Assembly (NCBI GenBank): GCA_016839275.1 | Contig: JAEOUM010000117.1 | Location: forward strand, 63,861-127,860 | DNA length: 64,000 nt | Source of the DNA: Candidatus Thorarchaeota archaeon | GTDB taxonomy: Archaea; Asgardarchaeota; Thorarchaeia; Thorarchaeales; Thorarchaeaceae | Reading direction: 5' to 3' | Shown here: positions 1 to 64,000 of the stretch, one piece after another | How the letters are laid out: every line of letters starts with the position of its first letter | How positions within the stretch are numbered: the stretch's first letter is position 1 | The notes under the pieces: model-generated | Told to the model about the DNA's origin: nothing | The model's database searches: none | What the model saw: the letters and a program-made list of their open reading frames with translations, nothing else | Translations under genes and position numbers: made by a program

Positions 1-1536
1 TATCTAAATATAGACCCAGGCACTTTGAATCCAATAGAGCATGGTGAAGTCTTTGTAACTGACCAGACATGGACATTCAGTCCTGTAGAAGGATTCGATT
101 TTCTAATCTCGGAGATTGATTTGGATTTTGGTACCTATGAACGGTTCACTGGTATGGAAGTTCATCCATCACAGAATATAACTTCGGGACAAATCTATAT
201 GTCCGTCATAATGGAAGAGAGGAAAGGAGGATTTCTCGGAAGAACTGTTCAGATAATACCCCACGTCACAGATAGAATCAAGCAGAGGATTTGGGAAGTC
301 GTTCGAAAAGAACCAGTGCCTGATATCCTTTTAGTTGAGATTGGTGGCACCGTGGGTGATATTGAGGCGATGCCATTCCTCGAAGCAGTACGACAACTCA
401 TCAGGGAAGTGGGACGAGAACGAGTTGCAGTTGTTCATGTCACTCTAGTCCCTTACGTAAAATCAGTTGGAGAGTTCAAGACAAAACCGACCCAACACAG
501 TGTTCGTACTCTTCAGAGTCTGGGAATACAGCCCGACATAATGATTTGTAGATCCGAAAAACCACTCACTAAATCTGCAAAGGAAAAAATAGCATTATTC
601 TGCAATGTTCCTGAAGAACAGGTTGTTTCTAATCCTGACATTTCAGTTATCTATGAGCTTCCGCTATCATTCGAAGAGGAAGGTCTTGGAGAAATCCTAG
701 TTAATCATTTTAAACTAGAGTCACGCGCTCCCGATACAGAGGTATGGCGAAAAATTGTAGAGTCGTTCGAAAACCCCTCGGAAAAAGTAACCATAGCCAT
801 GCCTGGAAAATACACCACACTAGGGGATTCCTATAAGAGTATCAATGAAGCTCTCGCTCATGCTGCTGCAGCTTGTGACGCTCATGTGGAGATAAAGTGG
901 ATTGAAACAGAAGAGCGAAGCACAGAGGAATGCCTTCTTGAAGATCTTTCTGATGTCGACGGTGTTCTACTCACACCTGGATTTGGAGAGCGTGGGGTTG
1001 AAGGCATGATTTGTGCTGCTACCGTTGCTTTAGAATCAAAAATACCCCTTTTGGGCATTTGTTATGGTGCACAATTATCTACAGTTGCTTTTGCTCGACG
1101 TGTAATGGGTTGGAAGGGTGCTAATACAACAGAAGTCGATGCGGATAGTCTCTATCCTGTAGTAGACTTGATGGATGATCAGAAACTGACCGAGGACAAG
1201 GGTGGGACGATGAGGCTTGGAGGACATACCGTTCACATTGTAGACGGTTCTCGTCTGCATGATATCTATGGCGCGGATGTAGTTCGAGAACGATTTAGGC
1301 ACCGATTCCATCTTATTGAAAGATACCTCAACAAGATGCGTGATCGAGGTCTTAGTGTGTCAGCATATGATGACAGTGGGCGAATAATCAATGCCATAGA
1401 ACTTGCTGATCACCCCTTTTGGATTGGTGTTCAATTCCATCCTGAGTTCAAGTCTAGACCCGGAGAACCACACCCACTTTACTTGGGGCTAATAAGGGCT
1501 GCTCTTGAATACAAGAGAGAGAGAGTGAAATCATAG
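1..1536 (+). CDS. pyrG: CTP synthase, 5'-partial (open frame continues to the window start)
   Basis: YLNIDPGT at the window start; GTVGDIEAMPFLEAVRQL synthetase motif; C-terminal class-I glutamine amidotransferase motifs (GICYGAQL, HPEF). Confidence 0.9.
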   Translation, partial: YLNIDPGTLNPIEHGEVFVTDQTWTFSPVEGFDFLISEIDLDFGTYERFTGMEVHPSQNITSGQIYMSVIMEERKGGFLGRTVQIIPHVTDRIKQRIWEVVRKEPVPDILLVEIGGTVGDIEAMPFLEAVRQLIREVGRERVAVVHVTLVPYVKSVGEFKTKPTQHSVRTLQSLGIQPDIMICRSEKPLTKSAKEKIALFCNVPEEQVVSNPDISVIYELPLSFEEEGLGEILVNHFKLESRAPDTEVWRKIVESFENPSEKVTIAMPGKYTTLGDSYKSINEALAHAAAACDAHVEIKWIETEERSTEECLLEDLSDVDGVLLTPGFGERGVEGMICAATVALESKIPLLGICYGAQLSTVAFARRVMGWKGANTTEVDADSLYPVVDLMDDQKLTEDKGGTMRLGGHTVHIVDGSRLHDIYGADVVRERFRHRFHLIERYLNKMRDRGLSVSAYDDSGRIINAIELADHPFWIGVQFHPEFKSRPGEPHPLYLGLIRAALEYKRERVKS

Positions 1537-2702
1537 TGGACAAGAATCTCGACAAGCTTTTGTCTCAACTCGTTAAAGAAATAGAGCGAGTCGAGTTAAC
1601 AAAAAACCAGTTTGGTGAAGTCTTACAGAATATAAAAGACAGAATCAACCTTGCTAAGTTTCCGGCCGTAGCATCTGCTACAATCGAGAAGGGATTCACA
1701 AAGAAAACGGAACCCACCAGTCTATCAGGGCTGCGCATAGCAGGGATTGATGGTGGGTTAGTCAGACGCCGGTTTCGGTCCATGGATTTAATTCTAATAC
1801 GAGGTATTGCGGTTATATTTCAGTTTGGCCCTGAAGAAGGTCCTAATGTTGAGTTCTTCCCGGACCCCTTTCCAGAACCACAAATACGCCCCATGATGTT
1901 AACACTATCTGGAACAGAGTTGGACCAACTTGCTTCATTGGAGAGGGTCGCTGCAGAACTCAGAGTGACCCTTGCAGTTCTTGAAAAATACCATACCGAT
2001 TTAATACTGGTAGATGGTTCACTGTTCTATCATCCTCGAGACCGCCCCCAAGCAGGATCGATAGTCTATGAGCAATTCCAAGAGGTACTATCTCTTTACA
2101 GACAAGTATACAACACGACTCGAAAGAAGGGGACTACCCTTGTGGGAATCGTGAAGGACAGTCGATCAAGTAGAGTGACTAGTATTCTGGGAGATATTCT
2201 TCCACATATTATACGTGATCCCGCTATATTTGAGATGATGCAAGGAGTAGACTATCGATGGCTGCTCAAAATCTCTAGAGACTGTGATATCTTGGACACA
2301 TTCTTAATTGAAGGTGAACGGTCTTTCGTTTTCAGGTACTCTTCAGAACTTCAAAATACAAGTAACTCGCCCCCTGACGATCTTACAAGTTGGGCATCAA
2401 CCATTTGGGTAACCTATCTAAAGACTGCTCGTGATGACTTACCACTAAGAATAGAGATTCTTGCTGACATCAACTCAGAGGAAGATGTATGGAAGATTGA
2501 CAAAGCACTCGCTGCTATTCTTCCACTCTCTTGGCAGCATCCTGAGTATGGAATTCCAACCCCAATTCTTGAGGCAGATACAAGAGCAAAGATAACTACG
2601 AATGAAACAAACATGGTAATAGATCGGCTTATGGCTCTGTCAGGGCTTACCTATACAACTCTCGAGAAAAGACGTTCAAGAAATCCATTTGGAGGAAGTT
2701 AA
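1536..2702 (+). CDS. nurA: NurA 5'-3' nuclease
   Basis: GIDGG and LILVDGSLF NurA motifs; start overlaps the pyrG stop (TAGTG); directly precedes herA. Confidence 0.7.
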   Translation: MDKNLDKLLSQLVKEIERVELTKNQFGEVLQNIKDRINLAKFPAVASATIEKGFTKKTEPTSLSGLRIAGIDGGLVRRRFRSMDLILIRGIAVIFQFGPEEGPNVEFFPDPFPEPQIRPMMLTLSGTELDQLASLERVAAELRVTLAVLEKYHTDLILVDGSLFYHPRDRPQAGSIVYEQFQEVLSLYRQVYNTTRKKGTTLVGIVKDSRSSRVTSILGDILPHIIRDPAIFEMMQGVDYRWLLKISRDCDILDTFLIEGERSFVFRYSSELQNTSNSPPDDLTSWASTIWVTYLKTARDDLPLRIEILADINSEEDVWKIDKALAAILPLSWQHPEYGIPTPILEADTRAKITTNETNMVIDRLMALSGLTYTTLEKRRSRNPFGGS

Positions 2703-4221
2703 GATTACAGCAGAATACCCACCCACAGCAAGACTGGGAACCGTTGTTTCTACAGACTCAGGTCCCAATGTTATGGAATTCTCATTCGTAGTAGAGGGTG
2801 GTCCAAAAGAGGTAGTTGCAAGGCGCGGTGAATTCATCTCCGTCGTCACTGATAACGGGACCGTGATTGCGAGAGTTCAAGACCTTGTCAGAACAAATAG
2901 ATATTATCAACACGCAGAAGCAGTAAGAGAGTACCAATCACGAGGGGAGCCCCTACGTTCTATATTTCCTACAGATCGATGGCAATATACTATTGCAAAA
3001 GCAAGGGTATTAGGGCTGTGGTCTGGAGGACAAACAATCCGTCCATACTTTTCAATTTCCCCGGGGGCTGTTGTTAGAAGACCCGATGAGAGCACATTGG
3101 CCTCCTTCCTAAAACTCGATACGAAAAATGGGTTGAATCTTGGAACCCTTGCATACCAGAGCCTTGGATTCGCCCCATCAGTTGATCGGTTATTGTCAAA
3201 GCATCTTGCCATCTTAGCTATGAGTGGAGCGGGAAAATCATACTTTGTTTCAGTTCTGTTGGAAGAATTACTGACCCGTACGAAAGAGCAAGGGCGACTC
3301 TCGGTCATTGTCATAGATGTGCATGGTGAGTATAGTTATCTCAAGGATATTGAACCAGAGAACCTTGGTCTTCCTCAGGGAGAGTTCCGAGTTGATCATG
3401 TTAGAGCATCGCATTTTCAAATACCTGTTCAGTTGCTTACAGCAGAATCTATTGGAGCCCTAGTAGCAGACATGAGTTCCATCCAAGTTCGGGACCTGCG
3501 ACGCGTAATCTCTGAAATGCAGGACACTTTGAAGTCCGGTTATACTCTGGCTGATATTGTCACGTATATTCGTGATGATGAAACTATCAGTAAGAATACA
3601 AAGGAAGCCCTCATTGGCTGGCTCTTTAGTCTTGATGAAACCAGCCTATTTGGAAAGGGTGCCACTCCAGACATTCGAACTATTGTAAAACCCGGTAAGA
3701 TTACACTTATTGATCTAAGTGATTTCATTAGTTTGAAAAAGAAGCAGATAATAGTATCTTATCTTGCTAATGAACTCCTTAGGCTTAGACGTAGGGGCGA
3801 CATTCCTCCCTTTCTTCTAATACTGGAGGAGGCTCATCAATTTTGTCCTGAGGGCCGTCATGAGATAGCTCTTCCAAAAAGTCGCATTGAAACGATTGCA
3901 CGTGAGGGACGAAAATTCCATGCACTCTTATGTTTGATATCCCAGAGACCTGTGAAGCTCTCAACGACAGTACTTAGCCAATGTAGCAATCAGGCTATCT
4001 TCCGATGCACAAATCCGTACGATCTTGATCATATTGGTCGATCAAGTGAGGGTATTGACCGCCCATCTCTTGATGCAATTACAACTCTTGAGATTGGAGA
4101 GGCTCTATTCATCGGTGAAGCTGTTTCAGTACCCACATTTGTGAAGATACGAAAAAGACGTTTTGAACCATCTGGCTTAGCTCAAACTCTATCCGAGGCA
4201 ATCAAAAAGGCTGATAGATAA
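2689..4221 (+). CDS. herA: HerA DNA helicase/translocase (FtsK-like ATPase)
   Basis: Walker A AMSGAGKSYF; Walker B LLILEEAHQF; canonical nurA-herA pairing with a 14-nt overlap. Confidence 0.8.
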   Translation: MEEVKITAEYPPTARLGTVVSTDSGPNVMEFSFVVEGGPKEVVARRGEFISVVTDNGTVIARVQDLVRTNRYYQHAEAVREYQSRGEPLRSIFPTDRWQYTIAKARVLGLWSGGQTIRPYFSISPGAVVRRPDESTLASFLKLDTKNGLNLGTLAYQSLGFAPSVDRLLSKHLAILAMSGAGKSYFVSVLLEELLTRTKEQGRLSVIVIDVHGEYSYLKDIEPENLGLPQGEFRVDHVRASHFQIPVQLLTAESIGALVADMSSIQVRDLRRVISEMQDTLKSGYTLADIVTYIRDDETISKNTKEALIGWLFSLDETSLFGKGATPDIRTIVKPGKITLIDLSDFISLKKKQIIVSYLANELLRLRRRGDIPPFLLILEEAHQFCPEGRHEIALPKSRIETIAREGRKFHALLCLISQRPVKLSTTVLSQCSNQAIFRCTNPYDLDHIGRSSEGIDRPSLDAITTLEIGEALFIGEAVSVPTFVKIRKRRFEPSGLAQTLSEAIKKADR

Positions 4222-4276
4222 TGTGCGGGATAACCTCCCCGCAATCCTGATAAGATAAAACTCAGGATTCAACTTA

Positions 4277-4942
4277 TTGAGATACACTGGGGGTCTCAAG
4301 TCCTTGAATGATGACGAGATGAATGATGTACGACAGTTGATTGATCTAATGCAGTCACAATTAGTAGAACTATTTGATCAACTACGTGAGTTGAGAGAGC
4401 GTCTCAACCTTATCTCAGAGCCATCATCAGATGGCGAATCATCCATTCTTCCCCTCTTTGCTGAAGTCAAAAAGACTTCTAAGAAATCTGCTAGTAGTAC
4501 CGAATTGGACATTGATGAGAGCTCAGAAGAAGCAGTAGCCAATGATGAAGAGCTGGAAAACCCTCCGAACAATCACTCTACTTCTCCCACTGAAGATGTT
4601 GACGTATCTTTAGTGGACTCTATTGACTCAGCTTCTGGTACTTTCGACTCCACGGCAATAAGTGCAAAGGTGAGTCGGGTTCTCGATCCAATAGCACGAG
4701 AGTTACGGACTGGCGAAGCAACTGCGGATATTATTATGGAATATCTTCAATCCGCAAAAGAATATTTAATTGACGAGGATGAACGGAAGAAGAAAGTTGC
4801 GCGGGACATGGATATAGTCTTGAATTTTCTAAAAGCACGGGGAAAGAGGGGAATACGGTCGGAGGAACGTGATAACATATTGAAAAGAATACGCCGCTGG
4901 AAAGCCCACCTAGTATCTTATTCAGACTCTCCAGCAGAATAG
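4277..4942 (+). CDS. Hypothetical acidic, helical protein downstream of herA
   Basis: 221-aa ORF, acidic and helical, no recognisable motif. Confidence 0.35.
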   Translation: MRYTGGLKSLNDDEMNDVRQLIDLMQSQLVELFDQLRELRERLNLISEPSSDGESSILPLFAEVKKTSKKSASSTELDIDESSEEAVANDEELENPPNNHSTSPTEDVDVSLVDSIDSASGTFDSTAISAKVSRVLDPIARELRTGEATADIIMEYLQSAKEYLIDEDERKKKVARDMDIVLNFLKARGKRGIRSEERDNILKRIRRWKAHLVSYSDSPAE

Positions 4943-4959
4943 GCCCCGACTGGATAAAC

Positions 4960-5250
4960 CTACTCCAAGTCAAGTATAACGCGTTTTACCTTTGTCTTTG
5001 AGATTTTCTTCAAGCCATGTTGACCTGGCTCGTATCTACAATCCAGGAGACCTGCCTCATAAAGGATCTTGATTTGGGCACTGGCATTAGCCTCGGTTCC
5101 GCCAAGATGTCGTGCCACTCTTGTTACGTCCTTCTCACCTTGAAGAAGGAGTCTTAGTACTTTCAATCTAGTTGCAGAAGATAGCGCGCGTCCAATACGT
5201 AGTATTGCATCATCGTTGTCAATTTGTAGTGTTTCGGACAGTTCTAGCAC
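4960..5250 (-). CDS. ArsR-family winged-helix transcriptional regulator
   Basis: LRIGRALSSATRLKVLRLLLQGEKDVTRVARHLG... HTH pattern typical of ArsR/SmtB. Confidence 0.55.
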   Translation of the reverse strand: MLELSETLQIDNDDAILRIGRALSSATRLKVLRLLLQGEKDVTRVARHLGGTEANASAQIKILYEAGLLDCRYEPGQHGLKKISKTKVKRVILDLE

Positions 5251-5392
5251 CTCATGCGAGCGTTGGCGTGTTGCTCAAGTAAGTCTTTATTATACTTGTT
5301 GTTTGGGAAGTTCTGAGGATACATTCACATAACCCAATGGTCAAAAGGGTTCATAGCCAGTCTAAATTATTGTGATGTGAGTGCTGAGCTGA

Positions 5393-7420
5393 ATGGGCGA
5401 TGAAAGTGTATTCATTATAGGCTTTGATATACTACCTTCACACAGTCCTGGGGCTAGATCTGCTCCAAAATTCGCATGTGTAATAATGAGAGATGGAGTA
5501 ATTCTGAATGAATACCCAGAAATTTCTCGTGGTGCTCTATTAAAGATAGTCAAAACAATAGCACCAAAGTGGTTCTGTACCGATAATATCTTCGAGATAG
5601 TCCCTGATAGTAAGTCGTTATTTCAACTGGCAAGTCGTATTCCCAACGAAACAAGAATTGTTCAGGTGACAGGGGTTCCACCACATCAAATTCAGCTCAA
5701 GACTTTAGCTCGTCGTCATGGCATAAACATACGAGGAAAGCCAAGCGCTCTAGAGTCAGCAGCAATCGCCGCTCAACTGGCATCGAAAGGCATTGGTCAT
5801 TCATTAGAGTGTTTCAGTGAACAGACCGAGATCAAAGTGACTCGAGCTCGGAAACCTGGTAGTGGAGGACAGAGCGCCAATAGATACAGACGTAGAATTC
5901 ATTCCGAGATTCAACAGATGACACGATTTATTGAATCTCAGCTCAAAGCTGCTGAAATCGAGTATGATATAGATGTCCGTAATTCTGATTTTGGATACGC
6001 AAGTGCACGTCTTATCACAAATGCACCTCTCCCAGTAATTCGAAACAAAATAGATGCCAAGAGGGGCGGTGACTTCAATATTCTGATTTCGCCTGTTCGT
6101 AAGCGTGTCGAGTTCATGCCTCTTGAACCTATGACAAATCTTTCCGAAATTAAGCCAAAATACTACATACTTGGAGTTGATCCTGGAATAACTGCTGCAT
6201 ACTGTCTTTTGTCTTTAGACGGTAAGGTAAAGGTTCTGAAAAGTAGGAAAGGGCTAACTAGAGCGGATATGATACGCGAGGTCTATGAGACCGGTATTCC
6301 AGTTATGCTGGCTTCTGATGTTCCACAAGCACCTCACTTCGTTGAGAAGATAGCAAGTACAGTCAATGCAATAGTGTATACTCCTGCAAAAGCTATTCCC
6401 GTAGCTGAAAAGCAAGAGCTTGCACGGTCATATGCCAATCACATCAGAGTTCGTAATGCTCACGAGCGAGATGCGTTAACCGCAGCTATCTATGCATTTA
6501 GATCAGTCCTGCCAAAATTGCAGCAGATTGATCGTATGATAAAGGAAGAGCAACTCACGGTTGATCGAAACCATCTGAAGGCTCTCGTGATTAAAGGCAC
6601 CCCTATTAATGAGGCTCTGGCGAGTTTGGAACGTTCAGGTGCAGAGATTGTGGAAACCATCCCAGTAGAACAACCGGTTCAACCATCTGAGGAGAAACTG
6701 ACACAAGAGCGGTTCGATGCTTTAAAAAATCGCTTTGAGCAGATAGAGGATGAAAATCAGGTCCTAGCAGAAAGAGTAGAGGATCTCATACGATTTGTAG
6801 AATATCTCAAGTTCAGAGAAAGTGAGCTTGAGCATAGTCTTGAGATAGTTACTCAGAACAACTACTGGAGAATAAAACGTGACAGAGAATTGGAGAAATC
6901 AAAATCTTCGCTTAAGAAAGCTGAAGCAGACATTATCAAACTTCGAAAACAAGAAGCAACAATGAAGAGTAGACTAGAGCTTCTCAAAGGTGTCAAGCGT
7001 CTTGAGATGCGCGGTGATATGTTAGCTGTGAAAGTGATACCTCATTTCACCCGAGAGAGTGTAGAGGAGTACAATCATAAGGTTGGTTTGAAAGCTGGTG
7101 ATATTATCCTATTTGAGGACGCCTCAGGTGGAGGCCTACAGACTGCAGGACTATTAATTGAAAAACAGATTCGTGCTGTTGTTGTTGACACTCCGCTCTC
7201 ACATCTTCCAAGAGAAGAGCTTGTACGAGCTCTCATACCGATTATTGATGCAAAAGAAGTGGATTTACGACGAATTGATGAATTTGCCTTCATTAGTCGG
7301 AAAAAGTTTGAGAGTGTCCTTCAATCATTCATCAAGGATGTGCGCGAACAAGCTAGACAGAAGGGTGAGGAACAACTAGTACAACTGATTGAACGATACA
7401 AACGAGAGATAGAACGTTAG
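5393..7420 (+). CDS. Conserved archaeal protein with two RNase H-fold (RuvC/YqgF-like) segments and a long coiled coil (COG2433/DUF460-like)
   Basis: IIGFDIL at the N-terminus and YILGVDPGITAAYCLL (RuvC/YqgF-like) mid-protein; strongly coiled-coil C-terminal third. Confidence 0.5.
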   Translation: MGDESVFIIGFDILPSHSPGARSAPKFACVIMRDGVILNEYPEISRGALLKIVKTIAPKWFCTDNIFEIVPDSKSLFQLASRIPNETRIVQVTGVPPHQIQLKTLARRHGINIRGKPSALESAAIAAQLASKGIGHSLECFSEQTEIKVTRARKPGSGGQSANRYRRRIHSEIQQMTRFIESQLKAAEIEYDIDVRNSDFGYASARLITNAPLPVIRNKIDAKRGGDFNILISPVRKRVEFMPLEPMTNLSEIKPKYYILGVDPGITAAYCLLSLDGKVKVLKSRKGLTRADMIREVYETGIPVMLASDVPQAPHFVEKIASTVNAIVYTPAKAIPVAEKQELARSYANHIRVRNAHERDALTAAIYAFRSVLPKLQQIDRMIKEEQLTVDRNHLKALVIKGTPINEALASLERSGAEIVETIPVEQPVQPSEEKLTQERFDALKNRFEQIEDENQVLAERVEDLIRFVEYLKFRESELEHSLEIVTQNNYWRIKRDRELEKSKSSLKKAEADIIKLRKQEATMKSRLELLKGVKRLEMRGDMLAVKVIPHFTRESVEEYNHKVGLKAGDIILFEDASGGGLQTAGLLIEKQIRAVVVDTPLSHLPREELVRALIPIIDAKEVDLRRIDEFAFISRKKFESVLQSFIKDVREQARQKGEEQLVQLIERYKREIER

Positions 7421-7448
7421 ACTCCACATTCAAATGGAGCGATTGTGT

Positions 7449-7664
7449 CTACTCTGGAATCTGTATCCAAAGAATGTTATTGCCTCTAATCAAAATCTGA
7501 CCATACTTTGCCAAAATCTGCTCGTTTTCCATTTCCTCAGCTTCTGAAAGTGTGAGGTTCATATACATATCACATCTAGTCAGGTGACCTCTAAAGATCC
7601 TCTGATCCTTGAGCTTTACTGAAATTACATCTTCAAGCTGTTGTTCAAGTGCTTTAATGGGCAT
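7449..7664 (-). CDS. Sm-like archaeal protein (SmAP); the ORF track extends the N-terminus to 7742
   Basis: Sm1/Sm2 pattern ...VKLKDQRIFRGHLTRCDMYMNLTLSEAEE...ILIRGNNI; likely start at the internal Met MPIKAL. Confidence 0.7.
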   Translation of the reverse strand: MPIKALEQQLEDVISVKLKDQRIFRGHLTRCDMYMNLTLSEAEEMENEQILAKYGQILIRGNNILWIQIPE

Positions 7665-7821
7665 TTTCTCGGACAAACTGTACGCCTCTAGAAAGTGGCC
7701 GATTGCGAGGATTATAAAGCCTTTGCTACAAGAACTTTGCAAGATGTGACCTGAGCGGAAGAGTCAACTTGCAGTGACACACATTCAGGTTCAATAATAC
7801 ACTAGACCAAAGGTTACTGTA

Positions 7822-8811
7822 ATGCCACTTATCTGTCTTGGACTTGAAGGAACTGCACACTCATTCGGTGCTGGCATAGTCACAAGTGAGGGTGTTGTAC
7901 TTGCAAATGAATGGGACATGCTAAAACCGTCTCAAGGAGGCATCCATCCCCGTGAAGCAAGTAGACATCACTCTGATTTTGGTCCAAGTATCATTAGTAA
8001 GGCATTCGAAACTGCAGATATCAATTACAGGGATATTGATTTGATAGCCTTCTCGAGAGGTCCTGGCCTGGGTCCCTGTTTGAGGACTACGGCCACAATG
8101 GCGAGAACACTTGCAGTAAAACTTGGAATTCCTCTGGTAGATGTCAATCATTGTGTTGCTCACATAGAGATAGGCAATCTTGAGTCTGGCTTCGATGATC
8201 CGGTGACAGTTTATGTTTCAGGAGGAAACACTCAGGTAATTGCGTATGCTGGAGGGCGTTTCAGAACCTTTGGAGAAACACTAGACATTGCAATCGGAAA
8301 CATGCTAGATGTACTTGGTCGCCACTTTGGCATGCCCTTTCCAGCAGGTCCGATAATAGAGAAGGAGGCAAGGGCGGGTAGAACATTCTATAGTCTTCCT
8401 TACTCTGTTAAGGGTATGGATATCAGCTATTCAGGAATGCTTACTGCGGCAAAAAGACTATTCTCGGAAGGAATTCCAATCCCAGATATTTGTTTCAGTG
8501 TTCAGGAAACCTCGTTCGGTATGCTTGCCGAAATTGCTGAAAGAGCCATAGCACACACTAAAAAGAAGGAGCTTCTTCTGACTGGAGGTGTTGCACGCAA
8601 CAATCGCTTAACAGAGATTCTATCAGGAGTGTCAGAACGGCACGAAGCACGATTTCATAGAGTTTCTCCTTCTCTAGCTGGTGATCAGGGAGCGATGATT
8701 GCATGGAATGGTATCTTACAGTACAAGTCTGGTCATGAAATTAAAATCAGCAGTTCTCATGTTCTACCCAAATGGAGAACTGATGAGCAAGATATACTAT
8801 GGAGAAAATGA
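7822..8811 (+). CDS. kae1: KEOPS subunit Kae1 (tRNA t6A37 threonylcarbamoyltransferase)
   Basis: MPLICLGLEGTAHSFGAGIV N-terminus; ASKHA/Kae1 metal-binding His pair (HCVAH). Confidence 0.85.
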   Translation: MPLICLGLEGTAHSFGAGIVTSEGVVLANEWDMLKPSQGGIHPREASRHHSDFGPSIISKAFETADINYRDIDLIAFSRGPGLGPCLRTTATMARTLAVKLGIPLVDVNHCVAHIEIGNLESGFDDPVTVYVSGGNTQVIAYAGGRFRTFGETLDIAIGNMLDVLGRHFGMPFPAGPIIEKEARAGRTFYSLPYSVKGMDISYSGMLTAAKRLFSEGIPIPDICFSVQETSFGMLAEIAERAIAHTKKKELLLTGGVARNNRLTEILSGVSERHEARFHRVSPSLAGDQGAMIAWNGILQYKSGHEIKISSSHVLPKWRTDEQDILWRK

Positions 8812-8812
8812 T

Positions 8813-9442
8813 ATGAAAGATGTTATTCTTGCTCTTGGTGCTGAGTCTGTGATATTCAAGACTCAAAGATGGAATCAGTCCTTTGCCCTAAAATGGCGTA
8901 AGTCAAAGCCTTACCTCCTAGAAGAGATTGATTCCCTACTACGGAAAACCAGAACAAGTAAAGAATGCAGAACGCTCACAATTGCTCGTGAGCTGGGTGT
9001 ACGTACGCCAGCGGTATATTCTGTAGACCTCAATAGTTATTCAATACTTATGGATTTCATAGAGGGAACACAGTTCAAACTGCTTGTAGAGAGAGTTTCT
9101 CAGAAACAACTAATGGAGCTTTGTCAAAGATTTGGACAGTCAATTGCTCAACTCCACCAAGGAGGAGTTGTACATGGCGATCCAACAACAAGTAATGTAA
9201 TAGTCGACCAACATTTACGCCTCTGGCTTATTGACTTTGGCCTATCTGAGATGAACGCTACGGTTGAAATGAAGGGAGTCGATCTTCATCTGATTCGAAG
9301 AGCTCTTGAAACCACGCATTGGGATAAGCAAGAACTTATGCTGAATGCTACTATTGAAGGATATATTGATACAGCTGGAAAAGAGGCTGAAGACTCAATT
9401 TCAAGAATGAATGAGATTCGAGAACGTGGTAGATATCATTGA
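8813..9442 (+). CDS. bud32: KEOPS subunit Bud32 (small atypical kinase); start uncertain, ORF track opens at 8699
   Basis: VHGDPTTSNVIV catalytic loop; lies immediately after kae1; GGAG precedes the ATG at 8813. Confidence 0.75.
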   Translation: MKDVILALGAESVIFKTQRWNQSFALKWRKSKPYLLEEIDSLLRKTRTSKECRTLTIARELGVRTPAVYSVDLNSYSILMDFIEGTQFKLLVERVSQKQLMELCQRFGQSIAQLHQGGVVHGDPTTSNVIVDQHLRLWLIDFGLSEMNATVEMKGVDLHLIRRALETTHWDKQELMLNATIEGYIDTAGKEAEDSISRMNEIRERGRYH

Positions 9443-9558
9443 TACAATAGTAAACTAGCCTGCTCAGGTCACCACAAGGTAATCTTTATATCCACAGCAC
9501 AAGGGCAAGGGAACAGAACCCGATTTTTTTGGGGATAGATGACCTAGAGGTTGTCCCG

Positions 9559-10020
9559 ATGGCAAGAATGCATACAAGACGCAAAGGTCAGTCCGGGAGC
9601 AAGCGTCCTTCGACAATGCGAGTACCCGAGTGGCTGGATAAGGAGAAGAATGCGCAGTGGGTAGAAGAGAAAGTTATCGAGCTTGCCAAAGCGGGTAACA
9701 GCCCATCTATGATTGGTATGATATTACGCGACCAATATGGTGTACCCTTAGCAAAAGTCATCACTGGTAAAAGCGTGTTAGCCATTCTCCAAGAGAATGA
9801 TCTTGCAAGAAAAGTTCCTGAAGACCTTCGCAATATGATTAGTAAAGCAGCAAACATTCGAAAACATCTTGAAGAGAACAAGAGCGACTACGTTTCTAAA
9901 CGCGGATTACTGCTTGCTGAAAACAAGATACATAGACTCTCAAAGTACTATCGTAAAACGAAAGTCTTACCAGCTGACTGGAAATACAGTCCCGATCAAG
10001 CAGCTGTGCTACTAAGATAG
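9559..10020 (+). CDS. rps15: 30S ribosomal protein S15 (uS15/S13e)
   Basis: MARMHTRRKGQSGSKRP... typical archaeal S15 N-terminus; ORF track opens 30 nt upstream. Confidence 0.8.
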   Translation: MARMHTRRKGQSGSKRPSTMRVPEWLDKEKNAQWVEEKVIELAKAGNSPSMIGMILRDQYGVPLAKVITGKSVLAILQENDLARKVPEDLRNMISKAANIRKHLEENKSDYVSKRGLLLAENKIHRLSKYYRKTKVLPADWKYSPDQAAVLLR

Positions 10021-10027
10021 TTTTATC

Positions 10028-11383
10028 ATGTCTAACCATCTCTCTATCTCTGAGATGAGCCAAAAAACAAGTAGTATTCCCTCCTTAAAGACACTAGAGA
10101 AAGACTGCAGTTCTGTGAATCTTGATAGTGATAGTCAAATCCTTCTAGTGACATCTCCAATTCCAGAGGCAACACTTGCTACTGCTATTTTATCTAGAGC
10201 ACTTGTAAGGCTAAACAGGAGGTTTCAATTGACCTTTGTTCAACCGGTAATGGCTCTAGATGCATTTAATGAACTAAGGACCAGACACGACTCCTCAACA
10301 ATCATCACAATTGGTGTTGATTTCCTCGGGTCAAAAAAAGTCAAGAAAGGCAAGAGATCCTTAATCCTAATCGGAGGGATATCAGAATCAGAGCAATTAA
10401 GCGCACTTACGTTAGGAACTGACGCCACTCTGACTCCAGTTACATATCTCTTGTCCAAATCACTGATAGATGTTGGTTCTTATGATTTACAGCTTGCAGT
10501 TGCAGGCGTGCTAATCCATGATGGCCCGAACGGACCTAAGAAGGGAGCAAGCAGAGACATAATAAATTTGGCTGAAAAGGAGGGATTGGTTGAAGAGCGG
10601 AAAGGATTCAGATTGTTTGGCGTAGGAATGTTGCCACTTGATGAAGCTCTTCTTCACAGTACACATCCTTACCTTCACACAATAAGTGGAAATCAAAAAG
10701 CCTGTGATGAACTTCTAATTGCTGCAGAGATACCTGTTCAGAAACTACGACTACCCCTGAACAACCTGAATACCTCAGAGGCTCAGCGACTAGCATCACA
10801 CCTCATTACACGATTGAATCCAGAAGTAATCTCACTTCTCCTGGGTAAGGATCACCTACTCAAACTCGAACGCGAATCTAGTCCAATGAGATACATTTCC
10901 GGTGTTGAAATCATTGCTAATACTGCATGGGCAAGGAACGAATTGGGCACATCGATGAGTGTATGGTTAGGAGATAGAGGACTAGCACTGAGAGTTCTAA
11001 TCGACACTCATATGAACCATCATAAGGATGTCATCTCTTCAGTTCAGAGGCTTGACGCAGGATTGATTGGGGAGTCTACTTCTTCTGCAACAGCTTTGAA
11101 GATACCTGGATCAAAGACTGAGGTATTACCTGATGTAGGGAGGATTGCTCTGAGTAATAGGCTTGTTGATTCTGATAAGACGCTCGTATTGGATAACACG
11201 GAGTCTTATACCATAATCTGGCCATTTTCCAGTCTTAACACCAAACAGGTTCTTCGTGACCTGCTGAAAAAAGCCATTCTCCCTATCACCTCATCGTCTC
11301 AATCTGTAACCATTCATCATAGTCCTGAGATGAAGGAAGCAGTACTTCAAATGATTTCAAACACAGGCAAGGTCGGCGACTAA
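10028..11383 (+). CDS. Degenerate DHH/RecJ-like protein (possible inactive Cdc45/RecJdbh-type)
   Basis: Downstream of rps15, where archaea usually encode RecJ/GAN. DHH motifs appear present but mutated (LLVTSPIPEATLATAILSRAL in place of the DxD motif I; ITIGVDF in place of DHH). Confidence 0.35.
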   Translation: MSNHLSISEMSQKTSSIPSLKTLEKDCSSVNLDSDSQILLVTSPIPEATLATAILSRALVRLNRRFQLTFVQPVMALDAFNELRTRHDSSTIITIGVDFLGSKKVKKGKRSLILIGGISESEQLSALTLGTDATLTPVTYLLSKSLIDVGSYDLQLAVAGVLIHDGPNGPKKGASRDIINLAEKEGLVEERKGFRLFGVGMLPLDEALLHSTHPYLHTISGNQKACDELLIAAEIPVQKLRLPLNNLNTSEAQRLASHLITRLNPEVISLLLGKDHLLKLERESSPMRYISGVEIIANTAWARNELGTSMSVWLGDRGLALRVLIDTHMNHHKDVISSVQRLDAGLIGESTSSATALKIPGSKTEVLPDVGRIALSNRLVDSDKTLVLDNTESYTIIWPFSSLNTKQVLRDLLKKAILPITSSSQSVTIHHSPEMKEAVLQMISNTGKVGD

Positions 11384-11385
11384 AC

Positions 11386-11634
11386 ATGATTGCAACTATC
11401 AACATTGAGTTTCAATCACCGGAAATCGCAAAGAGAATCTTAGATGCAATATCTCCTGATAATGTCCCTCTTCCAGCCGGATTAACCATCGAGTGCACAG
11501 TAGATGATATACATCTACTTGTAAAAATCCAGTGTGAGAGGAGCATTGAGAGTCTAGGTGCAACATTGGAAGACATCATGAGTGCGATAGATCTGTCGAT
11601 AAGAACCTCTGAAGCTGTTGACACCGAAGAATAA
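11386..11634 (+). CDS. pcc1: Pcc1-like KEOPS subunit
   Basis: 82 aa; IEFQSPEIAKRILDAISPD...ECTVDD...LEDI pattern resembling Pcc1/CTAG family. Confidence 0.45.
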   Translation: MIATINIEFQSPEIAKRILDAISPDNVPLPAGLTIECTVDDIHLLVKIQCERSIESLGATLEDIMSAIDLSIRTSEAVDTEE

Positions 11635-11643
11635 ACGAAAAAC

Positions 11644-13113
11644 TCACTCCAGATTTTCGCCTACGCCTATACCATCGACGAGCTGTTGAAAAGCAGCTTC
11701 GGCTCTTGTCCGTGAATGTTCTGCCATTTCTTCTGTGATGAACCCTCTCTGGACAGCACGTTTCAAAAGATGCTGATCGATTATTCTAGGTTCCTGGTCC
11801 ACTGGAGCTCTAACAACATCAATCTCAAGGTCGACATAACGAATTCTTCCAGGATTACTACCATTACTAGGATATACTTCCACTCCTGTATTGATATTAA
11901 CATAAGTGCCCTTTACTCGACCACTCCTTGAATAATAATTAGTGAAAAGAGTCATCGCACCTGGTTGCACTTGAGTAAGAGCATAATCCCCCTCGTCTCC
12001 AACTACATCAACATCCTCCGCATACTCCTGCACTAACTTTAGCTTGCGGTTAGTATGTCTAAATTGCCGCATAATGACAAAGCCCTTGGGATTATTTTCT
12101 ACCACTCTTCCTCTAGCTAATACAATATTACGTCCGTCTAATTTCACGTGCTCAATATTGATTGTATCATCTACCTTTGGCATATCTTTTGAAACAATTT
12201 TTTCAAGTTTAGAGGTGACGTAACCACGCTCCTCAGGACGCTCTTCAATAATCGTTTCTGCTAGGTCAACAAGGGATGAATACCCTGCGCTTTTGTAGAA
12301 GTGGTGATGGTCAATTGTGGGTTTGATTTTAGCCCTCGTTTTGTCAAGAGCATCCTTGACTTCTGCAGGAAATTCAATATCTGCATTACTGGTTCCCTCA
12401 AAAAGTATACCTGTAGAGTCCATCTCATTGTAGTTCTTATACACCCTTTGAGCAGTATCAAGAAGATCATCAACCTCATCCTGTAATTCTTTGTCAGTAA
12501 GGTTCTCAGCAGCAGTTCTCCAGAGAATTCCCCAGTTGTCAGTATGCTCACGAATCTTTCGACCAAGCATTGTCAGATTATGTCGTGCTTCCTGTTCCTT
12601 AATCTTTGTACTAAGTCGTACAACTGGTTCGGGGAGAAGAACCGCAGCTCGTCCAGGTATGGTTATACTGGAAGACAAAACAGGAGCTTTACGTCCATAA
12701 TCGTGGGCACGAATCTGAATCATTAAGGGTTGACCACGTTGTAGGCCTCTATCAGGCAACAATCCTGAAATTGTTCCTAAATCTACCTTTGTCTGTCCAG
12801 TTTTTTCATCTCGCCCTAATACAATTCCACGGTAAATTGAACTCTTAGCCACTCTAGGCGTCCTAGTTATCACGCCACCCAAGCGTCTACGAAAAACATC
12901 GGTAAGTCGGTTTAATATCGATTCGTATGCGATTGCTACAATGCCTTGTAGGTCGCTTCGATCCCAAATATCGACATCCGGAATTTCGCTACGATATGGG
13001 AGACCAAACCTTCTAGCCACTTCAGGGGTCGGCTGAACCATTTCAAAATGGTTCTGTAACAATATCTGGGTCAACGACTGCGAATAGATTCCTCTTATCT
13101 TTGCCTTTATCAT
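11644..13113 (-). CDS. fau-1: RNA-binding protein FAU-1 (RNase E/G-like)
   Basis: MIKAKIRGIYSQSLTQILLQNHFEMV matches the FAU-1 N-terminus (MxVRIRGIYATALTKL); size 489 aa. Confidence 0.7.
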   Translation of the reverse strand: MIKAKIRGIYSQSLTQILLQNHFEMVQPTPEVARRFGLPYRSEIPDVDIWDRSDLQGIVAIAYESILNRLTDVFRRRLGGVITRTPRVAKSSIYRGIVLGRDEKTGQTKVDLGTISGLLPDRGLQRGQPLMIQIRAHDYGRKAPVLSSSITIPGRAAVLLPEPVVRLSTKIKEQEARHNLTMLGRKIREHTDNWGILWRTAAENLTDKELQDEVDDLLDTAQRVYKNYNEMDSTGILFEGTSNADIEFPAEVKDALDKTRAKIKPTIDHHHFYKSAGYSSLVDLAETIIEERPEERGYVTSKLEKIVSKDMPKVDDTINIEHVKLDGRNIVLARGRVVENNPKGFVIMRQFRHTNRKLKLVQEYAEDVDVVGDEGDYALTQVQPGAMTLFTNYYSRSGRVKGTYVNINTGVEVYPSNGSNPGRIRYVDLEIDVVRAPVDQEPRIIDQHLLKRAVQRGFITEEMAEHSRTRAEAAFQQLVDGIGVGENLE

Positions 13114-13200
13114 GAATAGACACTGGCCCTGGTAGTGAATACCAGTCCTTTACCCGAACAGGTGTTGGCTGGTTTATTTTGTTAGCAAGACCAAATTGGT

Positions 13201-13494
13201 CTAGTCACGTATTGGCTCCAATAGACTGGATACATGCCAAATCTTTGTCCGAGCATGATTTGGGCAGTTCGGATCTTGGCTTGGCTCATCCAATATGGAT
13301 ATTGCATTTTGAGCTCTCACAGCGGGAGAGTCTGATTCATTCTCAAGGACTGCTATCGATTCATTAGCAGCACGCCGGATGTTCCTAGGAACTGAGGAAT
13401 CTTCCGAGATTTGCTTAAGAATGTGTTTGGATTGATCGATGCTCTTCTGTGTTTCGGGGTCCAATGGACTCACCTCTAAATGGTCTTGACACAC
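13201..13494 (-). CDS. UPF0147-family small archaeal protein
   Basis: 97 aa with the ...VPRNIRRAANESIAVL... signature. Confidence 0.45.
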   Translation of the reverse strand: MCQDHLEVSPLDPETQKSIDQSKHILKQISEDSSVPRNIRRAANESIAVLENESDSPAVRAQNAISILDEPSQDPNCPNHARTKIWHVSSLLEPIRD

Positions 13495-13603
13495 AAATGG
13501 TGTGTGAACAACAATGACCTAGCAGGCTCTGACCATATCAACGTTTTCATAATGACTCATCTAACCATCACTTCTTATATCGAAGTTTGGAGAACCCATA
13601 ACT

Positions 13604-13966
13604 GTGCTGAAAATGAATGAGAAAGATGATGTTTCTGTCAAGAAGATGGCTGAGCTATTGCGTCGTGGTGCAACAATGCTTGCAGAATCGTGCCCACAGT
13701 GTGGATCTCCTCTCTTCAAAGTAGGTGATGATATCTACTGCGCTAAATGTGACCGGCGTATAGTATATGCTAAATCAGACCAAGAGATTGAAACACAAGC
13801 AGTAAAGACATTGATACCAGAGCTCAGAGTGACATTGATTGGGAAGCTAAAAGCATTGAATGAGCTAGTAGAGTCTGAGAATGACATAGAAAAACTGACC
13901 AGAGTGGCTAATCTGATGGTACTTCTCTTACAATCTCTCCATCACTTGGAAGATATGAGGGAGTAA
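13604..13966 (+). CDS. Zinc-ribbon protein of the Sjogren/scleroderma autoantigen-1 (p27, UPF0148) family
   Basis: AELLRRGATMLAESCPQCGSPLFKVGDDIYCAKCD pattern. Confidence 0.6.
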   Translation: MLKMNEKDDVSVKKMAELLRRGATMLAESCPQCGSPLFKVGDDIYCAKCDRRIVYAKSDQEIETQAVKTLIPELRVTLIGKLKALNELVESENDIEKLTRVANLMVLLLQSLHHLEDMRE

Positions 13967-14017
13967 AGGGTTCTTACCTCCACAACGACTTATTACTGTA
14001 TTAACTCAGAGATACAC

Positions 14018-14674
14018 TCACTCTGCATCTTTTTCAGCAGCAGTACCTCGTCTGAGGCGAGCTCTCCTTGTTCTTACTTCCTCAGGCCCCTTGAGCACCT
14101 TGCTCTTACGAATCTCACATTCTCGGATTGGGATGATCTTTTTCACATCCTCGTATACTTCGCCTGCAAGGTCTCCCAGAATTACCTTAGTGACTAGTTC
14201 ATCAAAAGTATGTTTCTTTGCATGAGCTCTGATGACCTTTTCAATTGCTTTTCTTGCAGAATGCTCTTGACTTGTCTTTGCACGAGTGGTTGTAAAAACA
14301 ATCACAGAAATCCGCATCAGGTAATCATCCTTTGTCAGAATTGGTCCAATCCAATCAATTCTAGATGTGCCTCTTCTTACAAGCCCTCTTAGATAGTCTG
14401 AGCTCCACTCATGTCCATAGAAGCTAGTCTTAGCCTGTTGACCTGTGACCTCAAGAATCTTGAATCGGAGTCTGACATGAATCTTGTCGAAGTCTCCAGT
14501 AATGTCATAGAGTGTGGGTTGAATAGTTCGTCCAATCAGCTGTTCAGGGGTTTCGCTTGGAGTTGTACCTATCTCCTTATTCTCAAAATAGTCTGGAGCA
14601 ACGATTTGATACCAAACCTTCTCTCTCCACTTATCTCGAGTTCTTGTTGCTGATTGTCTGCTTCTTGAGGACAT
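14018..14674 (-). CDS. rps3ae: 30S ribosomal protein S3Ae (eS1); the ORF track extends the N-terminus to 14794
   Basis: RDKWREKVWYQIVAPDYF...DITGDF typical S3Ae; likely start at the internal Met MSSRSR. Confidence 0.8.
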   Translation of the reverse strand: MSSRSRQSATRTRDKWREKVWYQIVAPDYFENKEIGTTPSETPEQLIGRTIQPTLYDITGDFDKIHVRLRFKILEVTGQQAKTSFYGHEWSSDYLRGLVRRGTSRIDWIGPILTKDDYLMRISVIVFTTTRAKTSQEHSARKAIEKVIRAHAKKHTFDELVTKVILGDLAGEVYEDVKKIIPIRECEIRKSKVLKGPEEVRTRRARLRRGTAAEKDAE

Positions 14675-14820
14675 CTTAATATCACGCTCACACTGGACAC
14701 AAATCAATGAGTCCAGAGAATCACGAAATGGCCCATGGTCAGACCATTGGAACCGCGCCGACATCCAACGAGTCGAATAAAAACGTTGTGACATGACTCG
14801 GTATCAAGACCATAGAACCC

Positions 14821-15018
14821 TTGGTTCTGACCAGAAAACTAGATATGACTATCATTCATCATGCGTCTGAGATGCATGATATGGACGCAATTGTATGTTC
14901 CCGTTGTGGATTCGCAGAGGTCGCTCTTGTACGAAAAGAGATGCTTGGGAGCGGCAAGTACCGAAAGAAGTGGCACTGTCCACGTTGTAGCAACACTTGG
15001 GAAACCGTTGACAAGTAG
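14821..15018 (+). CDS. Small zinc-ribbon protein (2 x CxxC)
   Basis: CSRCG...CPRCS in 65 aa; lies between rps3ae and tRNA-Leu. Confidence 0.3.
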   Translation: MVLTRKLDMTIIHHASEMHDMDAIVCSRCGFAEVALVRKEMLGSGKYRKKWHCPRCSNTWETVDK

Positions 15019-15035
15019 TAGCGCGTATACAAAAT

Positions 15036-15044
15036 GGTTAAAAT
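15036..15044 (+). promoter_or_regulatory. Possible TATA/BRE element about 30 nt upstream of tRNA-Leu
   Basis: AAAATGGTTAAAAT AT-rich box at the expected distance from the tRNA 5' end. Confidence 0.25.
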
Positions 15045-15072
15045 GGGTCAGCTCTCCCCTCTTTTCGTTCAT

Positions 15073-15160
15073 GCGGAGGTTGCCCAGCCTGGTTAAAGGC
15101 GCAGGGTTTAGGTCCCTGTCTCGTAGGAGTTCGCGAGTTCAAATCTCGCCCTCCGCACCA
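15073..15160 (+). tRNA. tRNA-Leu(TAG), class II, with encoded CCA
   Basis: Manual fold gives acceptor GCGGAGG/CCTCCGC, 3-bp D stem, anticodon stem CAGGG/CCCTG with loop TTTAGGT (anticodon TAG), long variable arm, T arm GCGAG-TTCAAAT-CTCGC, discriminator A. Confidence 0.8.
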
Positions 15161-15342
15161 TTTTAATACAATTTTGGCATTTATTAGATATTCATCTTAT
15201 CATCGTAACGTTCTTATAATTGTTTGATTTTGCACATATTTCGCGGCATTTCTGGGAGGTAATGACTAGCTACATCTCTCCAGAGAGGATGTTTTTGAAT
15301 TCATCCTAATGTCGTAGTATATGGGTAGGAGTAACGACAAGA

Positions 15343-15687
15343 TTGAAGCAGAAGGTAGTTTGTCCTCATTGTGTCAAGGAAAAGCATACTATAGAAACAC
15401 ACGTGGTCGACGGCTTGGAAACCGTGAAAAATACTGGCAAGGCAAAATGGCATCCTCTTCTAAAAAAGGAATCAGAGGAGGTTTGGCAAAGGGATATTTC
15501 AATTGGTCTTGGCATCGAATGCAAGTGTGGAAGAACCTTCTTCGTCTTTAACGTCATGAATGAGAACTCATTGAAAGTATCGCCCGAATTGAGTGATAAT
15601 TTATTCAGTCCAGCGTACTGTATTCAGTGTCGCTCAGCTTTTGTTTCTCAAGACCTCGTCTGTCCTACTTGTAATAAAAAATGTTAG
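15343..15687 (+). CDS. Double zinc-ribbon protein with TTG start; the first gene inside the tRNA-Leu-flanked insert
   Basis: CPHC...CKCG...CIQC...CPTC; sits between tRNA-Leu and its 3'-end repeat. Confidence 0.35.
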   Translation: MKQKVVCPHCVKEKHTIETHVVDGLETVKNTGKAKWHPLLKKESEEVWQRDISIGLGIECKCGRTFFVFNVMNENSLKVSPELSDNLFSPAYCIQCRSAFVSQDLVCPTCNKKC

Positions 15688-15700
15688 AGAGTGTGGTTGT

Positions 15701-17248
15701 ATGTCTGAATATCGCGTAGGTCCACCTGGTTGGCAAGCACCGAATCTGACTCCGAGAGAAACGGTTGTTTGCTGGGAGATTGAGGAAGGCGTTAAGGAAC
15801 AGTACAATAGACTAAAAGGATATTGGGAGTTGGGTGAATTGACACGCCCCTCACTGTATGAGATTATCTGGCAGGACAAAAAATCCTCTCTTGTTCCCAA
15901 GCTTTCTTTTATACCAGTAACGAGAGCTTATGGTTTCAATATCAACATTCTTCAAAGATCTTTTCCAGATGATAGAATCGATCCTATCTACTTCCTTCAC
16001 AAGGGATTTACTCCAAAGGATAGAAGGGTCATATTTACCGCAACCGAAACCGGAATGATTCTGGACTTTCCATCTCCTGTCGGTCTCATTTTAAAAAAGC
16101 GTGTATCATTTCAGCACCCCCACTTCGAATATCAGCTCCTCGATATGGCTGATGGAACACTTCCTTCTTCCCAGAACCCTCTCATTGCTCAAATAGAAAA
16201 AGAAATTGATCATAGTAAGAGAATTACTGATGATGAGTCTTCGAAGCTGATTGCGTGTGTTAATGGTCTTCAAGACGAAGAAAAATTTGAACTTTTTAAA
16301 TTCGCCCCTTACAAGTTTAAGTACCCAGCATATGCAGCAATCATCCCTTACATGGAAAAGACCATCATTTTTGCATCTAGCTTGAACACAACTTCGAGTT
16401 ATGGGAACCGTCACAAGGGTGGTATTGCTAAACTTCGTATTGAAGAGGATAATGATGCCACCGACTATGAGATTGCTCTTCCTGGTGGATCCCTCAGCGC
16501 TTACTATCTCGTTAAGCTTCTTTCAGCTGTAACAGAAGCTAATAGAGCTAGTAGTCCTATCAGCGTAATCCATCCTGAAAATCTGGGAACTCTTGGTGTC
16601 TTTCTTACTGTAGAAGCCACAAGACGTATAGTAGATCCAAGCTCATCAGAACTATCCTTGCATGAGATTTACGGTACCGCTCCCACTGAGAGACTTGGTA
16701 TTCTAGGTCGGTCTATTAATTTAGCAGTATTTCCCAAGAAACCTGTTAAAGAACTCCCAGAATTGAATATAGATTGGCATGACTCACCTCTTACTGAAAC
16801 TATTTGGAAGTCTATTAATCCACGTGTTCCTCTGGATTTTGCTGATAGTGTAAAATGGGAGGTTACTACTATAGAAGGCTCAGCTGACGAAGGCGTGGCC
16901 AAGGTCCGAACAGAAGTAAAGAACTCTTACCTGCACAATATCCTGAAGTGGAGTCAATCTTCAGAAGGAACAATGGAACAGTTTGAAACTATTAGGACAA
17001 ACATTGAAACACAAGGAATGGGAACCGGCGAACCACTTAGTGGTATATATAATGGCCACAATGCCCAGTACGTTCAAGGCTTTATAATCCAAAAGAATGT
17101 ACCAACAATCATTACTGCTCGCCTTCTGCATTGTGAGAACAGGAGTATGAATCTAGTCTGGATTTTATCTTGTTCCGCTCGTTCAAAATCAGAGGCTGAA
17201 GCGGGATGTAGCTATGGGACCGGCTTAATTCGCTGTCACGAATCTTAA
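15701..17248 (+). CDS. Hypothetical 515-aa protein (ORF track opens at 15593); the second gene of the insert
   Basis: Long ORF with no recognisable motif; ends a few nt before the tRNA-Leu 3' repeat. Confidence 0.4.
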   Translation: MSEYRVGPPGWQAPNLTPRETVVCWEIEEGVKEQYNRLKGYWELGELTRPSLYEIIWQDKKSSLVPKLSFIPVTRAYGFNINILQRSFPDDRIDPIYFLHKGFTPKDRRVIFTATETGMILDFPSPVGLILKKRVSFQHPHFEYQLLDMADGTLPSSQNPLIAQIEKEIDHSKRITDDESSKLIACVNGLQDEEKFELFKFAPYKFKYPAYAAIIPYMEKTIIFASSLNTTSSYGNRHKGGIAKLRIEEDNDATDYEIALPGGSLSAYYLVKLLSAVTEANRASSPISVIHPENLGTLGVFLTVEATRRIVDPSSSELSLHEIYGTAPTERLGILGRSINLAVFPKKPVKELPELNIDWHDSPLTETIWKSINPRVPLDFADSVKWEVTTIEGSADEGVAKVRTEVKNSYLHNILKWSQSSEGTMEQFETIRTNIETQGMGTGEPLSGIYNGHNAQYVQGFIIQKNVPTIITARLLHCENRSMNLVWILSCSARSKSEAEAGCSYGTGLIRCHES

Positions 17249-17254
17249 AGATTT

Positions 17255-17288
17255 GAGTTCGCGAGTTCGAATCTCGCCCTCCGCACCA
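17255..17288. repeat. 34-bp direct repeat of the tRNA-Leu 3' end (33/34 identical to 15127..15160); att-like
   Basis: GAGTTCGCGAGTTCGAATCTCGCCCTCCGCACCA matches the tRNA-Leu T-arm/acceptor/CCA. No matching 5' acceptor strand upstream, so it is not a complete tRNA. Confidence 0.7.
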
Positions 17289-17592
17289 CTTCTTCAAGAT
17301 GCGTTTTATTCCTCTTGTGACCTTTTCGAGTGATTTGCTCTACTATGATGTATGACAGTTTGAACATGACTGTAATGGAAGTTGACCACCACTAAAGAAA
17401 AAGTGAATCCCTAAAAATGCGACAAATCCAATGACTGCGATCACAATGACAACTACTAGTACTTTCAGTAATTTATTCATGAGGCTCAAATTCTAAAAAT
17501 ATTTCGATGTCATTTTTTATAAATCCATTACTATTCATTTTCTGTCGTAATCCTCATTATGTTCTTTGCTTTTCAGCTACCTGTGAAATATA

Positions 17593-17934
17593 ATGAAGTA
17601 TCTCTTCTTAGCTACTGATGAAAATAAAATGCAACTCTATCATCTGCTACTGAATGCAATCAACTTCCATGATAAGGGGCATGAAGTTGCTACAATTCTT
17701 GAATGTGCCTCTCCAAAGCTTCTGATTGGGATTGCTGATGGCACCATCAAACTTCCGGTCTTTGATAAGGCTATGGAACTTGGAATCATCGATCACGCAT
17801 GCAAGGCCTGTAGCGCTGCTTTCTCAGCAACTGAGGCTGCACAGAAACTTGGAGTCGCTCTAAGGGGCGAATTGAGCGGGCATAGTGATTTGTTGAAATT
17901 TGCTGACGCTGGGTTCTCCATTCTCACATTTTAG
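17593..17934 (+). CDS. DsrE/DsrF-like small sulfur-relay family protein
   Basis: 113 aa, with conserved Cys within ...IIDHACKACS.... Confidence 0.4.
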   Translation: MKYLFLATDENKMQLYHLLLNAINFHDKGHEVATILECASPKLLIGIADGTIKLPVFDKAMELGIIDHACKACSAAFSATEAAQKLGVALRGELSGHSDLLKFADAGFSILTF

Positions 17935-17957
17935 TAAGATTGTAGAGGGACAAGAGG

Positions 17958-18069
17958 TGGCGCCGGGGATGGGACTTGTTCAATTCTACAAAAGCAGAAT
18001 TTTTGAACCCACGCGCCGCAAGGGCAGCGGTTTTCGAGACCGCCTCCATAGCCACTAGGAGACCCCGGC
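17958..18069 (-). tRNA. tRNA-Ser(CGA) with a roughly 27-nt intron in the T-arm/T-loop region and encoded CCA
   Basis: Reverse complement folds with acceptor GCCGGGG/CCCCGGC, discriminator G, 3-bp D stem TCC/GGA, anticodon stem GCGGT/ACCGC with loop CTCGAAA, 14-nt variable arm and T stem GTGGG/CCCAT. A 34-nt segment lies between the T-stem halves, holding TTCAAA..T and a hairpin AATTCT-GCTTTTGT-AGAATT. Confidence 0.6.
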
Positions 18070-18201
18070 TTATCTGAGCTTCCAACCATTAGTGATTTAA
18101 TCTTACCGTCATCACCCTACCGGATTTAATATGCCCTTAGATAACCAAAGCTTCATTATCTGGGGCTATCTACAGAACGTTTAGTTGAGGTCCGATAGAA
18201 G

Positions 18202-18825
18202 ATGGCTGAAAATGAACGCTGGCAGCTCTTTGAAGAGAGTTTAGAACTCCTTCAGCAAGGTAAATTTGCTGAATGTGAAGTCATTCTGAAGAAATTGACC
18301 TCATTTGAAGGAGCTCTCTCATCCACCTGGGTGATTCTTGGAAGGTGTCAGTTAGCACTAGAGAAACTTGATGATGCTGAAAGAACCGCCCGAAAGGCCC
18401 TTGAATTAGATGAAAATGCTGCTCAAAACTGGAATCTCTTGGGTTGCGTAATGAAGGCAAGAACTGCGTTTGCAGAAGCAGAACCCCTCTTTCTGAAAGC
18501 ACTCGAAATCAATCCACAAGATGCAACCTCTTGGAGTGGACTAAGTACAGTCTTGCTAGGGCTTGGAAAATATGATGAAGCAGAAGCAGCAGCAAGGAAG
18601 AGTATCGAACTGAGTCCAAGGTTTTTTGAAGGTTGGGTTGTTCTTGGTACAATTTACATTAAACAGGGCAAGTTTCAAGAATCTGAGGCTGCATTAAGAA
18701 CGCTTGTAGAACTATCCCCTAACACTCCCGAGGCTTTTGATCTCCTAGGAATGGTTCTCAGTGCTCAAGGAAAGCATGATGAAGCTGCTGCTGCTAAGGC
18801 AAGAGCTCAGACCTTACGAACCTAG
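18202..18825 (+). CDS. TPR-repeat protein
   Basis: Repeated 34-aa W-LG-Y-A-F-A-P TPR pattern (at least five repeats). Confidence 0.75.
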   Translation: MAENERWQLFEESLELLQQGKFAECEVILKKLTSFEGALSSTWVILGRCQLALEKLDDAERTARKALELDENAAQNWNLLGCVMKARTAFAEAEPLFLKALEINPQDATSWSGLSTVLLGLGKYDEAEAAARKSIELSPRFFEGWVVLGTIYIKQGKFQESEAALRTLVELSPNTPEAFDLLGMVLSAQGKHDEAAAAKARAQTLRT

Positions 18826-18833
18826 GATGCTCA

Positions 18834-20222
18834 TTATTTCTTCTGGAGTTCTTCTAAGACTTGGTTCATGACTCCCTCAGTGAGTTTTGCTATTCTATCA
18901 ACAGTGGATTGCGCTTTGGCTCCAATGTAGACCCTTGCCTTCGGTTCCGTTCCAGATACTCTCACAAGTACATAGGATCCATCGGTACACTCAATCCGTA
19001 TACCATCCACTTCGAGTATCTTGTCAATTCCACTCATCTGCGGAACTAATAATTCCTTGACCTTGGGCAGGAACGCCTGTTTGATATTGTCCGGACATCG
19101 CACAAAGTCTCTGAGCATTGGATATTTTGGAATGCTCTCCATGAGTTTCATACAACTACTATTCCCCTGCTCATCCATTAGTTGTGCAAATCGGGCAGCT
19201 CCAACAATACCGTCCATCCACCAACCGATTTCAGTAAAGATAGGCTTCCAAGGCTCTGAGGCAAAGACTACATCCTTTCCCTTGTCTGAGGCCAGAAACT
19301 CTTGGAGAGATCCTAATGGCATTCGTGTCACCTGACCCCCGGCAGCTGTGACGACCTCATCAATAACACTTGATGTATCAATGGACACAACAACAATTCC
19401 TTCGCCTTTCCTCTCGACTTCATCCCTTGCAAAGAGGGCAATGACACGGTTCTGATCGATAAACTCACCTTGTTCATCAATAACAGCTAGTCTATCTCCA
19501 TCACCATCATGGCACATTGTCACTGCGAAATCTGAACTCGCTGCTATTTTCATTGCATCACCGAGATTCTCTGGTGATGGTTCTGCAGGCCTTCCCGGGA
19601 AATGTCCATCTTGATGAGAGTTCATAGTGGTCACAGAGAAACCCATCTCTAGCAGCAGTTGTGGTGTGTAGTCTGTAGCTGCACCATTTGCCAAGTCTAA
19701 CATTACCTTGGTCCCATCACTTCTTTTACTTCTCTTCAACAAAAAATCCTTGAGATATCTTAGGTATTGGTTCTTGATATCGAGGTATAGAATCTCTCCA
19801 CAACTATCCCAATTCGCTGCAAGATATCGACGTTCAGAAATACAGCTCTCTAAGAAAATCTCTTCCGTTCTGATGAACTCCCTACCACCTGTGAAGAATT
19901 TGAATCCATTATCTGTAGGTGGATTGTGGCTTGCTGTCACAATGACAGACGCTGAAATCTCGTCGATTTGGCTGTAATATGCAATCGTTGGCATTGGCGC
20001 GATTCCCAAGTCTATCACATTAGTACCAGTTGATAGAACCCCAGCTATGATACCGTTTCTTAACATCTCTCTAGATGTTCTTGCATCAGTTCCGATTCCA
20101 ACTGTCCCTTTACCATCTAGGAATGTACCCAGTGCTCTACCAAGATTCAGTGCCAAGTCTGTTGTTACTTTCTCAGCTATTGAACCGCGTATTCCTGAAG
20201 TCCCGAAAAGTTTCGCTGTCAT
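18834..20222 (-). CDS. glmM: Phosphoglucosamine mutase / phosphomannomutase (alpha-D-phosphohexomutase)
   Basis: LFGTSGIRG N-terminus; active-site TASHNPPTDNGFKF. Confidence 0.85.
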   Translation of the reverse strand: MTAKLFGTSGIRGSIAEKVTTDLALNLGRALGTFLDGKGTVGIGTDARTSREMLRNGIIAGVLSTGTNVIDLGIAPMPTIAYYSQIDEISASVIVTASHNPPTDNGFKFFTGGREFIRTEEIFLESCISERRYLAANWDSCGEILYLDIKNQYLRYLKDFLLKRSKRSDGTKVMLDLANGAATDYTPQLLLEMGFSVTTMNSHQDGHFPGRPAEPSPENLGDAMKIAASSDFAVTMCHDGDGDRLAVIDEQGEFIDQNRVIALFARDEVERKGEGIVVVSIDTSSVIDEVVTAAGGQVTRMPLGSLQEFLASDKGKDVVFASEPWKPIFTEIGWWMDGIVGAARFAQLMDEQGNSSCMKLMESIPKYPMLRDFVRCPDNIKQAFLPKVKELLVPQMSGIDKILEVDGIRIECTDGSYVLVRVSGTEPKARVYIGAKAQSTVDRIAKLTEGVMNQVLEELQKK

Positions 20223-20233
20223 GTTATGTTCCT

Positions 20234-21220
20234 CTAGCTTTGTGGCAGTGCGAGATCAACGATGTCCTTTGCAGTTTCACCCATTCTCAACAGACTATCT
20301 ACAACATAAAGCTGAGTCTGTGGTTGTCCGTTTGGAGATGTTATGATATGCTGTCTCAATTTGGCAGTTTCAGAGATAAGCCATTTTTCTGCATCAATCA
20401 CTGAAACTACTTTCTTTGAACTGAATTTGAATAGATTATTCACTGCATCAGAGAGCATCTCTCTTATTCGTTCAACAATGGGTTCGAGTTTCTGTACAAG
20501 ATTTTGATCAATTGGTTCTTTTGCTCTCCGAGCAATATCAACAGCATAATCCGCAATTCGTTCAAGATATTGAGCTGCTAATCTGAAATCAAGAGCCTCC
20601 ACTGGTGTAATGCTCATCATTTCACTCACTCTTGGGTATTGAATTGCAGACCTGATTTCTCTGACAATTAGAAAGAAGAGCCGGTCCACTTCATCATCAC
20701 GCAGAATCACATCTTCTGCACCTTTCTGTGAACCTTCAAAATAGGCTTTTAGAGAATCATCTATCATTCTTGAGGCTATAAGATTCATGCGTTTCATAGC
20801 AGTACCTATAGGAAGAGTCGCAGGATCAATTAGACATCTTAGAACAATCTGATTATCATCTTCCTCCGTCACTTCTAATGCCACGAATCTCTTAATGACC
20901 TTCTCCAACTGATTCCTCTGGGTGTTTGTAATTGGTTCTTTGCTCACTATCCGAATCTCATCAAAACCCAGCAAATATCTACTAGTTATCTCCCAACGAA
21001 GATTCTGCTCAATCTGCATCGTTGTCGATCGAGTTTCTCCAGCTTTTGGAAGCCTTGGATCTACAATCAAACAGCCATCCTCACGTTGAATAAGAACAAC
21101 AGGGTCCCCTTTACTAAGACTCTGACTGTCCACCCATTCCTTGGGCAAGATTACGAGATATGAGCTGCCAGTCTTTCCTCCAGTCTGCTGCAGCTTTCTG
21201 ATGTATACCATTCGTATCAC
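20234..21220 (-). CDS. PhoU-domain phosphate regulator with N-terminal AbrB/SpoVT-like domain
   Basis: N-terminal swapped-hairpin-like segment (YLVILPKEWVD...GDPVVL) followed by two PhoU repeats. Confidence 0.6.
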   Translation of the reverse strand: MIRMVYIRKLQQTGGKTGSSYLVILPKEWVDSQSLSKGDPVVLIQREDGCLIVDPRLPKAGETRSTTMQIEQNLRWEITSRYLLGFDEIRIVSKEPITNTQRNQLEKVIKRFVALEVTEEDDNQIVLRCLIDPATLPIGTAMKRMNLIASRMIDDSLKAYFEGSQKGAEDVILRDDEVDRLFFLIVREIRSAIQYPRVSEMMSITPVEALDFRLAAQYLERIADYAVDIARRAKEPIDQNLVQKLEPIVERIREMLSDAVNNLFKFSSKKVVSVIDAEKWLISETAKLRQHIITSPNGQPQTQLYVVDSLLRMGETAKDIVDLALPQS

Positions 21221-21338
21221 CTATTCGCGATAGCACGCACAAAATGAGATGTGAAAGGCGCGCTTATTACATTTCCCGCAGGTTCGCGAGGGGCAGACGT
21301 TTAAAACGGGAATTCATCTCTTCTCAGTTGGTGGCTAC

Positions 21339-22949
21339 TTGACATCCGTAAAACGTCGAAATGTATTGGCAATTCTTATCAAATCTGGGTTTCAGATTAC
21401 ACCTGATGCTTTAGACTATATACTGAATCTCGACGCTCCTATGGAAATTGTTGAGTCTGTCATTCTGTCTAATATGTCCATTGACAGTTCTACTGTTCTC
21501 ACAAGAGAGTACATTGAATTATTAATCGAAGGAAAGACTGTTGAATCTGCCTCTGTGGAATTCATCTCAGGAACAGAACAAGAGCCTATTCCTCCTCCTA
21601 CAATCGCTGAATCTCCAACCAGTGAATCCGAGCTGAATTATAGAATCGAAAAAAATCCGGACGAGAATTCAGTAGGATCTGAGGGTATTATTGAGGATTT
21701 TCTTGAACTATTTCGAGACCGATATGCACGAATCAAAAAAATCTACATGAGTCGGATAGACACACAAAACGCCGTCACTCCATATATTGCTAAACAACGG
21801 AAAAGTTCGACGAAACCAGGACCTTTACAGAATAATGAAAGTGGCCGCAGAGGAAGACCACCTAGTCAAGTTGTACTTGGAATAATAAGGAACAAGAGTA
21901 TCTCAAGCCAACGAAATATCATTATTGATTTAGAGGGTCATGAAGACTCGATAATCTGTGTGATCCCTTCAGTGCAGCGAGGTCCCAAAAATCAGGATCT
22001 ATCCGAAAAAGCGAACGCACTACTACTCGATGAGATTGTGTGCATATCAGGCTATGTTGACAGTAGCAGACGTATGATTGCTGATGATGTTCTCTTTCCT
22101 GATATTCCGACAGTGCGTCAACTAGGCCGTGCTAAGAAAGAGATCTATGCTGCATTCATTTCAGACCTACACTGTGGCAGTCATGAATTCCTAGAAGATG
22201 AATTTGATCGATTCATAGATTGGATAGGCGGGCATGATGTTGACACCTCTGACAAGAATATGATAGAGAAGACAAAGTACCTCTTCATTGCAGGAGACTT
22301 AGTAGACGGTATCAGCGTATATCCTAGTCAGCGGGAACACCTAAAGATACCAAGTCTCTACGATCAGTATGCTACGGTTGCAGAAAAATTGAAGAAAATT
22401 CCGAAGAAGATTAAGATCTTCTGTATACCGGGCAATCATGATGCGTGTCGCCAAGCTCTTCCCAAACCGCCAATCCAGAGAGTATTTGCAGAACCGCTAT
22501 ACAGTCTTGAGAATGTCACAGTACTTGGTGATCCATGCCAGATACTTGTGGAGGATGTCAGAATATTGATGACCCATGGGGACAGTATGGATGACCTTGT
22601 AACCACACTTCCTCGAGCGTCTTATACTGAACCTGCAATATCTATGATAGAGCTACTGAAAAAGCGTCATCTTGCTCCAATATACGGTGGCAAAACAGAA
22701 CTAGCTCCTCTACATCGCGATTGGATGGTCATTGATACGCCACCTGATGTAGTCCACTTCGGTCATGCGCACCATAATGCGGTTGACAATTACCGGGGAG
22801 TACAAATAATCAACTCGGGTACTTTTCAATCGCAGACTGATTTCATGCGTAAACAAGGTGTTATACCCACTCCTGGAATTGTGACTCTTCTCAATCTCCA
22901 GACCGGAATTCCCGATGTAAAATTCTTCTATGATATGTCAGCGCAATAG
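21339..22949 (+). CDS. polB: DNA polymerase D small subunit DP1 (Mre11-like phosphoesterase)
   Basis: Calcineurin-like motifs FISDLHCGS, FIAGDLVDG, IPGNHDA, HGDS, GHAH; N-terminal LAILIKSGFQITPDAL typical of DP1. Confidence 0.85.
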   Translation: MTSVKRRNVLAILIKSGFQITPDALDYILNLDAPMEIVESVILSNMSIDSSTVLTREYIELLIEGKTVESASVEFISGTEQEPIPPPTIAESPTSESELNYRIEKNPDENSVGSEGIIEDFLELFRDRYARIKKIYMSRIDTQNAVTPYIAKQRKSSTKPGPLQNNESGRRGRPPSQVVLGIIRNKSISSQRNIIIDLEGHEDSIICVIPSVQRGPKNQDLSEKANALLLDEIVCISGYVDSSRRMIADDVLFPDIPTVRQLGRAKKEIYAAFISDLHCGSHEFLEDEFDRFIDWIGGHDVDTSDKNMIEKTKYLFIAGDLVDGISVYPSQREHLKIPSLYDQYATVAEKLKKIPKKIKIFCIPGNHDACRQALPKPPIQRVFAEPLYSLENVTVLGDPCQILVEDVRILMTHGDSMDDLVTTLPRASYTEPAISMIELLKKRHLAPIYGGKTELAPLHRDWMVIDTPPDVVHFGHAHHNAVDNYRGVQIINSGTFQSQTDFMRKQGVIPTPGIVTLLNLQTGIPDVKFFYDMSAQ

Positions 22950-22956
22950 AATCAGA

Positions 22957-24204
22957 CTATCCTAGGATGTCCTTTGCTGCCTTGCTGAGTCTGATGTCAT
23001 CATCAAGAATGGCACCAATCTGTTTCTTACTCACAGCTAGCTTGATTTTCTTTGTACGTCCATAACGCCCCTTCGAAATCACTGTTGTATTGATAAGACC
23101 AAGCATATCCAACTCTGAGATCAAGTCAGAAACGCGTCTCTGTGTCAATATATCTAATGAAAGAGTCTTCGCAATGTCTGAATAGACATTGAAACACTCT
23201 CCTGTGACAATATCATTTTGTCCCTTATCAGCAAGTGCATACACTGCAAACAATACTGCCTTTGATTGCATTGGCAGTGTTTTTACGGCTTCAGTTATTG
23301 TGTCCCTCTCGATTACCTTTTGAGCATCTCTTACATGCTCTTGGCTAACCTTCGCATCTCCTCTCCGCTCTGCTAGTTCTCCTGCGGTTCTTAATAGATC
23401 AAGTGCACGTCGTGCGTCCCCATGTTCTTGTGCAGCTAGTGCACCAACAAGATTAATGACGCCCTCATCTGCAACTGCATCTTTATTGAATGCAATCTCC
23501 ACACGCTGTTGCAGAATGCCTCTCAGCTCAACAGCATTGTATGGGGCAAAGATGACCTCCTCCTCTCCAAGTGTGGATAGCACCCTGGGGTCGAGCATCT
23601 CTTTGAAGGTCAGATCATTACTTATTCCTATTATTGATATTCGGCTTCTATCAAGTTCGCTATTCATTCTAGTTAATCCGTATAGGATATCATTGCCCTG
23701 ACTAACATCTCGTTTCACAAGATAGTCCACTTCATCTAGCACTACAACCATAATGCTCTGGTCTGAATCAAGTTGCCTCTTGAAGATTGATCTTATCTCA
23801 TCAGTTGGCAATCCTGTAAATGGAACATCTGACCCGTCAGGCATTGTTGCATTAATTGCATCACAGAGTTGTCGGAGCACTCTGTAGTTTGTTCCAACAA
23901 TTCTACAATTTATTAGTGCAGTCAAAGGAGGGGTGAGTCTACTCTCCTTAGCCTTTTTTACTAGTAGATCTAGCACATATCGCGCTACAACAGTTTTACC
24001 AGTGCCAGTCTTACCATAACACAGAATGTTGGATGGGGGAGCACCCCGTAATGCAGGTCCCAAGATAGACCCAATCTTGTTCATCTGATCATCCCTATAT
24101 GGAAGGCTCTCTGGCACATACGTGGCTCTTAGAGCAGTTCTATCCTTGAAAATATCTTGACCTTGCAAAAACTTGTCAAATAGTTTATCGAGAGGCTTTT
24201 CCAT
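22957..24204 (-). CDS. cdc6: Orc1/Cdc6 replication initiator; the ORF track extends the N-terminus to 24270
   Basis: Walker A GKTGTGKTVVARYV; Walker B VVLDEVDYL; C-terminal winged helix; N-terminus MEKPLDKLFDKFL... aligns to archaeal Cdc6 starts. Confidence 0.9.
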   Translation of the reverse strand: MEKPLDKLFDKFLQGQDIFKDRTALRATYVPESLPYRDDQMNKIGSILGPALRGAPPSNILCYGKTGTGKTVVARYVLDLLVKKAKESRLTPPLTALINCRIVGTNYRVLRQLCDAINATMPDGSDVPFTGLPTDEIRSIFKRQLDSDQSIMVVVLDEVDYLVKRDVSQGNDILYGLTRMNSELDRSRISIIGISNDLTFKEMLDPRVLSTLGEEEVIFAPYNAVELRGILQQRVEIAFNKDAVADEGVINLVGALAAQEHGDARRALDLLRTAGELAERRGDAKVSQEHVRDAQKVIERDTITEAVKTLPMQSKAVLFAVYALADKGQNDIVTGECFNVYSDIAKTLSLDILTQRRVSDLISELDMLGLINTTVISKGRYGRTKKIKLAVSKKQIGAILDDDIRLSKAAKDILG

Positions 24205-24421
24205 CCCACAATACTCCTGTCTATAACTCGAGGTATGAAACCTACACTTATGGCTCTTAAACACTTCCATAAGAAGTTGAGGTAAGTTCCATTGGACTTC
24301 AATTGGAACCTATGGAGCATATGGAAAAAAGAGTAGGTATTACCAGTTAAGTACCAATAGTACTATTCATCTAGTTATCACTGTCATCTGTGTCTACAGA
24401 CAACTCTTCCGGTGACATAAT
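24205..24421. promoter_or_regulatory. Putative replication origin (oriC) upstream of orc1/cdc6
   Basis: Inverted repeat GTTCCATTGGAC/TTCAATTGGAAC at 24287..24310 resembles ORB/mini-ORB cores (TCCANTGGAA), followed by an AT-rich stretch; next to cdc6 and near the polD small subunit, as in Pyrococcus. Confidence 0.4.
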
Positions 24422-25060
24422 TTGCGTCTAAGGGACCTTGAGATTGCACTTGAATCCATATCACGTACTGGAGAGTATGATGTTTCATTGGAACAATATC
24501 CCACTCCTGCCAAAATCGCCTCTGCAATCCTTTTTGCTGCTCAGATGGAACACGGAGACATAACGAGTAAGACTGTTTGCGATTTGGGATGTGGCGATGG
24601 AATATTTGCACTTGGAGCGGCTCTTCTTGATGCGCATCATGTGATTGGAATTGATGTACAAAGCAAAGCCTTAAAGGCGTCACAAATGAATTCACGATTG
24701 CTCGGGATAGAAGACACAGTAGACTGGGTATTAGGAGACGTCTCCTCTTTTCAGCTACGAAGTCTTGTCGACACTGTGGTTAGCAACCCACCGTTTGGTG
24801 TCAAGAAAAGAGGTGCTGACCTGAGATTCCTACAAAAAGCAATCTCAATTGCCGATGTGACCTATAGCATACACCTTGCAGGTGACAAGAACAGAGTCTT
24901 CCTGAAAAATGAAGTCGAGAAGCTTGGTGCAAGAGTGACACAAATCGAAACTTTCCAATTTCCAATAGGTAAATTGTTCGATTACCATAAAAAAAGTATC
25001 CATATGATTGATGTAGACCTCTATCGAATATGTTCCAAAGAGTGTGAACCGAATGGCTGA
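24422..25060 (+). CDS. Class I SAM-dependent methyltransferase with NPPFG motif (METTL5/HemK-like, putative RNA m6A MTase)
   Basis: DLGCGDGIFALGAAL motif I; VSNPPFG motif IV. Confidence 0.7.
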   Translation: MRLRDLEIALESISRTGEYDVSLEQYPTPAKIASAILFAAQMEHGDITSKTVCDLGCGDGIFALGAALLDAHHVIGIDVQSKALKASQMNSRLLGIEDTVDWVLGDVSSFQLRSLVDTVVSNPPFGVKKRGADLRFLQKAISIADVTYSIHLAGDKNRVFLKNEVEKLGARVTQIETFQFPIGKLFDYHKKSIHMIDVDLYRICSKECEPNG

Positions 25061-25820
25061 CGTTAAGAGTGGTGATATAGTAGTACCGGGAGATCAGCTG
25101 TGTGTGATTGAAGAGCTGAGTCCTAGCTACGGCACCTATGAAAAAGATGGTATTGTATTTGCTGCTGCACCCGGCGCAGTTTCAATGGACCTTAAAGAGC
25201 GCGTTATCAAGGTCCTTCAAGCTGATGGAAAGATGAAGCTGGCACTCCCTGTCAAGGGTGATATTCTAATGGGGGAAGTTGTTAACGCATATGAACAACG
25301 AGCTGAGATTGCAGTTGTACGCAGGAATGGCGAAGACTTTCATAGTGGTCTCATAGGTGAGATTCATATTAGTAATGTTACACGCCGTTTCGTAAAAAGC
25401 ATGCATGATGTGTTAAAAGTGAGTGACATTGTACGTGCTGTTGCACTGAACACGCATGAGATTCCTACTACTGTAAGTGTTATCGGCCCCGATCTTGGAG
25501 TGGTCTTCTCAAGATGTTCAAGATGCGGTCACCCCTTGACTCTTACTACTTACAACAACATGTTTTGTTTGAGATGTGAAAACAGAGAAACCCGAGAAGT
25601 TGCCAGTGATTATGGTCAGAACTATGGACTTGAAGCAAGACCCGACCTAGCACCAAGACGAAGGTCTTATGATAATCGTGATTATGACCGAGGCGATCGT
25701 AGAGGAGGAAGACGCTTTGAAGGGGGACGTCGTGAGAGGGATGGAGATAAACGTTTTAGTGATCGAAAATCAAGTCGACCTGACAGAAGAGGAAGTGACA
25801 CACGGAGGCGTCGTGATTGA
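25053..25820 (+). CDS. csl4: Exosome RNA-binding subunit Csl4 with Arg/Asp-rich C-terminal tail
   Basis: N-terminal domain, S1 domain, and zinc ribbon CSRCGHPL...CLRCEN; the last 60 aa are an RD/RG low-complexity tail (RRRSYDNRDYDRGDRRGGRRFEGGRRERDGD...). Confidence 0.8.
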   Translation: MADVKSGDIVVPGDQLCVIEELSPSYGTYEKDGIVFAAAPGAVSMDLKERVIKVLQADGKMKLALPVKGDILMGEVVNAYEQRAEIAVVRRNGEDFHSGLIGEIHISNVTRRFVKSMHDVLKVSDIVRAVALNTHEIPTTVSVIGPDLGVVFSRCSRCGHPLTLTTYNNMFCLRCENRETREVASDYGQNYGLEARPDLAPRRRSYDNRDYDRGDRRGGRRFEGGRRERDGDKRFSDRKSSRPDRRGSDTRRRRD

Positions 25821-25852
25821 AACCAAGAACAATAGAAAATACAAAATTTGAG

Positions 25853-26107
25853 ATGATTTTTGAGATTGGCGGGGAAGGGCATTCATTTCCGAATCTACTT
25901 CGTAAGACCCTTCTTGAAGAACCTGCTGTAGAGTTTGCTGGCTACAATATTGAACATCCATTACTAGCCAGTCCAGTGGTCACTCTACGAACAAAGCGTC
26001 GTCAGGCAAATGTAGTCCTTCGCGAAGCTCTTGAAAAGATGCTTGCTCGTACTGAAGAATTTCGAAAGAAGTTCAATCAAGCAACATCCGATCATAGCAT
26101 AGATTAA
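25853..26107 (+). CDS. rpoL: DNA-directed RNA polymerase subunit L (Rpo11)
   Basis: MIFEIGGEGHSFPNLLRKTLLEEP...FAGYNIEHPL matches RpoL/Rpb11; conserved csl4-rpoL adjacency. Confidence 0.8.
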   Translation: MIFEIGGEGHSFPNLLRKTLLEEPAVEFAGYNIEHPLLASPVVTLRTKRRQANVVLREALEKMLARTEEFRKKFNQATSDHSID

Positions 26108-26137
26108 AGATCAGAATGCTGCTCTGGTGAATCCCAA

Positions 26138-26551
26138 ATGTGGGCACCTTTTGTCAAACATTCAAGCATCGAGCAGATTATGAATGATAAGGGACTAGCT
26201 AAGGTAGGCGATAATCTCGTAAACTTATGTTATTCTCTTGCCAAGACCTTAGTACTCGGCTACACGACTGGCGAAAAAGTCCGAGATAGTGTTCTTGCTA
26301 GAGCAATACGAGGTACATCTGTATACCAGCATATGAATCGGAGAAGTGACATTGGAAAAGCCGCAGATGCATACGAAGCCATTGTGGCATACTTATGGAT
26401 GACCGATAAAATAACAATCTCCGCCATGGCTGATTCTCTCGCTGGTCTACTTGAGATAGATAGCAAGACCAGCCGAGAAAAGGAAGGAATGCTTGCTGCT
26501 ATCTCCTTCCAGCGATTCCTAGAACAGAATATTGCACATCTTCCGCAGTGA
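26138..26551 (+). CDS. Mini-ribonuclease-III-like protein (RNase III catalytic domain only)
   Basis: LAKVGDNLVNLCYS resembles the RNase III signature (LAYLGDAVYEL); AADAYEAIVAYLW resembles the second catalytic motif (DxxEAxxGA); 137 aa. Confidence 0.45.
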   Translation: MWAPFVKHSSIEQIMNDKGLAKVGDNLVNLCYSLAKTLVLGYTTGEKVRDSVLARAIRGTSVYQHMNRRSDIGKAADAYEAIVAYLWMTDKITISAMADSLAGLLEIDSKTSREKEGMLAAISFQRFLEQNIAHLPQ

Positions 26552-26628
26552 CAGCACTCGTTCTATGGACAAGTCAAAATGCTTAATTGACATCTGAACA
26601 CAACGGCTCAGAAGCGGAGTGCAGTCCC

Positions 26629-26958
26629 ATGGAATTCTGTGACAAATGTGGTGCTATGATGGTACCTTTCACACAAGAAGACGGTAAACGCGTATTGAGA
26701 TGCCGGAGTTGCGAACATACAAAAGAAATACGGGGCGAACTAAGTGTATCTCAGAATATAGAGAAAGGACCGCGTGACAAGATAATTGTTGTTGAGGATG
26801 ACTCTATTCCAATGCCTGTCACGAAAGCAATCTGTCCAAAGTGTAATAACACTGATGCATACTATTGGACTGTGCAGACCCGACGTGGTGATGAAGGGGC
26901 AACAGAGTTCTATAGGTGTACTGCCTGCAAACATACTTGGCGTAACTATGGTGGCTAG
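26629..26958 (+). CDS. tfs: Transcription factor S (TFIIS-type zinc ribbon)
   Basis: N-terminal Zn ribbon CDKCGAMM...CRSCEH and C-terminal CPKCNNTDAYYWTVQTRRGDEGATEFYRCTACKHTW. Confidence 0.85.
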   Translation: MEFCDKCGAMMVPFTQEDGKRVLRCRSCEHTKEIRGELSVSQNIEKGPRDKIIVVEDDSIPMPVTKAICPKCNNTDAYYWTVQTRRGDEGATEFYRCTACKHTWRNYGG

Positions 26959-27063
26959 TTTACTAGTAATAGAACGACTGACACATTTATAGCCCCACAT
27001 AGGCGCTCCTCAGAGACTGATGATATTTCATAATACTCAGGATAATAGAAAGGGCGTTGTGAT

Positions 27064-27435
27064 TTGACCGAAGAGAAAAAATTCATTCGAAAAAAGCCAT
27101 CTCGGCTTACAACTATTCGTGAGATTTCATCAGAATCTCGTGGGCCTGTCAGAATACTTGGAATTGTAGTGGATTCCAGCCCAGGTTCTGCTCTTGTACA
27201 GGATCTTTACGATGAAGATTTTAAGAAGGCGGGAAGCATTTGGATTACTATAGAGGGAACTCTTGAACCTAAGAAAAAGTACCTCATCATCGGTGATGTG
27301 ACAGAGAAGACCGACGGTGATACTAAGATTCCTTGGCTGAATGCAACCCTTGCACATGATGTTGATTCGCTCGACATTGCACTGTACAAAGAAGTTCTGG
27401 AACTAGAGGAGAAGGTCACTAAAACAATGAGTTGA
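27064..27435 (+). CDS. Hypothetical OB-fold-like protein upstream of PCNA
   Basis: 123 aa, beta-rich (RILGIVVD...ALVQD...IEGTLEP); placed between tfs and pcna. Confidence 0.3.
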   Translation: MTEEKKFIRKKPSRLTTIREISSESRGPVRILGIVVDSSPGSALVQDLYDEDFKKAGSIWITIEGTLEPKKKYLIIGDVTEKTDGDTKIPWLNATLAHDVDSLDIALYKEVLELEEKVTKTMS

Positions 27436-27580
27436 TGAAGGAACCCCGATACACTGCAGTCCTTTACTTTCCCATGCCTGAATCTTCCGAGAAGTACATT
27501 TTAATTGCTGTTGATACTTCTAATATCTGTCCAGACCACACCTTGTTAATGGTCTTTCATCTAACTGGAGGAAAAGTACA

Positions 27581-28339
27581 ATGTTTCACGCAACTCTAGA
27601 CAGCACAAAAACCTGGAAACAGATAGTAGACGCCTTGGCAACTCTTCTTACTGAGGCTCATCTTCAAGTATCTGAATCTGGAATGACATTACGCCAACTT
27701 GACTCGTCCAAGGCAGCAATGGTTGATTTAAATCTCCCATCTGCTGTTTTTCAGGAATATGCATGTAAAGGACAACATGATATCTGCCTGGGGATTGATG
27801 AGCTTGCCAGAGTGAGTAAGCGAATGGGTGGAGATGAGCGTCTGGAGTTCAATCTTGATGAAGAAAATAAACGATTGGAAATCCGGATGATTGGCCAAGC
27901 TGAAAGACAGTTCAAACTTCAACTCCTCACACCTCCAGATAGCCCAACAAGCAAACCAAGTATGGCTTTTGAGGTCAAGGCTGAAATGTACGCAGACGCT
28001 TTCAAGCAAGCGATAAAAGATATTGGTGTGGTATCAAGCCATGTGAAGATTACCGCTGAGAAGAATACACTCACCTTCTCAGGGGAAGGCGATACTGGCG
28101 AAGCACAAGTCACGCTCTCTACCGAAGGTGAAGATCCTGTTTTGTTCCAGTTGAAAGTTGGCAGTGGTTCGTCTGCTGCTATGTACGCGCTTAACTACCT
28201 TGCTGAGATATCAAAAGCTATACCTAGTGATAGTATAATTCTTCAGCTCACTGGAAATAAACCAATGATGTTGGAATTTGCCATCGCAGAGGCAGGTAAT
28301 ATTAGCTTCATCTTGGCACCACGTGTTGAACGAAGGTAG
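27581..28339 (+). CDS. pcn: DNA polymerase sliding clamp PCNA
   Basis: MFHATLDSTKTWKQIVDALATLLTEAHLQVSESGMTLRQLDSSK matches the PCNA N-terminus; 252 aa. Confidence 0.85.
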   Translation: MFHATLDSTKTWKQIVDALATLLTEAHLQVSESGMTLRQLDSSKAAMVDLNLPSAVFQEYACKGQHDICLGIDELARVSKRMGGDERLEFNLDEENKRLEIRMIGQAERQFKLQLLTPPDSPTSKPSMAFEVKAEMYADAFKQAIKDIGVVSSHVKITAEKNTLTFSGEGDTGEAQVTLSTEGEDPVLFQLKVGSGSSAAMYALNYLAEISKAIPSDSIILQLTGNKPMMLEFAIAEAGNISFILAPRVERR

Positions 28340-28458
28340 ATTGGTCTCCCAGATTGATAATATGGAATAGTGCTCTACGAATGCCATACACCCACCCAGC
28401 ACCTCATTGGTTCTTATAGTCGAAACATAAAAGTTCACAAGAGGAGTGGTCTTCTCCA

Positions 28459-29847
28459 ATGTCAAAACGGAATCAGGGAAGGACAACAACCATAATGAAG
28501 CTCCGGCTTTTATTCCACGAATATTACTCGGAGAACCCTGAATCCTTAGATGTACCAGATAGTATCCATGCAAGAGAGTTTGCTTTGCAGACTTGGGAAC
28601 ATAACTGGCACTGCATAGAAAGGAAGGACAAAGACAGTACAGGCAAAGATGTTCGAAGTGGTTGTGGAAAATCAGGTAAGTCCTTTCAACCACTGAAAGA
28701 GTGTCCAAACTGCGGATCTGGGGAAATTAAATCCACAAGCTGGATTCGTCATATTGGTTACCAATCACGTGACGCCCTTTTAAGCGGTCTAGCCAACTCC
28801 GCACCGCAGAGTGTGTATCATTCTGCAGCATTCTATAAGGTTCCTATTGCAACACACATGCATGAAAAAGAGTGGCAGGGTGCTGAGCTGGTCTTTGATA
28901 TTGATGCCGACCATCTAAACTTGAAGTGTTCGAACGATCATGATGCATGGCGATGCAATAACTCCGACTGTCATAAAACAGGAACCGGAATCGCCCCTGA
29001 AACTTGCCCAGTATGTGGCAATATTAGTTTCAGCACAAGGAAATGGATTTGTGAAAAATGCCTTAATGAAGCAAGAAAATACACAATCAAGCTCTATGAT
29101 GATTTCTTGGTTGGTGATTTCGGGTTTGACCCAGATAAAATTCAGTTGAATTACAGTGGACACAGAGGTTACCATGTGAGGGTTCGGGATCCTCAAGTAT
29201 TCATGTTAGACTCTAATGCACGAGTAGAGATTGTCCATTACGTGATGGGCCTTGGTTTCAAAGGCGATAAGTCAATAGTCACTGAGAGTGGCGCCAAATG
29301 GATGCCGAGTCGTGACTTTCCGGGTTGGACAGGACGCATTGCTGATGCATTAGTTGAGTTTATTCGATCTATTGACTCGTACCCAGGAACAGAGAAATGG
29401 GTTTCTTCGCTAAAAGAAAGAAAGGCGGAAGCATTGGACGGTCTATTAAGAACCAGACCCATTCTTAGTAAGAATGTGAAGGGCGTGGGAGTCAAGTCTT
29501 GGCAGGAAATTGCTGAGAAAGCTGTCGAACTCTATGGAAGCGAGATTGATAGACCTGTTACGCACGACATTCATAGAGTAATTCGACTAATTGGTAGCTT
29601 AAATGGTAAGACTGGTTTTGCTGTATCTTTACTCACTCGCGACCAACTTGATGATTTTGATCCATTCAATGAATCGATTGCTTTTAATCAAGGCACTATG
29701 AAAGTCTTACTTCATAAGGGCCAGAGTATTCCTTCCTTTAAAATTGGCAGTGAAACGTACGGTCCATTCACTATGGAAGAAACTGTTGATTTGCCAATGG
29801 GTGCAGCAGTCTTTCTCCTCTGCAAGGGGGTAGCTTCAATTGAGTGA
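28459..29847 (+). CDS. priS: DNA primase small (catalytic) subunit PriS
   Basis: Catalytic ELVFDIDADHL motif; Zn ribbons CPNCGSGE and CPVCGN. Confidence 0.75.
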   Translation: MSKRNQGRTTTIMKLRLLFHEYYSENPESLDVPDSIHAREFALQTWEHNWHCIERKDKDSTGKDVRSGCGKSGKSFQPLKECPNCGSGEIKSTSWIRHIGYQSRDALLSGLANSAPQSVYHSAAFYKVPIATHMHEKEWQGAELVFDIDADHLNLKCSNDHDAWRCNNSDCHKTGTGIAPETCPVCGNISFSTRKWICEKCLNEARKYTIKLYDDFLVGDFGFDPDKIQLNYSGHRGYHVRVRDPQVFMLDSNARVEIVHYVMGLGFKGDKSIVTESGAKWMPSRDFPGWTGRIADALVEFIRSIDSYPGTEKWVSSLKERKAEALDGLLRTRPILSKNVKGVGVKSWQEIAEKAVELYGSEIDRPVTHDIHRVIRLIGSLNGKTGFAVSLLTRDQLDDFDPFNESIAFNQGTMKVLLHKGQSIPSFKIGSETYGPFTMEETVDLPMGAAVFLLCKGVASIE

Positions 29848-30484
29848 TATGAACTATAATCACATTAAGAACGCATGGGAGGATGAAACGGAGAATGAAA
29901 CACTTCAGGATATGGCAGATTTACGGTTGAGTAAGATGATCTCCTATCTCTCTCAGGTTCGTTTGTCCCTGGCATCAACAAACGCGGATGAATCACTCCA
30001 AGCAGATATACTAACACAAGAAGCACTCAACCTAGAGTTCATGCTCGAAGATTTGCTTGCTCTCCGCCGAGATAAAATCATGAAATCTGCTCTTATTGGT
30101 CGTCATCCAACAGGTAATATGACGCTCGCTGAAGAAGAGTTCTACAATCGTATTCAGCGTGCGTTTGATGCTCACTCAGAGTTCATGAAGGAGTCATTGG
30201 CAGGATCCGCCCCATCTCGTACCAAGACTAAAGTCAAGAAAGGCAAAATGACAAAGGACCAGGAAGAAAAACCTGCTGAAGAATCTGATGAAATGGACCA
30301 TATAGTTGTAAAGTTCCTCCGCCCCATTGACGAAGCATTCATGGGACTTGACGAACAGACCTATGGTCCTTTCAAGAAAGAGGATATTGCTACAATACCT
30401 ACTGCAAATGCTAGAAGATGGCTACGTGATGGTACTGTGGTCAGGGTGGTGCTTGAGGATGGTGCCCTAAAAGATGAAAAATGA
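29840..30484 (+). CDS. GINS subunit Gins51-like
   Basis: Helical A-domain plus small B-domain; overlaps the priS stop by 8 nt (priS-gins15 adjacency is known in Sulfolobales). Confidence 0.45.
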   Translation: MSDMNYNHIKNAWEDETENETLQDMADLRLSKMISYLSQVRLSLASTNADESLQADILTQEALNLEFMLEDLLALRRDKIMKSALIGRHPTGNMTLAEEEFYNRIQRAFDAHSEFMKESLAGSAPSRTKTKVKKGKMTKDQEEKPAEESDEMDHIVVKFLRPIDEAFMGLDEQTYGPFKKEDIATIPTANARRWLRDGTVVRVVLEDGALKDEK

Positions 30485-30770
30485 GCAAGTCCTCGATGAT
30501 TTGAAGTATCTCCTAGATTACCTGAATCAACAACTCGATGAAATCAAATCATCCCATGATAAATTTCTCATTACCCTTACAAGTGTTCTCAAACTTACAA
30601 ATGGCAGCAGTCCAATACTAACCAATCTCCGTGCTGACCCAGAGAATCTAAAGGCCTATTTGATTCAGATGACACTGCAGATTTCTGACTTGACTACTCA
30701 ATCTTATGAGCAGGTCTGTGAGAGAATCGAATCAATAATTGAGGCTATATCCACAGATAGAAAGTCCTAA
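30474..30770 (+). CDS. Hypothetical helical protein, overlaps the gins stop by 11 nt
   Basis: 98-aa ORF, translationally coupled to the preceding gene. Confidence 0.3.
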   Translation: MKNEQVLDDLKYLLDYLNQQLDEIKSSHDKFLITLTSVLKLTNGSSPILTNLRADPENLKAYLIQMTLQISDLTTQSYEQVCERIESIIEAISTDRKS

Positions 30771-30987
30771 GAGTCAGTCAGTTCAGACACAAATCATGCC
30801 CAGTCATCGAGTCATATTCCAAGTTATTGGTTCCATTTGTATTATACTTGCCTTAATTGGCGGTCTGATGTATCCAATAAACATGATGAGCGTTTTCGAG
30901 TTCTTTGCCTATGTTGTAACCGTTTCACTTGGAGTCTCTGGTATTTTGTTTCTACTTTACAGAAGAGGCTTTGGTGAAGAGCTATAG
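30739..30987 (+). CDS. Small membrane protein (2 TM)
   Basis: Two hydrophobic helices (ICIILALIGGLMYPI; VVTVSLGVSGILFLLY). Confidence 0.35.
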   Translation: MRLYPQIESPKSQSVQTQIMPSHRVIFQVIGSICIILALIGGLMYPINMMSVFEFFAYVVTVSLGVSGILFLLYRRGFGEEL

Positions 30988-31005
30988 CTTGGTCATGTAG
31001 TCAAT

Positions 31006-31632
31006 ATGTCATTTCTACAAACTTTTAATATAGGCATTAAATGGCTGAGCACTCCCCGAGAAACGCATCAAATGGTTGTGGTGTATCCTATGACTGAAAT
31101 GGACGAACAAAGTGGTCCACCAATTACTTTGATAGACCCAATTGATATGTCGAAGCTAGATACCAAGTTTCGAGAGCAAATCAAAAGCATGCCAAATGGC
31201 GAAGAACTCTCTGCCTGTTTTGCCTGCTCTACGTGTACTGCAGCATGTCCAATTGCGAATATTTGGCAATACAAACCGCATCAACTCATCCGGATGATCA
31301 TTCTCGGAATGAAAGAGGAAGTACTTTCCTCCAATGAGATATGGCTTTGCTTAACCTGTTTTCAATGTCAGGAACGTTGCCCGCAGAAAGTCCGGGTAAC
31401 AGACATTTTCTTTGATTGTAAGAATCTTGCTGCTGAAGAAGGAAAAGTTCCTCCCAATATCATTGGCCTAGGAAAAGAACTACTTGAGAAAGGTCAACTT
31501 TACACTGTGACAGCTGACTGGGAGCGCGAAGACTTGGGTCTTGAACCCGCTGTCCCCGGCTTATCAGTCGATTCTATGAAGAATACATTGAAGAAAACCC
31601 GGACCAACAAGCTGGTGGAGGGTGGTGAGTAA
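31006..31632 (+). CDS. hdrC: Heterodisulfide reductase subunit C-like (2 x [4Fe-4S])
   Basis: CFACSTCTAACPI and CLTCFQCQERCP. Confidence 0.7.
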   Translation: MSFLQTFNIGIKWLSTPRETHQMVVVYPMTEMDEQSGPPITLIDPIDMSKLDTKFREQIKSMPNGEELSACFACSTCTAACPIANIWQYKPHQLIRMIILGMKEEVLSSNEIWLCLTCFQCQERCPQKVRVTDIFFDCKNLAAEEGKVPPNIIGLGKELLEKGQLYTVTADWEREDLGLEPAVPGLSVDSMKNTLKKTRTNKLVEGGE

Positions 31633-32500
31633 GGTGCCAGTATTCAATCTATACATGGGTTGTAGTGTACCTGCAAACTACCCCAATTACGAAGCGGCTA
31701 TGCTGAAAGTCGCAGAAACATATGACATCCAATTAGAATACATGGAAGGTGTCGGATGTTGTGGTAGCCCCAACCTTCGTGCAATTGACTATCTGGGATG
31801 GCTCACCATAAATGCAAGAACTCTAGCCATCGCAGAGAAGAACGGTCATGACATTGTCACGCCTTGCAACGGGTGTTTTGGATCACTCAAGGACGTCTAC
31901 CATTTTCTCAAGCATGATGCTAATTACAGGAAGCAAGTCAATGACATTCTGAAGAAAGACGGTTTGGAGTTCAAGGGTACAATTACTCCCCGTCATTTTG
32001 TTGAAGCTCTGTACACCGATATCGGTATTGAAGAGATAGGGAAAAAGATCACTAAACCATTAGATGGAGTTGGAATTGCCATTCACTATGGTTGTCATCT
32101 TCTGCGTCCTATTGATGTGACTGAATTCAAGCCAGAATTTCTGAACGATCTTATTCAGGCAACTGGTGCTTCAGTTGTAGAGTACCCACTGTGGAAACAA
32201 TGTTGTGGCGCAACAGTTCTACCTGTTGACGAAAACCTAGCAATCCGGCTTGCTCGTGATAAGCTAAAATCAATGAAAGAATCAGGAGCGGAATTCATTG
32301 CTGTGGTCTGTCCAGCCTGTGGAAATCAGCTTGATTTACAACAGCTGGGGCTGAAGGAATCATATGGTGAGGAGTTCAACTTACCAGTACTTCTATACCC
32401 CCAGATTCTTGGCCTAGCTTTAGGGATGACTGAAGAAGAAGTAGGACTCAACATGAACAGGGTCCCTGCTGATTCTATCTTGAATCATTTGACAGGGTGA
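31622..32500 (+). CDS. hdrB: Heterodisulfide reductase subunit B-like (two CCG domains)
   Basis: CCG motifs GCCGSP...C...C and QCCGAT...CPACGNQ. Confidence 0.75.
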   Translation: MVSKVPVFNLYMGCSVPANYPNYEAAMLKVAETYDIQLEYMEGVGCCGSPNLRAIDYLGWLTINARTLAIAEKNGHDIVTPCNGCFGSLKDVYHFLKHDANYRKQVNDILKKDGLEFKGTITPRHFVEALYTDIGIEEIGKKITKPLDGVGIAIHYGCHLLRPIDVTEFKPEFLNDLIQATGASVVEYPLWKQCCGATVLPVDENLAIRLARDKLKSMKESGAEFIAVVCPACGNQLDLQQLGLKESYGEEFNLPVLLYPQILGLALGMTEEEVGLNMNRVPADSILNHLTG

Positions 32501-33762
32501 GGCGGATGAGTGCGTCTAATCCGGTCCTCATAATTGGAGCTGGCGTTGCAGGTATGACTGCTGCTGTAGAGCTTGCAGATTCAGGGATTAAGGCAGTGCT
32601 TGTTGAAAGACAAGAAACCGTAGGCGGCAATGCACTTGACCTCTACAAGGCATTCCCAACCGATGATTGTTTTTACTGCTTTGAAGGAAATCGCTGGCGT
32701 CCTGGAATTCGTAAGTGCTTCTATAGGAGTGCACTCATTGATCAGCCCAATATATCACTGAAAATGAATAGCGAAGTGAATACCATTTCTGGTACTCCTG
32801 GCCAATTCACAGTAACACTAAGTGTAGGTCCACAGTATATTGATCCAAAGAAATGTACGATGTGCGGTCTTTGTCTAGAAAAGTCAAAAGCATTCCATCT
32901 GATATCTCCCCAGTGCCAACCTCAAGCAGTCGTATATAATCCTTCAATAAATGATGATGGTGCTAAACAGGCTGAGGAGGAGTGCCCCACCAAGGCAATC
33001 AGCTTGAATGCACAACCCACCGAGGAAATAATCAAAGTATCGGATATCATTATTGCAACTGGATATCATGAAATGAAACCAGTCAACATGGATGAGTATA
33101 GCTACGGAAAACATCCTAACATTATAACACAATTAGAACTTGCAAAGATAATTGACCCAAATGGTGAGTCCAACGGTGTACCTCTAAAACCATCTGATGG
33201 AAAACCTGTGAAAAGAGTCATGATGGTTCAATGTGTGGGAAGTAGGGATGAAAACTATTATCCCTATTGTTCAAAGATATGTTGTGTCTTCGCTCTCAAA
33301 CATGCCAATATTCTCATGCAAGAACGAGATGGAGTTCAAGTCAGTGTTGTGTACATGGACATCCGTACTTATGATAGGTATGAACGGTACTATCATACAG
33401 CTCGAGAGTCTGGTGTTGAATTTATCCGAGGAAGGGTATCCCTTATACAACCTCGTGAAGACGGCTCCTTGGACATAGTTGTCTATGATTCGCTCTTGAA
33501 CAAATATCTGAAATTTTCAGTGGATCTTTTTGTTCTATCATCAGCTCTAGAACCACCAGAGGGTACAAACAAACTCATCGAAAGCCTCGGGTTAAAATCA
33601 GCAAGTGGATTTGTTGGAATCGCAGATCCAAAAACAGAAAACGAAGTCATAGTGGGCGACCACATCTATGCTTGTGGTACAGCATTGGGCCCTGCAGAAG
33701 TTCCTGAGAGCGTGACCCAAGCCCGAGCAGCAGTATCTAAGATACTCCAGAGTAGGAAGTGA
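32497..33762 (+). CDS. hdrA: HdrA-like FAD-dependent oxidoreductase (short form)
   Basis: FAD fold IIGAGVAGMTAAVELA; HdrA signature VQCVGSRDENYYPYCSKICCVFALKHA; ferredoxin CTMCGLCLEKS. Confidence 0.7.
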   Translation: MRRMSASNPVLIIGAGVAGMTAAVELADSGIKAVLVERQETVGGNALDLYKAFPTDDCFYCFEGNRWRPGIRKCFYRSALIDQPNISLKMNSEVNTISGTPGQFTVTLSVGPQYIDPKKCTMCGLCLEKSKAFHLISPQCQPQAVVYNPSINDDGAKQAEEECPTKAISLNAQPTEEIIKVSDIIIATGYHEMKPVNMDEYSYGKHPNIITQLELAKIIDPNGESNGVPLKPSDGKPVKRVMMVQCVGSRDENYYPYCSKICCVFALKHANILMQERDGVQVSVVYMDIRTYDRYERYYHTARESGVEFIRGRVSLIQPREDGSLDIVVYDSLLNKYLKFSVDLFVLSSALEPPEGTNKLIESLGLKSASGFVGIADPKTENEVIVGDHIYACGTALGPAEVPESVTQARAAVSKILQSRK

Positions 33763-33771
33763 AACTGATAG

Positions 33772-35937
33772 ATGGATGATAATAAATCAGCAGCACTCAT
33801 CTGTACTTGCGGCAAACAACTTCAGTTGAAATATGACTTCCTAGAAACCCAAGTCAGCAAGATGAACCTAGTAGCTTCGGCGACGGTTCATGATTTTGTC
33901 TGTCAGGAAGAAGGTCTCGCGAAAATCGCAGAGACTCTCAAGGCAAATGACGGTCATCTTGTAATTGCAGCCTGCTCAAGTCAAAAAATCCAACCCCGAA
34001 TCGATCAATATCTCAAGTCACACGACATTGATAGCACCCAGATCCAATATGTGAACATCAGAGAACACTCCGCTTGGGTACACAAGGACATTGATGAAGC
34101 AACTAAAAAGTCTGCAGACATGATTCGCGGTACATTAGCAAGGTCTGCGAAAGCGGTAAAACGATCAGTGGAACAGAAAGAGGTCTCTCCTCATGTCACA
34201 GTCATTGGTGGAGGGATTGCTGGTATTGAATCTGCACTTAGCCTCTCGAATCTGGGATACAAAGTCGTTCTTCTAGAAATCAAAGACGAACTTGGTGGGC
34301 ATGTACAAAGCCTTCCTGTTGTTGCTCCGACAGGAAAATCGGGCAAAGAGATACTAAGCGGTCGATTGGAAGCTATCAAGAATGATAAAGACATCACAAT
34401 AATGACCAAGGTTCGCGTCAAATTTGTTTCTGGAGAACAAGGTAACTTCTCCATACACTATTTGTCAGATGATGACGAAGAAAAAACATTGAACACTTCA
34501 GCTATAGTCCTAGCTACTGGATTCAAAGAGTTCAAACCTACATCCATGGAAGAATATCGCTATGGAAAGAATCCTGATGTAATCACACAATTCGAACTCT
34601 CATGTATGTTGTCCGAGGGTAAACTAGCCCGTCCCTCTGATGGTGCACCAATCAAAGAAGTAGTGATGGTTCAGTGTGTTGGTAGTAGGTCTGAGGACTA
34701 TAAGAAGGACTGTAGTAAATTATGCTGTACCTTCGCAATTGACAATTCATTAGAGATACTAGAAAGAATACCAGATGCTACTGTTCGAATAGTCTACATG
34801 GACATTAGAGTTCCCTTTGAGAATGAGATGATATACAAAGAGTCCCGCGAGAAAGGAGTAGATTATATTCGCGGTCGTGTCAGCATGACCTGGGAGCATG
34901 AAGGTAAAACATACGTACGCATCTATGACTCCTTACTCGATAAGTATCTAGATATCCCAGTGGATTTACTGGTACTCTCTTCCGCTATTCTTCCTTCAGA
35001 TGGGACTTTAGAACTCTCTGAAACGCTAGGCTATGCGGTTGAAGATGATGGACATGTAAAGGAACTTTATGGGAAACTTCGACGTAATGAAACCCGTCGG
35101 CGGGGTGTCGTTGCAGTTGGAGGGATTACTCGTCCACAGTTTGTTTTTGAAGCTATTACAGACGCTCAAGCTGGAGCTCTCGTGATTCATAATGAGCTTC
35201 AGGGTGGAACTATTCACACAGTTGCGCGTGGAGCTGTTCTAAACGTCGATGACTGTGTTGGATGCAGTCTCTGCGCTCAGCAGTGTCCACGTGGGGTTCC
35301 TCTCATGATTGAACAGACAGAAGCGGAAGAATCTGATGAAGAACAGAAGATTCTTTTCAAAGCAGCAATTGACACATTGAACTGTCATGCATGTGGAGTA
35401 TGTCAAAGCCTATGCCCCTCTGGTGCTACACAGCTTAATTTTCTCTCTAATGATCAGCTATGGTCCGAGATAGATGCGGTACTTGAGGGTGCAGGTCCAG
35501 AGAATCCGATTACACTCTGTTTCTATTGTGAAGAGTGTTCAGTATCAACAATAGATATTGTTGGAACTAGGAGGATGGAATACCCTGCTAGCACACGTCT
35601 TATTCCAGTTCCCTGTGCAGGCCGTGTAAGTATCATAGACATTCTCAAAGCCTTTGAACATGGTGCAAGCACAGTGATGATTGCGGCCTGTGAGAAGGAC
35701 CGTTGTCATATTGGAGGGACCGGCAATGAAATCGCTCAGGTGCAGGTAGACGTTGCTCGAGATATTTTGAACGCGATTGGGTGGAAAGGAGAACGTGTAG
35801 ATATGTTCAGAATGTTTAGTGCGGAGCCTGAACGCTTTACTAAGGCTGTAAACGAAATGGTGAAGCGTGCCAAGGATTTAGGTCCGACTCCTGTCCATGA
35901 TGGAACTGCTGGTAAATGGAGGGAGATGAGCGAGTGA
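33772..35937 (+). CDS. hdrA: HdrA-like FAD oxidoreductase fused to a C-terminal MvhD-like domain
   Basis: FAD fold VTVIGGGIAGIESAL; VQCVGSRSEDYKKDCSKLCCTFA; 2 x [4Fe-4S] CVGCSLCAQQCP/CHACGVCQSLCP; MvhD pattern PCAGRVSIIDILKAFEHGASTVMIAACEKDRCH. Confidence 0.7.
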   Translation: MDDNKSAALICTCGKQLQLKYDFLETQVSKMNLVASATVHDFVCQEEGLAKIAETLKANDGHLVIAACSSQKIQPRIDQYLKSHDIDSTQIQYVNIREHSAWVHKDIDEATKKSADMIRGTLARSAKAVKRSVEQKEVSPHVTVIGGGIAGIESALSLSNLGYKVVLLEIKDELGGHVQSLPVVAPTGKSGKEILSGRLEAIKNDKDITIMTKVRVKFVSGEQGNFSIHYLSDDDEEKTLNTSAIVLATGFKEFKPTSMEEYRYGKNPDVITQFELSCMLSEGKLARPSDGAPIKEVVMVQCVGSRSEDYKKDCSKLCCTFAIDNSLEILERIPDATVRIVYMDIRVPFENEMIYKESREKGVDYIRGRVSMTWEHEGKTYVRIYDSLLDKYLDIPVDLLVLSSAILPSDGTLELSETLGYAVEDDGHVKELYGKLRRNETRRRGVVAVGGITRPQFVFEAITDAQAGALVIHNELQGGTIHTVARGAVLNVDDCVGCSLCAQQCPRGVPLMIEQTEAEESDEEQKILFKAAIDTLNCHACGVCQSLCPSGATQLNFLSNDQLWSEIDAVLEGAGPENPITLCFYCEECSVSTIDIVGTRRMEYPASTRLIPVPCAGRVSIIDILKAFEHGASTVMIAACEKDRCHIGGTGNEIAQVQVDVARDILNAIGWKGERVDMFRMFSAEPERFTKAVNEMVKRAKDLGPTPVHDGTAGKWREMSE

Positions 35938-38198
35938 GTCATGCAACCCCTGAGAAGGTAATTGCACCAAAAAGACAACGAATGTTGGATATGGTATTAG
36001 CACTAAGCGGGCTTAAAGAAGAGTCAACGATTCCACTGAGTAAAGTAAAGGATGAACTTGAAAATCTAAAGAAAGAACTTGCTCCCCTTACTGATGCAAT
36101 CATTGCATTTCCTGACTCCTATTTCGAGAAATTTCTAGAATCTGTAAAGAAGAGTAATATTGCTGCTGAGATAAACGACAGAGGCGTTCTCAAGGAATCA
36201 ATCTCTAATCTTGAACAGGCTTTGTCAACAGCTGACTCTGTATCATTGAAAGCACTGAATAAAATACTTACAGACGCTCTCAATAGAATGACCGAGGTAG
36301 AGGAACACCACGATGTAAGTGCAGATATTGATTTGGCTTCGACTATCTCGACTCTATCTGATTTTATTTCTGAAATCGAGCTGATTACAGACGAATTTGA
36401 GAAGGCTGCTGAAACTGAAGCAGATTCTGCAAGGTCTGAATTAGTAACGCTAGCTGAATCCCTTAAAGAAACCCAAGAAAAGATCGAAAAAGATCCAGAC
36501 GCTGCGCTAGACGAGCTTCAAAAACTAGGATCTCAGACGCGCTATGGCCCCGGATTGAGGTCAATAGCACAGGTGAAACGAGGTAAGAGAGAAGGTCGAA
36601 TCGATGATGCTCAGTTCAACAGACTTGTCAAAGAGAATCTACTTACTGAAATCAATCGTGGAGTAATCTTGTTTATTCTTTCGAAAATGGGATCCAAGAC
36701 CGTTGTACAAATTGGAGAACTCATGCAGACGCCGCCTCAAACAATCCAGAACGCTCTAGTGACTATGATACAGAGAGGGGAAGTTGAGATGGTTGGTCTT
36801 GATGGAGATGCTCCTGTATTCTCAAGGGTGCTCACAGAAACACCCAACGCAACATTGCTCATGAAGAGGATTGTCCAACAGGTTCGGGGGATGGTAAAAT
36901 CCCTAGAAGGTGAAACTACTGAAACCATGAAAGAGGCTCTCGGAAGGCTGCAAACATTACTTGAACGTCTAAAGATACTTGGAGCCTACAATGAGGCTCT
37001 ACTATCTGACAGTATTAACAAGCTCCGAGAAGCAGTCGATAGTGTCACAGAATCCGTATTAACTGCCCAGACGACCGACGATGCTGATAATCTCAAGCTA
37101 CTCATATCTGCAGGACTTGAAGCCTTTGCCCGGTTTCGTCTTAAAATCACTCTAGAAAAAGGGCCCTCGCTTGTTTCAGGTACCAATGTCTATGGCGAAA
37201 AACTTGACCCTGAAGTATACAAGAACATGATGGATACCTATCTTGATAATGAGCTTGAGAGAGGTACGATTCTGATTCTTATTCGAGAATTAGGGGCACT
37301 AACAGTACATGATCTTGCAGAGAGAACAAACATTCCTTCCGATAGAATACTCCGACATTTGCTCAGAATGAAGCGTGATGAGCTTCTTATAATTGCTGGG
37401 GAGAATCACGGGTATATTCTCTATGATGTGCCAAGGACGCTCTCAGAGGCTGAAATCTCAATACAGACTACGAGTGATTTGGCTCTGCATCTATCCGCGG
37501 CTAGGGAAGAGCTTCAGAGGATATTGAGCGACCTGAAAGCATCGGATATTGGGAAATTAGCTAACTCGCTTGAGGTCTTTTCGAAAGCACGTGATAAGCT
37601 CACATCTGTTCGTGTGCAGGGTACGGTAATTGATGAAACCACCCTGAACGATGTGGAGGATAAGATACGGTCCGCGGTCTTACTCACTTATCGAACGCGC
37701 GCTAAGATTCCGAGCACCAGACCAAAGGTGACAATTGAGGATCTATTGGATATTGATGTTCCATCTGTTCTCGATGAGTATAGAAGTCAAATGGGCTATG
37801 CACCACTTCTAGGATTTGGAACAATAGAATGGGAACAATCAAAATGCCTCGGTTGCAAGTCATGTGAGATTACCTGTCCGGAACATGCAATAGAACTGAA
37901 ACCACGAATAGAGATACCTAAGTTTTTCGAGATCTCTGACGATGCTCTCTCTCAGTTACCCTCCAACCGGTCTCTCTTTTACAGAACTGTTCAAAATCTT
38001 GCTAAGATAAAACCATCAAACGAGCTCATCCTTGAAAAGGAAGCTCCAGGATTTGGTACTGTAGAAGTGGATCTTTGGCTATGTGTGGCTTGTCGTACGT
38101 GTGTACGAAGATGTCCGGGTCCTGAAGGCGGCGCTCTGGAGTTAGAGCTGAAATGGAGTCTTCCAGAAGTTGTGAAGCATATTACCTCGACTTCATGA
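35916..38198 (+). CDS. Novel 760-aa protein with coiled coil, two winged-helix segments and a C-terminal di-cluster ferredoxin domain
   Basis: Overlaps the hdrA stop by 22 nt. Winged-helix-like segments are ...GVILFILSKMGSKTVVQIGELMQTPPQTIQNALVTMIQRGEV... and ...GTILILIRELGALTVHDLAERTNIPSDRILRHLLRMKRDEL.... C-terminus carries CLGCKSCEITCPEHA and CVACRTCVRRCPG. Confidence 0.5.
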   Translation: MEGDERVSHATPEKVIAPKRQRMLDMVLALSGLKEESTIPLSKVKDELENLKKELAPLTDAIIAFPDSYFEKFLESVKKSNIAAEINDRGVLKESISNLEQALSTADSVSLKALNKILTDALNRMTEVEEHHDVSADIDLASTISTLSDFISEIELITDEFEKAAETEADSARSELVTLAESLKETQEKIEKDPDAALDELQKLGSQTRYGPGLRSIAQVKRGKREGRIDDAQFNRLVKENLLTEINRGVILFILSKMGSKTVVQIGELMQTPPQTIQNALVTMIQRGEVEMVGLDGDAPVFSRVLTETPNATLLMKRIVQQVRGMVKSLEGETTETMKEALGRLQTLLERLKILGAYNEALLSDSINKLREAVDSVTESVLTAQTTDDADNLKLLISAGLEAFARFRLKITLEKGPSLVSGTNVYGEKLDPEVYKNMMDTYLDNELERGTILILIRELGALTVHDLAERTNIPSDRILRHLLRMKRDELLIIAGENHGYILYDVPRTLSEAEISIQTTSDLALHLSAAREELQRILSDLKASDIGKLANSLEVFSKARDKLTSVRVQGTVIDETTLNDVEDKIRSAVLLTYRTRAKIPSTRPKVTIEDLLDIDVPSVLDEYRSQMGYAPLLGFGTIEWEQSKCLGCKSCEITCPEHAIELKPRIEIPKFFEISDDALSQLPSNRSLFYRTVQNLAKIKPSNELILEKEAPGFGTVEVDLWLCVACRTCVRRCPGPEGGALELELKWSLPEVVKHITSTS

Positions 38199-38290
38199 TC
38201 TCACAAATCAATATCTAAGATGCCCTTTAGTAACTGACTTATACCACTTGGCGAAAGGTCAAAGGACACATAATCCTTTGAGGGAGAATT

Positions 38291-39490
38291 ATGATTGACT
38301 TCAATCTATCCGAGGAACAGCAGGAGCTTAGGAACAAGGCGCGAGTATTTGCACAGGAGTATATGATTCCCTATGCTCACTACTACGATAAGACTGGAGA
38401 ATTTCCACGTCCAATAATCAAAAAGTGTTGGGAAGAAGGACTCATGAACCTCTCAATTCCGAAGGAGTACGGAGGGCCGGGTCTAGGTTCCATTGAACAA
38501 TGTATCACTGTAGAAGAAATGGCCGCTGGTTGTGCAGGAATGACGACGAGCATCTATGTGAACTCTCTCGGCGCTGAACCAATTCTGGTGGCTGGAACCC
38601 CTGAACAAAAGGAGAAGTATCTTCGACCACTTACAGAAGATTTGAAGTTCATCAGTTTCGCCTGTTCCGAGCCGGGAATGGGATCCGATGTTGCTGGTAT
38701 CCAGACACGGGTCAAGCGGGAGGGTGACTATTATGTCCTTAATGGGTCCAAGTTCTGGATAACCAATGCTCCACACGCAGATACATTCACTGTTTTTGCA
38801 AGTCTTGATCCAAGCAAGCGACACAAAGCGCTCTGTGCATTCATTGTTGATGCTGACACTCCTGGGGTGAGGACAGGTCGGCCAGTAGAGAAGATGGGAC
38901 ATAAAGCCTCCACAACATCAGCAGTGATGTTTAGAGATGCCAAGGTCCCTATCGAGAACATGCTGGGCACTGAAGGAGAAGGTTTCAAGATAGCAATGAA
39001 GACATTTGCAATGACACGTCCATCGATTGCTGCATTTGCTACGGGTCTCGCCAGAGCTGCTATGGAATTTGCTCGTGATTATACCACTAAAAGAGCGGTT
39101 TTTGGCGAAAAACTCAACAATTTCGAAGTCATTCAGTTCAAACTAGCAGACATGTACATGAAAATAGAAGCTGCCAGATTGATGTATCTAAAGGCTGCAT
39201 GGACTGCTGACTTTGTCGGTGACTCCACAATTCCAGCAAGTGCTGCCAAAGCCTTCGCTACTGATGTGGCCATGGAGGTTGCTAGTGAGGCTGTTCAAAT
39301 CCACGGCGGTTATGGGTACATCGATCAATATCCTGTTGAGAAATTGTTCAGAGATGCTAAGCTATACCAGATCTATGAAGGAACAAGCGAGGTTCAGCGG
39401 CTGATACTCGCGCGATATGTATTCTCAGGATATGAACCTGCAATGAGTAAGATACCAAGATGGTACAACAACGAGCCACCTGATTTCTAA
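38291..39490 (+). CDS. Acyl-CoA dehydrogenase (short/medium-chain type)
   Basis: ACAD family signatures, including the C-terminal [18 protein letters not shown] motif. Confidence 0.85.
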
Positions 39491-39559
39491 TCGGGTCCAC
39501 ACAGAATATGGTTTAATGGGGGGCCAACAACATCTGCCGGGCTCTCAAATAGCAGCAAG

Positions 39560-40603
39560 GTGATTCTGATGCGTTTCGTTGATGGACTAAAGATACTTCT
39601 CACAAATTCATGGTATAACTTTGCATTCATTCTTTCATTGATTGCAACAACTATCATCTCAGTATGGATAGCAGTTGATCCAAACTCGCTCATTTCCATT
39701 ACTGATCCAATACTAGGTTTCGCAATCTCAATCACTGTGTCTTTCCAGTATTTTGTGATTGCTTTGGTCATTTTTTCCTTGATTCCAGTTGGACGCAAGC
39801 TTTTCTTTAGTGATGGAAAAAAGAGCTTAGGTTATCAATTAGCTCTCTGCATCATATTCATTCTAATCTTCATGATTTTAGGGCCCATTACAGCTCTGGC
39901 GGGTCCATTTGTCGGAGTTCCTCTCACTTTTGGCGATGCGTTGATTACGTCTTACTTTGCTGTACTGCTTGGTTGGAACATCGGAAAATCTATATCCGCT
40001 AAACTTGGCGAAAAGAAGACGCTCCATTGGGTTTTCTTTGTACTGTTCTGGATAATCGATTTCATGATTTTTGGGGCTATTGTTATTTTTCTCAATCTCT
40101 TCTCATTACCTTTCGAACAACAGATTGTGATGCTTGTATTTCCACTAGGAATTGCGATATTACCAATCCTTACAGTCCTATTCCGTAATAATGAGAAAGG
40201 TCCGAACCAAACTACACTCTTGACATTCATCATCTTCATCTATGGTATATACTATACATACCGTTTGGTGTCCATAACTGAGCCACAATGGGCAATATCT
40301 GATGTAGTCCTACAACTAGCATTGCTTATCTATGGTCTCTCTACAACCATCTCAAAAATTCACGACTCGGTTGGCGAAACACCGACAATTGCTGTGACAG
40401 TGGTCCTCCTTATCATCCTAAGTCGAGTTGGTTCACAGGTAAGTCGTCTTCTTGCAGCGTCCATTGGTTTAGGTCCAATTGTGCAAGTGGGCATCACAAG
40501 CTTCACAATTTTCCTCTTAGCTATACTAGGACTTATCGTACCTGTATATTGGATGTGGCAACGCAAGAAGAATCCAGAACAGGTATTAAGTCTCGACGTA
40601 TAA
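39560..40603 (+). CDS. Polytopic integral membrane protein (9 or more TM)
   Basis: Continuous hydrophobic helices; function unknown. Confidence 0.5.
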   Translation: MILMRFVDGLKILLTNSWYNFAFILSLIATTIISVWIAVDPNSLISITDPILGFAISITVSFQYFVIALVIFSLIPVGRKLFFSDGKKSLGYQLALCIIFILIFMILGPITALAGPFVGVPLTFGDALITSYFAVLLGWNIGKSISAKLGEKKTLHWVFFVLFWIIDFMIFGAIVIFLNLFSLPFEQQIVMLVFPLGIAILPILTVLFRNNEKGPNQTTLLTFIIFIYGIYYTYRLVSITEPQWAISDVVLQLALLIYGLSTTISKIHDSVGETPTIAVTVVLLIILSRVGSQVSRLLAASIGLGPIVQVGITSFTIFLLAILGLIVPVYWMWQRKKNPEQVLSLDV

Positions 40604-40675
40604 TCTATACGTGGCGTAGTTCTGAACCTTCAAATTGTGATGGTCATTGCATCACAAGTCTGTGGTGATTAGAAG

Positions 40676-41491
40676 ATGCCAGAGCTACCAGATATCTATA
40701 TCCTTGCAAAGAGCATGAATGAAGCTCTGAAGGACAAAGTGATTGTAGGCGCCCATGTGAATCAACCAAAGTGTCTGAACATATCTGCTAAGAAATTCAA
40801 GGACTCTATCAAAGGGCGTCGTATTGAAGATGTCAATCAACGTGGCAAATGGGTCATTGTCAGTCTAGATAGTGATTATACTCTTGTTCTTAATCTTGGA
40901 ATGGGCGGTGAAGTTCGCTTACACAATCAAAATGAAAAACCAAATCCCGAACGAGAACGAATAGTACTGAATTTAAATACAGGCGAACAGGTGTGGATAC
41001 ACCACTGGTGGTTTGGCCACGTACATCTCTTCAACTCAAAGGATATTACAAAACACAAGCAAATCTCAAAACTTGGTCCAGAACCCCTCAGTGATAGTTT
41101 TACAGTAGAGAAATTCACTGAACTGCTGAAAGGCAAGAGAGGTCGTATCAAGAGCTACCTTCTAGATCAGAGCTTCATCGCTGGTATTGGTAACGTCTAC
41201 ATTCAAGATACACTCTGGTATGCAAGAATTCATCCAAATCGTAGAGCAAATACACTCACTGACAAGGAAATCAAGAGTCTCTATGATGCAATTCAACGTG
41301 TCCTAAAACAGGGAATTCGGTATGGTGGTGGCCCTGGGGAACAGGACATCTGGGGTAATCAAGGCACATATTCGAAGCATCTCCAAGTCGGTTATCGTAC
41401 AGGAAAACCATGCCCAAGATGTAAAACAACTATCGAAGAATTACGCGTTGGTTCAACAACCAGTTATATCTGTTCGAAATGTCAAGTATAG
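40676..41491 (+). CDS. fpg: Formamidopyrimidine/endonuclease VIII-like DNA glycosylase (Fpg/Nei)
   Basis: N-terminal MPELPDI (catalytic Pro2/Glu3); H2TH LLDQSFIAGIGNVYIQDTLWYARIHP; C-terminal zinc finger CPRCKT...CSKCQ. Confidence 0.8.
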   Translation: MPELPDIYILAKSMNEALKDKVIVGAHVNQPKCLNISAKKFKDSIKGRRIEDVNQRGKWVIVSLDSDYTLVLNLGMGGEVRLHNQNEKPNPERERIVLNLNTGEQVWIHHWWFGHVHLFNSKDITKHKQISKLGPEPLSDSFTVEKFTELLKGKRGRIKSYLLDQSFIAGIGNVYIQDTLWYARIHPNRRANTLTDKEIKSLYDAIQRVLKQGIRYGGGPGEQDIWGNQGTYSKHLQVGYRTGKPCPRCKTTIEELRVGSTTSYICSKCQV

Positions 41492-41502
41492 CCTGAGATA
41501 CA

Positions 41503-41871
41503 ATGCTAATCCGAAGATTATACGAACGTGAGGTCATTACTGCGTTAGATGATACAAAGGTACGTGAGCTCCTGAATCCTGAACATGACCTACAAGGCCT
41601 AGTACTGAACTACAGTCTTGCTCATGCTATGTTAAAACCCGGTGAGAAATCACTTCCACACAGATTCCATGAAGCTTCAGAGGTATACTACATCATGAAA
41701 GGACATGGCATAATGCACATCGATGATGAAACTGCAGAGGTTTATCCTGGAGATATGATTTACATTCCACCACATGCAGTTCAATGGATAGAGAGTCAAG
41801 GTGAAGAGGATTTAGAATTTCTCTGTATTGTTGATCCCGCATGGAAACCGGATGCAGAAGAGCTTGTATAG
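41503..41871 (+). CDS. Cupin-domain protein
   Basis: Cupin motifs H..HEASEVYYIMKGHG and PGDMIYIPPHAVQ. Confidence 0.55.
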   Translation: MLIRRLYEREVITALDDTKVRELLNPEHDLQGLVLNYSLAHAMLKPGEKSLPHRFHEASEVYYIMKGHGIMHIDDETAEVYPGDMIYIPPHAVQWIESQGEEDLEFLCIVDPAWKPDAEELV

Positions 41872-41880
41872 TCAATGAAT

Positions 41881-42330
41881 TTAGACCAAACCGCTTTGAG
41901 AACGGGATTTGAGCATCTTAACGATGCGTTTCGACAGGAAATCCCGTATAACGAAGTCCGAGAAATCGAGCCTATCGAAATATATGCGGAGACTCTTGAT
42001 TTTATAGTTCTCATATACTAAGACTTCAGATTGTTTCGATTTCACTACCTTCCCATTTGGTAAAGTACTTGTGACTATGAACTCCTCGAAGAAGACCCCC
42101 TCATTCACCATTATCACTACAGGTGTGAATTTTATTACTGGTATACTATTGAAGAGCCAATTTGCCCACCTTCGAACTCCCTCTTTCCCAGATAATGTGA
42201 CTCCCATCAGCTCAATCTCACAGTCTTCAGTAAAGGCATCAATTATAGCGTCAACATCTCTGGCTTCGATTGCATTGTCGAACTCCATTGCAACCTCTCT
42301 AATTCTCTCATCATCTTGAAACTGCTTCAT
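41881..42330 (-). CDS. SnoaL/NTF2-like fold protein
   Basis: 149 aa with an alpha+beta cone-like pattern. Confidence 0.3.
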   Translation of the reverse strand: MKQFQDDERIREVAMEFDNAIEARDVDAIIDAFTEDCEIELMGVTLSGKEGVRRWANWLFNSIPVIKFTPVVIMVNEGVFFEEFIVTSTLPNGKVVKSKQSEVLVYENYKIKSLRIYFDRLDFSDFVIRDFLSKRIVKMLKSRSQSGLV

Positions 42331-42405
42331 AGTGTTTTCGCCTTTATTGATATTATAGCGATAGTTTATACGATTTTAGAACTAGCAAACCCATCTGGTC
42401 TATGA

Positions 42406-43098
42406 TTAGCCATTCAAAAGAAACCCTCTCTTCACGGACTCATCAATCAGGGCTTCAGCAAATCTCCATAATTCGGATGATCCATCAGCAATGTGGTGAT
42501 TCCGTTCGATAACCTGACTCCTTTTTACCCCATGCTTCCTCCAAGCATATCCTTCTGAATAGAAATTGAGCAATAGTGGCTGTAATCTATCTACTGCAGC
42601 AGCAAATTTCGCTTCGGGTGTGTTCATGGTTTCAAACTCCTCCCAGAGATCAATATATTCTTGTGCTTGCTGTTCTGGGAGCAAACAGAATATTCGATGA
42701 GCCGCCTCTCTTTCTCTCTCGGTCTTTTCCTGTTTGTCATGCTTGCTATAGCAGAAGGTATCTCCTGCATCAATCTCTATGATGTCATGAATTAACGTCA
42801 TCTTTACAGTTCTAAGGAGGTCTATTGAGGAATCATTGGAATACTCAGAAAGTACAACGACCAACATTGCAAGATGCCAAGAATGCTCCGCATCATTTTC
42901 CTGTCGTTGGTCTTTGACTAACACAGTCTGGCGAAGAATCTGCTTCAAGTTGTCTATCTCTTTTAAGAACGATATCTGTTGCCGTAGTCTTTCACTTGTA
43001 AACAATATCTGACTCATCCCTTGAATCAATCTAAATAACTGAGGATGTGAACTCCCTAAAACAATACCCCTCTTAGAACTGAAAGCGACCAACATCAA
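42406..43098 (-). CDS. HD-domain phosphohydrolase (YfbR-like 5'-deoxynucleotidase)
   Basis: NDAEHSWHLAMLV...HDIIEIDAGD HD-domain metal ligands. Confidence 0.6.
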   Translation of the reverse strand: MMLVAFSSKRGIVLGSSHPQLFRLIQGMSQILFTSERLRQQISFLKEIDNLKQILRQTVLVKDQRQENDAEHSWHLAMLVVVLSEYSNDSSIDLLRTVKMTLIHDIIEIDAGDTFCYSKHDKQEKTEREREAAHRIFCLLPEQQAQEYIDLWEEFETMNTPEAKFAAAVDRLQPLLLNFYSEGYAWRKHGVKRSQVIERNHHIADGSSELWRFAEALIDESVKRGFLLNG

Positions 43099-43157
43099 AG
43101 ATTATATGCCCCTTAACAACTTGCGAGAAAACATCGGAACAGGTTGGTCCAAATTAA

Positions 43158-43568
43158 ATGCCCCCGAAAGATATGAACATCATCGTCTATGGATGTATGC
43201 AATGCATGTACGCCGCATCCGATCTCGCAGGCACAATGAAGTTGCAATATGATGCAACAAGTAGGATTATCAGAATGCCGTGCACTGCGAGGCTGGACAT
43301 CAATTTTCTTCTTAAGGCACTGCAAGAAGGGGCGGACGGAGTGCTGGTTGTGGGATGTCATCCAGGAGACTGCGCCTTCAAGACCGGGAATCTGGGAGCA
43401 GAGAGACGCGTTCGCTTTACGAAGAAACTGATTGAGCAGTTAGGTCTCGATGAGCGCCGCATCAAGATGGTATTCGTGAGTGCGGCTGAAGGTGACAAGT
43501 TCGCAGCTGAGGTCAATAAGTTCGCTGAGGAGATAAGAGCAATCGGACCGAATCCGATTCGATTGTAA
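43158..43568 (+). CDS. Stand-alone MvhD/FlpD-like iron-sulfur protein
   Basis: CMQC...RMPCTARLD...GADGVLVVGCHPGDC pattern of methyl-viologen-reducing hydrogenase delta subunits. Confidence 0.6.
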   Translation: MPPKDMNIIVYGCMQCMYAASDLAGTMKLQYDATSRIIRMPCTARLDINFLLKALQEGADGVLVVGCHPGDCAFKTGNLGAERRVRFTKKLIEQLGLDERRIKMVFVSAAEGDKFAAEVNKFAEEIRAIGPNPIRL

Positions 43569-43589
43569 TTTGCGTCTGCCTATATCGAA

Positions 43590-44084
43590 TCAATCCAGTC
43601 TTTTCCTCATATGATATGCACTGATTTTAAATCCTGCCTTCTCATAGAGATGCCTTGCTTGGTCTGCCTTAACTGGACAGGTTAGTCCAATCATATCTGC
43701 ACCTGATTGTTTGAAAATCTCAATCAAACTCTCTAAGAGCAGTGTGCCGATTCCTTGTTTTCCATACCTCGGATTGATAACTAGTAACTCAATAGTGGCG
43801 ACCTTCGAAACGCCCCATGTTTCTAAAACTGCTGTAGGAATATCTCTGAAGTATCCAAAGGCAAATCCCATAATATTAGCATCCTCTTCAGCAACAATAA
43901 ATCCCTCAGGAAATGCATGAGTTACCTTGAGATCCTCTTCATTTATTGGTCCATCAAAGAGAGCATAATCATTTGCCAATTGAATGATTGAATCTGTATC
44001 TCGCTTCTCGAATCTCCGTATTTGCAGATTTGTCACCTTGTGGATATGATTGAGGGTATCTATTGAATCTGACGTAATAAACAC
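43590..44084 (-). CDS. GNAT-family N-acetyltransferase
   Basis: Acetyl-CoA binding motif YGKQGIGTLLLESLIE. Confidence 0.6.
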   Translation of the reverse strand: MFITSDSIDTLNHIHKVTNLQIRRFEKRDTDSIIQLANDYALFDGPINEEDLKVTHAFPEGFIVAEEDANIMGFAFGYFRDIPTAVLETWGVSKVATIELLVINPRYGKQGIGTLLLESLIEIFKQSGADMIGLTCPVKADQARHLYEKAGFKISAYHMRKRLD

Positions 44085-44152
44085 GAATCTCGAACGCCGA
44101 AGTCACATAGTAAAGTTATTAACAATAGTTAATTTAATTTCAATGAACAACA

Positions 44153-45037
44153 TTGATCATTTCACCTACTATCATATCACTCCGTGAAGGCGTAGAGGTT
44201 GCCCTACTTCTCGTTATTATGTTCGCATACCTAAAGAAGTCAAATCAACCTGATCTCAAAAAATACGTAATAACTGGAAGTATTTTTGCAATAATTCTAA
44301 GCTTTGGAATTGCAGTAGTTGTTGGCCTGCTCTGGGGTGTGTTTGAGGGTGCATTCTTGAGTATCTTTGAGGGCACAGTTGTCCTTATTGCTGCTATTTT
44401 GCTTACAACAATGATTCTATGGATGTGGAACGCAGGTCCATCTCTTGCGAGAGACATTGAAGAATCAATGGAGCAATCGGCAATCAAACAGAGTGGTATT
44501 GGACTAGCTCTTCTGAGTTTTGCACTTGTTTTGAGAGAAGGTGTGGAATTAGCACTATTCAGCATAGCACTTGTGATACAGGAAGGTGATCAAAGCTATC
44601 TTGGTGTGGCTCTTGGTCTTGGACTTGCTGCTGCGATAGGATTTGGTATCTACAAGGGCTCTCTACGAATTAGCATGAGGTCCCTTTTCAAATGGACATC
44701 TGTATTTCTTATTCTCTTTGCAGCGGGAATGGTTGCATACGGAATACACGAGCTGCAGGAAGCAGGACTTCTATTGATTGGTCCCCTTGAGGTTTGGAAT
44801 ATCAATCCTCCAATATTACCTGATGGAAGCTATCCACTATTTCATGAAAATGGAGCAATAGGCGGACTTGCAAAAGTACTATTCGGATATAATGGAAATC
44901 CTTCTGCCCTAGAAGTCGCCGCATACCTTGTCTACATTGCTGTCGCTGGTCTATATTTCTGGAGCAAGCAGAGAGTCGTAATGGCAAGAGAACAGAACGC
45001 TTCTACAAAAGTCGCTCCTCACGTTAGTTCCCAATAA
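44153..45037 (+). CDS. FTR1/EfeU-family iron permease
   Basis: Two REGVE(V/L)AL motifs in TM helices (LREGVEVALLL; LREGVELALFS). Confidence 0.65.
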   Translation: MIISPTIISLREGVEVALLLVIMFAYLKKSNQPDLKKYVITGSIFAIILSFGIAVVVGLLWGVFEGAFLSIFEGTVVLIAAILLTTMILWMWNAGPSLARDIEESMEQSAIKQSGIGLALLSFALVLREGVELALFSIALVIQEGDQSYLGVALGLGLAAAIGFGIYKGSLRISMRSLFKWTSVFLILFAAGMVAYGIHELQEAGLLLIGPLEVWNINPPILPDGSYPLFHENGAIGGLAKVLFGYNGNPSALEVAAYLVYIAVAGLYFWSKQRVVMAREQNASTKVAPHVSSQ

Positions 45038-45056
45038 AATGCTTTTTTCAATATCT
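45038..45056 (+). terminator. T-rich tract after the permease gene
   Basis: AAAATGCTTTTTTCAAT immediately after the stop; archaeal oligo-T termination signal. Confidence 0.3.
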
Positions 45057-45261
45057 GCCTATTACCATTAGTTCATATGAGACCAGACATTTCATGGCAG
45101 AAGAAAAAGTAAGAATCTGACTCAGCTCATTGTCTTAGAAGACTGAGGGAAAATCCAATTGGATACATAACTGGTACAAATATTATCACTACAGTATCTC
45201 ATTTATTACCAAGTCAGCTGATAACCAGAATCTAGGATATACAAATGAATTAAGGGGCATT

Positions 45262-46086
45262 ATGATAATGGCAAAGAGCCCAAAACAAAGGAATACACTA
45301 AAGGACAGAGTCCGCAGGCTTGTCAAGGATAACCAGTACTGCATCCGTGCATTAGACGAGCTTGAAAATGATGTTGAAGTTCAAACCCTTCTGGAAGATA
45401 GCAATAGAATGGCTATAGATCGTATGGGATACTCGGACCACGGACATACACACTCACTAATCGTCACTCTTAATGGAATCAAATTGATACGTGAGCTTAG
45501 CAATGGTCTTCAACCAACAATCGTCCAGGAAGAAACTGGGGATCTCAATGATGCAGAACTGATAGTCTTTCTTGGCTGCTATCTGCATGATGTAGGTATG
45601 GTAGTAGGCAGAACAAATCATGATGAGTTTTCAGTTGTTCTGACTGTTCCAATCCTTGATAGAATTCTGGGGAAAATATACCCAAAGGATCGTCACAAGC
45701 AGGTCCACATTCGCAATCACGTAATTCATGCTATTTACTGTCATGACAAAGTTGCGCCTCCTTTGACTGTAGAGGCGGGGGTAGTCGGCGTAGCAGATGC
45801 ATTAGATATGACAAAAGGAAGAGCGAGAATCCCATTCGAGGCTGGAAGTGTCAACATTCATTCCGCATCTGCAATGGCAATCGAGGATGTAAAAATCCGG
45901 AAAGGCGAGAACAAAACGGTTCGTATCGATGTAAACATGACCAATGTATCTGGAATTTTTCAAATCCAAGAGCTCTTGGAGAAAAAGATACGTAATGCGA
46001 TATCTCTGATAGATCATATAGAGTTGTATGCTATCATGTCACCAAAAGAGGATGCGATTCTAAAGGAAGAGCTCCGAGTATTATAG
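45262..46086 (+). CDS. HD-domain metal-dependent phosphohydrolase
   Basis: HTHSLIV...LGCYLHDVGM HD motifs. Confidence 0.55.
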   Translation: MIMAKSPKQRNTLKDRVRRLVKDNQYCIRALDELENDVEVQTLLEDSNRMAIDRMGYSDHGHTHSLIVTLNGIKLIRELSNGLQPTIVQEETGDLNDAELIVFLGCYLHDVGMVVGRTNHDEFSVVLTVPILDRILGKIYPKDRHKQVHIRNHVIHAIYCHDKVAPPLTVEAGVVGVADALDMTKGRARIPFEAGSVNIHSASAMAIEDVKIRKGENKTVRIDVNMTNVSGIFQIQELLEKKIRNAISLIDHIELYAIMSPKEDAILKEELRVL

Positions 46087-46199
46087 GTGCTCGTGCAATT
46101 GTTTTAAATGCATTTCCGAGTTCGCACAAATCGGCTAGTATATATGTACGGAATCGAACATTCTGTCATCAGATATTATGCAGGTCAGAGGCGTCGTCT

Positions 46200-46655
46200 A
46201 TGAAACTGGATGAAATAGATTCAAAGGTAATCGCAATGCTTCAGGAAGATGGGAGACAATCATTCAGTGATATCGCAAAGGCCGTCAAGAGAACGGAAGT
46301 CACAATAAGACGTCGAGTGAAACGTCTGAAGGACGAGGGCTACATCAAGCGGTTCACTGTTGTTCTTGACCCCATGAAGATAGGAAAACGGATTCGTGCA
46401 ATAATTCGTGTGAAGACAGCAATGAAGGAGTCGACAATCATCTCTAAGAAATTGAGAGCCTTCAAGGAAGTGGATGAGGCCTATTTTCTAGATGGTGCTT
46501 GTGGAGTCATTATGACTGTTACAGTAGACGATCTTACAGAACTCAGAAGTTTTCTTGAAAAACGGCTTGGTGGAATTCAAGGCATTGGCGATGCGGAAAC
46601 CTGTATCATCCTTGAAGAGATAAAATCAGCATTCTCAGGTCCTGGCGCGGAATGA
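46200..46655 (+). CDS. Lrp/AsnC-family transcriptional regulator
   Basis: N-terminal HTH LDEIDSKVIAMLQEDGRQSFSDIAKAV plus C-terminal RAM domain. Confidence 0.8.
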   Translation: MKLDEIDSKVIAMLQEDGRQSFSDIAKAVKRTEVTIRRRVKRLKDEGYIKRFTVVLDPMKIGKRIRAIIRVKTAMKESTIISKKLRAFKEVDEAYFLDGACGVIMTVTVDDLTELRSFLEKRLGGIQGIGDAETCIILEEIKSAFSGPGAE

Positions 46656-47092
46656 TGCATTATCATCTACATATCTCTAGAAGAGAAGTCGACCGGTTGT
46701 ATGAGCATGCTGAAAAGCAACTTCCCGCGGAGGCAGTTGCACTTCTCTTTGGAACTACATCCGATGTTTCTGTGTATGCAAATCGTGTAGAACTCATGAA
46801 AAACATATCTAGAACTAATCTTACATCCTTCTCTGTCGATCCTGAGGCAGAATATAAACTACTAATAGAAGCAGAGCAACGGGGAGAATCTCTAGTTGGA
46901 ATCTTTCACTCTCATCCTGCACCCCCTAGACCATCGAAGACTGATTTAAAAAACATGCATCTTAACCCTGTCATATGGCTAGTTGCATCTAAAATAACTG
47001 GCAACTGGGTCATCATGGGATACATATTGGATGAAGATGATGTTAAAGAAATCCTCATTCATGTCGCGGAACTTGATGATTCAATCCCTTGA
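46652..47092 (+). CDS. JAMM/MPN metalloprotease
   Basis: JAMM motif E...GIFHSHPAPPRPSKTD; overlaps the lrp stop by 4 nt. Confidence 0.7.
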   Translation: MMHYHLHISRREVDRLYEHAEKQLPAEAVALLFGTTSDVSVYANRVELMKNISRTNLTSFSVDPEAEYKLLIEAEQRGESLVGIFHSHPAPPRPSKTDLKNMHLNPVIWLVASKITGNWVIMGYILDEDDVKEILIHVAELDDSIP

Positions 47093-47408
47093 TAGTTCCA
47101 GATGTTCTTTTTGGCTCGAAAGAAACTAAGGTCTGTTCAATTGCGTTTATTACGACTGCTGCTGTTATGACCTGCTGCAGAGCTGACCCACTGCATTGAA
47201 GAACGCCAACTCCTGAACTTTCATCGAAATCAAGAAGATACAGTTTTGAGTCTGCTGCATTAATCTCGCCATAGAGCGAGAGTAGACTTTTCCATAACGC
47301 CAAGCCAAGATGCTTTCCATTGACGGGTTGTCCTTCCCTGTGAAGATGAAAGAGCAAGTATCGGCGTCTACTCCTTTTCATGGACTCTCCCTCTCTGAAC
47401 AATCTCAA
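47055..47408 (-). CDS. rnp2: RNase P protein component 2 (Pop5)
   Basis: RYLLFHL...LDFDESSGVGVLQC pattern of Pop5; sits next to Rpp30. Confidence 0.65.
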   Translation of the reverse strand: MRLFREGESMKRSRRRYLLFHLHREGQPVNGKHLGLALWKSLLSLYGEINAADSKLYLLDFDESSGVGVLQCSGSALQQVITAAVVINAIEQTLVSFEPKRTSGTIKGLNHQVPRHE

Positions 47409-48066
47409 CTCCCGAGCTTACGAACTCCGTACTCAGTTTCTTCAGATTTCTCTCAATGATATATATAGGCAACTCATGAACAGCTCTTTCAACCAGAGGT
47501 CTATCAATTCCTAATAGCATTCCAATATGCATCATTGCTAAGGGCGACCGTAAACCCATTGGATGAGTTGCTCCACTTGAAAGGACAACACCCATTCCTG
47601 CACCAACAGCTGTCATTACAGCCTCACGATATGCCTTCAAAATCTTTGATCTATATAATCCCGAGGAGTTCAGAAGTGGCGCTATTTGAATCTCAAGAGC
47701 TGTCGCTGAATTTGAAGCGATAGATGCAGTGGTTTCACGAAGCTTGTAATCTTTAGAAGGATCAAGTGTTAGAAAATCAACTCTCTTGTCTTCTACTACC
47801 CAATTAGTCATATCAATCGAGCCTAGTTGAACAGCAACGATAATGGTATTTTTTCTGACTCTTTCAATCTGTTTTCTCAGGGAGTTAATCCCTTTCCCTG
47901 TGATATTGACCCTTCTATAAACCGTAATTTCCTCTGCGAGCTGTCTGAAAGGCTGGTCCATTAATCCTGTGATAGCAATTCCTTTGAAGCCGATTTGATG
48001 GGCTATATTACCAAACGAACTAATCTTCTCCATGTCTGGAACATAAACACCAACATCAACTGTCAT
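47368..48066 (-). CDS. rnp3: RNase P protein component 3 (Rpp30, TIM barrel)
   Basis: 232 aa; conserved archaeal order L15e-x-rnp3-rnp2; PHP/TIM-like sequence pattern. Confidence 0.6.
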   Translation of the reverse strand: MTVDVGVYVPDMEKISSFGNIAHQIGFKGIAITGLMDQPFRQLAEEITVYRRVNITGKGINSLRKQIERVRKNTIIVAVQLGSIDMTNWVVEDKRVDFLTLDPSKDYKLRETTASIASNSATALEIQIAPLLNSSGLYRSKILKAYREAVMTAVGAGMGVVLSSGATHPMGLRSPLAMMHIGMLLGIDRPLVERAVHELPIYIIERNLKKLSTEFVSSGVEIVQRGRVHEKE

Positions 48067-48530
48067 CAGATCAAACCTCCAGCAGCGCGAAGGCGACTCT
48101 CAATAGAAAGAATCACTTCTTCCCGCTTACAACGTGGGTATTGTTTGAAGTGAAATCTGGCACTAATCAAATCTGATTCACCAGCTACTTTCATGTTACC
48201 TAGAAGCGCTGCTTGCTTATCAATCCTAAGAAAAAAGACGCACTCATCATCCAGCCTTATATCCAAAGAACGTTCGATTGCTCTACGTCCTTGATTGTCC
48301 ATCTGTTCAAATATATAATCTAGGACCGGTTCACAATTCTCTTGTCCTTCTAGGGTCGCAGATATGACTAGAATGGCATCTCCAGCTTGTCCCTCCGCTT
48401 TTGACTTAGACATGACAAGCTCTTGTCTTACATTCTCCGGAAAAATGGATTGAACTGATAAGGCAACTCGTTCTAAAACTTCAGTAGCTCGGGCATATGC
48501 CCGAGCTTCAATTTTATTCACGAACGGCAT
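48066..48530 (-). CDS. Conserved hypothetical protein between rpl15e and rnp3 (possibly RNA-related)
   Basis: 154-aa ORF, start overlapping the rnp3 stop; no motif recognised. Confidence 0.35.
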   Translation of the reverse strand: MPFVNKIEARAYARATEVLERVALSVQSIFPENVRQELVMSKSKAEGQAGDAILVISATLEGQENCEPVLDYIFEQMDNQGRRAIERSLDIRLDDECVFFLRIDKQAALLGNMKVAGESDLISARFHFKQYPRCKREEVILSIESRLRAAGGLI

Positions 48531-48559
48531 AGCCGCTCCCTCAGAACTGGGGATTCAAA

Positions 48560-49144
48560 TTACTTTGCACGGTTCCCCTTTGCACCGATTGAAGGTCTGA
48601 TTTTTTCAGCGCCTCTTCCCTTTCTATCAAGCCCTCTGCTCCTCTTTCCAGCAGAAGTGAGGCCCCTACTATCTCTTCCCTTATGAGTTGGATCACATAT
48701 CCAGTTAATATTGGGGTCGTTGTATATGACTGGATGACTAGGATCAACTAGAATGACCTCGTACCAGACCCATTTGTGATCATCACCGACCCAATATGAG
48801 TTCAGTACACGAAGATTGGGATATTTTCTGGCTACGCGTTCCTCAGCAATCCATTGTCTTGACTTCTGAGGTGTATACCGAACGATACCAGAGCTATGTG
48901 GCTTTCTACCGCCCGCTGGACCTGGCTTTTCTCGTGGCCCACGGCCAGTCTTAATTCGTACCATCACGTATCCTTGCTTAGCTTTATACCCAAGTGCTCG
49001 CGCACGACCGAGTCTCGTAGGTCTTTCAAGTTTGACCATGCTGCCCATTTTTCTCCAGACTAGCAGTCTATTTCGAACAATCTCAGAGCGTTCTTTTTGC
49101 TCTTCTATCCATGTTTCGTTCATGTGTTTGTATGCTGTTGGCAT
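48560..49144 (-). CDS. rpl15e: 50S ribosomal protein L15e (eL15); the ORF track extends the N-terminus to 49231
   Basis: RLGRARALGYKAKQGYVMVRIKTGRG...; start likely at MPTAYKHMNETW. Confidence 0.85.
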   Translation of the reverse strand: MPTAYKHMNETWIEEQKERSEIVRNRLLVWRKMGSMVKLERPTRLGRARALGYKAKQGYVMVRIKTGRGPREKPGPAGGRKPHSSGIVRYTPQKSRQWIAEERVARKYPNLRVLNSYWVGDDHKWVWYEVILVDPSHPVIYNDPNINWICDPTHKGRDSRGLTSAGKRSRGLDRKGRGAEKIRPSIGAKGNRAK

Positions 49145-49337
49145 TGTATGTACCCATCCTTTGTGGTAATAGATTCGCTTTGTTTGTGGTTCAGCCTCAA
49201 AGGCCACATCCCGCGCGGACGTATCCGCCAATACAAAGGAATGGTCTGGTCAGGCACTAGTGCCATGACCAGATACACCCGAAATGATTTGCTTAAAGAT
49301 GTAACGTTTTGTCTGTTCAAAGCGAAGACTGAACAAG

Positions 49338-50255
49338 CTACTTCAGACCATTGATGACTTTCTGAATAGTAAGTTCTCCAACCCTAACTTGCCCCTCTTC
49401 AGTGGAAGAAGACAGGTGTGGTGTAGCTATAAGTTTAGGATGTTTCACCAGTTGCCAGTTAGTAGGTGGCTCACTCTCGAAGACATCCAATCCTGCACCA
49501 GCAATCTCACCTGCATTCAGTGCATCCAGAAGAGCTCTCTCATCGACAACACCGCCACGGGCAGTGTTTATGAGATATGCTGTCTTCTTCATCTTCTTGA
49601 ATTCATTTGCTCCAATCATTCCCTTAGTCTGGGGCACTAACGGTACATGAAGGGTGATAAAATCTGCCTGCTCGATAATGGTATTCAAATCTGTTCTTTT
49701 AGCTCCAACCTCTTTACACGCTTTATCAACATCAAGGACATCATATGCAAGAACGTTCATGCCGAATGCCTTGGCTCTTTTTCCGACTTCCATCCCAATC
49801 CTACCGAACCCCACTATTCCAATGGTCTTCTGCCACAGTTCAGTTCCACTCAGTTTCTTTTTCTCCCAACGTTCCATTTTCATTGAGCTATCTGCCTGTG
49901 TTATATTCCTAGCAAGAGAGAACATCAATGAGAAGACCATCTCAGCCACTGAAACTGTCGGTGCCTCTGGAGTGTTCTGAACAACAATTCCTTTTGCATC
50001 CGCTGCGTTCTTGTCCACATTGTCAAGACCGACACCAGCCCTGACCACAAGTTTCAATTTGTCTGCGGCATCGATTACTTCTTTGGTAATCTTTGTAGCA
50101 CTTCTCACTACAACACAATCGAAGCCCTTGATTTGTTTCTCAATTGGCCCATCTTTTTCTGCATTTCTTTCCACAACTTCGAGTCCAGCTGCTTTAATCT
50201 TGGCAATAGCTGACTCTTCAATCGGATCTGCAATGAGTACACGTTTCATCAGCAT
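49338..50255 (-). CDS. serA: D-isomer-specific 2-hydroxyacid dehydrogenase (D-3-phosphoglycerate dehydrogenase-like)
   Basis: NAD fold GIVGFGRIGMEVGKRAKAFGM; catalytic His region. Confidence 0.8.
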   Translation of the reverse strand: MLMKRVLIADPIEESAIAKIKAAGLEVVERNAEKDGPIEKQIKGFDCVVVRSATKITKEVIDAADKLKLVVRAGVGLDNVDKNAADAKGIVVQNTPEAPTVSVAEMVFSLMFSLARNITQADSSMKMERWEKKKLSGTELWQKTIGIVGFGRIGMEVGKRAKAFGMNVLAYDVLDVDKACKEVGAKRTDLNTIIEQADFITLHVPLVPQTKGMIGANEFKKMKKTAYLINTARGGVVDERALLDALNAGEIAGAGLDVFESEPPTNWQLVKHPKLIATPHLSSSTEEGQVRVGELTIQKVINGLK

Positions 50256-50325
50256 AACCTCATCTGTGTGATGGGTCTTGCGGTTCTTAGCTTCGTCTTA
50301 AACCTAATGACACTGACATAACTTA

Positions 50326-50913
50326 ATGATGACGTCGTACGACATTTTCTTAACGGGGAATGTCTTCTCTCTTTGTATGAAACGCGAAATAAAACCGACT
50401 ACAGCACTAGTACCCTGCCCAGTTGTCTTGCTAAGTGTTTCTGGAGATGATAAGCCAAATATCATCACTTTGTCTTGGGCTGCGAATGTTTGCAGTAGTC
50501 CCCCCACGATGGTTGTTGGAATACGACCAGAACGCCACAGCTATGACCTTGTAAAGGATGCAGGAGAGTTCGTTCTGAACATTCCCTCCGCGGATTTGAT
50601 TGAGGGCACAGTATTTGCGGGAACTAAATCGGGTCGTGATTATGACAAGTTCTCAGAATGCGGATTCACACCTGAACCTGCATCGAAGATCAAACAACCA
50701 ATGATTAAGGAGTGCCCCATCAATATCGAATGTAAAATCAAAAGTATAGTCCCACTAGGCGCGCATGATCTCTTTATTGTGGACGTGCTAGCTGTACATA
50801 TAGAAGAATCTGTTCTTAGTGAAAACGGCAGGTTTGATGCCTCTAAGACGAATCTCTTCACATATCTACCCCTGAATGGGCAATACTGGACACTTGGAGA
50901 AAAACTCCGCTGA
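50326..50913 (+). CDS. Flavin reductase-like FMN-binding protein (flavoredoxin family)
   Basis: PVVLLSVSGDDKPNIITLSW...VVGIRPERHSYDL pattern. Confidence 0.65.
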   Translation: MMTSYDIFLTGNVFSLCMKREIKPTTALVPCPVVLLSVSGDDKPNIITLSWAANVCSSPPTMVVGIRPERHSYDLVKDAGEFVLNIPSADLIEGTVFAGTKSGRDYDKFSECGFTPEPASKIKQPMIKECPINIECKIKSIVPLGAHDLFIVDVLAVHIEESVLSENGRFDASKTNLFTYLPLNGQYWTLGEKLR

Positions 50914-50922
50914 GTCCTTGAG

Positions 50923-51405
50923 TCAGGGAGATGAAATCTCGATCTCGATGGTTTCTGACTCATCCTCATCAATACTATCGTCTGGAGGTTTCATGTGCTT
51001 GACAAAATAGTTTTGATCCACTTCGCTTACTATCCACGCTCCTGATGGTATGTGTGCTTCGCGGAAGAAGAGATCAAACGTAATTCCTGGAAACTCAACA
51101 ATGATAGGATTGTGCCCGAGGAGAGCGAACAGACTTGTTGCTTCTTGTGCTTGTTGAAGCGAGTCAAGCCTAGCCAAGACCGGCACCCAGTCTCGGCCGT
51201 CCCATTTCAAGAAAGGCCAAGAGTTTTCTGGTGGCCACTCACCTCTCTCCACAATGATGTAGTCCTTAGCACCTCGTTTGTATATTGTTGGATATTGACC
51301 ATACCTGCCCAATTGCATTCCTGCGGTTCTTGCGTCCGCCAATGTAGCGAAAATATCCATTTCTTTCACCTGAATGATAAACCCTTTTTCACTATTACAT
51401 GGCAT
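50923..51405 (-). CDS. Hypothetical protein
   Basis: 160-aa ORF with no motif. Confidence 0.3.
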   Translation of the reverse strand: MPCNSEKGFIIQVKEMDIFATLADARTAGMQLGRYGQYPTIYKRGAKDYIIVERGEWPPENSWPFLKWDGRDWVPVLARLDSLQQAQEATSLFALLGHNPIIVEFPGITFDLFFREAHIPSGAWIVSEVDQNYFVKHMKPPDDSIDEDESETIEIEISSP

Positions 51406-51561
51406 TGATATCGGAGAATGGTAGACAGAGAGAAGCTGCTAAATCAGCTGTCGCAGAGGAAGAAAGGTCAGCATACTGTGCTCTCTCCCTATGCACATTC
51501 TGGATGAGCATAAATTGTTTAATCATGAACAGAATCTTTTTGACTCTTTATCCATTTTGAA

Positions 51562-52779
51562 TCACTTCTGTCCTTTTGCGCTCACAATCTTGATGACATC
51601 ACGATCTTTGAGGACATGTTTGTCAGAGATTCTCATCTTTGTTCGTGCATCAATTCCGTGCACAAATGACTCCATGAGATCAGTATGGATGTGCCCTGCG
51701 AACTCTTTAGCGGTGGTTCCCTCAGGAACGAGATAGACATCTGGCAGGACATTGCCATCACTGTCAGCAAGTGTATTTGAATCATGAACAGGATACACAG
51801 TAATCATATGAAGATAGTCGAATACTGCCTTGTTCAGTAGATTCTGAACTCCAGTGCCTCCATATTTCTGAAGAATATGCTCTTTCAGTTTCTGTAACTG
51901 GTTCTTTTCGCTATCACTCAGATTGTCAGACTGGAGTATCTCAAAATCATTACTTCCCGGGATATACTTGATAACCCCTTTTTTATCAAGATCTTTCAGA
52001 ACCTTCTCAGCAAGTGCACTCACTGGCACAACTAGGTAATCCGGGAACTCCTCCTGTAATCTTTTCATGTTATCCTCAGCGCCAGGCCTGTCAATCTTGT
52101 TCGCTGCTATGATAATTGGTTTTGCTGTGTGCTGCAAAGACCTTACAAATTCTCGCAGTTCATCATCAGTCCACTTATCGACAGTTTCTGATTTCAATTC
52201 AGAATGTCTCATTGCCTTTAGTATATCTCCTCTTGATATTTTGAGACCTGAGAGCTTCTCAAGAAGCAACTCCTCTAATTTCGCACCTTCCGCTCTGACT
52301 CTTCCAGTGATTCTTCTCCAGTCTTTCGTGACTATCCCAAGTATCCACTCTATTAGTTCATCTTCAAGGAACCGTACATCTTCTGCAGGATCATGAGAGC
52401 CTGCGGCTACTTCCTGTCCTTCTGAGTCAAGAGCCCCACTTGCATCTACAATATGAATAAGCACATCAGCCTGTCTGAGATCATCAAGAAACTGGTTTCC
52501 CATTCCTCTCCCTTCATGTGCACCCGGTACCAACCCTGCAACATCAATCAGTTTGATTGGGACAAGGCGTACTCCATCAATGCAAATCGAGTTCTTTGGA
52601 TTATCCTGAACATCAAAATCTCTGCATGCACACGCAGTCCTTACATGGGTCACTCCGACATTTGCCTCGATAGTTGTAAATGGGTAGCTTCCTACTTTGA
52701 AATCTGTCATACACGCAGCATTTGTGAAAGAGGTCTTACCACAGGATGGTTTTCCGACAATTCCAACACTGAAACCCAT
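51562..52779 (-). CDS. Obg-family GTPase with C-terminal TGS domain (YchF/OLA1-like); the ORF track extends the N-terminus to 52836
   Basis: G1 VGIVGKPSCGKTSF; G2 YPFTTIEANVG; G3 DVAG; C-terminal TGS-like region. Confidence 0.7.
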   Translation of the reverse strand: MGFSVGIVGKPSCGKTSFTNAACMTDFKVGSYPFTTIEANVGVTHVRTACACRDFDVQDNPKNSICIDGVRLVPIKLIDVAGLVPGAHEGRGMGNQFLDDLRQADVLIHIVDASGALDSEGQEVAAGSHDPAEDVRFLEDELIEWILGIVTKDWRRITGRVRAEGAKLEELLLEKLSGLKISRGDILKAMRHSELKSETVDKWTDDELREFVRSLQHTAKPIIIAANKIDRPGAEDNMKRLQEEFPDYLVVPVSALAEKVLKDLDKKGVIKYIPGSNDFEILQSDNLSDSEKNQLQKLKEHILQKYGGTGVQNLLNKAVFDYLHMITVYPVHDSNTLADSDGNVLPDVYLVPEGTTAKEFAGHIHTDLMESFVHGIDARTKMRISDKHVLKDRDVIKIVSAKGQK

Positions 52780-52958
52780 GCTCAATCTCTCCATTGACTG
52801 TTTGCCTATTCTCATACTAAAAGATAAACACTTCACTCCGAGAGTTTCACAGACAATATCCGGCGGACCTCGGCCCGAAAACGTTACTACCGATGAGTTT
52901 TTATGAATCCAGATTCAATATATAATATGAATCCAGATTCAATTAAATGTGATCTAAA

Positions 52959-53438
52959 ATGACGAGAATTTGTATTACTTCAACAGGTCCAACACTGGAA
53001 TCTCCAATCGACCCACGGTTTGGTAGATGTGCCTACTTCATAATCGCAGACCCGCAAACCTATGAGTTTGAGGCTGTTTCAAACGAAGCTGCATTGGCTC
53101 CTGGTGGCGCGGGAATTAGAGCAGCTCAGACTGTAGTATCTAAGAACGTAGAAACAGTCCTAACAGGCAGTGTGGGTCCCAATGCTTTTCCCGCGTTAAA
53201 GGATGCAAGTATCAAAATCCTCACTAATATTTCGGGAACAGTCAAGACTGCGATTGATAGATATAGGAACGACAATTTAGATGAGCTGAAGGCTCCAGGG
53301 CCCTCCAATGTAGGAAAGGGGCAAGGAGGGCCTGGTCGTGGTCTAGGCATGGGTTATGGGGGTGGCACAGGTATGGGATTTGGTCGTGGGTCTGGAGGTG
53401 GTCGAGGTCACCGTCGAAGAGGAGGTAGAAGTCTGTGA
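52959..53438 (+). CDS. NifX/NifB-like (dinitrogenase FeMo-cofactor-binding fold, COG1433) protein with Gly/Arg-rich tail
   Basis: FGRCAYFIIAD...GAGIRAAQ...VLTGSVGPNA; C-terminal GKGQGGPGRGLGMGYGGGTGMGFGRGSGGGRGHRRRGGR. Confidence 0.7.
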   Translation: MTRICITSTGPTLESPIDPRFGRCAYFIIADPQTYEFEAVSNEAALAPGGAGIRAAQTVVSKNVETVLTGSVGPNAFPALKDASIKILTNISGTVKTAIDRYRNDNLDELKAPGPSNVGKGQGGPGRGLGMGYGGGTGMGFGRGSGGGRGHRRRGGRSL

Positions 53439-53803
53439 CAACACGGATAATTATCCCAGCACAAGATTCACGAGGCATAGAAGTTGCTGAGCACTTTGGA
53501 AGAGCTCCTTTTTTTGCTGTGATTGACCTAGATGATAACGGACATACCATCGAGATGAAAGTACACCCAAATAGTGGAGAGCATTCAGGTGGAAAAGGGC
53601 ATGCTCACGACAATATCCAACAATATAATCCAAGAGCTGTGATTGTACAAGGAATGGGGCCGAGAGGAATCATGAGCTTTCAATCTCAGAATATTGCTGT
53701 GCTTCGAGCAAATAGCAACCTCGTGCAGGAACTTGTTAACGCTTATGCTCAAAATGCGCTCGAAGAGCTTACAGAGGGTTGTGCCGACGCGCATCACCAT
53801 TGA
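53435..53803 (+). CDS. NifX/NifB-like (COG1433) protein
   Basis: FGRAPFFAVIDLDD...VIVQGMGPRG; overlaps the previous stop by 4 nt. Confidence 0.7.
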   Translation: MTTRIIIPAQDSRGIEVAEHFGRAPFFAVIDLDDNGHTIEMKVHPNSGEHSGGKGHAHDNIQQYNPRAVIVQGMGPRGIMSFQSQNIAVLRANSNLVQELVNAYAQNALEELTEGCADAHHH

Positions 53804-53834
53804 AAGGAGATAGGTCAATCACAGGTGAGCTATA

Positions 53835-54677
53835 ATGATCATTACAGTGGCGTCTGGAAAAGGTGGTACTGGAAAGACGACGGTAGCAGTGAATCTTGCA
53901 TTATCGGTGCAATCTGTAAACTTGCTAGACTGTGATGTTGAGGAGCCAAATGTACACACACTTCTTCATCATACTGATACGATGACCTATCCGGTCACAG
54001 TACCTACACCTGTAGTTGACGTCGAAAAATGTTCATTGTGTGGAAAATGTTCAGAGTTTTGTCAATTCAATGCGATATTTGTGGGAAAGACGAAGACTAT
54101 GGTGTTCAATGAGATTTGTCACGCATGTGGTGGTTGTGCTTTGGTGTGTCCTGAAGGAGCAATCACAGAGGTTGCGCGTTCGATTGGCACAATTCACCAA
54201 TCGATGAGTGGGGACATTCATCTCACCTATGGCGAACTCTCTATTGGAGAACCCATAGCAACGACTGTGATACGTGAGGTAAAAACTAACATCAAGAACG
54301 GAAATACGAATATCCTAGATGCACCACCAGGAACTGCGTGTCCTGTCATTGAAACAGTACGAGGTAGTGATTTTCTCATTCTAGTGACTGAACCAACTCC
54401 CTTCGGATTACACGACTTATCTATGGCAATTGATGTGGTCAAGGAATTAGGAGTCCCCTTTGGAGTCATAGTTAATAGAGCTGGTATCGGAGATGATGGA
54501 GTTATCACATACTGCAAAGAAAATGCGACTCCAATATTAATGGAGATATCCTTCAGCCGCCGCATTGCAGAACTCTACTCCCAAGGCATCCCCTTTGTTC
54601 AAGAGATGCCTGAATGGATTGGAAAGTTCCGAGAGCTGTACAATCATATTGGGAAGGTGGTAGCAGATGCCAAGTGA
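53835..54677 (+). CDS. MinD/ParA-family P-loop ATPase with inserted 2 x [4Fe-4S] ferredoxin domain (COG1149)
   Basis: Deviant Walker A ASGKGGTGKTT; CSLCGKCSEFCQ and CHACGGCALVCP. Confidence 0.8.
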   Translation: MIITVASGKGGTGKTTVAVNLALSVQSVNLLDCDVEEPNVHTLLHHTDTMTYPVTVPTPVVDVEKCSLCGKCSEFCQFNAIFVGKTKTMVFNEICHACGGCALVCPEGAITEVARSIGTIHQSMSGDIHLTYGELSIGEPIATTVIREVKTNIKNGNTNILDAPPGTACPVIETVRGSDFLILVTEPTPFGLHDLSMAIDVVKELGVPFGVIVNRAGIGDDGVITYCKENATPILMEISFSRRIAELYSQGIPFVQEMPEWIGKFRELYNHIGKVVADAK

Positions 54678-55557
54678 GATTGCAGTAATTAGCGGAAAAG
54701 GTGGAACTGGAAAGACTACCATATGTGCTGCCCTTGGTGCCATAGCAGAAAAGACGGTCATGGCGGACTGTGATGTTGACGCTCCAGATCTTCACATTCT
54801 CCTAAATCCTACTATCAAATCATCTCGCGATTTCATTGGTTCCAAAGTCGCTGAGATTGATGAACAGATCTGCACTCAGTGCAGGCTTTGTGAAACTGCT
54901 TGCCGATTTGAAGCAATTGGTGAAAATAGAGTAGATCCGATTGCATGTGAAGGTTGTAATGTATGCGTTCAGATCTGTCCTGAAGGAGCTATCCGTATGA
55001 AAGAGCGAGTTTCAGGTCATGTCTTCAGCTCTGATACCCGTGTGGGTCTGATGGCACATGCAAAACTGATAGCTGGAGAAGGAAACTCGGGCAAGGTTGT
55101 GACTGAGGTTCGAAAACTTGCTACCCAGATGGCTTTAACCAATGAATCAAGCATAGTCTTGATTGATGGCTCTCCGGGAATTGGTTGTCCAGTGATAGCC
55201 ACTGTCACAGGGATACAATTAGGAATTGTAGTTACAGAGCCTACAATATCTGGAATCCATGACATGCGTCGGATTATCGACCTATTAAAACGATTCAGAG
55301 TCCTCAGCACCGTTATCATCAATAAATTCGACATCAATTTGGAAAACTCAAAAATGATAGAGCGTTATTGTTGTGAGAACGATATCGAGATCTTAGGAAA
55401 AATCAAGTTTGACCCCATCATGACACAATCAATGGTAGCTGCAACAACACTAACAGAGTATGCACCCAATCATGAAATATCTGTGCAGCTTCGAAAAATT
55501 TGGCTTCGTATCGTAGAGATTCTCGATAAAAAATCTCCACCTCATGCGATGGATTGA
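54667..55557 (+). CDS. MinD/ParA-family P-loop ATPase with inserted ferredoxin domain (COG1149), second copy
   Basis: ISGKGGTGKTT; CTQCRLCETACR and CEGCNVCVQICP; overlaps the previous gene by 11 nt. Confidence 0.8.
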   Translation: MPSEIAVISGKGGTGKTTICAALGAIAEKTVMADCDVDAPDLHILLNPTIKSSRDFIGSKVAEIDEQICTQCRLCETACRFEAIGENRVDPIACEGCNVCVQICPEGAIRMKERVSGHVFSSDTRVGLMAHAKLIAGEGNSGKVVTEVRKLATQMALTNESSIVLIDGSPGIGCPVIATVTGIQLGIVVTEPTISGIHDMRRIIDLLKRFRVLSTVIINKFDINLENSKMIERYCCENDIEILGKIKFDPIMTQSMVAATTLTEYAPNHEISVQLRKIWLRIVEILDKKSPPHAMD

Positions 55558-55646
55558 GTAAGTGATGTGAAATCGTGCAAGTTTGGCCCTTGTCTGCTAG
55601 TGGATAAATGTAAAAGAAACCTCATGCATTGTTTAAATGATTAGAA

Positions 55647-55958
55647 ATGCTTCGAAGAAGAAGAGGTGGTCGCGGCAGGTTTCCAATCCAGCCCAAAATA
55701 AAGATTGAACCCTTTGCCAAGAAGATGATTCCAGAGCCAAAGAGTGGAGATAATCCCATAGTCATTGATTTGGCAGAGGTTGAAGTTCTACGGCTGGTCG
55801 ACCTCGAAGGCTTGTATCAGGAACAGGCTGGATCTTCAATGGGTATTTCACGGGGTACAATATGGCGTCTTCTAGCTAGCGCTAGAGAAAAAGTTGCACG
55901 TTCTATCTATGAAGGACGGCCGCTCATGATTGGTCTTCAATCTGAGGATGAATCTTAG
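55647..55958 (+). CDS. DUF134/UPF0251 putative DNA-binding protein (sigma-70 region-4-like HTH)
   Basis: EVLRLVDLEGLYQEQAGSSMGISRGTIWRLLASAREKVA. Confidence 0.7.
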   Translation: MLRRRRGGRGRFPIQPKIKIEPFAKKMIPEPKSGDNPIVIDLAEVEVLRLVDLEGLYQEQAGSSMGISRGTIWRLLASAREKVARSIYEGRPLMIGLQSEDES

Positions 55959-56167
55959 CATATGGTCATGGCCATTTGTTAAGCATCCCTTGGAGGGGTT
56001 CTAACTTCCCCTCGTTTCCACTGGAGTCGCAGACACTCTCTCTGTATTACTAACAGTTTAGAGTCCCGCTAGGTGCCATACAATAAGCCCTAGAGGACTC
56101 TGTAATACTCGAACCTCCCTTATATACAGGGAATGGGAAGGGTTACTCGGAGAGGATTACGATTCAA

Positions 56168-56581
56168 TTGGACTATTCCACCCGGATTGACGCTATCATC
56201 GACTATGTAATCAGAAGACCTGCTATCCCTCGCCATTGGGATCCCGTGTCACGACCCCACGTAGCTGTATTGATGCCTGACCCTCTATCGGGAGCAGAAG
56301 TCCGCTATTACCTGTCTCGTTGTGGTGAGAGGAATTCTAATGGTCGCTCCATTCTCGAAGTGGCAGATATTGATACACTTCCTGAGGGAACCTTGTTAGA
56401 GGTGCGATTCAACGCGACACGATCCAATCTATATCAGCTTGAGCTGGTTGGAACCATTCCTTGTTGGCGATGGCTTGGTCGAAGTCAGGGTCTTCCCGAT
56501 TTCAACAGTGATGAATCAATCTACTGGGATCATGTACTCGATACTGGTACCTACACCCCACGAGATATGATTCTCGCCTGA
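56168..56581 (+). CDS. Hypothetical protein
   Basis: 137-aa ORF with no motif. Confidence 0.3.
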   Translation: MDYSTRIDAIIDYVIRRPAIPRHWDPVSRPHVAVLMPDPLSGAEVRYYLSRCGERNSNGRSILEVADIDTLPEGTLLEVRFNATRSNLYQLELVGTIPCWRWLGRSQGLPDFNSDESIYWDHVLDTGTYTPRDMILA

Positions 56582-56604
56582 GATTTACTTTGAAGCCTCC
56601 TCTC

Positions 56605-57453
56605 CTATCCACTCTCGCTCGAGCGATGAACCGCTAGATCAATTTTCTCCTTTATTCCCATTCTTCTTGCCACTCCTCGGACAAATTGAATTTGTCGTTG
56701 GTGTGTGCTCTTCATAAGAATCACAGCTGGTATTGCAAGGATCATAACAATGATTGGTAGAGGTAGCAATAGAGCTGGTACCGACCAGTGTACAGTGGCA
56801 CTTGAACTCATAATCTCAATAACAAAACTATAGAATGCAAACACCACACCAATTCCTGCATAGCCCTTTAGAAACCCCATAAACCAACCACCCATAGGAC
56901 GCATCTCTATAGGTTCACCTGAATCATTCCTGCTCACGTAGATTATACCCGAGTCCAGAATGAACCATGCTGCTGAAAAGAATGCTACTGCTACACCTAC
57001 AGTGAGAACAAGTAGTACGAACAGTGCTGGAATTGGCCACGATTCTACCATCGGTGAGCTCAGGAAGCTCGCACTCACAACCAATTCTCGTACTCCTGGT
57101 GTAAACACAAAAAGAAGTGCGAAGTTAATCGCCATGAGGGCTGGGAAGAAGAATGCTCTGAAGCCACGATTTTTACTTTCAATGTTAACATCAGAAATTC
57201 CAAAGGTTTTTAATTTTCCTAGGGCCAGTTTACCAAGGCTGAGGTAGACCGGTACGAATATCATCCCCAGACCGATGCCTACTATTGCACTCATACTTGT
57301 CAGAACGAACACTATGTCTGCATGGGCGCCCATGTTGCCAAATGGTATGAATGCTGCAAATCCAATTTCTCCTGCCATCGAGAACATCACGAACATGATG
57401 CCCAAGAAGGCCACAAATGTAATCAACTGAATCCATAATCCGCGGTTTGTCAT
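56605..57453 (-). CDS. Integral membrane protein (about 8 TM)
   Basis: Hydrophobic helices throughout. Confidence 0.45.
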   Translation of the reverse strand: MTNRGLWIQLITFVAFLGIMFVMFSMAGEIGFAAFIPFGNMGAHADIVFVLTSMSAIVGIGLGMIFVPVYLSLGKLALGKLKTFGISDVNIESKNRGFRAFFFPALMAINFALLFVFTPGVRELVVSASFLSSPMVESWPIPALFVLLVLTVGVAVAFFSAAWFILDSGIIYVSRNDSGEPIEMRPMGGWFMGFLKGYAGIGVVFAFYSFVIEIMSSSATVHWSVPALLLPLPIIVMILAIPAVILMKSTHQRQIQFVRGVARRMGIKEKIDLAVHRSSESG

Positions 57454-57589
57454 TATCTTTACTCCATCCTCATCTGCTATAGTTCACAGATCATTCAGGA
57501 TGGGCAGAAAACATCGAAAAACCCACTCAAAAGCATTGTTTCCAATCTATATAACAGCTAAAGGGTCCCAACTGCTACCGGTGGAGGGT

Positions 57590-57838
57590 TCAGGAACCGC
57601 TATTCCACCATTTCCACATGACATAGATACCACCTGATGTAGGTACTATGCCGATTAATACAAAGACAGTTAGGATTAGTGGGTCGAAAGAGGACATGAA
57701 ACCCCACCAGCCTACCATTAACCATGCCGGCTGCAAAAACGCAAATCCGAAAATAAATAGGATAATTGCCACACAGAGCAGGTTGTTGTTACGTCGCTGA
57801 ACCGGTGGACTTCCATAACTATCTGGTTCTGGTATCAT
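57590..57838 (-). CDS. Small membrane protein (2-3 TM)
   Basis: 82 aa, hydrophobic. Confidence 0.3.
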   Translation of the reverse strand: MIPEPDSYGSPPVQRRNNNLLCVAIILFIFGFAFLQPAWLMVGWWGFMSSFDPLILTVFVLIGIVPTSGGIYVMWKWWNSGS

Positions 57839-57996
57839 CTATTTCCCACACCTCACGTGCTTCCTGCAACTCCAAGACTTATTTCTATTACCATTGATAA
57901 GAGCATTTTTCACTTCCCTCCACTTGTATAACTAACAAATTAAACAAATAATCGGAAGAGAGATATCTATTGTGACTGATATAGTATCTGATCGTC

Positions 57997-58557
57997 TTGC
58001 GAACACTCTCCATCATCACAATCATGATGTTGTTTATCCTGGCATTCACAAATGTCCCCTGTGTTGATTCCATAAATAGTGAGTGTGGGTCATCATTTCT
58101 GGACCCATATGATGAAGACAGATTTTTCTTAGAGGCAGAAGCTGGCGAGCAGATCCAGCTGACCTATGAAGCAAGTCTGTATCCCGTAGAATGTGCATTG
58201 TATATACTTCAAAGCTACGATTGGAGTGTTAATCCATCTCTTATTGATCTGAACATTCTCACGCGCACCTATCATCGCATCGGGATAAGTGATAAAATCG
58301 GATTTACAGCCACAGAGAGCCCAGGTTTTCTTCTCGTGGTTCTAAACACCGCTAATTTTTCTCAGTCTTTCGATTATGAATGGGTTCGTACTGTCCAGAG
58401 TCAAGAGATGATTGCCTTGACTACTACAACTATTCTTCTCATATGGGTATTAATCTGTGGCTTCTGTCTTTTATTGTTCAGAAGACGGCATAGACAACTT
58501 ATACGAATTAAACACGCTCATCCAGACCCAAGTCTGGATACAATAGAACACGTCTAA
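57997..58557 (+). CDS. Membrane-anchored or secreted protein (N-terminal signal/TM and C-terminal TM)
   Basis: N-terminal hydrophobic segment, Cys-containing ectodomain, C-terminal TM followed by RRRHR stop-transfer. Confidence 0.4.
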   Translation: MRTLSIITIMMLFILAFTNVPCVDSINSECGSSFLDPYDEDRFFLEAEAGEQIQLTYEASLYPVECALYILQSYDWSVNPSLIDLNILTRTYHRIGISDKIGFTATESPGFLLVVLNTANFSQSFDYEWVRTVQSQEMIALTTTTILLIWVLICGFCLLLFRRRHRQLIRIKHAHPDPSLDTIEHV

Positions 58558-58704
58558 AGAAAATTGGTTTGCACGAATTAATGACAGTGTATTTGGGAGA
58601 AACCTTCGGTTTAGAGGATTAACAATGATTATACATAGGACTTCCATTTTAGACTATTAACTATAGTTTATATATAAATTGGGTGTTGCTCTCTGTGATA
58701 ACTC

Positions 58705-59004
58705 ATGTCAAGTGGTGACATTTTCGAAAATCTACAGTTTTTACAAGAAGGTCCAAGCAAAATTGCTATTGTGGAAAGGGATGGTTATTCCGTTATGCGT
58801 CTATCTCTTGGGAAGGGAGCACGAGCACCGCCTCATGTGGCGGCGCACTCTGCATTCTTCTTTGTACTGAAAGGACGAGCGATTATCACATCTGGCGATG
58901 AAGAGGTTGAGCTTGGGGAGAATCAATACATTTCTGTAGAAGCTAATCAGATGCGCGGCATTCATGCCTTAGAGGATCTCGTCATTCTAGCTGTGAAAGA
59001 CTAA
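58705..59004 (+). CDS. Cupin-domain protein
   Basis: PPHVAAHSAFFFVLKGRA...GENQYISVEANQMRGIHA. Confidence 0.5.
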   Translation: MSSGDIFENLQFLQEGPSKIAIVERDGYSVMRLSLGKGARAPPHVAAHSAFFFVLKGRAIITSGDEEVELGENQYISVEANQMRGIHALEDLVILAVKD

Positions 59005-59060
59005 TCCATTTACCTGATTGAAGGAAAAAGTATGAATCTTTGTGCACTCAAGCTAATCCA

Positions 59061-60065
59061 TTACTTCTTTCTTAGGACCACAATCATGTGCGTTCCACAA
59101 TCAATAGCTCCTGACTCCTTGCAAACATCAAGCTCCCACTGCAAGAATGCGCTCCACTTCTTTTGATCTTTCATAATCTCTTCCAAAAATTCCTGAGATG
59201 AATGACTGTTAGACAAGACTGCAGAAGCCGATGCAACAACAATCTCACAAGGATACTCTGTTAGTATTTCTCTCAACTCACTCCATCTAAACATATGACA
59301 ATAGTGTTTGTTGGGAGCAGCTACATTCCCGATCACATTTCCATCCATTAACGCCTGCTCAGTCCTCTTGATTCCTACATCATCAACTAGTTTGAACACT
59401 TCCTCTAAGAGGTACTGAAAGGTTCCAACTGTAGACATAACGCCCAGGAAGATATAGCCATTCGGTCTAGTGACACGAATTACTTCACGCAGTGCATCAT
59501 GAACGTATTCGAAGACATAACTCAGAGGGCCACCATATGCCACTGTTGCATCAAAGGACTCATCTTCGAGCTCTGATAGGTTTCGAATGTCCATCTTCTT
59601 TCTCCAGACAACTGCATCCTCATATCCAGTCTCGGTGACCTTCTGTTTGTTCAATCGAAGCTGTACAGACGAAATATCAATGATACTGATCTTGGCTCCC
59701 AATTTTGCGAGTTCAATTGTATACCTCCCAGGGCCTGGACCAATTTCAAGTACATTATTCCCTTGTTTGATATACTGCTGGAGATAGTGATTATGAATAT
59801 GAAATCCGACTTGGTTTGTCGGTGTTCTCACCATCCGCTCCCATTCATCTAATCCCATCTCATCAAAGCATTCCTCTATCGCTTTCGGATCATATAACGG
59901 TGGCATGTTCCCTTTCCTCCAGGAGAATACTAAATCTTGATTGAGCTTGTTCAAAACTGTTTGGCTAATCGATTGGGTAAGAAAAAAAGATGGTAGTGGG
60001 TAGTGTTGCTGCAGAGGAAAAACTAAACTCGGTTCACAAGTATGAACAAATGACTGTAATGACAC
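59061..60065 (-). CDS. Class I SAM-dependent methyltransferase
   Basis: Motif I VLEIGPGPGRYTIELAKLGAKISIIDIS. Confidence 0.7.
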   Translation of the reverse strand: MSLQSFVHTCEPSLVFPLQQHYPLPSFFLTQSISQTVLNKLNQDLVFSWRKGNMPPLYDPKAIEECFDEMGLDEWERMVRTPTNQVGFHIHNHYLQQYIKQGNNVLEIGPGPGRYTIELAKLGAKISIIDISSVQLRLNKQKVTETGYEDAVVWRKKMDIRNLSELEDESFDATVAYGGPLSYVFEYVHDALREVIRVTRPNGYIFLGVMSTVGTFQYLLEEVFKLVDDVGIKRTEQALMDGNVIGNVAAPNKHYCHMFRWSELREILTEYPCEIVVASASAVLSNSHSSQEFLEEIMKDQKKWSAFLQWELDVCKESGAIDCGTHMIVVLRKK

Positions 60066-60472
60066 TGATTATGATTCTAGACAAGATTTTTCCCCTTGGG
60101 GCAATACTAGTGGGTATACTCCTTGCTCTGCTCTGTCTTGGACTGCCACTCAATAGATACAAGGGCCACTGGTCCCAATGGTCAATGTCATCAAGAACCT
60201 GTTTCTTGCTATTGTTTGCCTCAGTGATTGGACTCACTATCATCGTTCTGCAGTATATCGTTTGGAGTAGCACGGGCCCTGACGTATTCTAGATATCTAT
60301 CTAGCAGTTATTCATGTCTAACTTAGAGTATCTGAAAGATGCTTTTGAAATTGCTACTGAAGAGGACCAGATACTTCCTATCACATTGGAGAATGGTGAG
60401 GAAGGGTATTGCATCAATCCTGACTTTGATGAAGAAGATTAGTAAATAACGAGAAATATTAGCTATAGTAAA

Positions 60473-60601
60473 TGGTAGCGGGCGGAAGATTTGAACTTCC
60501 GATCTCAGGGTGCCTCCGAGTGCAAGACTCATATGAGCCCTGCGGGATAGGCTTTGCCCGTCTGCAGAAAATCCGCAGACGACTGGCTTCCCCAGCCCGC
60601 T
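60473..60601 (-). tRNA. tRNA-Met(CAT), initiator-like, with two introns (canonical 37/38 and D-loop) and encoded CCA
   Basis: Reverse complement gives acceptor AGCGGGC/GCCCGCT (A1:U72), discriminator A, anticodon stem CAGGG/CCCTG with three G:C pairs, loop CTCATA|A interrupted by a 20-nt insert after position 37, T arm GGAAG-TTCAAAT-CTTCC. About 33 extra nt with hairpin GTCTGC-GGATTTTCT-GCAGAC lie in the D-loop region. Confidence 0.65.
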
Positions 60602-60757
60602 TTACTTAAATGTTTGCTTAACCAAAGACGAATGAGAACCAATTGCCCAAATCCGCCAAGGTTAGAGGGAAGAGGGCAGTTGCGAGTTTTAAAGTTATTC
60701 GTAGGACAGGTCTGTGGGATGCCTGTCGATATTGGTTTGCTTTTTCAATGAACGTGA

Positions 60758-62017
60758 CTATGCATCTCCGCAGAGGCGTGCGGTTTCTCTCCTACCCCTT
60801 CGGTCAAGAACACATACAAGAGCCACCGTGGAGATAATTAGAATAGGCGGGAGATACGCACTGACGAAATTGGAGAGTGGATCTTCAACGACCTGCACCT
60901 CGACCCAATCTGTGACAATAAACCCTCCTCGGTCTTGAAGACATAATTCGAAGAAATGGGTCCCCACTCTAAGCCCATCAATGGACACATCAAAACGAGA
61001 GCTATTCCAGAAACCTTCCTCTGAAAGGGACATGCCACTATACGAATAATGTAGACTGTCAAACAACCAGTATCTGTATGGGTGGTCATCATAGCACTCC
61101 CATGATATAGTATTTCCAGTTTCACCCTGAATATACTCCCTGTCGGGCTGAGGGGTTAGCAACGGAGGGGACGTATCGGTAATACCACCAATCTCGTACT
61201 CAAGATAGATATCATGAAAACGGAATGGTGGAATCGGAAAATATTCGTAGCCATAAAGTCCTACAACAGTCAATACCAGGTACCTAATTGGCCTATAATA
61301 TTCCACATCATTTTCCACAACAATTGTACTGTTCAGAGTCGGATAGGCTGGGATTTTCCCCCATAATCCTTGGCCGTGTGAATATGTTGCGCTCAAAGTT
61401 GAGTTTACAATATTCATATTCCAGTCAATGTAGAGTATCGAATAGTTATTGTCGTCTCTGCCTAGGTCCAGATAGAAAAATGAAGAATTCCTTGGGTGAT
61501 ACATCCAAGTCAAGTCCCCCTGGGCCTTAGGACCTATATCTCGACAGCTTGCAACCAGAACGGGACTAAGAGTTTCATCAAAAAGGCCTATTGCAGCTGC
61601 TCCTCTGGCTTCAGGATTCGAATTGATTAGTTCGATTTGGACACTGAAGTTCCGGAGTCCAGCGACTGGAAATGTATCCAGTAGATCGCATATGAAGGTT
61701 GGACCATAATAAACCCAACTGTAATCACCCTGAAGAGTTGAGATATTTGCTGTGTAAAGACATTGTCCATCAGATTCGAGAACTCCCTCTGTATTCACAG
61801 CAGTATAACTACTCATTCCTATGGGAAAACGTCTCGGTAACTCTCCATACTGAAACCCAGATGTATTTGTACAGTCATGGTGCCAGGTCTTGACTACTGG
61901 TTCCTGGGATGGAAGCGATGGTGAGAGTATCTTGAGTATCGCCTTGTCTGAGGTAGCTGGCTGACTGAGAGGCATGCAGAGTGAGCACCCTATCAATAAC
62001 AAAACAACAAGTTTCAC
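60758..62017 (-). CDS. Secreted/surface protein with N-terminal signal peptide and C-terminal TM anchor
   Basis: MKLVVLLLIGCSLC signal; C-terminal ILIISTVALVCVL followed by RRGRRE; several N-x-S/T sites. Confidence 0.5.
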   Translation of the reverse strand: MKLVVLLLIGCSLCMPLSQPATSDKAILKILSPSLPSQEPVVKTWHHDCTNTSGFQYGELPRRFPIGMSSYTAVNTEGVLESDGQCLYTANISTLQGDYSWVYYGPTFICDLLDTFPVAGLRNFSVQIELINSNPEARGAAAIGLFDETLSPVLVASCRDIGPKAQGDLTWMYHPRNSSFFYLDLGRDDNNYSILYIDWNMNIVNSTLSATYSHGQGLWGKIPAYPTLNSTIVVENDVEYYRPIRYLVLTVVGLYGYEYFPIPPFRFHDIYLEYEIGGITDTSPPLLTPQPDREYIQGETGNTISWECYDDHPYRYWLFDSLHYSYSGMSLSEEGFWNSSRFDVSIDGLRVGTHFFELCLQDRGGFIVTDWVEVQVVEDPLSNFVSAYLPPILIISTVALVCVLDRRGRRETARLCGDA

Positions 62018-62178
62018 TATTCGATTGCCTCTGATTGAAACAAACCCCCGAACACGCAGTTCTATCGCAGTACCACTTAACGTCAGAGGATGTTAATGTT
62101 TTGGATGTTTGGAATTATTCATAAAACAACTTCTAAGATAACATATACGAATCATTCACGAAGCATTATAACCATAAA

Positions 62179-62586
62179 TTGAGAAGGGCTCCCGAGAAGA
62201 CTATGAGAGGTAGAAGAAGAGACCCCGGTCGAAGATCTGGTGGTGTCAGGAGACCGTTTCTTCACGCTCGACGCCCCCTTAGAAGACGCGTTGCTCGACG
62301 ATTGCTGCGCCTCAGTGTAGGTTCTGCTCTCCTATACATGATAGCAGGCACGGACAAGGCAGTGAAGCTCAGGCATGACGACGCAGAGAGCATCGAGAGC
62401 GAGGTTGGCAAGCCGATTACAGACATGGATGAGAAGGAGCTCGTCGAGACCATGCAGCGCTTAGGAATAAAGAGCATCTCACTCACTGACGAAGAGAAGG
62501 AAACCGTACTCCTCTCCTGTCCGTATTGTGGTCACAGGAATGAGGAAGATGCCAGAAAATGCGAGAATTGTGGGGCTAGTATCTAA
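62179..62586 (+). CDS. Small protein with C-terminal zinc ribbon and Arg-rich N-terminal extension; start uncertain
   Basis: CPYCGHRNEEDARKCENCG at the C-terminus; the N-terminal 45 aa are Arg-rich, in a locally GC-rich patch. Confidence 0.3.
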   Translation: MRRAPEKTMRGRRRDPGRRSGGVRRPFLHARRPLRRRVARRLLRLSVGSALLYMIAGTDKAVKLRHDDAESIESEVGKPITDMDEKELVETMQRLGIKSISLTDEEKETVLLSCPYCGHRNEEDARKCENCGASI

Positions 62587-62689
62587 CCCAAGTGCTTCGC
62601 CGCCAAACTCCCGCATCATATGAGATGAAAAGGGACTGAACCACTGAAAGTTTGACAGCTCCTCCATGTGATACATACATTGTTCTATC

Positions 62690-62983
62690 ATGGGAGTAGA
62701 AACGCTAACCTCGGAGAACAACGCGATGCTACTTGAAGCCTCTCTCCTCGTCGCAATCTATGCCATATGGATAGTACTCCTCGTGAATGTGATGGTATCC
62801 AGTGAAGAGGTTTCTCTGACGATTGCCACGCTCCCATTCATAGTGACCTTCCCTGTAGCGCTCATTCTCTCAGCAATCCTGGAGATTACAGTACCCGGAG
62901 CTTTCTTAGCAGATATTCTTCTGACCATGATCGTTGGTGTTCTTCTCTTCATAAGATGGGTGATGGCCATAGTGGGAGAATAA
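62690..62983 (+). CDS. Small membrane protein (3 TM)
   Basis: 97 aa, hydrophobic. Confidence 0.3.
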   Translation: MGVETLTSENNAMLLEASLLVAIYAIWIVLLVNVMVSSEEVSLTIATLPFIVTFPVALILSAILEITVPGAFLADILLTMIVGVLLFIRWVMAIVGE

Positions 62984-63026
62984 CCTAGTTTCTACTAGGA
63001 GAAGTAGTATTGGATGAAATCCGAAG

Positions 63027-63188
63027 GAATGTATGTCTATTCCTTACGCTTGAACTCAGAATATCCGCAGCGTCCGCAGGCGTATCGGTTGAAATGTTCT
63101 GCCATGAAGGTGCCCTTCTCACAACGGGGGCAAGCCCTCTTGTTTGGAGTAACCTTACCGGACTTATCGACCTTGTACATAGTATGTG
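63027..63188 (-). CDS. rps27ae: 30S ribosomal protein S27ae (eS31) zinc ribbon; below the 60-aa cutoff and absent from the ORF track
   Basis: Manual translation of the minus strand gives [53 protein letters not shown]; GGAGG precedes the ATG; lies immediately after rps24e. Confidence 0.75.
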
Positions 63189-63197
63189 CCTTGGGCA

Positions 63198-63503
63198 TTA
63201 CTCTGCATCCTCCTTCTTCTTCGACTCATGACGCTTTTTGATATGAGCCAGCTCGATTTTGTTCATCTGTTCAGGTGTCGAATAGATTCTTGCTGTACCC
63301 TCGGTCATACCGATTCCATACTTTGTGTCGAGCTTTTTGATCACAACTGCTGCAGCATCTGCGTTAAATTGTGCCATGATTTTTGCACGAATATCAGCCC
63401 TACTAGGCGTAGTCGTACCTGTATGGTCCACCCTGAACTCGATTTCTTTTCGTGCAAGGGGTTTGTTTTCTTTTTCCTTAAGAATCTCAATTTTCATTGG
63501 CAT
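63198..63503 (-). CDS. rps24e: 30S ribosomal protein S24e (eS24); the ORF track extends the N-terminus to 63593
   Basis: [32 protein letters not shown]...[11 protein letters not shown] pattern. Confidence 0.8.
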
Positions 63504-63598
63504 CACTTGCTGAGAATCAGACCACATCAGTTGTGGGGTCAGGCAGTCGACTTGGAGTTGTCTAATAAAGCTTTCACCAGTGACACTAGTCACAAGGT

Positions 63599-63802
63599 CT
63601 AGCGGACTTTCAATGCGTACTTGCCTGGTTTGTCAATATTGAGCCGTGAGGCTACATAGGAGTCCTTTCTTGGGTCGTCATGCAGGCTCTTTCCTGGGAG
63701 GATGACTACAATTCCTGTGTATGAAGTAGACAGACTGGTGCTCTTACAATTTGGGCACATACTCTCATTCGTGAGGTAGTGACAAGCTCTACATGCTTTC
63801 AT
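63599..63802 (-). CDS. spt4: Transcription elongation factor Spt4 (RpoE''); the ORF track extends the N-terminus via a GTG
   Basis: MKACRACHYLTNESMCPNCKSTSLSTSYTGIVVILPGKS zinc ribbon. Confidence 0.75.
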   Translation of the reverse strand: MKACRACHYLTNESMCPNCKSTSLSTSYTGIVVILPGKSLHDDPRKDSYVASRLNIDKPGKYALKVR

Positions 63803-63827
63803 TTTCGCTATTTCATTTCCCTCCAGG

Positions 63828-64000
63828 TTACTTCTTTTTCTCTTTCTTTGTTTCACCACGGGCTGCCTTTACATCATCCTCGACCCATGATTGGTCCGGA
63901 CAAATCTTTCCAAGGAATGGCTGTCTCATTGTGAGACCTAGCTTACCGGACTTATTGCCAGACTCGAAACTGATTGATGTGACTCTGGCACGAACCATAT
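63828..64000 (-). CDS. rpoE: RNA polymerase subunit E' (Rpo7), C-terminal end only; gene continues beyond the window
   Basis: Minus-strand frame gives ...RARVTSISFESGNKSGKLGLTMRQPFLGKI...RGETKKEKKK stop (S1-domain-like); conserved rpoE'-spt4 order. Confidence 0.45.
   Translation of the reverse strand, partial: MVRARVTSISFESGNKSGKLGLTMRQPFLGKICPDQSWVEDDVKAARGETKKEKKK

Follow-up and report, generated by a model that had tools for sequence, protein, structure and literature searches.

Within the 64-kb stretch of Thorarchaeota DNA that was analysed here as a whole (the window), a tRNA-Leu gene is followed 2.1 kb downstream by a direct repeat of its own 3' end, which raises the question of what the enclosed DNA is and what placed it there. 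A sequence-only reading of the locus had taken it for the remnant of an integrated element, either stripped of most of its DNA by deletion or equipped with a protein of an unrecognised recombinase or cargo family. Rather, the segment 15161–17288 is probably a complete, non-autonomous mobile cassette from a Thorarchaeota-wide pool, inserted site-specifically and moved in trans.

The tRNA-Leu anchor, its partial copy and the genes between them

The anchor of the locus is the single tRNA that ARAGORN detects in the window (Table 1) and is 97% identical to its orthologue in the relative L001. The 34-nt copies at its 3' end and downstream differ at one position within the T-loop (TTCAAAT versus TTCGAAT); when up to three mismatches are allowed, the 34-mer finds these two matches only and none in 100 shuffles, which confirms the repeat as first described, with none expected by chance. 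That the second copy is not a gene is also borne out, as it has no 5' acceptor strand, receives no tRNA call from ARAGORN and is matched in Rfam only by a tmRNA model below threshold (18.7 bits versus a gathering score of 47). By these tests the distal copy is neither a functional tRNA nor half of a split tRNA, and partial tRNA-Leu copies should not be labelled as tRNA genes in annotation. The distal copy lies on the sense strand, 6 nt past the stop codon of the 515-aa ORF, and is 97% identical between the window and L001, compared with ~45% for the adjoining non-coding DNA. The GC content of the insert (0.40–0.44) does not differ from that of its surroundings. The insert is bounded by an intact tRNA and a same-strand partial 3' copy, in the manner of attL and attR.

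Table 1. Coordinates of the tRNA-Leu locus, the proposed cassette and its right-hand neighbours in the window
Feature	Position	Strand	Basis
tRNA-Leu(TAG), complete, encoded CCA; array anchor, attL side	15073–15160	+	ARAGORN; Rfam tRNA 48.9 bits
Repeat copy 1: variable-arm end, T-arm, acceptor 3' strand, A73, CCA	15127–15160	+	
20-nt core AAATCTCGCCCTCCGCACCA inside repeat copy 1	15141–15160	+	Defined from 90 partial copies
Whole proposed cassette: leader, zinc-ribbon gene, 515-aa gene and terminal att site	15161–17288		
Cassette leader	15161–15342	+	Leader alignment; window vs L001 identity 60–75%
114-aa Cys-rich zinc-ribbon protein, TTG start, first gene of cassette operon	15343–15687	+	
515-aa cargo protein, second gene	15701–17248	+	
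Repeat copy 2, distal, attR type, closes cassette	17255–17288	+	33/34 vs tRNA-Leu 3' end
Extra ~245-nt segment between distal copy and host flank; genome-specific	17289–17533		
48-aa membrane ORF within extra segment	17343–17489	−	
Conserved host flank (TTCATTTTCTGTCGTAATCCTCATTATG...TGTGAAATATA), leads into 113-aa gene	17534–17592	+	Junctions vs L012, L015, L001, L013, L011
113-aa host gene, weak DsrE-like match; conserved right-hand neighbour across Thorarchaeota	17593–17934	+	

The cassette begins with TTTTAATACAATTTTGG… and ends with …AAGATTT-GAGTTCGCGAGTTCGAATCTCGCCCTCCGCACCA. Within its leader, a block at 15203–15259 (TCGTAAC..CTTATAAT..GTTTGA..CGCGG..TGGGAGG) is retained in all four copies of the two-gene module, at TAG as well as CAG sites, and is presumably an archaeal promoter/5' UTR. 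The two genes are as initially described, namely a zinc-ribbon protein with a TTG start and a 515-aa protein that has no match in Pfam, PHROGs, NCBIfam or PADLOC. The zinc-ribbon protein carries four CxxC/CxC motifs, its TTG start aligns with an ATG in L001, and the genes for its relatives (28–43% identity) are without exception followed, after ~10 nt, by one for a relative of the 515-aa protein. A Trm112-like label was rejected for it, since the name is attached to one distant relative and the window protein has no Pfam Trm112 match. Both genes are intact, and identities of 78, 87 and 51% at the three codon positions between the window and L001 indicate that both are under purifying selection.

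The N-terminal ~340 residues of the 515-aa protein are common to a small Thorarchaeota family with members of 320–385 aa, and the C-terminal ~170 residues constitute an extra domain. An AlphaFold model built from 20 sequences of a deep HMM search reached a pLDDT of 77, compared with 36 when four sequences were used. Structural matches to the model are solely with Mog1/PsbP/DcrB/Eag-like binding folds and include no nuclease, integrase, transposase or primase; the protein is predicted to adopt a Mog1/PsbP/DcrB-like (DUF1795-type) fold, an alpha-beta-alpha sandwich. Most likely, the cassette proteins are cargo, comprising a soluble binding or adaptor protein and its zinc-ribbon partner, and in annotation the term integrase should be avoided for the 515-aa protein in favour of cargo with a Mog1/PsbP-like fold.

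Empty sites and cassette arrays in other Thorarchaeota

In the empty sites L015 and L012, the tRNA runs straight into the host flank, which in the occupied loci L001, L013 and L011 comes after the copy, and gaps of 60–73 nt between the tRNA and the next gene are found in L025, L015, L044, L051, L052 and L054. Relatives of the window thus display the unoccupied state expected for a tRNA-targeted insertion. In addition, the two-gene module is present behind tRNA-Leu(CAG) in L004 and L005, within a different gene neighbourhood, and the TAG site of the L005 genome (L025) is empty. The occurrence of the module at a second tRNA-Leu gene, as would be expected of mobile DNA, together with the empty sites substantiates the attL/attR footprint that had been proposed for the locus. 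The sequence-only reading was correct that an empty site would join the tRNA to the downstream flank, but placed the start of that flank at 17289 when it lies at ~17534. At the right end of the window cassette, the copy and the flank do not meet cleanly because 245 nt intervene, for which no match was found in other loci. A decayed third copy before the host flank was sought by local alignment, which scored 14 where shuffled sequences averaged 16; the intervening segment may be a second, older cassette that has lost its own distal copy.

The module measures 2128, 2144, 2137 and 2139 bp in four lineages and at two tRNA-Leu genes, with conserved ends and leader. In L005, the duplicated stretch runs at least ~17 nt past the CCA and its T-arm part has diverged into a hairpin, which one uniform att model does not fully explain. 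Between the window and L001, the module proteins show roughly the same divergence as host proteins, so the cassette at the window locus may have been immobile for long; the distal copy could also be kept intact by gene conversion, with the tRNA 2.1 kb upstream as donor. The similar divergence would also fit vertical inheritance of the module from a common ancestor of the two lineages, which we considered; however, L008 and L118, which are closer relatives, contain other cargo and not the module, with L118 carrying a different cassette at the same tRNA site as the window, such that replacement or independent gain would be required.

The repeat architecture is shared by ~68 other cassettes that lack the 515-aa protein. 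Cassettes are present at 53 of 180 tRNA-Leu-type sites, in numbers from one to at least six, and two or more same-strand copies occur at 28 of 80 metagenome loci (53 of the 180 sites overall), where the full tRNA is always first. The 72 cassettes are mostly 445–790 bp long with one ORF, the gene being oriented equally often either way (36:36), and many of the array genes encode small membrane proteins. Every cassette terminates in the core AAATCTCGCCCTCCGCACCA. Across 90 partial copies, the 19–20-nt core is invariant and its 5' extension is family-specific, with the length of identity between cassette families ranging from 19 to 41 nt, and conservation drops abruptly at one constant position, where the core begins on its 5' side, which suggests a defined site that is recognised by a protein. 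T-rich tracts are located 3' of the copies. The cassette families are fixed in size, vary in order and are found at TAG, CAG and GAG tRNA-Leu genes, and strains that are 96–99.8% identical differ by insertions or deletions of whole cassettes precisely at the copies. A similar cassette is found at tRNA-Phe in L081, where it carries the 3' copy of tRNA-Phe itself, suggesting that the mechanism is generally tRNA-directed.

Recombinase searches and alternative origins

We suggest that the cassette entered the 3' end of tRNA-Leu(TAG) by conservative site-specific recombination, with the copy at 17255–17288 as its distal att site. The tRNA gene would stay intact because the exchange falls inside the shared 3' segment, and the crossover is likely to lie within GCCCTCCGCACCA, since this stretch is common to every copy, including the divergent ones at CAG sites. 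A dedicated recombinase would be supplied in trans and would proceed through a circular intermediate, whose junction would join …AAGATTT-GAGTTCGCGAGTTCGAATCTCGCCCTCCGCACCA to TTTTAATACAATTTTGG…, and the excised site would read as the tRNA directly joined to CTTCTTCAAGATGCG…. By this route, cassettes would stack behind several tRNA-Leu anticodons in polar arrays of the order tRNA, cassette, copy, cassette, copy. More tentatively, with somewhat less than even confidence, we propose that Thorarchaeota possess a dedicated integron-like system of gene capture, with tRNA-Leu as the platform, single-gene cassettes bearing the 19–20-nt core and a recombinase encoded elsewhere. Such a recombinase, from elsewhere in the genome or from a helper element, would excise, insert and reshuffle the cassettes; other tRNA genes such as tRNA-Phe would probably be platforms as well, and the operon of the zinc-ribbon and 515-aa proteins would be one of the larger cassettes.

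No integrase was found by Pfam, PHROGs, NCBIfam or PADLOC in the 114-aa or the 515-aa protein, in agreement with the earlier view of the enclosed 2.1 kb, nor in 10 hot-spot cargo proteins, and none of the 72 cassettes or their surroundings yielded an integrase fragment. Bulk scans covered ORFs of at least 230 aa and the 25 families with the largest numbers of matching proteins. Within 5 kb of the arrays (99 ORFs), no integrase occurs among the best 25 Pfam families, which is weak negative evidence, or among the best 25 of 34 PHROGs families, which is somewhat stronger, as is the same result for the best 25 of 27 PHROGs families across 46 ORFs of the window. As these scans concern the best 25 families only, a rare integrase could be hidden. 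With no integrase domain in either of its proteins, the cassette differs from an autonomous element, which would have its own integrase next to the att site. Nor does it correspond to an SSV-type insertion, because the copies lie outside both cassette ORFs, with only short spurious ORFs running through them, and no integrase family was matched. Neither terminal inverted repeats nor Cas1 or a transposase were found in the window cassette, distinguishing it from a casposon or DNA transposon, and the arrays have one site per cassette, as in integrons, but no integrase nearby.

Copies of the module, a search for which the sequence-only reading had suggested, do exist in other Thorarchaeota genomes. 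A search of viral contigs with a 26-mer and a 19-mer from the att segment gave no hit, leaving no candidate virus or plasmid that bears attP. Likewise, no excised circle or circle junction was seen among the viral contigs or in the Logan contig L007. This 2152-bp contig was rejected as an excised circle, since it is collinear with positions 15133–17284 of the window and has no terminal overlap, which indicates that the assembly broke within the shared tRNA sequence.

The negative integrase searches would also be compatible with a process that needs no dedicated recombinase, whereby homologous or microhomology recombination between identical 3' ends of 20–40 nt, common to the tRNA-Leu genes and the partial copies, loops cassettes out and in. 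All tRNA-Leu isoacceptors have one 3' segment in common, the direct orientation of the copies makes loop-out possible, and families differ in how far the identity extends (19 to 41 nt). However, 19 nt of homology is very short for efficient recombination, the sharp edge of conservation at the core in 90 copies and the tRNA-Phe cassette with its own 3' copy are difficult to reconcile with such a process, and the first acquisition of a terminal tRNA-Leu copy by new cargo would be left unexplained; we therefore consider it unlikely.

A far smaller probability attaches to the earlier suggestion that most of the element was deleted, such that the locus would be a stump left by a larger provirus, plasmid or cryptic integrated element that had an integrase. 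Archaeal integrated elements usually end in this way, and in Prochlorococcus the islands contain decayed elements along with partial tRNAs at scattered positions (10.1101/2020.12.28.424599). At 2.6 kb, the smallest cryptic integrated element on record has retained a recombinase, as has a 1.8-kb insert in Caldiarchaeum (PMC6563490, PMC3293823). The stump reading is already largely refuted by the constant length and ends of the module (2128–2144 bp in four lineages, two tRNA genes) and its conserved leader, by purifying selection on two intact genes, by the lack of any integrase fragment in the 72 cassettes or nearby, and by the fixed family sizes with whole-cassette insertions and deletions exactly at the copies.

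Scarcely any weight remains for the other earlier suggestion, which makes the 2.1-kb unit an autonomous minimal element with a new kind of recombinase, formed by the 515-aa protein alone or together with the zinc-ribbon protein. The module is always found between tRNA-Leu and a partial copy, its family is tiny and confined to one lineage, the zinc-ribbon partner could bind DNA, and the closest short relative (P0018, L085) likewise lies between direct repeats of ~100 nt. Only binding folds were matched, however, and ~68 other cassettes use an identical att without the 515-aa protein; moreover, its shorter relatives mostly do not adjoin tRNAs, the more distant operons of zinc-ribbon protein and partner are single-copy, lie in ordinary chromosomal surroundings and have no tRNA repeats at their flanks, and the family has no multi-copy, IS-like occurrences. 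It is just as improbable that the copy is a functional RNA element, namely a tRNA-like mRNA 3' end for RNase P/Z processing, CCA-related stabilisation or termination, since its sense-strand position 6 nt past a stop codon, its conservation to the same degree as the tRNA, the 7–9-bp hairpin ending in ACCA in L005 and L004 and the T-rich tracts after the copies are outweighed by the half of the cassette genes that run antisense to their own copy (36:36), folds whose stability does not significantly exceed that of shuffled sequences (z −1.7 to +0.4), the lack of compensatory changes between L004 and L005 and the lack of any above-threshold Rfam match.

A non-autonomous cassette that is moved in trans, as we prefer, directs attention to the missing enzyme, a trans-acting recombinase for a 19–20-nt tRNA-derived site. 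The arrays also constitute a catalogue of accessory genes, for which AAATCTCGCCCTCCGCACCA provides a fixed tag in metagenome searches. Asgard archaea are the closest prokaryotic relatives of eukaryotes, and the cassette pool would be a route of flexible-gene turnover within them.

Relation to known integrated elements and cassette systems

We found no earlier description of integron-like rows of recombinase-less cassettes behind tRNA-Leu. As in integrons, the Thorarchaeota cassettes would presumably travel as circles through the action of a recombinase encoded outside them; in integrons, IntI excises the circles and re-inserts them by way of folded single-stranded attC. Integrons resemble the Thorarchaeota arrays in being polar, in their mostly single-gene cassettes with one distal site each, and in the reassortment and non-autonomy of these cassettes. 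They possess, however, promoterless cassettes, an adjacent intI, attI and Pc promoter as well as structured attC sites of variable sequence, whereas the Thorarchaeota arrays have a tRNA platform, a fixed tRNA-derived site and no nearby IntI-like gene, and their cassettes lie in either orientation, apparently with promoters of their own. Integrons have been reported also in Archaea (PMC9668308).

CIMEs share with the Thorarchaeota cassettes the presence of attL/attR-flanked DNA without recombination genes. In streptococci, CIMEs are att-flanked, integrase-less derivatives of ICEs or IMEs that rely on the integrase of a related element. Unlike the Thorarchaeota arrays, they are decay products at the 3' end of a protein gene, with few per genome, and do not form many-unit arrays of single genes. 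The family is reviewed in PMC5704250. Casposons, including the family 2 casposons that target tRNA-Leu in Methanosarcina, are similar as archaeal elements associated with the 3' end of a tRNA-Leu, with a duplicated target and tandem insertions. They are set apart by their terminal inverted repeats, short target-site duplication, Cas1 and PolB, whereas the window cassette has a 34-nt tRNA-derived repeat and neither terminal inverted repeats nor Cas1.

Tycheposons and Prochlorococcus islands likewise comprise tRNA-anchored flexible genes, plug-in cassette cargo and partial tRNA copies; the islands are located at specific tRNA genes, with older material pushed outward and partial tRNAs between units (10.1101/2020.12.28.424599). 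Tycheposons differ in their bacterial host, in carrying replication modules along with a tyrosine or serine recombinase, and in the integrase remnants scattered over the islands, whereas the Thorarchaeota units are far smaller, have a precise 19–20-nt core per unit and carry no recombinase genes. Similar in architecture, with an intact tRNA, an insert and a direct 3' repeat, are the tyrosine-recombinase elements at tRNA genes (pNOB8-type, SSV-type, Thaumarchaeota cryptic and Thermococcaceae elements), and archaeal tRNA-targeting integrated elements are known to form tandem arrays by site re-use and to have empty as well as occupied alleles (PMC6563490, PMC8371274, PMC9897764). These elements span 2.6–98 kb and have by definition their own integrase, the gene for which is split at att in the SSV-type, whereas the 72 Thorarchaeota units are mostly 0.45–0.8 kb with one gene, and no integrase was found in cis or within 5 kb. 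Thus, while insertion at a tRNA gene is ordinary, a reshuffling pool of tiny, recombinase-less cassettes is unlike the archaeal integrated elements described to date.

The tRNA-Leu gene and its partial copy

The sole tRNA that ARAGORN detects in the 64-kb window is tRNA-Leu(TAG), the 3' end of which recurs downstream with a single T-loop mismatch (TTCAAAT vs TTCGAAT). The repeat, reported by the sequence-only reading, is real, as the 34-mer finds two window matches with up to three mismatches allowed and none in 100 shuffles. That reading also rejected the second copy as a gene, and here ARAGORN and Rfam concur: the copy is ruled out as a gene by the missing 5' acceptor strand, by the absence of an ARAGORN call and by an Rfam hit to the tmRNA model only, at 18.7 bits, below the gathering score of 47. 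In the window lineage only, the stretch immediately 5' of the distal copy (AGATTTGA) is reverse-complementary to TC(G/A)AATCT in the T-loop/T-stem, and the pairing yields an alternative hairpin of 8 bp around the T-stem 5' strand.

The enclosed cassette has the same GC content (0.40-0.44) as the DNA outside, where the nearby host genes S3Ae, PolD small subunit and Cdc6 are in keeping with a Thorarchaeota (Asgard) archaeon, and it carries no terminal inverted repeats. Its 114-aa and 515-aa proteins match nothing in Pfam, PHROGs, NCBIfam or PADLOC except generic zinc ribbons, with no integrase family among the matches. The leader block is kept at TAG-site and CAG-site copies alike, which suggests from sequence that the cassette brings its own promoter-like region. 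The downstream host flank had been placed directly at 17289; in the window the conserved flank instead begins only at ~17534, after DNA in which no third tRNA copy is detectable, leaving this segment without a distal copy. The segment is similar to the small membrane-protein cassettes of other loci. Upstream, the 65-aa zinc-ribbon ORF is a host gene outside the cassette and is conserved there at most loci of Thorarchaeota (44-94% identity by tblastn). PHROGs hits among the 46 window proteins scanned include the terminase large subunit family phrog_2666 (one protein, E 1e-16) and ParA-like partition proteins (two proteins); all are probably host ATPases.

Features of the window and of related loci
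Feature	Position	Strand	Remark
Window, zinc-ribbon ORF, 65 aa	14821-15018		between S3Ae and tRNA-Leu
Window, tRNA-Leu(TAG)	15073-15160	+	CCA encoded; ARAGORN, Rfam agrees
Window, first 34-nt copy	15127-15160	+	variable-arm end, T-arm, acceptor 3' strand, A73, CCA
Window, leader block	15203-15259		TCGTAAC…CTTATAAT…GTTTGA…CGCGG…TGGGAGG
Window, zinc-ribbon ORF, 114 aa	15343-15687	+	TTG start
Window, 515-aa ORF	15701-17248	+	
Window, hairpin match	17249-17264 vs 15131-15146		AGATTTGA
Window, second 34-nt copy	17255-17288	+	1 mismatch
Window, extra segment, ~245 nt	17289-17533		unique to this genome; between att copy and host flank
Window, hydrophobic/membrane ORF, 48 aa	17343-17489	minus	within extra segment; TATA-like box upstream
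L005, CAG-site distal copy	7078-7112		
L004, CAG-site distal copy	2906-2938		
L085, ~100-nt repeats	1862-1943, 3929-4030, 4474-4573		first element is hairpin GAGAGAGGaagaCCCTCTCTC
L081, tRNA-Phe	8174-8250	minus	
L081, repeat copies	7614-7647, 8163-8196		549 nt to downstream copy
L032, TnpB/Cas12f-like protein	5455-7131		
L010, partial copies	5500-5560, 5979-6040	minus	~30-nt insertion inside T-loop

Empty sites and relatives of the window cassette

The module is found at 0 of 71 S3Ae loci in species-representative genomes. At two related loci (L015 and L012) the CCA of the tRNA is followed directly by TTC(T/A)..TCTGT(A/C)GTAA.GCTCATTATC…ATGAAGTA, a host flank that runs into a conserved 113-aa gene; in L001, L013 and L011 this same flank comes after the partial copy. 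Assembly GCA_016839445.1 has an empty TAG site (L025), where 63 nt separate the tRNA from the 113-aa gene, and has the module at the CAG gene (L005). These empty sites, which the sequence-only reading had proposed to look for, support insertion and, together with the module at CAG, the attL/attR-type footprint proposed from the sequence, which would reflect site-specific integration.

Close cluster representatives of the 515-aa protein number only four in 5.8 billion proteins searched. P0002 (L001-L003; 71% identity) shares the synteny of the window, namely S3Ae, tRNA-Leu(TAG), the zinc-ribbon gene, a 513-aa gene and a 40/40 tRNA-end copy. P0003 and P0004 (L004 and L005; 55% identity) lie in another gene neighbourhood, immediately 3' of tRNA-Leu(CAG), and their modules end in a short hairpin followed by the reduced copy GCCCTC(C/T)GCACCA. 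These distal copies have diverged into a 7-9-bp hairpin with a 5' acceptor-like strand (GCGGAGGGC-tcgagttct-GCCCTCCGC-ACCA), and the L005 repeat runs at least 17 nt beyond CCA (T[C/G]ACTCATTCTCATG); neither feature is explained by a uniform att model.

Identity between the window and L001 is 78/87/51% by codon position in the 515-aa gene, so that synonymous sites are near saturation, and ~45-60% in unconstrained non-coding DNA; the 34-nt copy retains 97%, equal to the functional tRNA. The suggestion that most of the element was deleted is not supported, in view of this conservation of codons, the retained leader and a distance from tRNA end to copy end of 2128, 2144, 2137 and 2139 bp in four lineages.

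Searched with a profile, 1.84 billion representatives yielded 19 relatives of the 515-aa protein, whose N-terminal ~340 residues form a domain common to 320-385-aa proteins and whose C-terminal ~170 residues are an addition. Zinc-ribbon relatives (28-43% identity in Thorarchaeota, profile search) each lie ~10 nt 5' of a 367-379-aa partner from this family and therefore make a conserved operon with it; the pairs occupy ordinary chromosomal contexts, mostly away from tRNAs. These contexts, and the lack of any integrase match, speak against the 515-aa protein as a novel recombinase; the two module proteins are cargo.

The closest short relative, P0018 (347 aa), lies at L085, where two ~100-nt direct repeats 2067 nt apart enclose it, its zinc-ribbon partner and a 139-aa ORF, and a third repeat copy 545 nt further encloses a 133-aa membrane ORF. 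This repeat is not tRNA-derived, is absent from Rfam and may represent a second kind of cassette boundary.

Cassette arrays and their turnover

The TAG sites of other Thorarchaeota carry different inserts, all of them ending in a partial tRNA copy, including cassettes of 452 bp with a perfect 41-nt repeat (L017), of 480, 597 and 730 bp, and of 2228 bp with an LVIVD-repeat surface protein (L013), three copies in tandem (L041) and an insert of ~4 kb with genes for a C39 peptidase and a TnpB-like protein (L032). In L008 and L118, the nearest relatives of the window, an MBL-fold gene takes the place of the module. At least 120 metagenome loci match the 26-mer, with two or more same-strand copies in 28 of the 80 matches listed, anchored on tRNA-Leu genes with anticodons TAG, CAG, GAG and CAA and reaching seven copies on one contig; in the full set of 180 sites, 53 bear two copies or more. 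On contigs that include the anchor, the full-length tRNA always comes first and later copies have no 5' acceptor strand.

The inter-copy units (n=72) are mostly 445-790 bp with essentially one ORF each, in many cases for a small membrane protein, and are oriented 36:36 relative to the tRNA. Nineteen cassette families recur at fixed sizes in varying orders and combinations, and at least three, the module among them, occur at tRNA-Leu genes of differing anticodons. Ninety partial copies share the invariant core AAATCTCGCCCTCCGCACCA, 5' of which conservation drops sharply and each family has its own extension (about 19, 27, 34 or 41 nt). The same layout surrounds a single DUF3788 gene at a tRNA-Phe gene (L081); tRNA-end-bounded cassettes therefore extend beyond tRNA-Leu. 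Just past the partial tRNA-Phe copy lies an operon of a zinc-ribbon gene and a 367-aa partner.

Over the flank, tRNA and first cassette of a tRNA-Leu(GAG) site, L147 matches L119 and L153 at 99.6-99.8% identity; after the first cassette it has an extra one of ~735 bp, and both the break in the alignment and its resumption fall on the att copy. L121 (96% identity downstream) is missing the first two cassettes, and its tRNA 3' end aligns to the third copy of L147. Judged by these breakpoints, whole cassettes are gained or lost exactly at the copies.

At six S3Ae loci (L010, L045, L060, L068, L126 and L163), tRNA-Leu(TAG) is inverted relative to S3Ae with partial copies on the opposite strand, which suggests inversion by recombination between oppositely oriented copies. 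Introns are present in many Thorarchaeota tRNA-Leu genes (L010, L013, L027, L041 and many metagenome loci), which ARAGORN without intron mode misses or mislabels; the T-loop insertions in the two L010 copies look like the product of copying from an allele whose intron lies at this point. Four arrays (L032 and three other loci) have TnpB/Cas12f-like proteins (Pfam Cas12f1-like_TNB) inside or close by, with no accompanying TnpA detected.

Proposed recombination in trans, and known systems

Conservative site-specific recombination is the simplest account. A circular cassette with one att copy would recombine with the tRNA-Leu 3' end or any existing copy, the crossover falling inside the segment common to all copies, divergent CAG-site ones included (GCCCTCCGCACCA), and the enzyme would act in trans. 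No integrase family was matched in ten hot-spot cargo proteins or, among the best 25 families listed, in the 46 window ORFs or (Pfam and PHROGs) in the 99 ORFs with 230 aa or more that lie no further than 5 kb from arrays, which gave TnpB-type matches only. The case for integrase absence in cis is good but not absolute, since the bulk scans cover the 25 families with most protein matches. The main rival, shuffling of cassettes by homologous recombination between shared tRNA 3' ends, leaves the origin of new cassettes and the sharp edge of the core without account. A role of the copy at the RNA level fits poorly with the equal split of gene orientations and with RNA folds that are not significant.

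In integrons, intI and attI adjoin the array and the sites are attC, and it is in these respects that integrons differ from the Thorarchaeota arrays, with which they have cassette-array logic in common. Integrons are reported in Archaea too (PMC9668308). The nearest bacterial parallel is the tycheposon islands of Prochlorococcus, whose elements, unlike the Thorarchaeota cassettes, have recombinase and replication modules aboard (10.1101/2020.12.28.424599). Archaeal tRNA-gene integration with partial tRNA copies is well documented for elements of 2.6-98 kb or 9-23 kb with integrases (PMC6563490, PMC9897764, PMC8371274), a recombinase is also encoded in the 1.8-kb insert of Caldiarchaeum (PMC3293823), and tRNA-site integration is reported for Asgard elements (PMC8813620). 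In the part of the literature covered, integrase-less arrays of single-gene cassettes with a fixed tRNA 3' core were not found described in Asgard archaea, which is not proof of novelty. The window footprint itself is of a known kind; its context, in which tRNA-Leu genes across the lineage anchor arrays of non-autonomous cassettes, is a variant that is new and merits follow-up.

Follow-up and report, generated by a model that had tools for sequence, protein, structure and literature searches.

A conserved array of ORB-like boxes between orc1/cdc6 and a divergent methyltransferase gene in Thorarchaeota, a candidate initiator-binding site and possible compact replication origin

The DNA analyzed is a 64-kb stretch of a Candidatus Thorarchaeota contig, hereafter the window. 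In it, the orc1/cdc6 gene (22957-24204, reverse strand, 415 aa; Pfam Cdc6_C, Cdc6_lid and AAA) is flanked by the gene for the small subunit of PolD and by a class-I methyltransferase gene. The PolD small subunit gene (DP1; 21339-22949, forward strand; Pfam DNA_pol_E_B and Metallophos) is convergent with cdc6 across a gap of 7 bp, an arrangement also present in Atabeyarchaeum. The methyltransferase gene (24422-25060, forward strand; Pfam MTS, PrmA and UPF0020) is divergent from cdc6, begins with a TTG codon behind the apparent Shine-Dalgarno sequence GGTGA (24411-24415, forward strand), and is followed by Csl4, RpoL, TFS, PCNA, PriS and GINS51. The 217 bp between the two divergent genes (24205-24421) are the only non-coding DNA adjoining cdc6, whose start, MEKPLDKLF at 24204, is the start found in homologues and in independent gene calls on public contigs. 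The original prediction had placed a candidate chromosomal replication origin in this intergenic region and compared its linkage to cdc6 and polD with that of Pyrococcus. Gene calls and Pfam matches confirm the cdc6 start, the intergenic length and the identity of the PolD neighbor; of the linkage itself the adjacency holds, while the orientation is convergent and not co-directional.

Sequence comparison clearly assigns the product of cdc6 to the Orc1-1/Cdc6-1 class of initiators. The protein is 100% identical to one database entry and 78-99% identical to relatives, mostly named Candidatus Thorarchaeota. It matches S. solfataricus Orc1-1 (2qby_A) and A. pernix ORC1 (2v1u_A) with E values of about 5e-98, compared with 7e-48 for Orc1-3 and 4e-16 for ORC2. 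Both 2qby_A and 2v1u_A are homologues with structures solved on ORB DNA, and the winged-helix segments TQRRVSDLISELDMLG and GRYGRTKKI of the Thorarchaeota protein are closely matched in both alignments.

The intergenic region contains a conserved block of 80 bp (24265-24344) made up of three ORB-core-like dyads, which follow the patterns TTCC-N4-GAA or TCCA-N-TGGA, two TGGA half-units and one palindrome. The first unit, U0 (TTCCATAAGAAG, 24265-24276), is followed by an invariant AGG at 24280-24282, giving an element that spans 24265-24282. Its T24266 CCAT..GAA24275 and A24280 GG are invariant in 25 of 25 aligned sequences, and the spacing of its TTCC-N4-GAA is that of a mini-ORB, with 8 of 11 ORB-core positions matched on either strand. 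U1 (GTTCCATTGGAC, 24286-24297) is an ORB core dyad of the form TCCA-N-TGGA. AGTTCC and T.G.A are invariant in this unit and the central base is free (T in 2 sequences, C in 11, G in 8 and A in 4). U2 (TTCAATTGGAAC, 24298-24309), at a spacing of 11 bp from U1, is a weaker dyad (TTC-N3-TGGA) that reads TTCGACTGGA(A/G)C in most relatives; here T.C and TGGA are invariant and positions 24301 and 24303 are free. The half-units U3 (CTATGGAG) and U4 (CATATGGAA) occupy 24310-24326 with column identities of 0.82-0.88, and the block closes with the palindrome AGGTATTACC (GGTAWTACC, 24335-24344; identity 0.94), in which GT.TTA is invariant. The TTCCA of U0 lies 22 bp from that of U1, and TGGA recurs at 24293, 24304, 24313 and 24322, at spacings of 11, 9 and 9 bp. 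Together, U0, U1 and U2 match 8-9 of the 11 specified ORB-core positions, a threshold at which background matches occur about 4 times per kb when both strands are counted.

U1 and U2 are the first and second half-sites on which the original prediction was built. The 12-mer repeat that it described exists, although both copies start one base earlier than in the interval given for them (24287-24310). The pair forms both an inverted repeat, with arms of 14 nt that are 79% complementary, and a direct repeat with 11-bp spacing, each of them imperfect, and it can be read in both ways because each unit is itself dyad-symmetric. Its description as one inverted ORB pair has to be given up, as the two units are the middle of a phased array of three dyads, two half-units and a palindrome. 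The boxes show no detectable polarity, since the units score equally on both strands.

When a genome collection was scanned with the Cdc6 protein, 46 loci were obtained; 28 are from Thorarchaeota, with Cdc6 identities of 80-98%. The divergent cdc6/methyltransferase pair, and with it the synteny of the methyltransferase gene, is kept in all 28, as are an intergenic region of 161-237 bp and the block within it. We aligned 25 of the 28 regions. Mean column identity in the block is 0.88, compared with 0.48-0.66 in the remaining intergenic DNA, and is on par with that of the first codons of the cdc6 and methyltransferase genes (0.86-0.89). Of the 28 genomes, 25 carry an exact TTCCANTGGA at a distance of 41-101 bp upstream of the cdc6 start and the other three a version with one base changed; by our calculation, base composition would predict about 0.002 copies per intergenic region. 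Outside this position the motif occurs once in about 340 kb of the same cdc6 loci, and the 64-kb window holds two copies in total. Near confinement to the region upstream of cdc6 thus extends over the 28 genomes, and the scarcity of the motif outside the candidate origin agrees with the original prediction.

Within the window alone, repeat statistics are marginal: TTCMATTGGA is found 3 times where 0.55 are expected, a count that 3 shuffles in 100 also attain. It is the conservation across relatives, and not these counts, that marks the repeat as more than chance. A chance repeat without function, with which the marginal window counts would be compatible, is already refuted by near-invariance in 28 species-level genomes despite the divergence of their flanking intergenic DNA, and we give it practically no weight. 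Invariant dyad arms around a free central base are the variation typical of protein-DNA sites. The same pattern bears on the idea that the block is a structured RNA or UTR element. Some hairpin potential is present, with a DNA fold of -9 kcal/mol (z = -1.8) that 9 of 200 shuffles equal, a signal so weak that a cruciform or hairpin was rejected. However, the covariation term of RNAalifold is only -0.43 kcal/mol with nearly all predicted pairs invariant, the variation falls at dyad centers and not in compensatory pairs, no Rfam match was obtained, and the block is situated upstream of the two putative promoters. An RNA element is hence very improbable.

ORBs and mini-ORBs of Pyrococcus, which are bound by Pyrococcus Cdc6, have an invariant TTCC and GAA separated by a 4-nt spacer, as in TTCCAGTGGAACT (PMC1904270). 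The likeness to archaeal origin recognition boxes that had been claimed for the Thorarchaeota repeat is borne out by this comparison. U0, U1 and U2 have this TTCC/TCC-N4-GAA or TCCA-N-TGGA geometry, and the first predicted box, U1, reads TTCCA(G/C)TGGA in most Thorarchaeota genomes, a core identical to that of the full ORBs beside orthologous cdc6 genes in Atabeyarchaeum, LC30, Odinarchaeota and Bathyarchaeia. Moreover, the boxes are immediately upstream of the initiator gene, as predicted, and this gene is of the Orc1-1 class. The ORB-core geometry of U0-U2, combined with an Orc1-1-class neighbor whose winged helix is matched in ORB-binding homologues, makes Orc1 binding the most economical reading, and a tandem mini-ORB array for the neighboring Orc1-1/Cdc6-1 appears to be the best explanation of the block. 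We consider it likely that 24265-24344 is an Orc1-binding array. The clustering is of the mini-ORB type, with three boxes and two half-boxes within 24265-24326, near cdc6. Lone mini-ORBs bind Cdc6 weakly, whereas clusters such as those of Methanothermobacter bind it cooperatively (PMC1904270). The TGGA spacing of 9-11 bp would place the sites roughly on one helix face, and this phasing is suggestive of cooperative Cdc6-1 binding. In such a complex, ATP-Orc1 monomers would recognize the dyads U0, U1 and U2 through the winged-helix domain, and the weaker half-units U3 and U4 would support a cooperative extension of the Orc1 complex.

Not every part of the block resembles an ORB, and one or more transcription factors other than Orc1 could bind it to serve the divergent promoters, the ORB likeness then being convergent or due to a related winged-helix regulator. 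The palindrome AGGTATTACC lacks ORB character, two invariant copies of its core GTAWTAC (56044 and 56102) are found in another conserved promoter region of the window, and U3 and U4 are half-sites only. This reading is quite unlikely given that the motif is essentially confined to the cdc6 upstream region in the 28 genomes and coincides with the core of bona fide full ORBs beside the same gene in sister lineages, and that the other genes of the window have no similar array upstream.

Even as an Orc1-binding array, the block is not a canonical origin. We constructed a PWM from 14 full ORBs of Asgard archaea and Bathyarchaeia (TCCAGTGGAAA-N4-GGGGT), with training sites scoring 26-37 bits. It finds no full ORB with a G-string in 24205-24421, where no match reaches 9 bits; the only G-string-like remnant is the invariant AGG after U0. 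In the whole 64-kb window there is only a single match, of 18 bits, and the PWM detects no ORB cluster in about 445 kb of Thorarchaeota loci. Around cdc6, no other ORB cluster lies within about -24 to +50 kb, a range made up of the window and 10 kb beyond its right end. A second origin at 56 kb was considered for a perfect 12-mer TCCAGTGGAAAC followed by GAGGGG (56006-56030) and was rejected. With the PWM it scores 18.3, a value that one shuffle in 20 also attains; its TCCA half reads TGCA in relatives, it is a single box with no AT-rich DNA, and the whole 210-bp region is a conserved promoter or regulatory region with a TTATATA box.

Inverted ORBs flanking a DUE are absent from the intergenic region, where the units adjoin at 11-bp spacing. 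A possible distal inverted partner, GTTTCATTGGAAC at 24482 within the methyltransferase gene, was dismissed as a chance match, as synonymous sites there vary freely in relatives. An AT-rich stretch had been predicted to follow the boxes, and a segment of this kind does exist: 24319-24378, with 28% GC, is the least stable duplex segment of the intergenic region and the sole candidate unwinding region (lowest 0.75% of 60-bp windows), and the 50 bp with the weakest nearest-neighbor dG, 24328-24377, rank in the top 0.34% of the window. The signal is weak, however, and relatives do not consistently share the AT-richness. Other intergenic regions of the window reach 20% GC, the corresponding tail has 27-43% GC in relatives whose loci have 41-47% GC, and the lowest 40-bp GC in relatives is 22-40%, with two genomes (L001 and L002) showing no AT enrichment.

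GC skew, put forward as a check of the origin, follows only the coding strand within the window. The cumulative minimum at about 24-25 kb coincides with a switch of the coding strand. On the two sides of 24.3 kb, coding-strand skew is 0.055 (left) and 0.077 (right) for forward-strand genes and 0.154 and 0.153 for reverse-strand genes, and changes in GC3 are inconsistent. The local minimum is explained by the coding strand, and no replication-related switch is seen in the 64-kb window. Published work reports an apparent lack of a bidirectional skew pattern in several Asgard genomes, among them Loki, Heimdall and Odin, and bidirectional replication has been deduced from GC skew for Atabeyarchaeia and Freyarchaeia (PMC11291895).

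Sister lineages have full ORBs beside orthologous cdc6 genes. In Atabeyarchaeum (L029), LC30 (L028), Odinarchaeota (L030-L032) and Bathyarchaeia (L033-L040) they lie 0.3-1.8 kb upstream of cdc6, the initiators being about 44-55% identical across these lineages. On the complete Atabeyarchaeum chromosome, a textbook origin (4673-5051) is found in 900 bp of non-coding DNA situated about 1 kb upstream of cdc6. Its parts are a full ORB (4673-4704), 80 bp with 24% GC (4756-4835), an inverted ORB (4865-4886) and a third ORB (5032-5051). The origin has ParA and ParB genes on one side, and a 160-aa gene lies between it and cdc6. Full ORBs are located 1.0-1.8 kb upstream of cdc6 in LC30 and three Odinarchaeota genomes, where the lowest 80-bp GC upstream is 9-21%, and 0.3-0.75 kb upstream in four Bathyarchaeia genomes, with minima of 13-24% GC nearby. 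Where two or more ORBs were found (Atabeyarchaeum, LC30 and two Odin genomes) they are about 170-410 bp apart, and in Atabeyarchaeum and one Odin genome (L030) the DUE is enclosed by two ORBs in inverted orientation. All these sister lineages have an 80-bp GC minimum of 9-24% upstream of cdc6, and the GC content of the DUE is about half that of the locus or less (21-24% against 46%; 9-13% against 34-37%). Sister-lineage origins share with Thorarchaeota the core TTCCA(G/C)TGGA and an orthologous initiator, as well as a convergent DP1 in Atabeyarchaeum, but differ in their full ORBs of the form TCCAGTGGAAA-N4-GGGGT, their GC minima, their distance from cdc6 and a companion gene.

This companion is a 160-aa winged-helix-like (wHTH) family encoded beside cdc6/oriC in Atabeyarchaeum, LC30, Odin and Bathyarchaeia. 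No such gene was found by tblastn in the window or the Thorarchaeota loci. A profile search returned 2720 homologues; among the 120 listed, the sources named, where given, are only Bathyarchaeia, Odin and Atabeyarchaeum, and none is named Thorarchaeota. The absence of the wHTH gene from the Thorarchaeota cdc6 neighborhood points to a rearrangement at just this junction.

Atabeyarchaeum also carries a promoter-proximal module directly before cdc6, TTTGGAAC-GTAG-GTTCCAGTCA-GGTATTACC (5812-5845). The module (TTTGGAAC..GGTTCCAGTCAGGTATTACC) sits at the cdc6 promoter, and the nearest canonical ORB is about 0.8 kb off, beyond a gene. Its 10-mer AGGTATTACC (5836-5845, about 150 bp upstream of cdc6, adjoining GGTTCCAGTCA) is common to the Thorarchaeota block; we estimate the chance of this 10-mer in a 300-bp region at <0.001. 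Since the Atabeyarchaeum module is separate from the canonical origin of the same chromosome, the comparison suggests that the Thorarchaeota block may have descended from a promoter-proximal Orc1 module and not from the origin proper. A second possibility is that the origin of Thorarchaeota has been condensed onto the promoter-proximal module.

The array is placed between two putative core promoters in the region of 161-237 bp. Toward cdc6, a putative TATA box GTTTAAGA (24255-24262, reverse strand; ATTTAT in most relatives) has its columns 24258-24261 (TAAA) conserved in 19 of the 21 sequences having the segment. From there to the cdc6 start runs a variable leader containing GGAG (24214-24217, reverse strand), a putative Shine-Dalgarno sequence seen as a conserved CTCC in most relatives. 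U0 begins 3 nt from the putative TATA box, where a BRE would be expected. Toward the methyltransferase gene lies the heptamer ATTCATC (24365-24371, forward strand; identity 0.95), which keeps a fixed distance of 43-50 nt from the methyltransferase start and a variable one of 21-43 nt from the block, and for this reason is probably part of the methyltransferase promoter. In a clade with short leaders (L010, L015, L022, L025 and L026) the array is within about 20-40 nt of the cdc6 start codon, so that an overlap of array and promoter seems unavoidable there too.

As U0 abuts the putative TATA/BRE element, Orc1 bound to the array would be expected to repress cdc6 transcription, forming an autoregulatory loop like that of the DnaA boxes at the dnaA promoter. 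We see about an even chance that cdc6 is autorepressed in this way. DnaA boxes are initiator boxes over the initiator's own promoter, the arrangement proposed for Thorarchaeota, and their occupancy can couple initiator level to expression of the initiator gene (PMC8203912). The dnaA system belongs to a different protein family and domain of life, and in Thorarchaeota repression is predicted from the position of the boxes only.

Whether the array is an origin, an operator or both has to be weighed from these features. An origin at this place, as originally predicted, gains from the ORB core, the adjacency to an Orc1-1 gene and the conservation, and loses from the lack of a G-string, an ORB-flanked DUE and a skew signal and from the overlap of the array with the putative cdc6 promoter. 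In essentially all archaea studied, oriC1 adjoins orc1-1 (PMC4010727, PMC12141716). We count this near-universal linkage and the lack of any other ORB cluster nearby for an origin, and the missing G-strings, DUE and inverted geometry, together with the separate promoter module of Atabeyarchaeum, against it. The small size of the array alone is no objection, as Sulfolobus oriC1 functions with a core of no more than 130 bp, whose DUE largely tolerates mutation (PMC12141716). The same Orc1 complex that acts on the promoter would then be the most likely place of MCM recruitment, and unwinding would take place in the neighboring low-stability segment 24319-24378; the array would amount to a compact oriC1 that lacks G-strings and is poor in DUE character. 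Our tentative reading, a compact oriC1 doubling as an autoregulator of cdc6, has slightly less than an even chance, and the firing of an origin at the cdc6/methyltransferase locus we judge possible to the same, not quite even, degree.

The main rival to the compact-origin reading is that the array is an operator only. Orc1, alone or with a partner, would regulate the divergent cdc6 and methyltransferase promoters and the chromosomal origin would lie elsewhere. The origin may have become detached from cdc6 when a rearrangement introduced the methyltransferase-Csl4 cluster, or replication may not rely on any cdc6-linked origin. Such a role fits the position of U0 against the putative TATA box and the tight spacing in the short-leader clade, the absence of canonical origin features and of the wHTH companion gene near Thorarchaeota cdc6, and the combination in Atabeyarchaeum of a canonical oriC (4673-5051) with a separate mini-ORB/palindrome module sharing AGGTATTACC. 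It also has precedents: ORB clusters of Haloarcula are negative regulators acting by titration (PMC4010727), and Orc1-2 is described as a transcription factor in Saccharolobus (PMC12490963). Nevertheless, the window, the 10 kb beyond its right end and the roughly 445 kb of Thorarchaeota loci offer no alternative ORB cluster, an oriC1 apart from orc1-1 would be unusual for an archaeon, and the homology with the Atabeyarchaeum module rests on one genome. We regard a purely regulatory array as less likely than the compact origin.

Seen across lineages, the ancestral Asgard origin may have been uncoupled or rebuilt in Thorarchaeota, either as a minimal promoter-embedded origin or by unlinking of initiator gene and origin, a scenario that we hold to be conceivable but on the unlikely side. 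In it, the canonical ORB-DUE-ORB origin and the companion wHTH gene, both still beside cdc6 in Atabeyarchaeum, LC30, Odin and Bathyarchaeia, would have been lost from the cdc6 locus, leaving the 80-bp phased mini-ORB array. If the minimal-origin version is true, initiation would be coupled to transcription, reminiscent of eukaryotic promoter-associated origins. The unlinked version, if true, would be exceptional among archaea.

ORB-type boxes beside orc1 are of a known kind, of which the Thorarchaeota architecture is a clear variant. The oriC1 of Sulfolobus/Saccharolobus likewise lies directly upstream of the orc1-1 orthologue and has a TCCA..GGAA dyad core for Orc1-1 monomers; of its ORB1-3, only ORB3-DUE-ORB2 form the small functional core of 130 bp (PMC12141716). 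The Sulfolobus boxes are full ORBs of about 36 bp with a G-rich extension, two of which are inverted around a highly AT-rich DUE carrying the ucm motif, whereas the cores of the Thorarchaeota array adjoin at 11-bp spacing, carry no G-string, enclose no DUE and show no detectable polarity. With the oriC of Pyrococcus and the Thermococcales it shares the 13-bp mini-ORB core TTCC-N4-GAA, clustered weak sites and cdc6 and dp1 as neighbors (PMC1904270). The Pyrococcus origin has two 34-bp inverted ORBs and two AT-rich regions over about 0.8 kb, with a second ORB cluster inside dp1; in Thorarchaeota, DP1 contains no ORB cluster and is convergent instead of co-directional. Mini-ORB repeats of Methanothermobacter extend across several hundred bp and are accompanied by AT-rich DNA, in contrast to the approximately 60 bp of the Thorarchaeota array with its three full and two half units. 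The origin of Methanothermobacter thermautotrophicus also contains multiple short 13-bp boxes in close copies without a long extension, and these bind Cdc6-1 cooperatively (cited in PMC1904270). In the literature searched there is no mapped or dissected Asgard origin, and published Asgard work ends at GC-skew curves. As far as this literature shows, the contrast with the canonical origins of sister Asgard lineages is new.

Overall, the analysis provides a precise 80-bp candidate for initiator binding in Thorarchaeota and, for comparison, textbook ORB-DUE-ORB origins in three other Asgard lineages. If the array is a working origin, it would show the extent to which an archaeal origin can be reduced, with no G-string, no AT-rich DUE and a position embedded in a promoter. 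If it is an operator only, it would be a clear archaeal case of initiator autoregulation through origin-type boxes, with origin and initiator gene separated in this class. Either outcome bears on the loosening of origin specification en route to eukaryotes.

Sequence inspection of other Asgard lineages points to textbook archaeal origins adjoining the orthologous cdc6, at positions 4403-5309 of the Atabeyarchaeum deiterrae chromosome (CP147780.1, locus L029), about 4660-5010 in LC30 (L028) and about 4227-4650 in Odinarchaeota (L030), with a further odinarchaeal example in L032. In all four of these loci the full origin recognition boxes (ORBs) read TCCAGTGGAAA-N4-GGGGT. The predicted duplex unwinding element lies between an inverted ORB pair in Atabeyarchaeum and in the odinarchaeal locus L030, and its GC content ranges from 9 to 24% across the Atabeyarchaeum, LC30 and odinarchaeal origins. 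Genes for both ParA and ParB adjoin the origin in Atabeyarchaeum and LC30. Apparently none of these cdc6-linked Asgard origins has been described in the literature we searched.

Beyond Asgard archaea, the full ORBs of three Caldarchaeales/Nitrososphaerota loci (L037, L039 and L043), about 330 bp upstream of cdc6, are followed 9 bp downstream by an extra half-site, GTGGAG or GTGGAA (for example TTCCAGTGGAGCCCGTGGAGCC). This pattern of a core and then a repeated TGGA is the same as in units U2-U4 of the 80-bp ORB-like block upstream of the Thorarchaeota cdc6.

Within Thorarchaeota, a loss of about 50 bp from the cdc6 leader and TATA region in one sub-clade (L010, L015, L022, L025 and L026) leaves roughly 20 nt between U0, the unit nearest cdc6, and the start codon. 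In the same five loci the spacer between U0 and U1 is altered to ..AAGGGTAG, which reads CCCTTTAC on the cdc6 strand. The altered spacer may be a relocated TATA box, which would give a leaderless cdc6 mRNA.

The palindromic 10-mer AGGTATTACC is found upstream of cdc6 in both Thorarchaeota (24335-24344 of the window) and Atabeyarchaeum (L029, 5836-5845). Its core, GTAWTAC, occurs just six times in the window; three of the six copies are intergenic and all three of these are conserved. The palindrome is possibly the site of a regulator. Two invariant GTAWTAC copies (56044 and 56102) lie in an intergenic region of about 210 bp (55959-56167) upstream of a 137-aa ORF (56168-56581), together with a further palindrome, ATGGCCAT, a TTATATA box and one ORB-like element with a G-string, the G-rich ORB extension (reverse complement CTCCAGTGGAAACGAGGGG; TGCAGTGGAAG..GGGAAG in relatives). 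Across 11 related metagenome loci, including those in which ORF identity drops to only 61%, the region is kept almost base for base; it has no Rfam match. Two assemblies (L062 and L063) carry no gene call for the ORF. The region is probably a promoter under heavy regulation.

Elsewhere in the window, a 123-aa ORF between TFS and PCNA (27064-27435) gave a sub-threshold match to PF15490, the OB-fold family of Ten1 from the CST complex (E = 8e-5; 22.7 bits, below the cut-off of 27). It may encode a small RPA/Ten1-like OB-fold protein inside the PCNA-PriS-GINS51 replication cluster (27581-30484). Rfam also gives a hit to the eL15-Euryarchaeota ribosomal-protein leader in this Asgard genome (49183-49228, minus strand, 48 bits), and a single tRNA-Leu with anticodon TAG lies at 15073-15160 on the plus strand.

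Finally, a family of small winged-helix-like proteins (133-165 aa; alignment A2) directly adjoins oriC/cdc6 and is kept in Atabeyarchaeum (L029, 5310-5792), LC30 (L028, 5302-5799), Odinarchaeota (L030, 5073-5546, minus strand) and Bathyarchaeia (L033, L035, L036 and L040). It is absent near the Thorarchaeota cdc6. No Pfam domain was found in the family, and some of its 2720 database homologues are annotated as ArsR-like. The family is a candidate origin-associated factor.

Follow-up and report, generated by a model that had tools for sequence, protein, structure and literature searches.

An archaeal PF11469-family RNase III-like gene directly downstream of rpoL in a Thorarchaeota information-processing gene string

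The gene string around rpoL

The window analysed here is a 64-kb stretch (64,000 nucleotides) of contig JAEOUM010000117.1 from Candidatus Thorarchaeota archaeon. A conserved string of genes is opened by a class I methyltransferase of the MTS/PrmA-like type (24422..25060, + strand; identified with Pfam). It is followed by the exosome cap subunit Csl4 (25044..25820, +), which bears an R/D/G-rich C-terminal tail and matches NF034126 at 3.7e-45 and 153.9 bits (cut-off 90 bits), and by RNA polymerase subunit L, RpoL (25817..26107, +; PF13656 at 1.1e-18 together with NCBIfam RpoL models). RpoL lies directly upstream of the gene described here and is separated from it by a gap of 30 nt. On the other side, transcription factor S (TFS; 26587..26958, +) matches TIGR01384 with 92.8 bits (cut-off 64.75 bits). 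The match is aligned from ORF residue 16, and the true TFS start is probably the ATG at 26629. TFS is followed by a small OB-fold protein, PCNA, PriS and a GINS-like protein. The HMM matches to Csl4, RpoL and TFS bear out the csl4-rpoL-x-tfs context that a preliminary description had read from the sequence. Three partner genes found near the homologous gene in other archaea, coding for Endo_dU, NUDIX and DUF2067 proteins, were searched for in the 64-kb window and none was found.

The gene itself occupies 26138..26551 (+), stop codon included, and encodes a stand-alone RNase III-like protein of 137 aa from the PF11469 family, as identified from the ORF, the PF11469 match, the fold and dN/dS. 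Both motif strings singled out in the preliminary description are present in the translation, LAKVGDNLVNL at residues 20-30 and DAYEAIVAY at residues 77-85. The ORF begins with ATG. An identical database protein (one entry, P0003) is annotated from M15 and is consequently only 123 aa long. The ATG at 26138 is preferred over the M15 start because the first 14 residues hold positions that are invariant among the 24 Thorarchaeota homologues compared (M1, W2, F5, V6, E12 and I14). A Shine-Dalgarno-like GGTGA, read from the sequence at 26126..26130 (+), lies 7 nt 5' of this ATG and may serve as a Shine-Dalgarno element; its position lends further support to the start at 26138.

A homologue search with the window protein returned 376 homologues. 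The closest ones all belong to Thorarchaeota or Promethearchaeota (Asgard) and are named 'hypothetical protein' or 'ribonuclease III family protein' at their source. Comparison of the window gene with its two closest orthologues gives dN/dS values of 0.076 and 0.052. The ORF is a real gene, and it is under strong purifying selection.

The window protein in the PF11469 family

In the Pfam search (hmmscan), the window protein matches PF11469 (Ribonucleas_3_2, 'Ribonuclease III') with an E-value of 4.6e-18 and 66.2 bits, against a gathering score of 25 bits. The envelope covers residues 18-121 (26189..26500, +) and profile positions 1-105 of 119. PF11469 is the sole domain found in the 137 aa, and 16 residues remain after it, which agrees with the earlier proposal of a single RNase III-type domain that lacks a dsRBD. 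The same proposal had pointed to Mini-III ('DUF177/PF14622-like') and RNase III profiles. The RNase III-type part of this expectation stood, in the form of the PF11469 match; PF00636 and PF14622 gave no match to the window protein at E <= 1 in Pfam. The correct family is therefore the archaeal PF11469, not a 'DUF177/PF14622-like' one. No NCBIfam model matches the window protein or three distant PF11469 members.

The structural evidence points to the same family. By sequence, the only PDB chain found is 1ZTD from Pyrococcus furiosus (E 4e-11), and the PF11469 family profile recovers the same entry at E 4.4e-34. An AlphaFold2 model, built from a 24-sequence alignment, has seven helices, a pLDDT of 93.3 and a pTM of 0.89. 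Its only significant Foldseek match in the PDB is 1ztd_A (E 3e-5, TM 0.74/0.81, rmsd 2.4 Å over 121 columns). The window protein almost certainly belongs to the PF11469 family.

1ZTD (P. furiosus hypothetical protein Pfu-631545-001), a structural-genomics entry with two chains, is the only solved structure of PF11469. It resembles the window protein in length, in its all-helical single-domain architecture and in its GD...N and D..E motifs, but the structure-based identity between the two is only about 29% and the Thorarchaeota clade bears a conserved N-terminal extension of 14 residues (MW..FV). The gene order also differs, since Thermococci and Culexarchaeia have a DUF2067 gene between csl4 and rpoL that the Thorarchaeota operon lacks. 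PF11469 is an archaea-specific family whose members consist of a minimal, all-helical single RNase III-type domain of about 120-140 aa. The family is small: when 1.84 billion representatives were searched exhaustively with the profile, only 212 clusters (50% identity) came up at E <= 1e-3.

The active site and its relationship to canonical RNase III

The two motifs were placed by alignment to RNase III proteins of known structure. In the search of the PDB with the family profile, human Drosha was recovered at E 0.0084 with the motifs in register ('LAkLGDslvNf' on 'LEFLGDAVVEF'), and Aquifex RNase III at E 0.28, with 'LAkLGDslvNf' on 'LEFLGDALVNF' for motif 1 and 'laDavEAliayaW' on 'IGDVFEALWAAVY' for motif 2. 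A direct hhalign comparison of the family profile with the sequence-verified Aquifex nuclease domain gave E 5.2e-5 and a probability of 67% over 70 collinear columns, which include both motifs and pair window residues 19-88 with Aquifex 38-118. Weak matches were found in both directions: 29 of 101 PF11469 members weakly match PF00636 (best 7e-4), which is the only further Pfam family matched by more than two of them, and Aquifex RNase III weakly matches PF11469 (E 0.075). These profile comparisons indicate that the PF11469 domain is homologous to canonical RNase III domains, and the motifs noticed in the preliminary description align with the RNase III catalytic motifs.

Structure comparison with RNase III proper is less telling. 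Foldseek returned no significant match to RNase III-fold entries (E 1.7-6.5); 1yyw_C (TMq 0.53, E 6.5), 6tnn_I (TMq 0.42, E 1.7), 5f3p_A and 6zm5_c lie in the non-significant tail. Because only 1ZTD is significant in Foldseek, the assignment to the RNase III fold depends chiefly on the profile comparisons, and the structural similarity of the modelled window protein to RNase III proper is only suggestive.

In Aquifex RNase III, the two catalytic Mg2+ ions are coordinated by E40, D44, D107 and the essential E110 (PMC3867540). Since the profile comparisons align them, D25, D77, E80 and A21 of the window protein are taken as the counterparts of Aquifex D44, D107, E110 and E40, respectively. Motif 1, LAKVGDNLVNL (26195..26227, +), corresponds to the RNase III signature in the alignment to Aquifex and Drosha and contains D25 (26210-26212, +) as well as N29, which is aligned with Aquifex N48. 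Motif 2, DAYEAIVAY (26366..26392, +), contains D77 (26366-26368, +) and E80 (26375-26377, +), the latter aligned with the essential glutamate that bridges the two metals. Three of the four metal-binding carboxylates are thus kept in the window protein, and the E40 position is Ala.

The conservation of these residues was followed through the family. In 101 diverse PF11469 representatives, whose identity to the window protein is 19-59%, four columns and no others are invariant: G24, D25, N29 and E80. The acidic residues D25 and E80 are thus without exception in these 101 members. In the set of 137 PF11469 sequences, E80 is kept in 136, and position 77 holds Asp in 115 sequences and Asn in 21; Asn at the D107 position thus occurs in about 15% of the representatives. 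The E40-equivalent position is never acidic across PF11469, and Ala (112) or Ser (18) is found there in 130 of 131 aligned sequences. As far as the alignments indicate, PF11469 retains the two most critical carboxylates among its three. Where Aquifex has the F41 'ball' residue, PF11469 has K, R, S or Q, which leaves room for a different dimer interface or for none at all.

Compared with the bacterial class 1 enzyme (Rnc; Aquifex aeolicus 1JFZ/2NUG), the window protein has a homologous nuclease domain in which D44, D107 and E110 are retained and the motifs correspond ('LAkLGDslVNf' to 'LEFLGDALVNF', 'DavEAL' to 'GDVFEAL'). It also differs from Rnc. Rnc has a C-terminal dsRBD, whereas the window protein has no dsRBD match in Pfam; PF11469 has Ala or Ser in place of the E40 carboxylate and a 'ball' residue that is not hydrophobic; the core is shorter, with an Asp-to-Glu spacing of 55 residues compared with 66 in Aquifex; and neither PF00636 nor PF14622 is matched significantly.

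Position of the PF11469 gene in archaeal genomes

The genomic context was compared in 60 loci of Thorarchaeota, taken from genomes that represent species. In every locus whose flanks are complete and uninterrupted, the genes run Cdc6(-) / MTase-Csl4-RpoL-X-TFS-OB-PCNA-PriS-GINS, X being the PF11469 gene. The rpoL-PF11469 adjacency occurs in nearly all 60 loci; it is missing only in a few whose contig breaks off immediately 5' of the gene. A few Thorarchaeota loci carry an insertion further downstream.

The PF11469 gene is located directly 3' of rpoL in all seven lineages examined (7/7), which span three archaeal kingdoms. Besides Thorarchaeota, these are Jordarchaeia (L061/L062), Culexarchaeia of the Thermoproteati (L063/L064), a Thermococcus-like contig whose protein is 61% identical to 1ZTD (L065), Bathyarchaeota (L066), a Methanobacteriota MAG (L067) and MSBL1 (L068). 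The methyltransferase slot is also filled in the Thorarchaeota, Jordarchaeia, Culexarchaeia, Bathyarchaeota, Methanobacteriota and MSBL1 loci. The PF11469 gene holds a constant place in an old string of information-processing genes. In three of these lineages, Culexarchaeia, Bathyarchaeota and MSBL1, a PF01949 Endo_dU gene directly follows or overlaps the PF11469 gene. A NUDIX gene comes after the PF11469 gene in the Methanobacteriota MAG, MSBL1 also has a NUDIX neighbour, and one protein (P0232) is a PF11469-NUDIX fusion.

The wider taxonomy derives from the representative search together with cluster and contig look-ups. The cluster look-ups add Hodarchaeales, Sifarchaeia, Borrarchaeum, Freyarchaeota and Ranarchaeia to the carriers of PF11469. 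A contig scan with Thorarchaeota-derived patterns, which were too specific, returned only Thorarchaeota and Promethearchaeota loci, and a second homologue search with a diverse profile again yielded mainly Thorarchaeota and added little. A survey of complete genomes (bioRxiv 10.1101/705046) recorded PF11469 in no families other than Thermococcaceae and Thermofilaceae. A patchy distribution combined with a fixed genomic position agrees better with ancient vertical descent and frequent loss than with repeated transfer. This suggests that the PF11469 gene was inherited vertically from early on and lost in many archaeal lineages.

Proposed function and alternatives

On the best explanation of the data, the window protein is probably an endonuclease that works as a dimer, depends on Mg2+ and cuts double-stranded or structured RNA. 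If it behaves as RNase III domains do elsewhere, it would dimerise and so create a cleft that takes up an RNA duplex. One strand would be cut by each subunit, with Mg2+ held by D25, D77 and E80, so that the dimer would cleave double-stranded or highly structured RNA. Catalytic cleavage of such RNA by the window protein is somewhat more probable than a lack of it. As there is no dsRBD, any specificity has to reside in the catalytic domain or be supplied by a partner, and RNA might be contacted by the conserved basic residues K47 and R69. The fixed slot after rpoL, in the MTase-Csl4-RpoL-...-TFS-PCNA-primase string, points to a housekeeping role in RNA processing or RNA decay. The string is only a loose functional hint, because genes of transcription, the exosome and replication are mixed in it. 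A literature search found no assay and no biochemical or genetic study of any PF11469 member, and the Pyrococcus member has been described as 'a protein of unknown function' (PMC7758197).

Several features of the family would also suit an RNase III-like protein that has given up catalysis and acts as an RNA binder or as a structural or assembly subunit, like the mitoribosomal mL44. The E40-equivalent carboxylate is missing family-wide, D77 is replaced by Asn in a minority of representatives, no dsRBD or other domain is present, and the weak Foldseek matches include 6zm5_c (TMq 0.46), a chain of a mitoribosome entry that we take to be mL44. The pattern of invariance argues in the opposite direction: only G24, D25, N29 and E80 are invariant over the 101 members, which is typical of an active site and not of a scaffold. 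The comparison with Mini-III of B. subtilis, a proven enzyme, is informative here. Active Mini-III carries Ala in place of E40 and Thr in place of D107 and thus works with fewer canonical carboxylates, so the missing E40 is no argument against catalysis in PF11469. Moreover, the substitutions with which structure depositors inactivated Mini-III, D23N (6TNN) and E106Q (4OUN), affect the counterparts of D25 and E80, which are exactly the two invariant carboxylates of the family. A non-catalytic role is unlikely.

A second alternative retains an active RNase III-fold nuclease but assigns to it a non-canonical substrate and a tie to transcription or replication instead of the decay of dsRNA. Candidate substrates are ssRNA (compare Mucor R3B2), RNA:DNA hybrids or R-loops, and nucleic-acid ends processed together with the Endo_dU or NUDIX neighbours. 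Such a role would agree with the string that joins the gene to RpoL, TFS, PCNA and primase, with the adjoining or overlapping Endo_dU gene in Culexarchaeia, Bathyarchaeota and MSBL1, and with the NUDIX fusion and NUDIX neighbours. An RNase III that acts only on ssRNA is known (PMC8136814). The Endo_dU and NUDIX links are not universal, however, because the Thorarchaeota window has neither partner, and direct evidence for any alternative substrate was not found. To our knowledge, all well-studied single-RIIID proteins with a GD...DxxE site cleave duplex RNA, which also speaks against this reading. A non-canonical substrate is quite improbable, and the cleavage of double-stranded or structured RNA remains the favoured function.

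The preliminary description had considered the gene an archaeal Mini-III. A true Mini-III (MrnC) orthologue of the bacterial and plastid type would mature the ends of 23S rRNA. Mini-III (MrnC/YazC, class 4; 4OUN/6TNN) and the window protein share the architecture of a stand-alone RNase III domain of about 140 aa that has no dsRBD. In both, Ala occupies the E40 position, and the Asp/Glu pair D23 and E106 has its correspondence in PF11469. In addition, one Thorarchaeota homologue (P0304) is labelled '23S rRNA maturation mini-RNase III' by JGI. The kinship nevertheless lacks support. The B. subtilis protein, whose sequence was verified against 4OUN and 6TNN, is a strong member of PF00636 (1.9e-27), the family that the window protein does not match at E <= 1. 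In hhalign, the family profile and B. subtilis Mini-III share only 17 columns around motif 2, with a probability of 6%, so that no specific relationship is detectable between these members of different Pfam families. The structural comparison with B. subtilis Mini-III that the preliminary description had in mind did not favour orthology either, since the AlphaFold2 model matches 6tnn with E 1.7 and TM 0.42.

The two proteins also differ in the elements that give Mini-III its character. The specificity features of Mini-III are the alpha5b helix and the alpha5b-alpha6 loop (PMC5141509). The Asp-to-Glu spacing of 55 residues in the window protein, compared with 83 in B. subtilis Mini-III, leaves no room for this insertion, as judged from the spacing and not from a superposition. 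The window protein keeps the D107-equivalent Asp, which is Thr in Mini-III. It is an archaeal protein encoded in an operon with rpoL, and no connection with L3 or 23S rRNA is known for it; the maturation of 23S pre-rRNA by Mini-III is stimulated by L3. Furthermore, in archaea it is the splicing endonuclease that cuts the pre-rRNA stems, at bulge-helix-bulge motifs (PMC8708148, PMC7758197). Orthology with Mini-III, rejected by Pfam, hhalign and Foldseek, is largely refuted and very unlikely to hold, and a role of the window protein in 23S processing is unsupported.

A chance ORF with look-alike motifs has nothing but the small size of the gene in its favour and is ruled out, to a negligible residual probability, by the HMM E-values, the 376 homologues, the dN/dS values of 0.05-0.08, the kept synteny and the confident fold.

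Implications for RNase III-type proteins in archaea

The identification of the gene is correct but not new, and the family is known but unstudied. PF11469 is in Pfam, 1ZTD has been in the PDB since 2005, and NCBI already names the homologues, so the window gene is not a new discovery. The NCBI PGAP label of the homologues is 'ribonuclease III family protein', and one JGI entry reads 'mini-RNase III'. What is added here is the corrected family assignment, the documented invariance of the active-site residues, and the rpoL-linked synteny across three archaeal kingdoms (Asgard, TACK and euryarchaeal lineages). Taken by itself, the window yields a modest outcome, a correct call of functional class on a gene that NCBI already labels.

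The possible meaning of the family is wider. According to reviews, RNase III is absent from archaea or accidental there, and the question of how archaea recognise and process dsRNA at all has been raised (PMC3867540). If active, PF11469 would be a direct candidate for the dsRNA nuclease that archaea seem to be missing, and one that is easy to test. Speculatively, PF11469 might be an ancestral archaeal dsRNA endonuclease that predates the split of Methanobacteriati, Thermoproteati and Promethearchaeati (Asgard), was kept in a single genomic slot directly after rpoL and was lost repeatedly; this possibility is somewhat doubtful. If it were true, PF11469 would be the 'missing' nuclease specific for dsRNA that, according to reviews, archaea do not have, and an RNase III-type domain would be native to an archaeal, Asgard-inclusive lineage and not only a sporadic bacterial import.

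Another RNase III-type domain occurs in some Asgard archaea, in the Rnc proteins encoded near Argonaute (bioRxiv 10.1101/2023.12.14.571608). Asgard Rnc is canonical, carries a dsRBD and is located in ago-helicase clusters, whereas the PF11469 protein of the window has no dsRBD and no Argonaute nearby and is encoded in a housekeeping operon.

Partner genes of the PF11469 family

The gene directly 3´ of the PF11469 gene in Culexarchaeia (loci L063 and L064, 5347-5844), Bathyarchaeota (L066, 4411-5022) and MSBL1 (L068, 2267-2881) encodes a PF01949 protein (Endo_dU, formerly DUF99). The two genes frequently overlap, and this arrangement suggests their translational coupling. The Thorarchaeota window lacks a PF01949 gene. 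A second candidate partner is a NUDIX hydrolase, to which the RNase III-like protein could be functionally linked. The 261-aa homologue P0232 is a PF11469-NUDIX fusion protein, which belongs to one cluster with two members. In a Methanobacteriota MAG (L067, 4522-4944) and in MSBL1 (L068, 3561-3968), stand-alone NUDIX genes are located adjacent to the PF11469 gene or close to it.

Start codon of the PF11469 gene

The NCBI record of an identical protein (P0003) starts at M15 and gives a product of 123 aa, which places the start codon at window position 26180 versus 26138 for the 137-aa form. The longer form is favoured by an upstream GGTGA and by the conserved N-terminal residues; on these sequence features, the M15 start in the record is therefore probably mis-called.

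Gene content of the locus

A gene resembling the DNA polymerase D small subunit (DNA_pol_E_B/Metallophos, forward strand) and Orc1/Cdc6 (reverse strand) are convergent just upstream of the operon (window 21339..24270), and PCNA, primase and GINS genes are located on its downstream side. Genes for replication, transcription and the exosome are thus densely packed at this locus, which may lie near a replication origin.

Between TFS and PCNA, a small forward-strand ORF of 123 aa (window 27064..27435) exhibits weak matches to Ten1_2 of the CST complex (E 8e-5) and to Rep_fac-A_3 (RPA3). Nearly all 60 Thorarchaeota loci keep this ORF in synteny, and the same slot is filled by an OB-fold (PF01336) gene in Jordarchaeia and MSBL1. 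The product may be a small OB-fold subunit of the RPA3/Ten1 type. In many Thorarchaeota loci (L002-L011, L016, L019-L021 and L023), the OB-fold gene is followed by a tandem pair of PCNA genes (at about 5270-6990), and a single PCNA gene is present in the window and in other Thorarchaeota loci.

The C-terminus of the exosome cap protein Csl4 (window 25044..25820, forward strand) is a long tail of low complexity in which Arg, Asp and Gly predominate (…RRRSYDNRDYDRGDRRGGRRFEGGRRERDGDKRF…RRRRD); it occupies approximately the last 65 codons (about 25620-25817). The Csl4 genes called in other lineages encode only 189-197 aa. The RpoL upstream of the PF11469 gene in the Methanobacteriota MAG (L067, 3381-3860) comprises 159 aa with an extra HHH_5 domain.

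Other features of the window

A reverse-strand gene at 11644..13113 encodes a 489-aa protein with RNase_E_G (PF10150) and DUF402 domains, which resembles the archaeal RNase E-like endonuclease FAU-1. In Thermococcales, FAU-1 has been linked to the processing of pre-5S rRNA (PMC7758197). A tRNA-Leu(TAG) gene is located at 15073..15160 on the forward strand. Although the genome is of Asgard origin, an Rfam match to the eL15-Euryarchaeota ribosomal-protein leader was found at 49183..49228 on the reverse strand (48.1 bits versus a cut-off of 33.7).

Follow-up and report, generated by a model that had tools for sequence, protein, structure and literature searches.

The locus described here resembles several known electron-transfer systems, among them the QmoABC complex of sulfate reducers and the Hdr complexes of methanogens. 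Gram-positive sulfate reducers reportedly have an hdrCB replacement (qmoAB-hdrCB), as Pereira et al. in 2011 and Junier et al. in 2010 are said to have found. Hdr systems linked to NAD(P)H include FlxABCD-HdrABC and the HdrL-type fusions of HdrA with GltD/NfnB-like modules. In QmoABC, a short HdrA (QmoA) is paired with a long one (QmoB) that carries an MvhD-like domain, and the donor and acceptor partners lie outside the cluster (PMC3333476). In methanogen supercomplexes, the ferredoxin-domain subunits MvhB and FmdF are bound to HdrA and carry its electrons (PMC13580544).

Our locus is like QmoABC in its architecture: it has the short and long HdrA, the latter with MvhD, an HdrC-like protein with two [4Fe-4S] clusters, and partners outside the cluster. 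Unlike QmoABC, it lacks the heme b membrane domain and an apr/sat neighbourhood, and has a complete HdrB with two CCG domains and a 754-aa protein, here called X, that has no Qmo counterpart. With the methanogen HdrABC-MvhAGD complex (PDB 5ODC family) it shares the CCG motifs of HdrB, the dicluster of HdrC, and the FAD/TrxR core of HdrA with its CxGxRD..CSxxCC motif, and with Methanosarcina HdrA2B2C2 the fusion of MvhD to HdrA. It differs from both in how the HdrA domains are distributed: the short HdrA has the FPTxDC motif and what is left of the inserted ferredoxin domain, and the long one has MvhD, the C-terminal ferredoxin and the N-terminal domain. Its subunits also fall short of the equivalog cutoffs, it has no hydrogenase or Fdh, and it includes X as a further subunit. 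We know of no use of CoM-S-S-CoB in Thorarchaeota.

Gene content of the Hdr module

The window (the whole 64-kb stretch of Thorarchaeota DNA analysed) contains six consecutive ORFs on the + strand that had been singled out in a preliminary description, and each was recovered in place with significant family matches. Five of them (hdrC, hdrB, short hdrA, long hdrA/mvhD and X) make up the core operon, and the sixth encodes an acyl-CoA dehydrogenase (ACAD). The order HdrC, two-CCG HdrB, short HdrA and long HdrA/MvhD proposed in that description was borne out by family profiles and cysteine motifs, with all Hdr subunits scoring below the NCBIfam equivalog cutoffs. The genes are tightly packed: hdrC and hdrB overlap by 11 nt, hdrB and the short hdrA by 4 nt, and a 9-nt gap separates the two hdrA genes.

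The HdrC-like protein (31090..31632; 180 aa) matches Fer4_8 (4.6e-12) and the HdrC model TIGR03290 (4e-29; 101 bits, not reaching the cutoff of 160 bits) and has two CxxCxxCxxxCP motifs, corresponding to two [4Fe-4S] clusters. Its maximal ORF begins at 31006, but the start is most likely at 31090, since HdrC orthologs are 180-186 aa long; a conserved TATA then lies upstream of it, at about 31022-31033. Reading the sequence, we assign a BRE/TATA promoter-like element of the operon to 31018..31036 on the + strand (AAACTTTTAATATAGG). About 60-65 nt separate the motif CTGCAAACTTTTAATATRGG from the hdrC ATG downstream of it. This motif is conserved across 21 Thorarchaeota loci, one of which (L050) has a rearranged neighbourhood. 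The HdrB-like protein (31622..32500; 292 aa) matches CCG over two stretches (7.6e-31) and TIGR03288 (3.8e-82; 276 bits, short of the 345-bit cutoff). Its cysteines number exactly 10 and account for two complete C-x31-35-CC-x34-C-x2-C CCG motifs, and it is the putative disulfide-reducing catalytic subunit.

The short, QmoA-like HdrA paralog (32497..33762; 421 aa) matches positions 135-556 of the HdrA2 model (3.5e-89) and aligns with residues of about 145-567 of HdrA in solved structures (1e-75). It comprises the FAD/TrxR core and what remains of the inserted ferredoxin domain, reduced to one cluster with only CxxCxxC and one CP, and carries the motifs GAGVAG, PTDDCFYC and CVGSRD..CSKICC; neither the N-terminal domain nor the C-terminal ferredoxin domain was found by alignment to solved HdrA and motif inspection. 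The long paralog (33772..35937; 721 aa), which is QmoB/HdrA2-like with MvhD/FlpD, matches the HdrA2 model (9.8e-138) and FlpD (4.9e-33), as well as HdrA (2.8e-82) and MvhD chains (2e-27) in the PDB. It has an N-terminal domain with four cysteines, the FAD motif, CVGSRS..CSKLCC, two C-terminal CxxCxxCxxxCP motifs and MvhD; PDB alignment and motif inspection revealed no inserted ferredoxin domain and no FPTxDC motif. The HdrA domains are divided between the two paralogs as complementary subsets. Such a tandem had been called unusual, but it has precedents in the same architecture of QmoA/QmoB (PMC3333476) and in Thor- and Lokiarchaeota, where several hdrA copies as well as MvhD fusions have been documented before (PMC11237513).

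The Asgard-specific iron-sulfur protein X

X (35934..38198; 754 aa) had been described as a protein of 760 aa that overlaps the long hdrA by 22 nt. The maximal ORF (760 aa, from 35916) has orthologs of 753-754 aa, so the start is most likely at GTG 35934, which would shorten the overlap to 4 nt (GTGA). The predicted protein has an N-terminal helical domain, two winged-helix (wHTH)/helical repeats (about 220-400 and 421-590) that are homologous to each other (hhalign probability 98.8%), and a ferredoxin domain with two [4Fe-4S] clusters (626-754; Fer4 dicluster). All eight of its cysteines fall within the two C-terminal cluster motifs and are invariant among homologs, whereas no cofactor motif occurs among the N-terminal 620 residues. 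The AF2 model has a pLDDT of 77, and a comparison with PDB folds returned nothing informative apart from the ferredoxin and winged-helix domains.

X defines an Asgard family that is unannotated and had not been described before. We found 243 homologs, of which the best 120 share at least 70% identity and all come from Thorarchaeota-type MAGs; Hel- and Lokiarchaeota have full-length relatives, with 20-25% identity from one lineage to another. Counting only loci with enough sequence upstream of X, it adjoins the long hdrA throughout, in 58 Thorarchaeota and eight Hel-/Lokiarchaeota loci, with one exception (L026) that has a scaffold gap just upstream of X. This holds despite a permuted order in Hel- and Lokiarchaeota (short hdrA, long hdrA, X, hdrC, hdrB), where X sits between the long hdrA and hdrC and either overlaps them or is separated from them by no more than about 18 nt, and it agrees with the earlier proposal that the large protein belongs with Hdr. 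In six close Thorarchaeota relatives, an NfnB-type module for NADPH, FAD and two [4Fe-4S] clusters takes the place of repeat 1 while the remainder of X and of the operon is kept. This fused variant was seen at six genome loci; contigs with it, from NCBI, JGI and ENA, number at least 10. The closest relatives of its module, in other phyla, carry fusions to HdrA, FlpD or CCG modules.

The acyl-CoA dehydrogenase and its linkage

The interpretation we favour, with moderate confidence, is that this region codes for a soluble Fe-S flavoprotein complex of five subunits, Hdr/Qmo-like and specific to Asgard archaea, with an independent ACAD gene (38291..39490; 399 aa) after it. ACAD matches three ACAD Pfam domains (1e-50, 1e-33 and 4e-24) and contains the YEGTSE region of the catalytic Glu. 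By sequence it is a canonical MCAD-type enzyme, with MCADs, which depend on Etf, as its best PDB matches (1e-122 to 1e-116; 1e-122 for T. thermophilus, 1e-119 for pig and human). It is homologous to the dehydrogenase subunits of Bcd-EtfAB and CarCDE (1e-84 for Bcd, 6e-85 for CarC) but, unlike these, has no adjacent etfAB and is nearer to the non-bifurcating MCADs.

The main alternative, which we regard as improbable, is that all six genes form one unit in Thorarchaeota, with ACAD docking on X/Hdr without Etf. Flavin-based bifurcation or confurcation would then link the acyl-CoA/enoyl-CoA couple to a disulfide and to ferredoxin, or to NADPH where X is fused. The linkage within Thorarchaeota speaks for it: ACAD follows X in all 58 loci that reach that far, across X identities down to 48%, and the block from hdrC to ACAD is invariant while the flanks on both sides vary. 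In L050, ribosomal genes, FtsZ and Lsm replace PCNA, primase and GINS upstream of an intact block. However, this synteny is weak evidence because PCNA, primase and GINS, which are functionally unrelated, are linked to the block almost as persistently, and ACAD is missing from all eight Hel-/Lokiarchaeota clusters that retain Hdr and X. Conservation of the hdr-X-ACAD neighbourhood extends to all three lineages for hdr and X, and to Thorarchaeota only for ACAD.

The length of the spacer between X and ACAD, and an element within it, also count against a single unit. The 92-nt gap given earlier is correct, and across Thorarchaeota loci this spacer measures 67-167 nt, against at most 25 nt inside the operon. 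Its sole well-conserved part among 22 Thorarchaeota loci compared is a TATA-like element (38231..38245, + strand; AACTGACTTATACC), about 52 nt upstream of the ACAD ATG, which is itself preceded by a Shine-Dalgarno-like GAGGGAG. Because AACTGACTTATACC resembles TTATA elements at -39 to -56 of other genes in the window (S15, primase, FlpD and cupin), we predict that ACAD probably has its own promoter. In favour of a single unit, or of some functional link within Thorarchaeota, no oligo-T tract follows the stop codon of X in the inspected spacer, and ACAD has a conserved 20-residue C-terminal tail (GYxPAMxxxPxW....PPDF) that is absent from solved MCADs.

The lack of electron-transfer partners had also been taken as a clue. 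A family profile search found no Etf, hydrogenase or formate dehydrogenase among the window ORFs of at least 150 aa, as claimed. A Thorarchaeota MAG and other Asgard genomes have been reported to carry EtfAB clusters elsewhere (PMC8072921, PMC6478937), and the absence of etf from the window is therefore no evidence for an Etf-independent route. Most likely, ACAD is an ordinary beta-oxidation enzyme that relies on Etf and is expressed mainly from its own promoter, and it is perhaps co-regulated with the hdr operon.

Proposed electron flow and the role of X

The complex, its heterodimer and the direction in which electrons would move are proposed here from gene order and domain content. The short and long HdrA would pair with each other in the way proposed for QmoA/QmoB, the FAD of this heterodimer would be the possibly bifurcating centre, and electrons would pass through HdrC to HdrB and on to a disulfide. 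X would be a stoichiometric subunit whose ferredoxin domain connects the HdrA/MvhD clusters with an external donor or acceptor, the helical and winged-helix repeats serving as a docking scaffold. In this respect X may be like MvhB and FmdF, as a dedicated HdrA-attached Fe-S protein that passes electrons to a partner enzyme or takes them from it; unlike these polyferredoxins, it has one dicluster domain and about 620 cofactor-free scaffold residues with no PDB counterpart. The fused variants, which recall FlxABCD-HdrABC and HdrL in their NfnB-type module, would have NADP(H) as a built-in partner. X in the window has no such module, and in the variants the module joins X, not HdrA as in the HdrL-type fusions; the partner of the unfused form would be encoded elsewhere and could be ferredoxin, an NfnB/SudA-like protein, a hydrogenase or FlpD.

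X could instead be a redox-sensing transcription factor, with winged helices and an Fe-S sensor, acting on the hdr operon and/or the ACAD promoter and not as an enzyme subunit, which we consider unlikely. Its two winged-helix domains match MarR, TrmB and ArsR profiles weakly and AspA in the PDB, but the wHTH Pfam matches are all below curated cutoffs or without a significant stretch, and the ferredoxin part resembles the electron-transfer-type diclusters of FwdF, NuoI and PsaC. Conserved sequence continues upstream of the ACAD TATA-like element, which counts for this reading. Repeat 1 is basic in all lineages (pI 9.1-10.4), which would also fit nucleic-acid binding and counts against a role as a complex subunit; X as a whole is acidic (pI 5.1), however, and the basic repeat is the exact part that the six relatives exchange for an oxidoreductase module. 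This replacement argues that X is a redox subunit and not a regulator. In addition, the start of X within the long hdrA and its position between the long hdrA and hdrC in Hel-/Lokiarchaeota suggest stoichiometric co-translation. JGI auto-annotations label relatives of X as MarR/IscR-type regulators, in line with the transcription-factor reading.

A true Qmo-type complex (QmoAB-HdrCB) for dissimilatory sulfur metabolism, for example passing electrons to APS reductase or a DsrC-like protein, is very improbable: the two HdrA paralogs and the HdrC-like protein parallel QmoA, QmoB and the soluble part of QmoC, but the match of HdrC to the QmoC model is weak (2.9e-16; 60 bits against a cutoff of 300 bits), the membrane/heme domain is absent, Qmo has no X-like subunit, and the 64-kb window has no apr, sat or dsr genes.

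For the five-subunit complex, a stand-alone MvhD/FlpD gene in the window (43158..43568, + strand; 136 aa; FlpD 2.2e-45) is a possible extra electron-transfer partner, though its association is uncertain. Many Thorarchaeota loci have this gene 1-8 kb downstream of ACAD, with 81-96% identity.

Composition of the operon and its Hdr-like core

The hdr genes and the gene for protein X, an Asgard Fe-S protein, form a forward-strand operon with a conserved promoter, in the order hdrC (31090..31632), hdrB (31622..32500), short hdrA (32497..33762), long hdrA/mvhD (33772..35937), and X (35934..38198), followed on the same strand by an acyl-CoA dehydrogenase (ACAD) gene (38291..39490). The six ORFs of the preliminary description are all present where it had placed them, and their family assignments are significant: besides HdrB, these are an HdrC-like protein with two CxxCxxCxxxCP motifs, a short HdrA (421 aa) with an HdrA-like core, a long HdrA (721 aa) ending in a FlpD/MvhD domain, X with a dicluster ferredoxin domain at its C-terminus, and an ACAD with three domains. 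Based on ortholog lengths and the conserved promoter, we moved the start of hdrC to 31090 and that of X to a GTG at 35934, which overlaps the long hdrA by 4 nt. The original 760-aa ORF for X corresponds to a 754-aa protein at 100% identity; its close relatives all come from Thorarchaeota-type MAGs, and the window itself belongs to a Thorarchaeota (Asgard) genome.

In methanogens, HdrABC has MvhAG or FdhAB as its electron donor and CoM-S-S-CoB as its substrate. These donors are without counterpart here, as no hydrogenase or Fdh genes were found in the 64-kb window. The earlier observation that Etf, hydrogenase, and formate dehydrogenase genes are missing was borne out among window ORFs of at least 150 aa, and an ETF family match was also absent from the Thorarchaeota loci inspected. 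MvhD/FlpD also occurs as a stand-alone gene, at 43158-43568.

The window HdrB has exactly 10 cysteines and two complete CCG motifs (residues 14-85 and 158-233), with a CCG Pfam match of 7.6e-31 over two stretches. It shares the two CCG motifs with methanogen HdrB, in which their 10 cysteines correspond to two non-cubane [4Fe-4S] clusters. However, none of the HdrA, HdrB, and HdrC proteins reached the NCBIfam equivalog cutoffs of methanogen HdrABC (101 vs. 160 bits for HdrC, 276 vs. 345 bits for HdrB, and 300 and 460 vs. 1100 bits for the two HdrA paralogs). Because all subunits fell under these cutoffs, we describe the module as Hdr-like and as a putative disulfide reductase.

Methanogen HdrA holds its N-terminal, TrxR/FAD, inserted ferredoxin, and C-terminal ferredoxin domains in one protein, whereas in the window these are spread over two paralogs. 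Compared with solved HdrA structures, the long HdrA retains an N-terminal 4-Cys domain, a FAD/TrxR core carrying CxGSR..CSxxCC, the C-terminal 2x[4Fe-4S] ferredoxin domain, and MvhD; neither the FPTxDC motif nor an inserted ferredoxin domain is present. The short HdrA lacks the N- and C-terminal domains, retains FPTDDCFYC and the core cluster motif, and has its inserted ferredoxin domain cut down to a one-cluster remnant. The domain sets of the two paralogs are complementary. HdrA2, which has an MvhD fusion as the long HdrA does, was the best NCBIfam model for both.

The tandem paralogs had been considered unusual, but precedents argue otherwise. QmoA and QmoB are likewise two HdrA homologs with an MvhD-like domain on the larger one (PMC3333476), and the window pair, compared by domain architecture alone, resembles this short plus long/MvhD-like arrangement. 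Several hdrA copies and MvhD fusions have also been recorded in Thor- and Lokiarchaeota (PMC11237513), and the tandem paralogs are thus not unusual in themselves. The rest of Qmo differs: QmoC fuses a heme b membrane domain to an HdrC-like domain, whereas the HdrC-like protein in the window is a soluble protein of 180 aa (60 bits vs. the 300-bit QmoC cutoff), and the aprBA linkage of Qmo is without counterpart, with no apr or sat gene in the window.

Protein X, its distribution, and its NfnB-fused variant

Protein X contains exactly eight cysteines, all within two CxxCxxCxxxCP motifs with some 60 inserted residues between them, and these eight are invariant across the X family. The AF2 model (pLDDT 77, pTM 0.39) consists of an N-terminal helical domain, two helix/winged-helix/helical-hairpin units with two wHTH folds, and the ferredoxin domain. 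According to hhalign (98.8% probability, E 1e-16), the two winged-helix units (about residues 220-400 and 421-590) are homologous repeats. Repeat 1 is basic in all lineages (pI 9.1-10.4) and full-length X is acidic (pI 5.1). Against MarR_2, X scored 28.4 bits (cutoff 27 bits) with no single stretch passing, and matches to MarR, TrmB, HTH_24, and HTH_5 were at or under curated cutoffs. The X family profile matched only ferredoxin domains and AspA-type wHTH domains among PDB sequences.

An exhaustive HMMER search identified full-length relatives of X at 19-26% identity in Hel- and Lokiarchaeota MAGs; the annotations of these proteins do not go beyond "4Fe-4S binding", "ATP-binding", or hypothetical. 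At 58 Thorarchaeota loci, with X identities of 48%-82%, the gene order is hdrC, hdrB, short hdrA, long hdrA, X, and ACAD. The order at the eight Hel-/Lokiarchaeota loci that we compared (L007-L009 and L067-L071) is permuted: two giant HdrA-like genes, FlpD, a small ORF, short hdrA, long hdrA/mvhD, X, hdrC, and hdrB, with variable flanks 3' of the cluster and ACAD in none of the eight. X nevertheless keeps with the short/long HdrA pair and HdrCB. That this linkage persists through permutation and deep divergence is strong comparative evidence for X as a member of the Hdr module. One apparent hdr-less X locus, on a Thorarchaeota chromosome labeled complete (L026), was rejected because 100-N scaffold gaps lie immediately upstream of X.

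In six Thorarchaeota genomes (L055-L060; proteins P0123 and P0198-P0202), X is about 970 aa long (968-972 aa; e.g., L059:10001-12904). Repeat 1 (residues ~205-416) is swapped in these proteins for a Fer4_20 plus Pyr_redox_2 module, and the remainder of X and the operon are kept. These genomes are among the closest relatives of the window organism (ACAD identity 86-92% in five of the six and 75% in L058), whose own X is without this NfnB/GltD-type module in a Pfam search. PDB matches to 9n5u_A (an NfnB-type match deposited as NfnA, 1e-122), 8oh5_C (StnC, 1e-110), and 4ylf_B (Thermotoga maritima NfnB, 5e-98) identify the insert, by sequence, as an NfnB-type NADPH/FAD/2x[4Fe-4S] module. At least 10 contigs, of independent origin, carry the fused variant, and the nearest outside relatives of the insert are themselves fused to HdrA, FlpD, or CCG modules (Chloroflexi, Deltaproteobacteria, and Thorarchaeota).

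The replacement of a basic winged-helix repeat by an NADPH-oxidoreductase module, with the rest of the protein kept, argues against a DNA-binding regulator and for X as a probable electron-transfer subunit that also serves as a docking scaffold. The natural NfnB-X fusion also names NADP(H) as one probable physiological partner of this Hdr core. Neither X nor the fused variant was described in the literature searched or had an entry in the family libraries searched; the Hdr/Qmo-like core is of a known kind, and X and its fused variant are the new part.

In the complex that we propose, the short and long HdrA would form a heterodimer around FAD, and HdrC would transfer electrons to HdrB for the reduction of a putative disulfide. 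X would bind by its scaffold, with its two [4Fe-4S] clusters joined to those of MvhD or HdrA. The polyferredoxins MvhB and FmdF, which bind HdrA and carry its electrons (PMC13580544), offer an analogy for the proposed attachment and electron relay. The outside partner would be NADP(H) in the fused variants and a separately encoded protein or ferredoxin in the window organism. Eukaryotes have no closer known relatives than the Asgard archaea, and models of the syntrophic energy metabolism of these archaea lean heavily on many unassigned Hdr/MvhD modules. From among these, our analysis isolates a specific, conserved module that has its own, previously undescribed subunit, and replaces the vague annotation "HdrABC present" with a testable complex.

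The acyl-CoA dehydrogenase downstream of X

The ACAD matches the Pfam models for the N-terminal, middle, and C-terminal domains (1.2e-33, 3.6e-24, and 1e-50, respectively). It aligns over its full length with the MCAD 1ukw (1e-122; 1e-122 to 1e-116 among solved MCADs) and keeps YEGTSE, the region of the catalytic Glu, and is by sequence a canonical MCAD. In bifurcating Bcd/Etf-type complexes the etfA and etfB genes are adjacent, whereas the window ACAD is without adjacent etf genes.

A physical or functional coupling between Hdr and ACAD in Thorarchaeota would fit the hdrC-to-ACAD block, which is invariant there while the genes 3' of ACAD vary (a cupin gene directly, an inserted membrane protein and Fpg as in the window, or neither). 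At the most divergent Thorarchaeota locus (L050:1-5134), the upstream PCNA-primase-GINS genes are swapped for rpL3, rpL4, rpL2, FtsZ, and Lsm, with hdrC-to-ACAD intact. An oligo-T terminator was not found after X, and all Thorarchaeota ACAD orthologs share a conserved C-terminal tail, GYxPAMxxxPxW....PPDF. However, ACAD is missing from every Hel-/Lokiarchaeota Hdr-X cluster, and the X-ACAD spacer is 67-167 nt long compared with at most 25 nt within the operon. The sole conserved part of this spacer is AACTGACTTATACC, 52 nt 5' of the ACAD ATG, which is similar to TTATA elements that other genes of the window carry at -39 to -56. The canonical MCAD character of the enzyme, catalytic motif included, also speaks against coupling, as do the EtfAB clusters of a Thorarchaeota MAG (PMC8072921) and the Etf plus Fe-S oxidoreductase of other Asgard genomes (PMC6478937). 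We consider the coupling unlikely.

Its most extended form is similarly doubtful. Here, the Thorarchaeia hdrC-to-ACAD genes would encode one machine in which ACAD docks on X/Hdr, perhaps by its tail. Such a machine would join acyl-CoA/enoyl-CoA to a disulfide and to ferredoxin or NADPH by bifurcation or confurcation, independently of Etf, and X would found a new class of adaptor subunits through which Hdr cores take on different redox partners. If true, this would be the first case in which beta-oxidation is coupled to an Hdr core without Etf. The earlier interpretation thus finds partial support: we retain the adaptor role of the large protein, and the acyl-CoA coupling remains a minority hypothesis.

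The ACAD tail comprises about 20 residues (about 381-399; window 39431-39490) past the end of solved MCADs and could be a docking peptide. Further downstream, window positions 39560-41491, between ACAD and the cupin gene, encode a multi-pass membrane protein of 347 aa that matched no family and an Fpg/Nei DNA glycosylase. This insertion is shared with L059; in most Thorarchaeota, the cupin gene comes right after ACAD.

Genomic surroundings

The genes around the operon belong to archaeal information processing (Cdc6, PolD small subunit, Rpb11, TFS, PCNA, primase, and GINS). A replication-gene island with the PolD small subunit, Cdc6 (reverse strand), PCNA, primase, and GINS spans window positions 21339-30484. 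The sign of the GC skew flips close to 24 kb, pointing to a possible replication origin in the vicinity of the intergenic region 24270-24422, which adjoins cdc6. The stretch 52959-55557 encodes two adjacent MinD/ParA-type ATPases, both with 4Fe-4S ferredoxin inserts, and, some 400 nt upstream of them, a protein bearing a dinitrogenase FeMo-cofactor-binding (NifX/NifB-like) domain.

The small ORFs of 91-101 aa upstream of short hdrA in the Hel-/Lokiarchaeota clusters are conserved and related to one another. A 98-aa ORF upstream of hdrC in the window (30474-30770) was considered as their equivalent and rejected, as it has no similarity to them. In all eight of these clusters, two giant HdrA-like proteins (~1150 and ~1020 aa) with duplicated HdrA cores are encoded ahead of the X module (~1-5900 of each locus), as is FlpD, suggesting a much larger Hdr supercluster in Hel- and Lokiarchaeota. 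The FlpD/MvhD gene was called as two ORFs of ~50 aa each at L008:5524-5904 and L009:5701-6072. An in-frame UGA codon for selenocysteine, of the sort described in Asgard MvhD/FrhD (PMC11227280), would fit these split calls. The gene is intact in L070 and L071. At the lokiarchaeal locus L070 (13629-15785), a SAM-type methyltransferase and a protein of the URO-D family, which includes MtaA-like methyltransferases, are encoded directly 3' of hdrB on the same strand.
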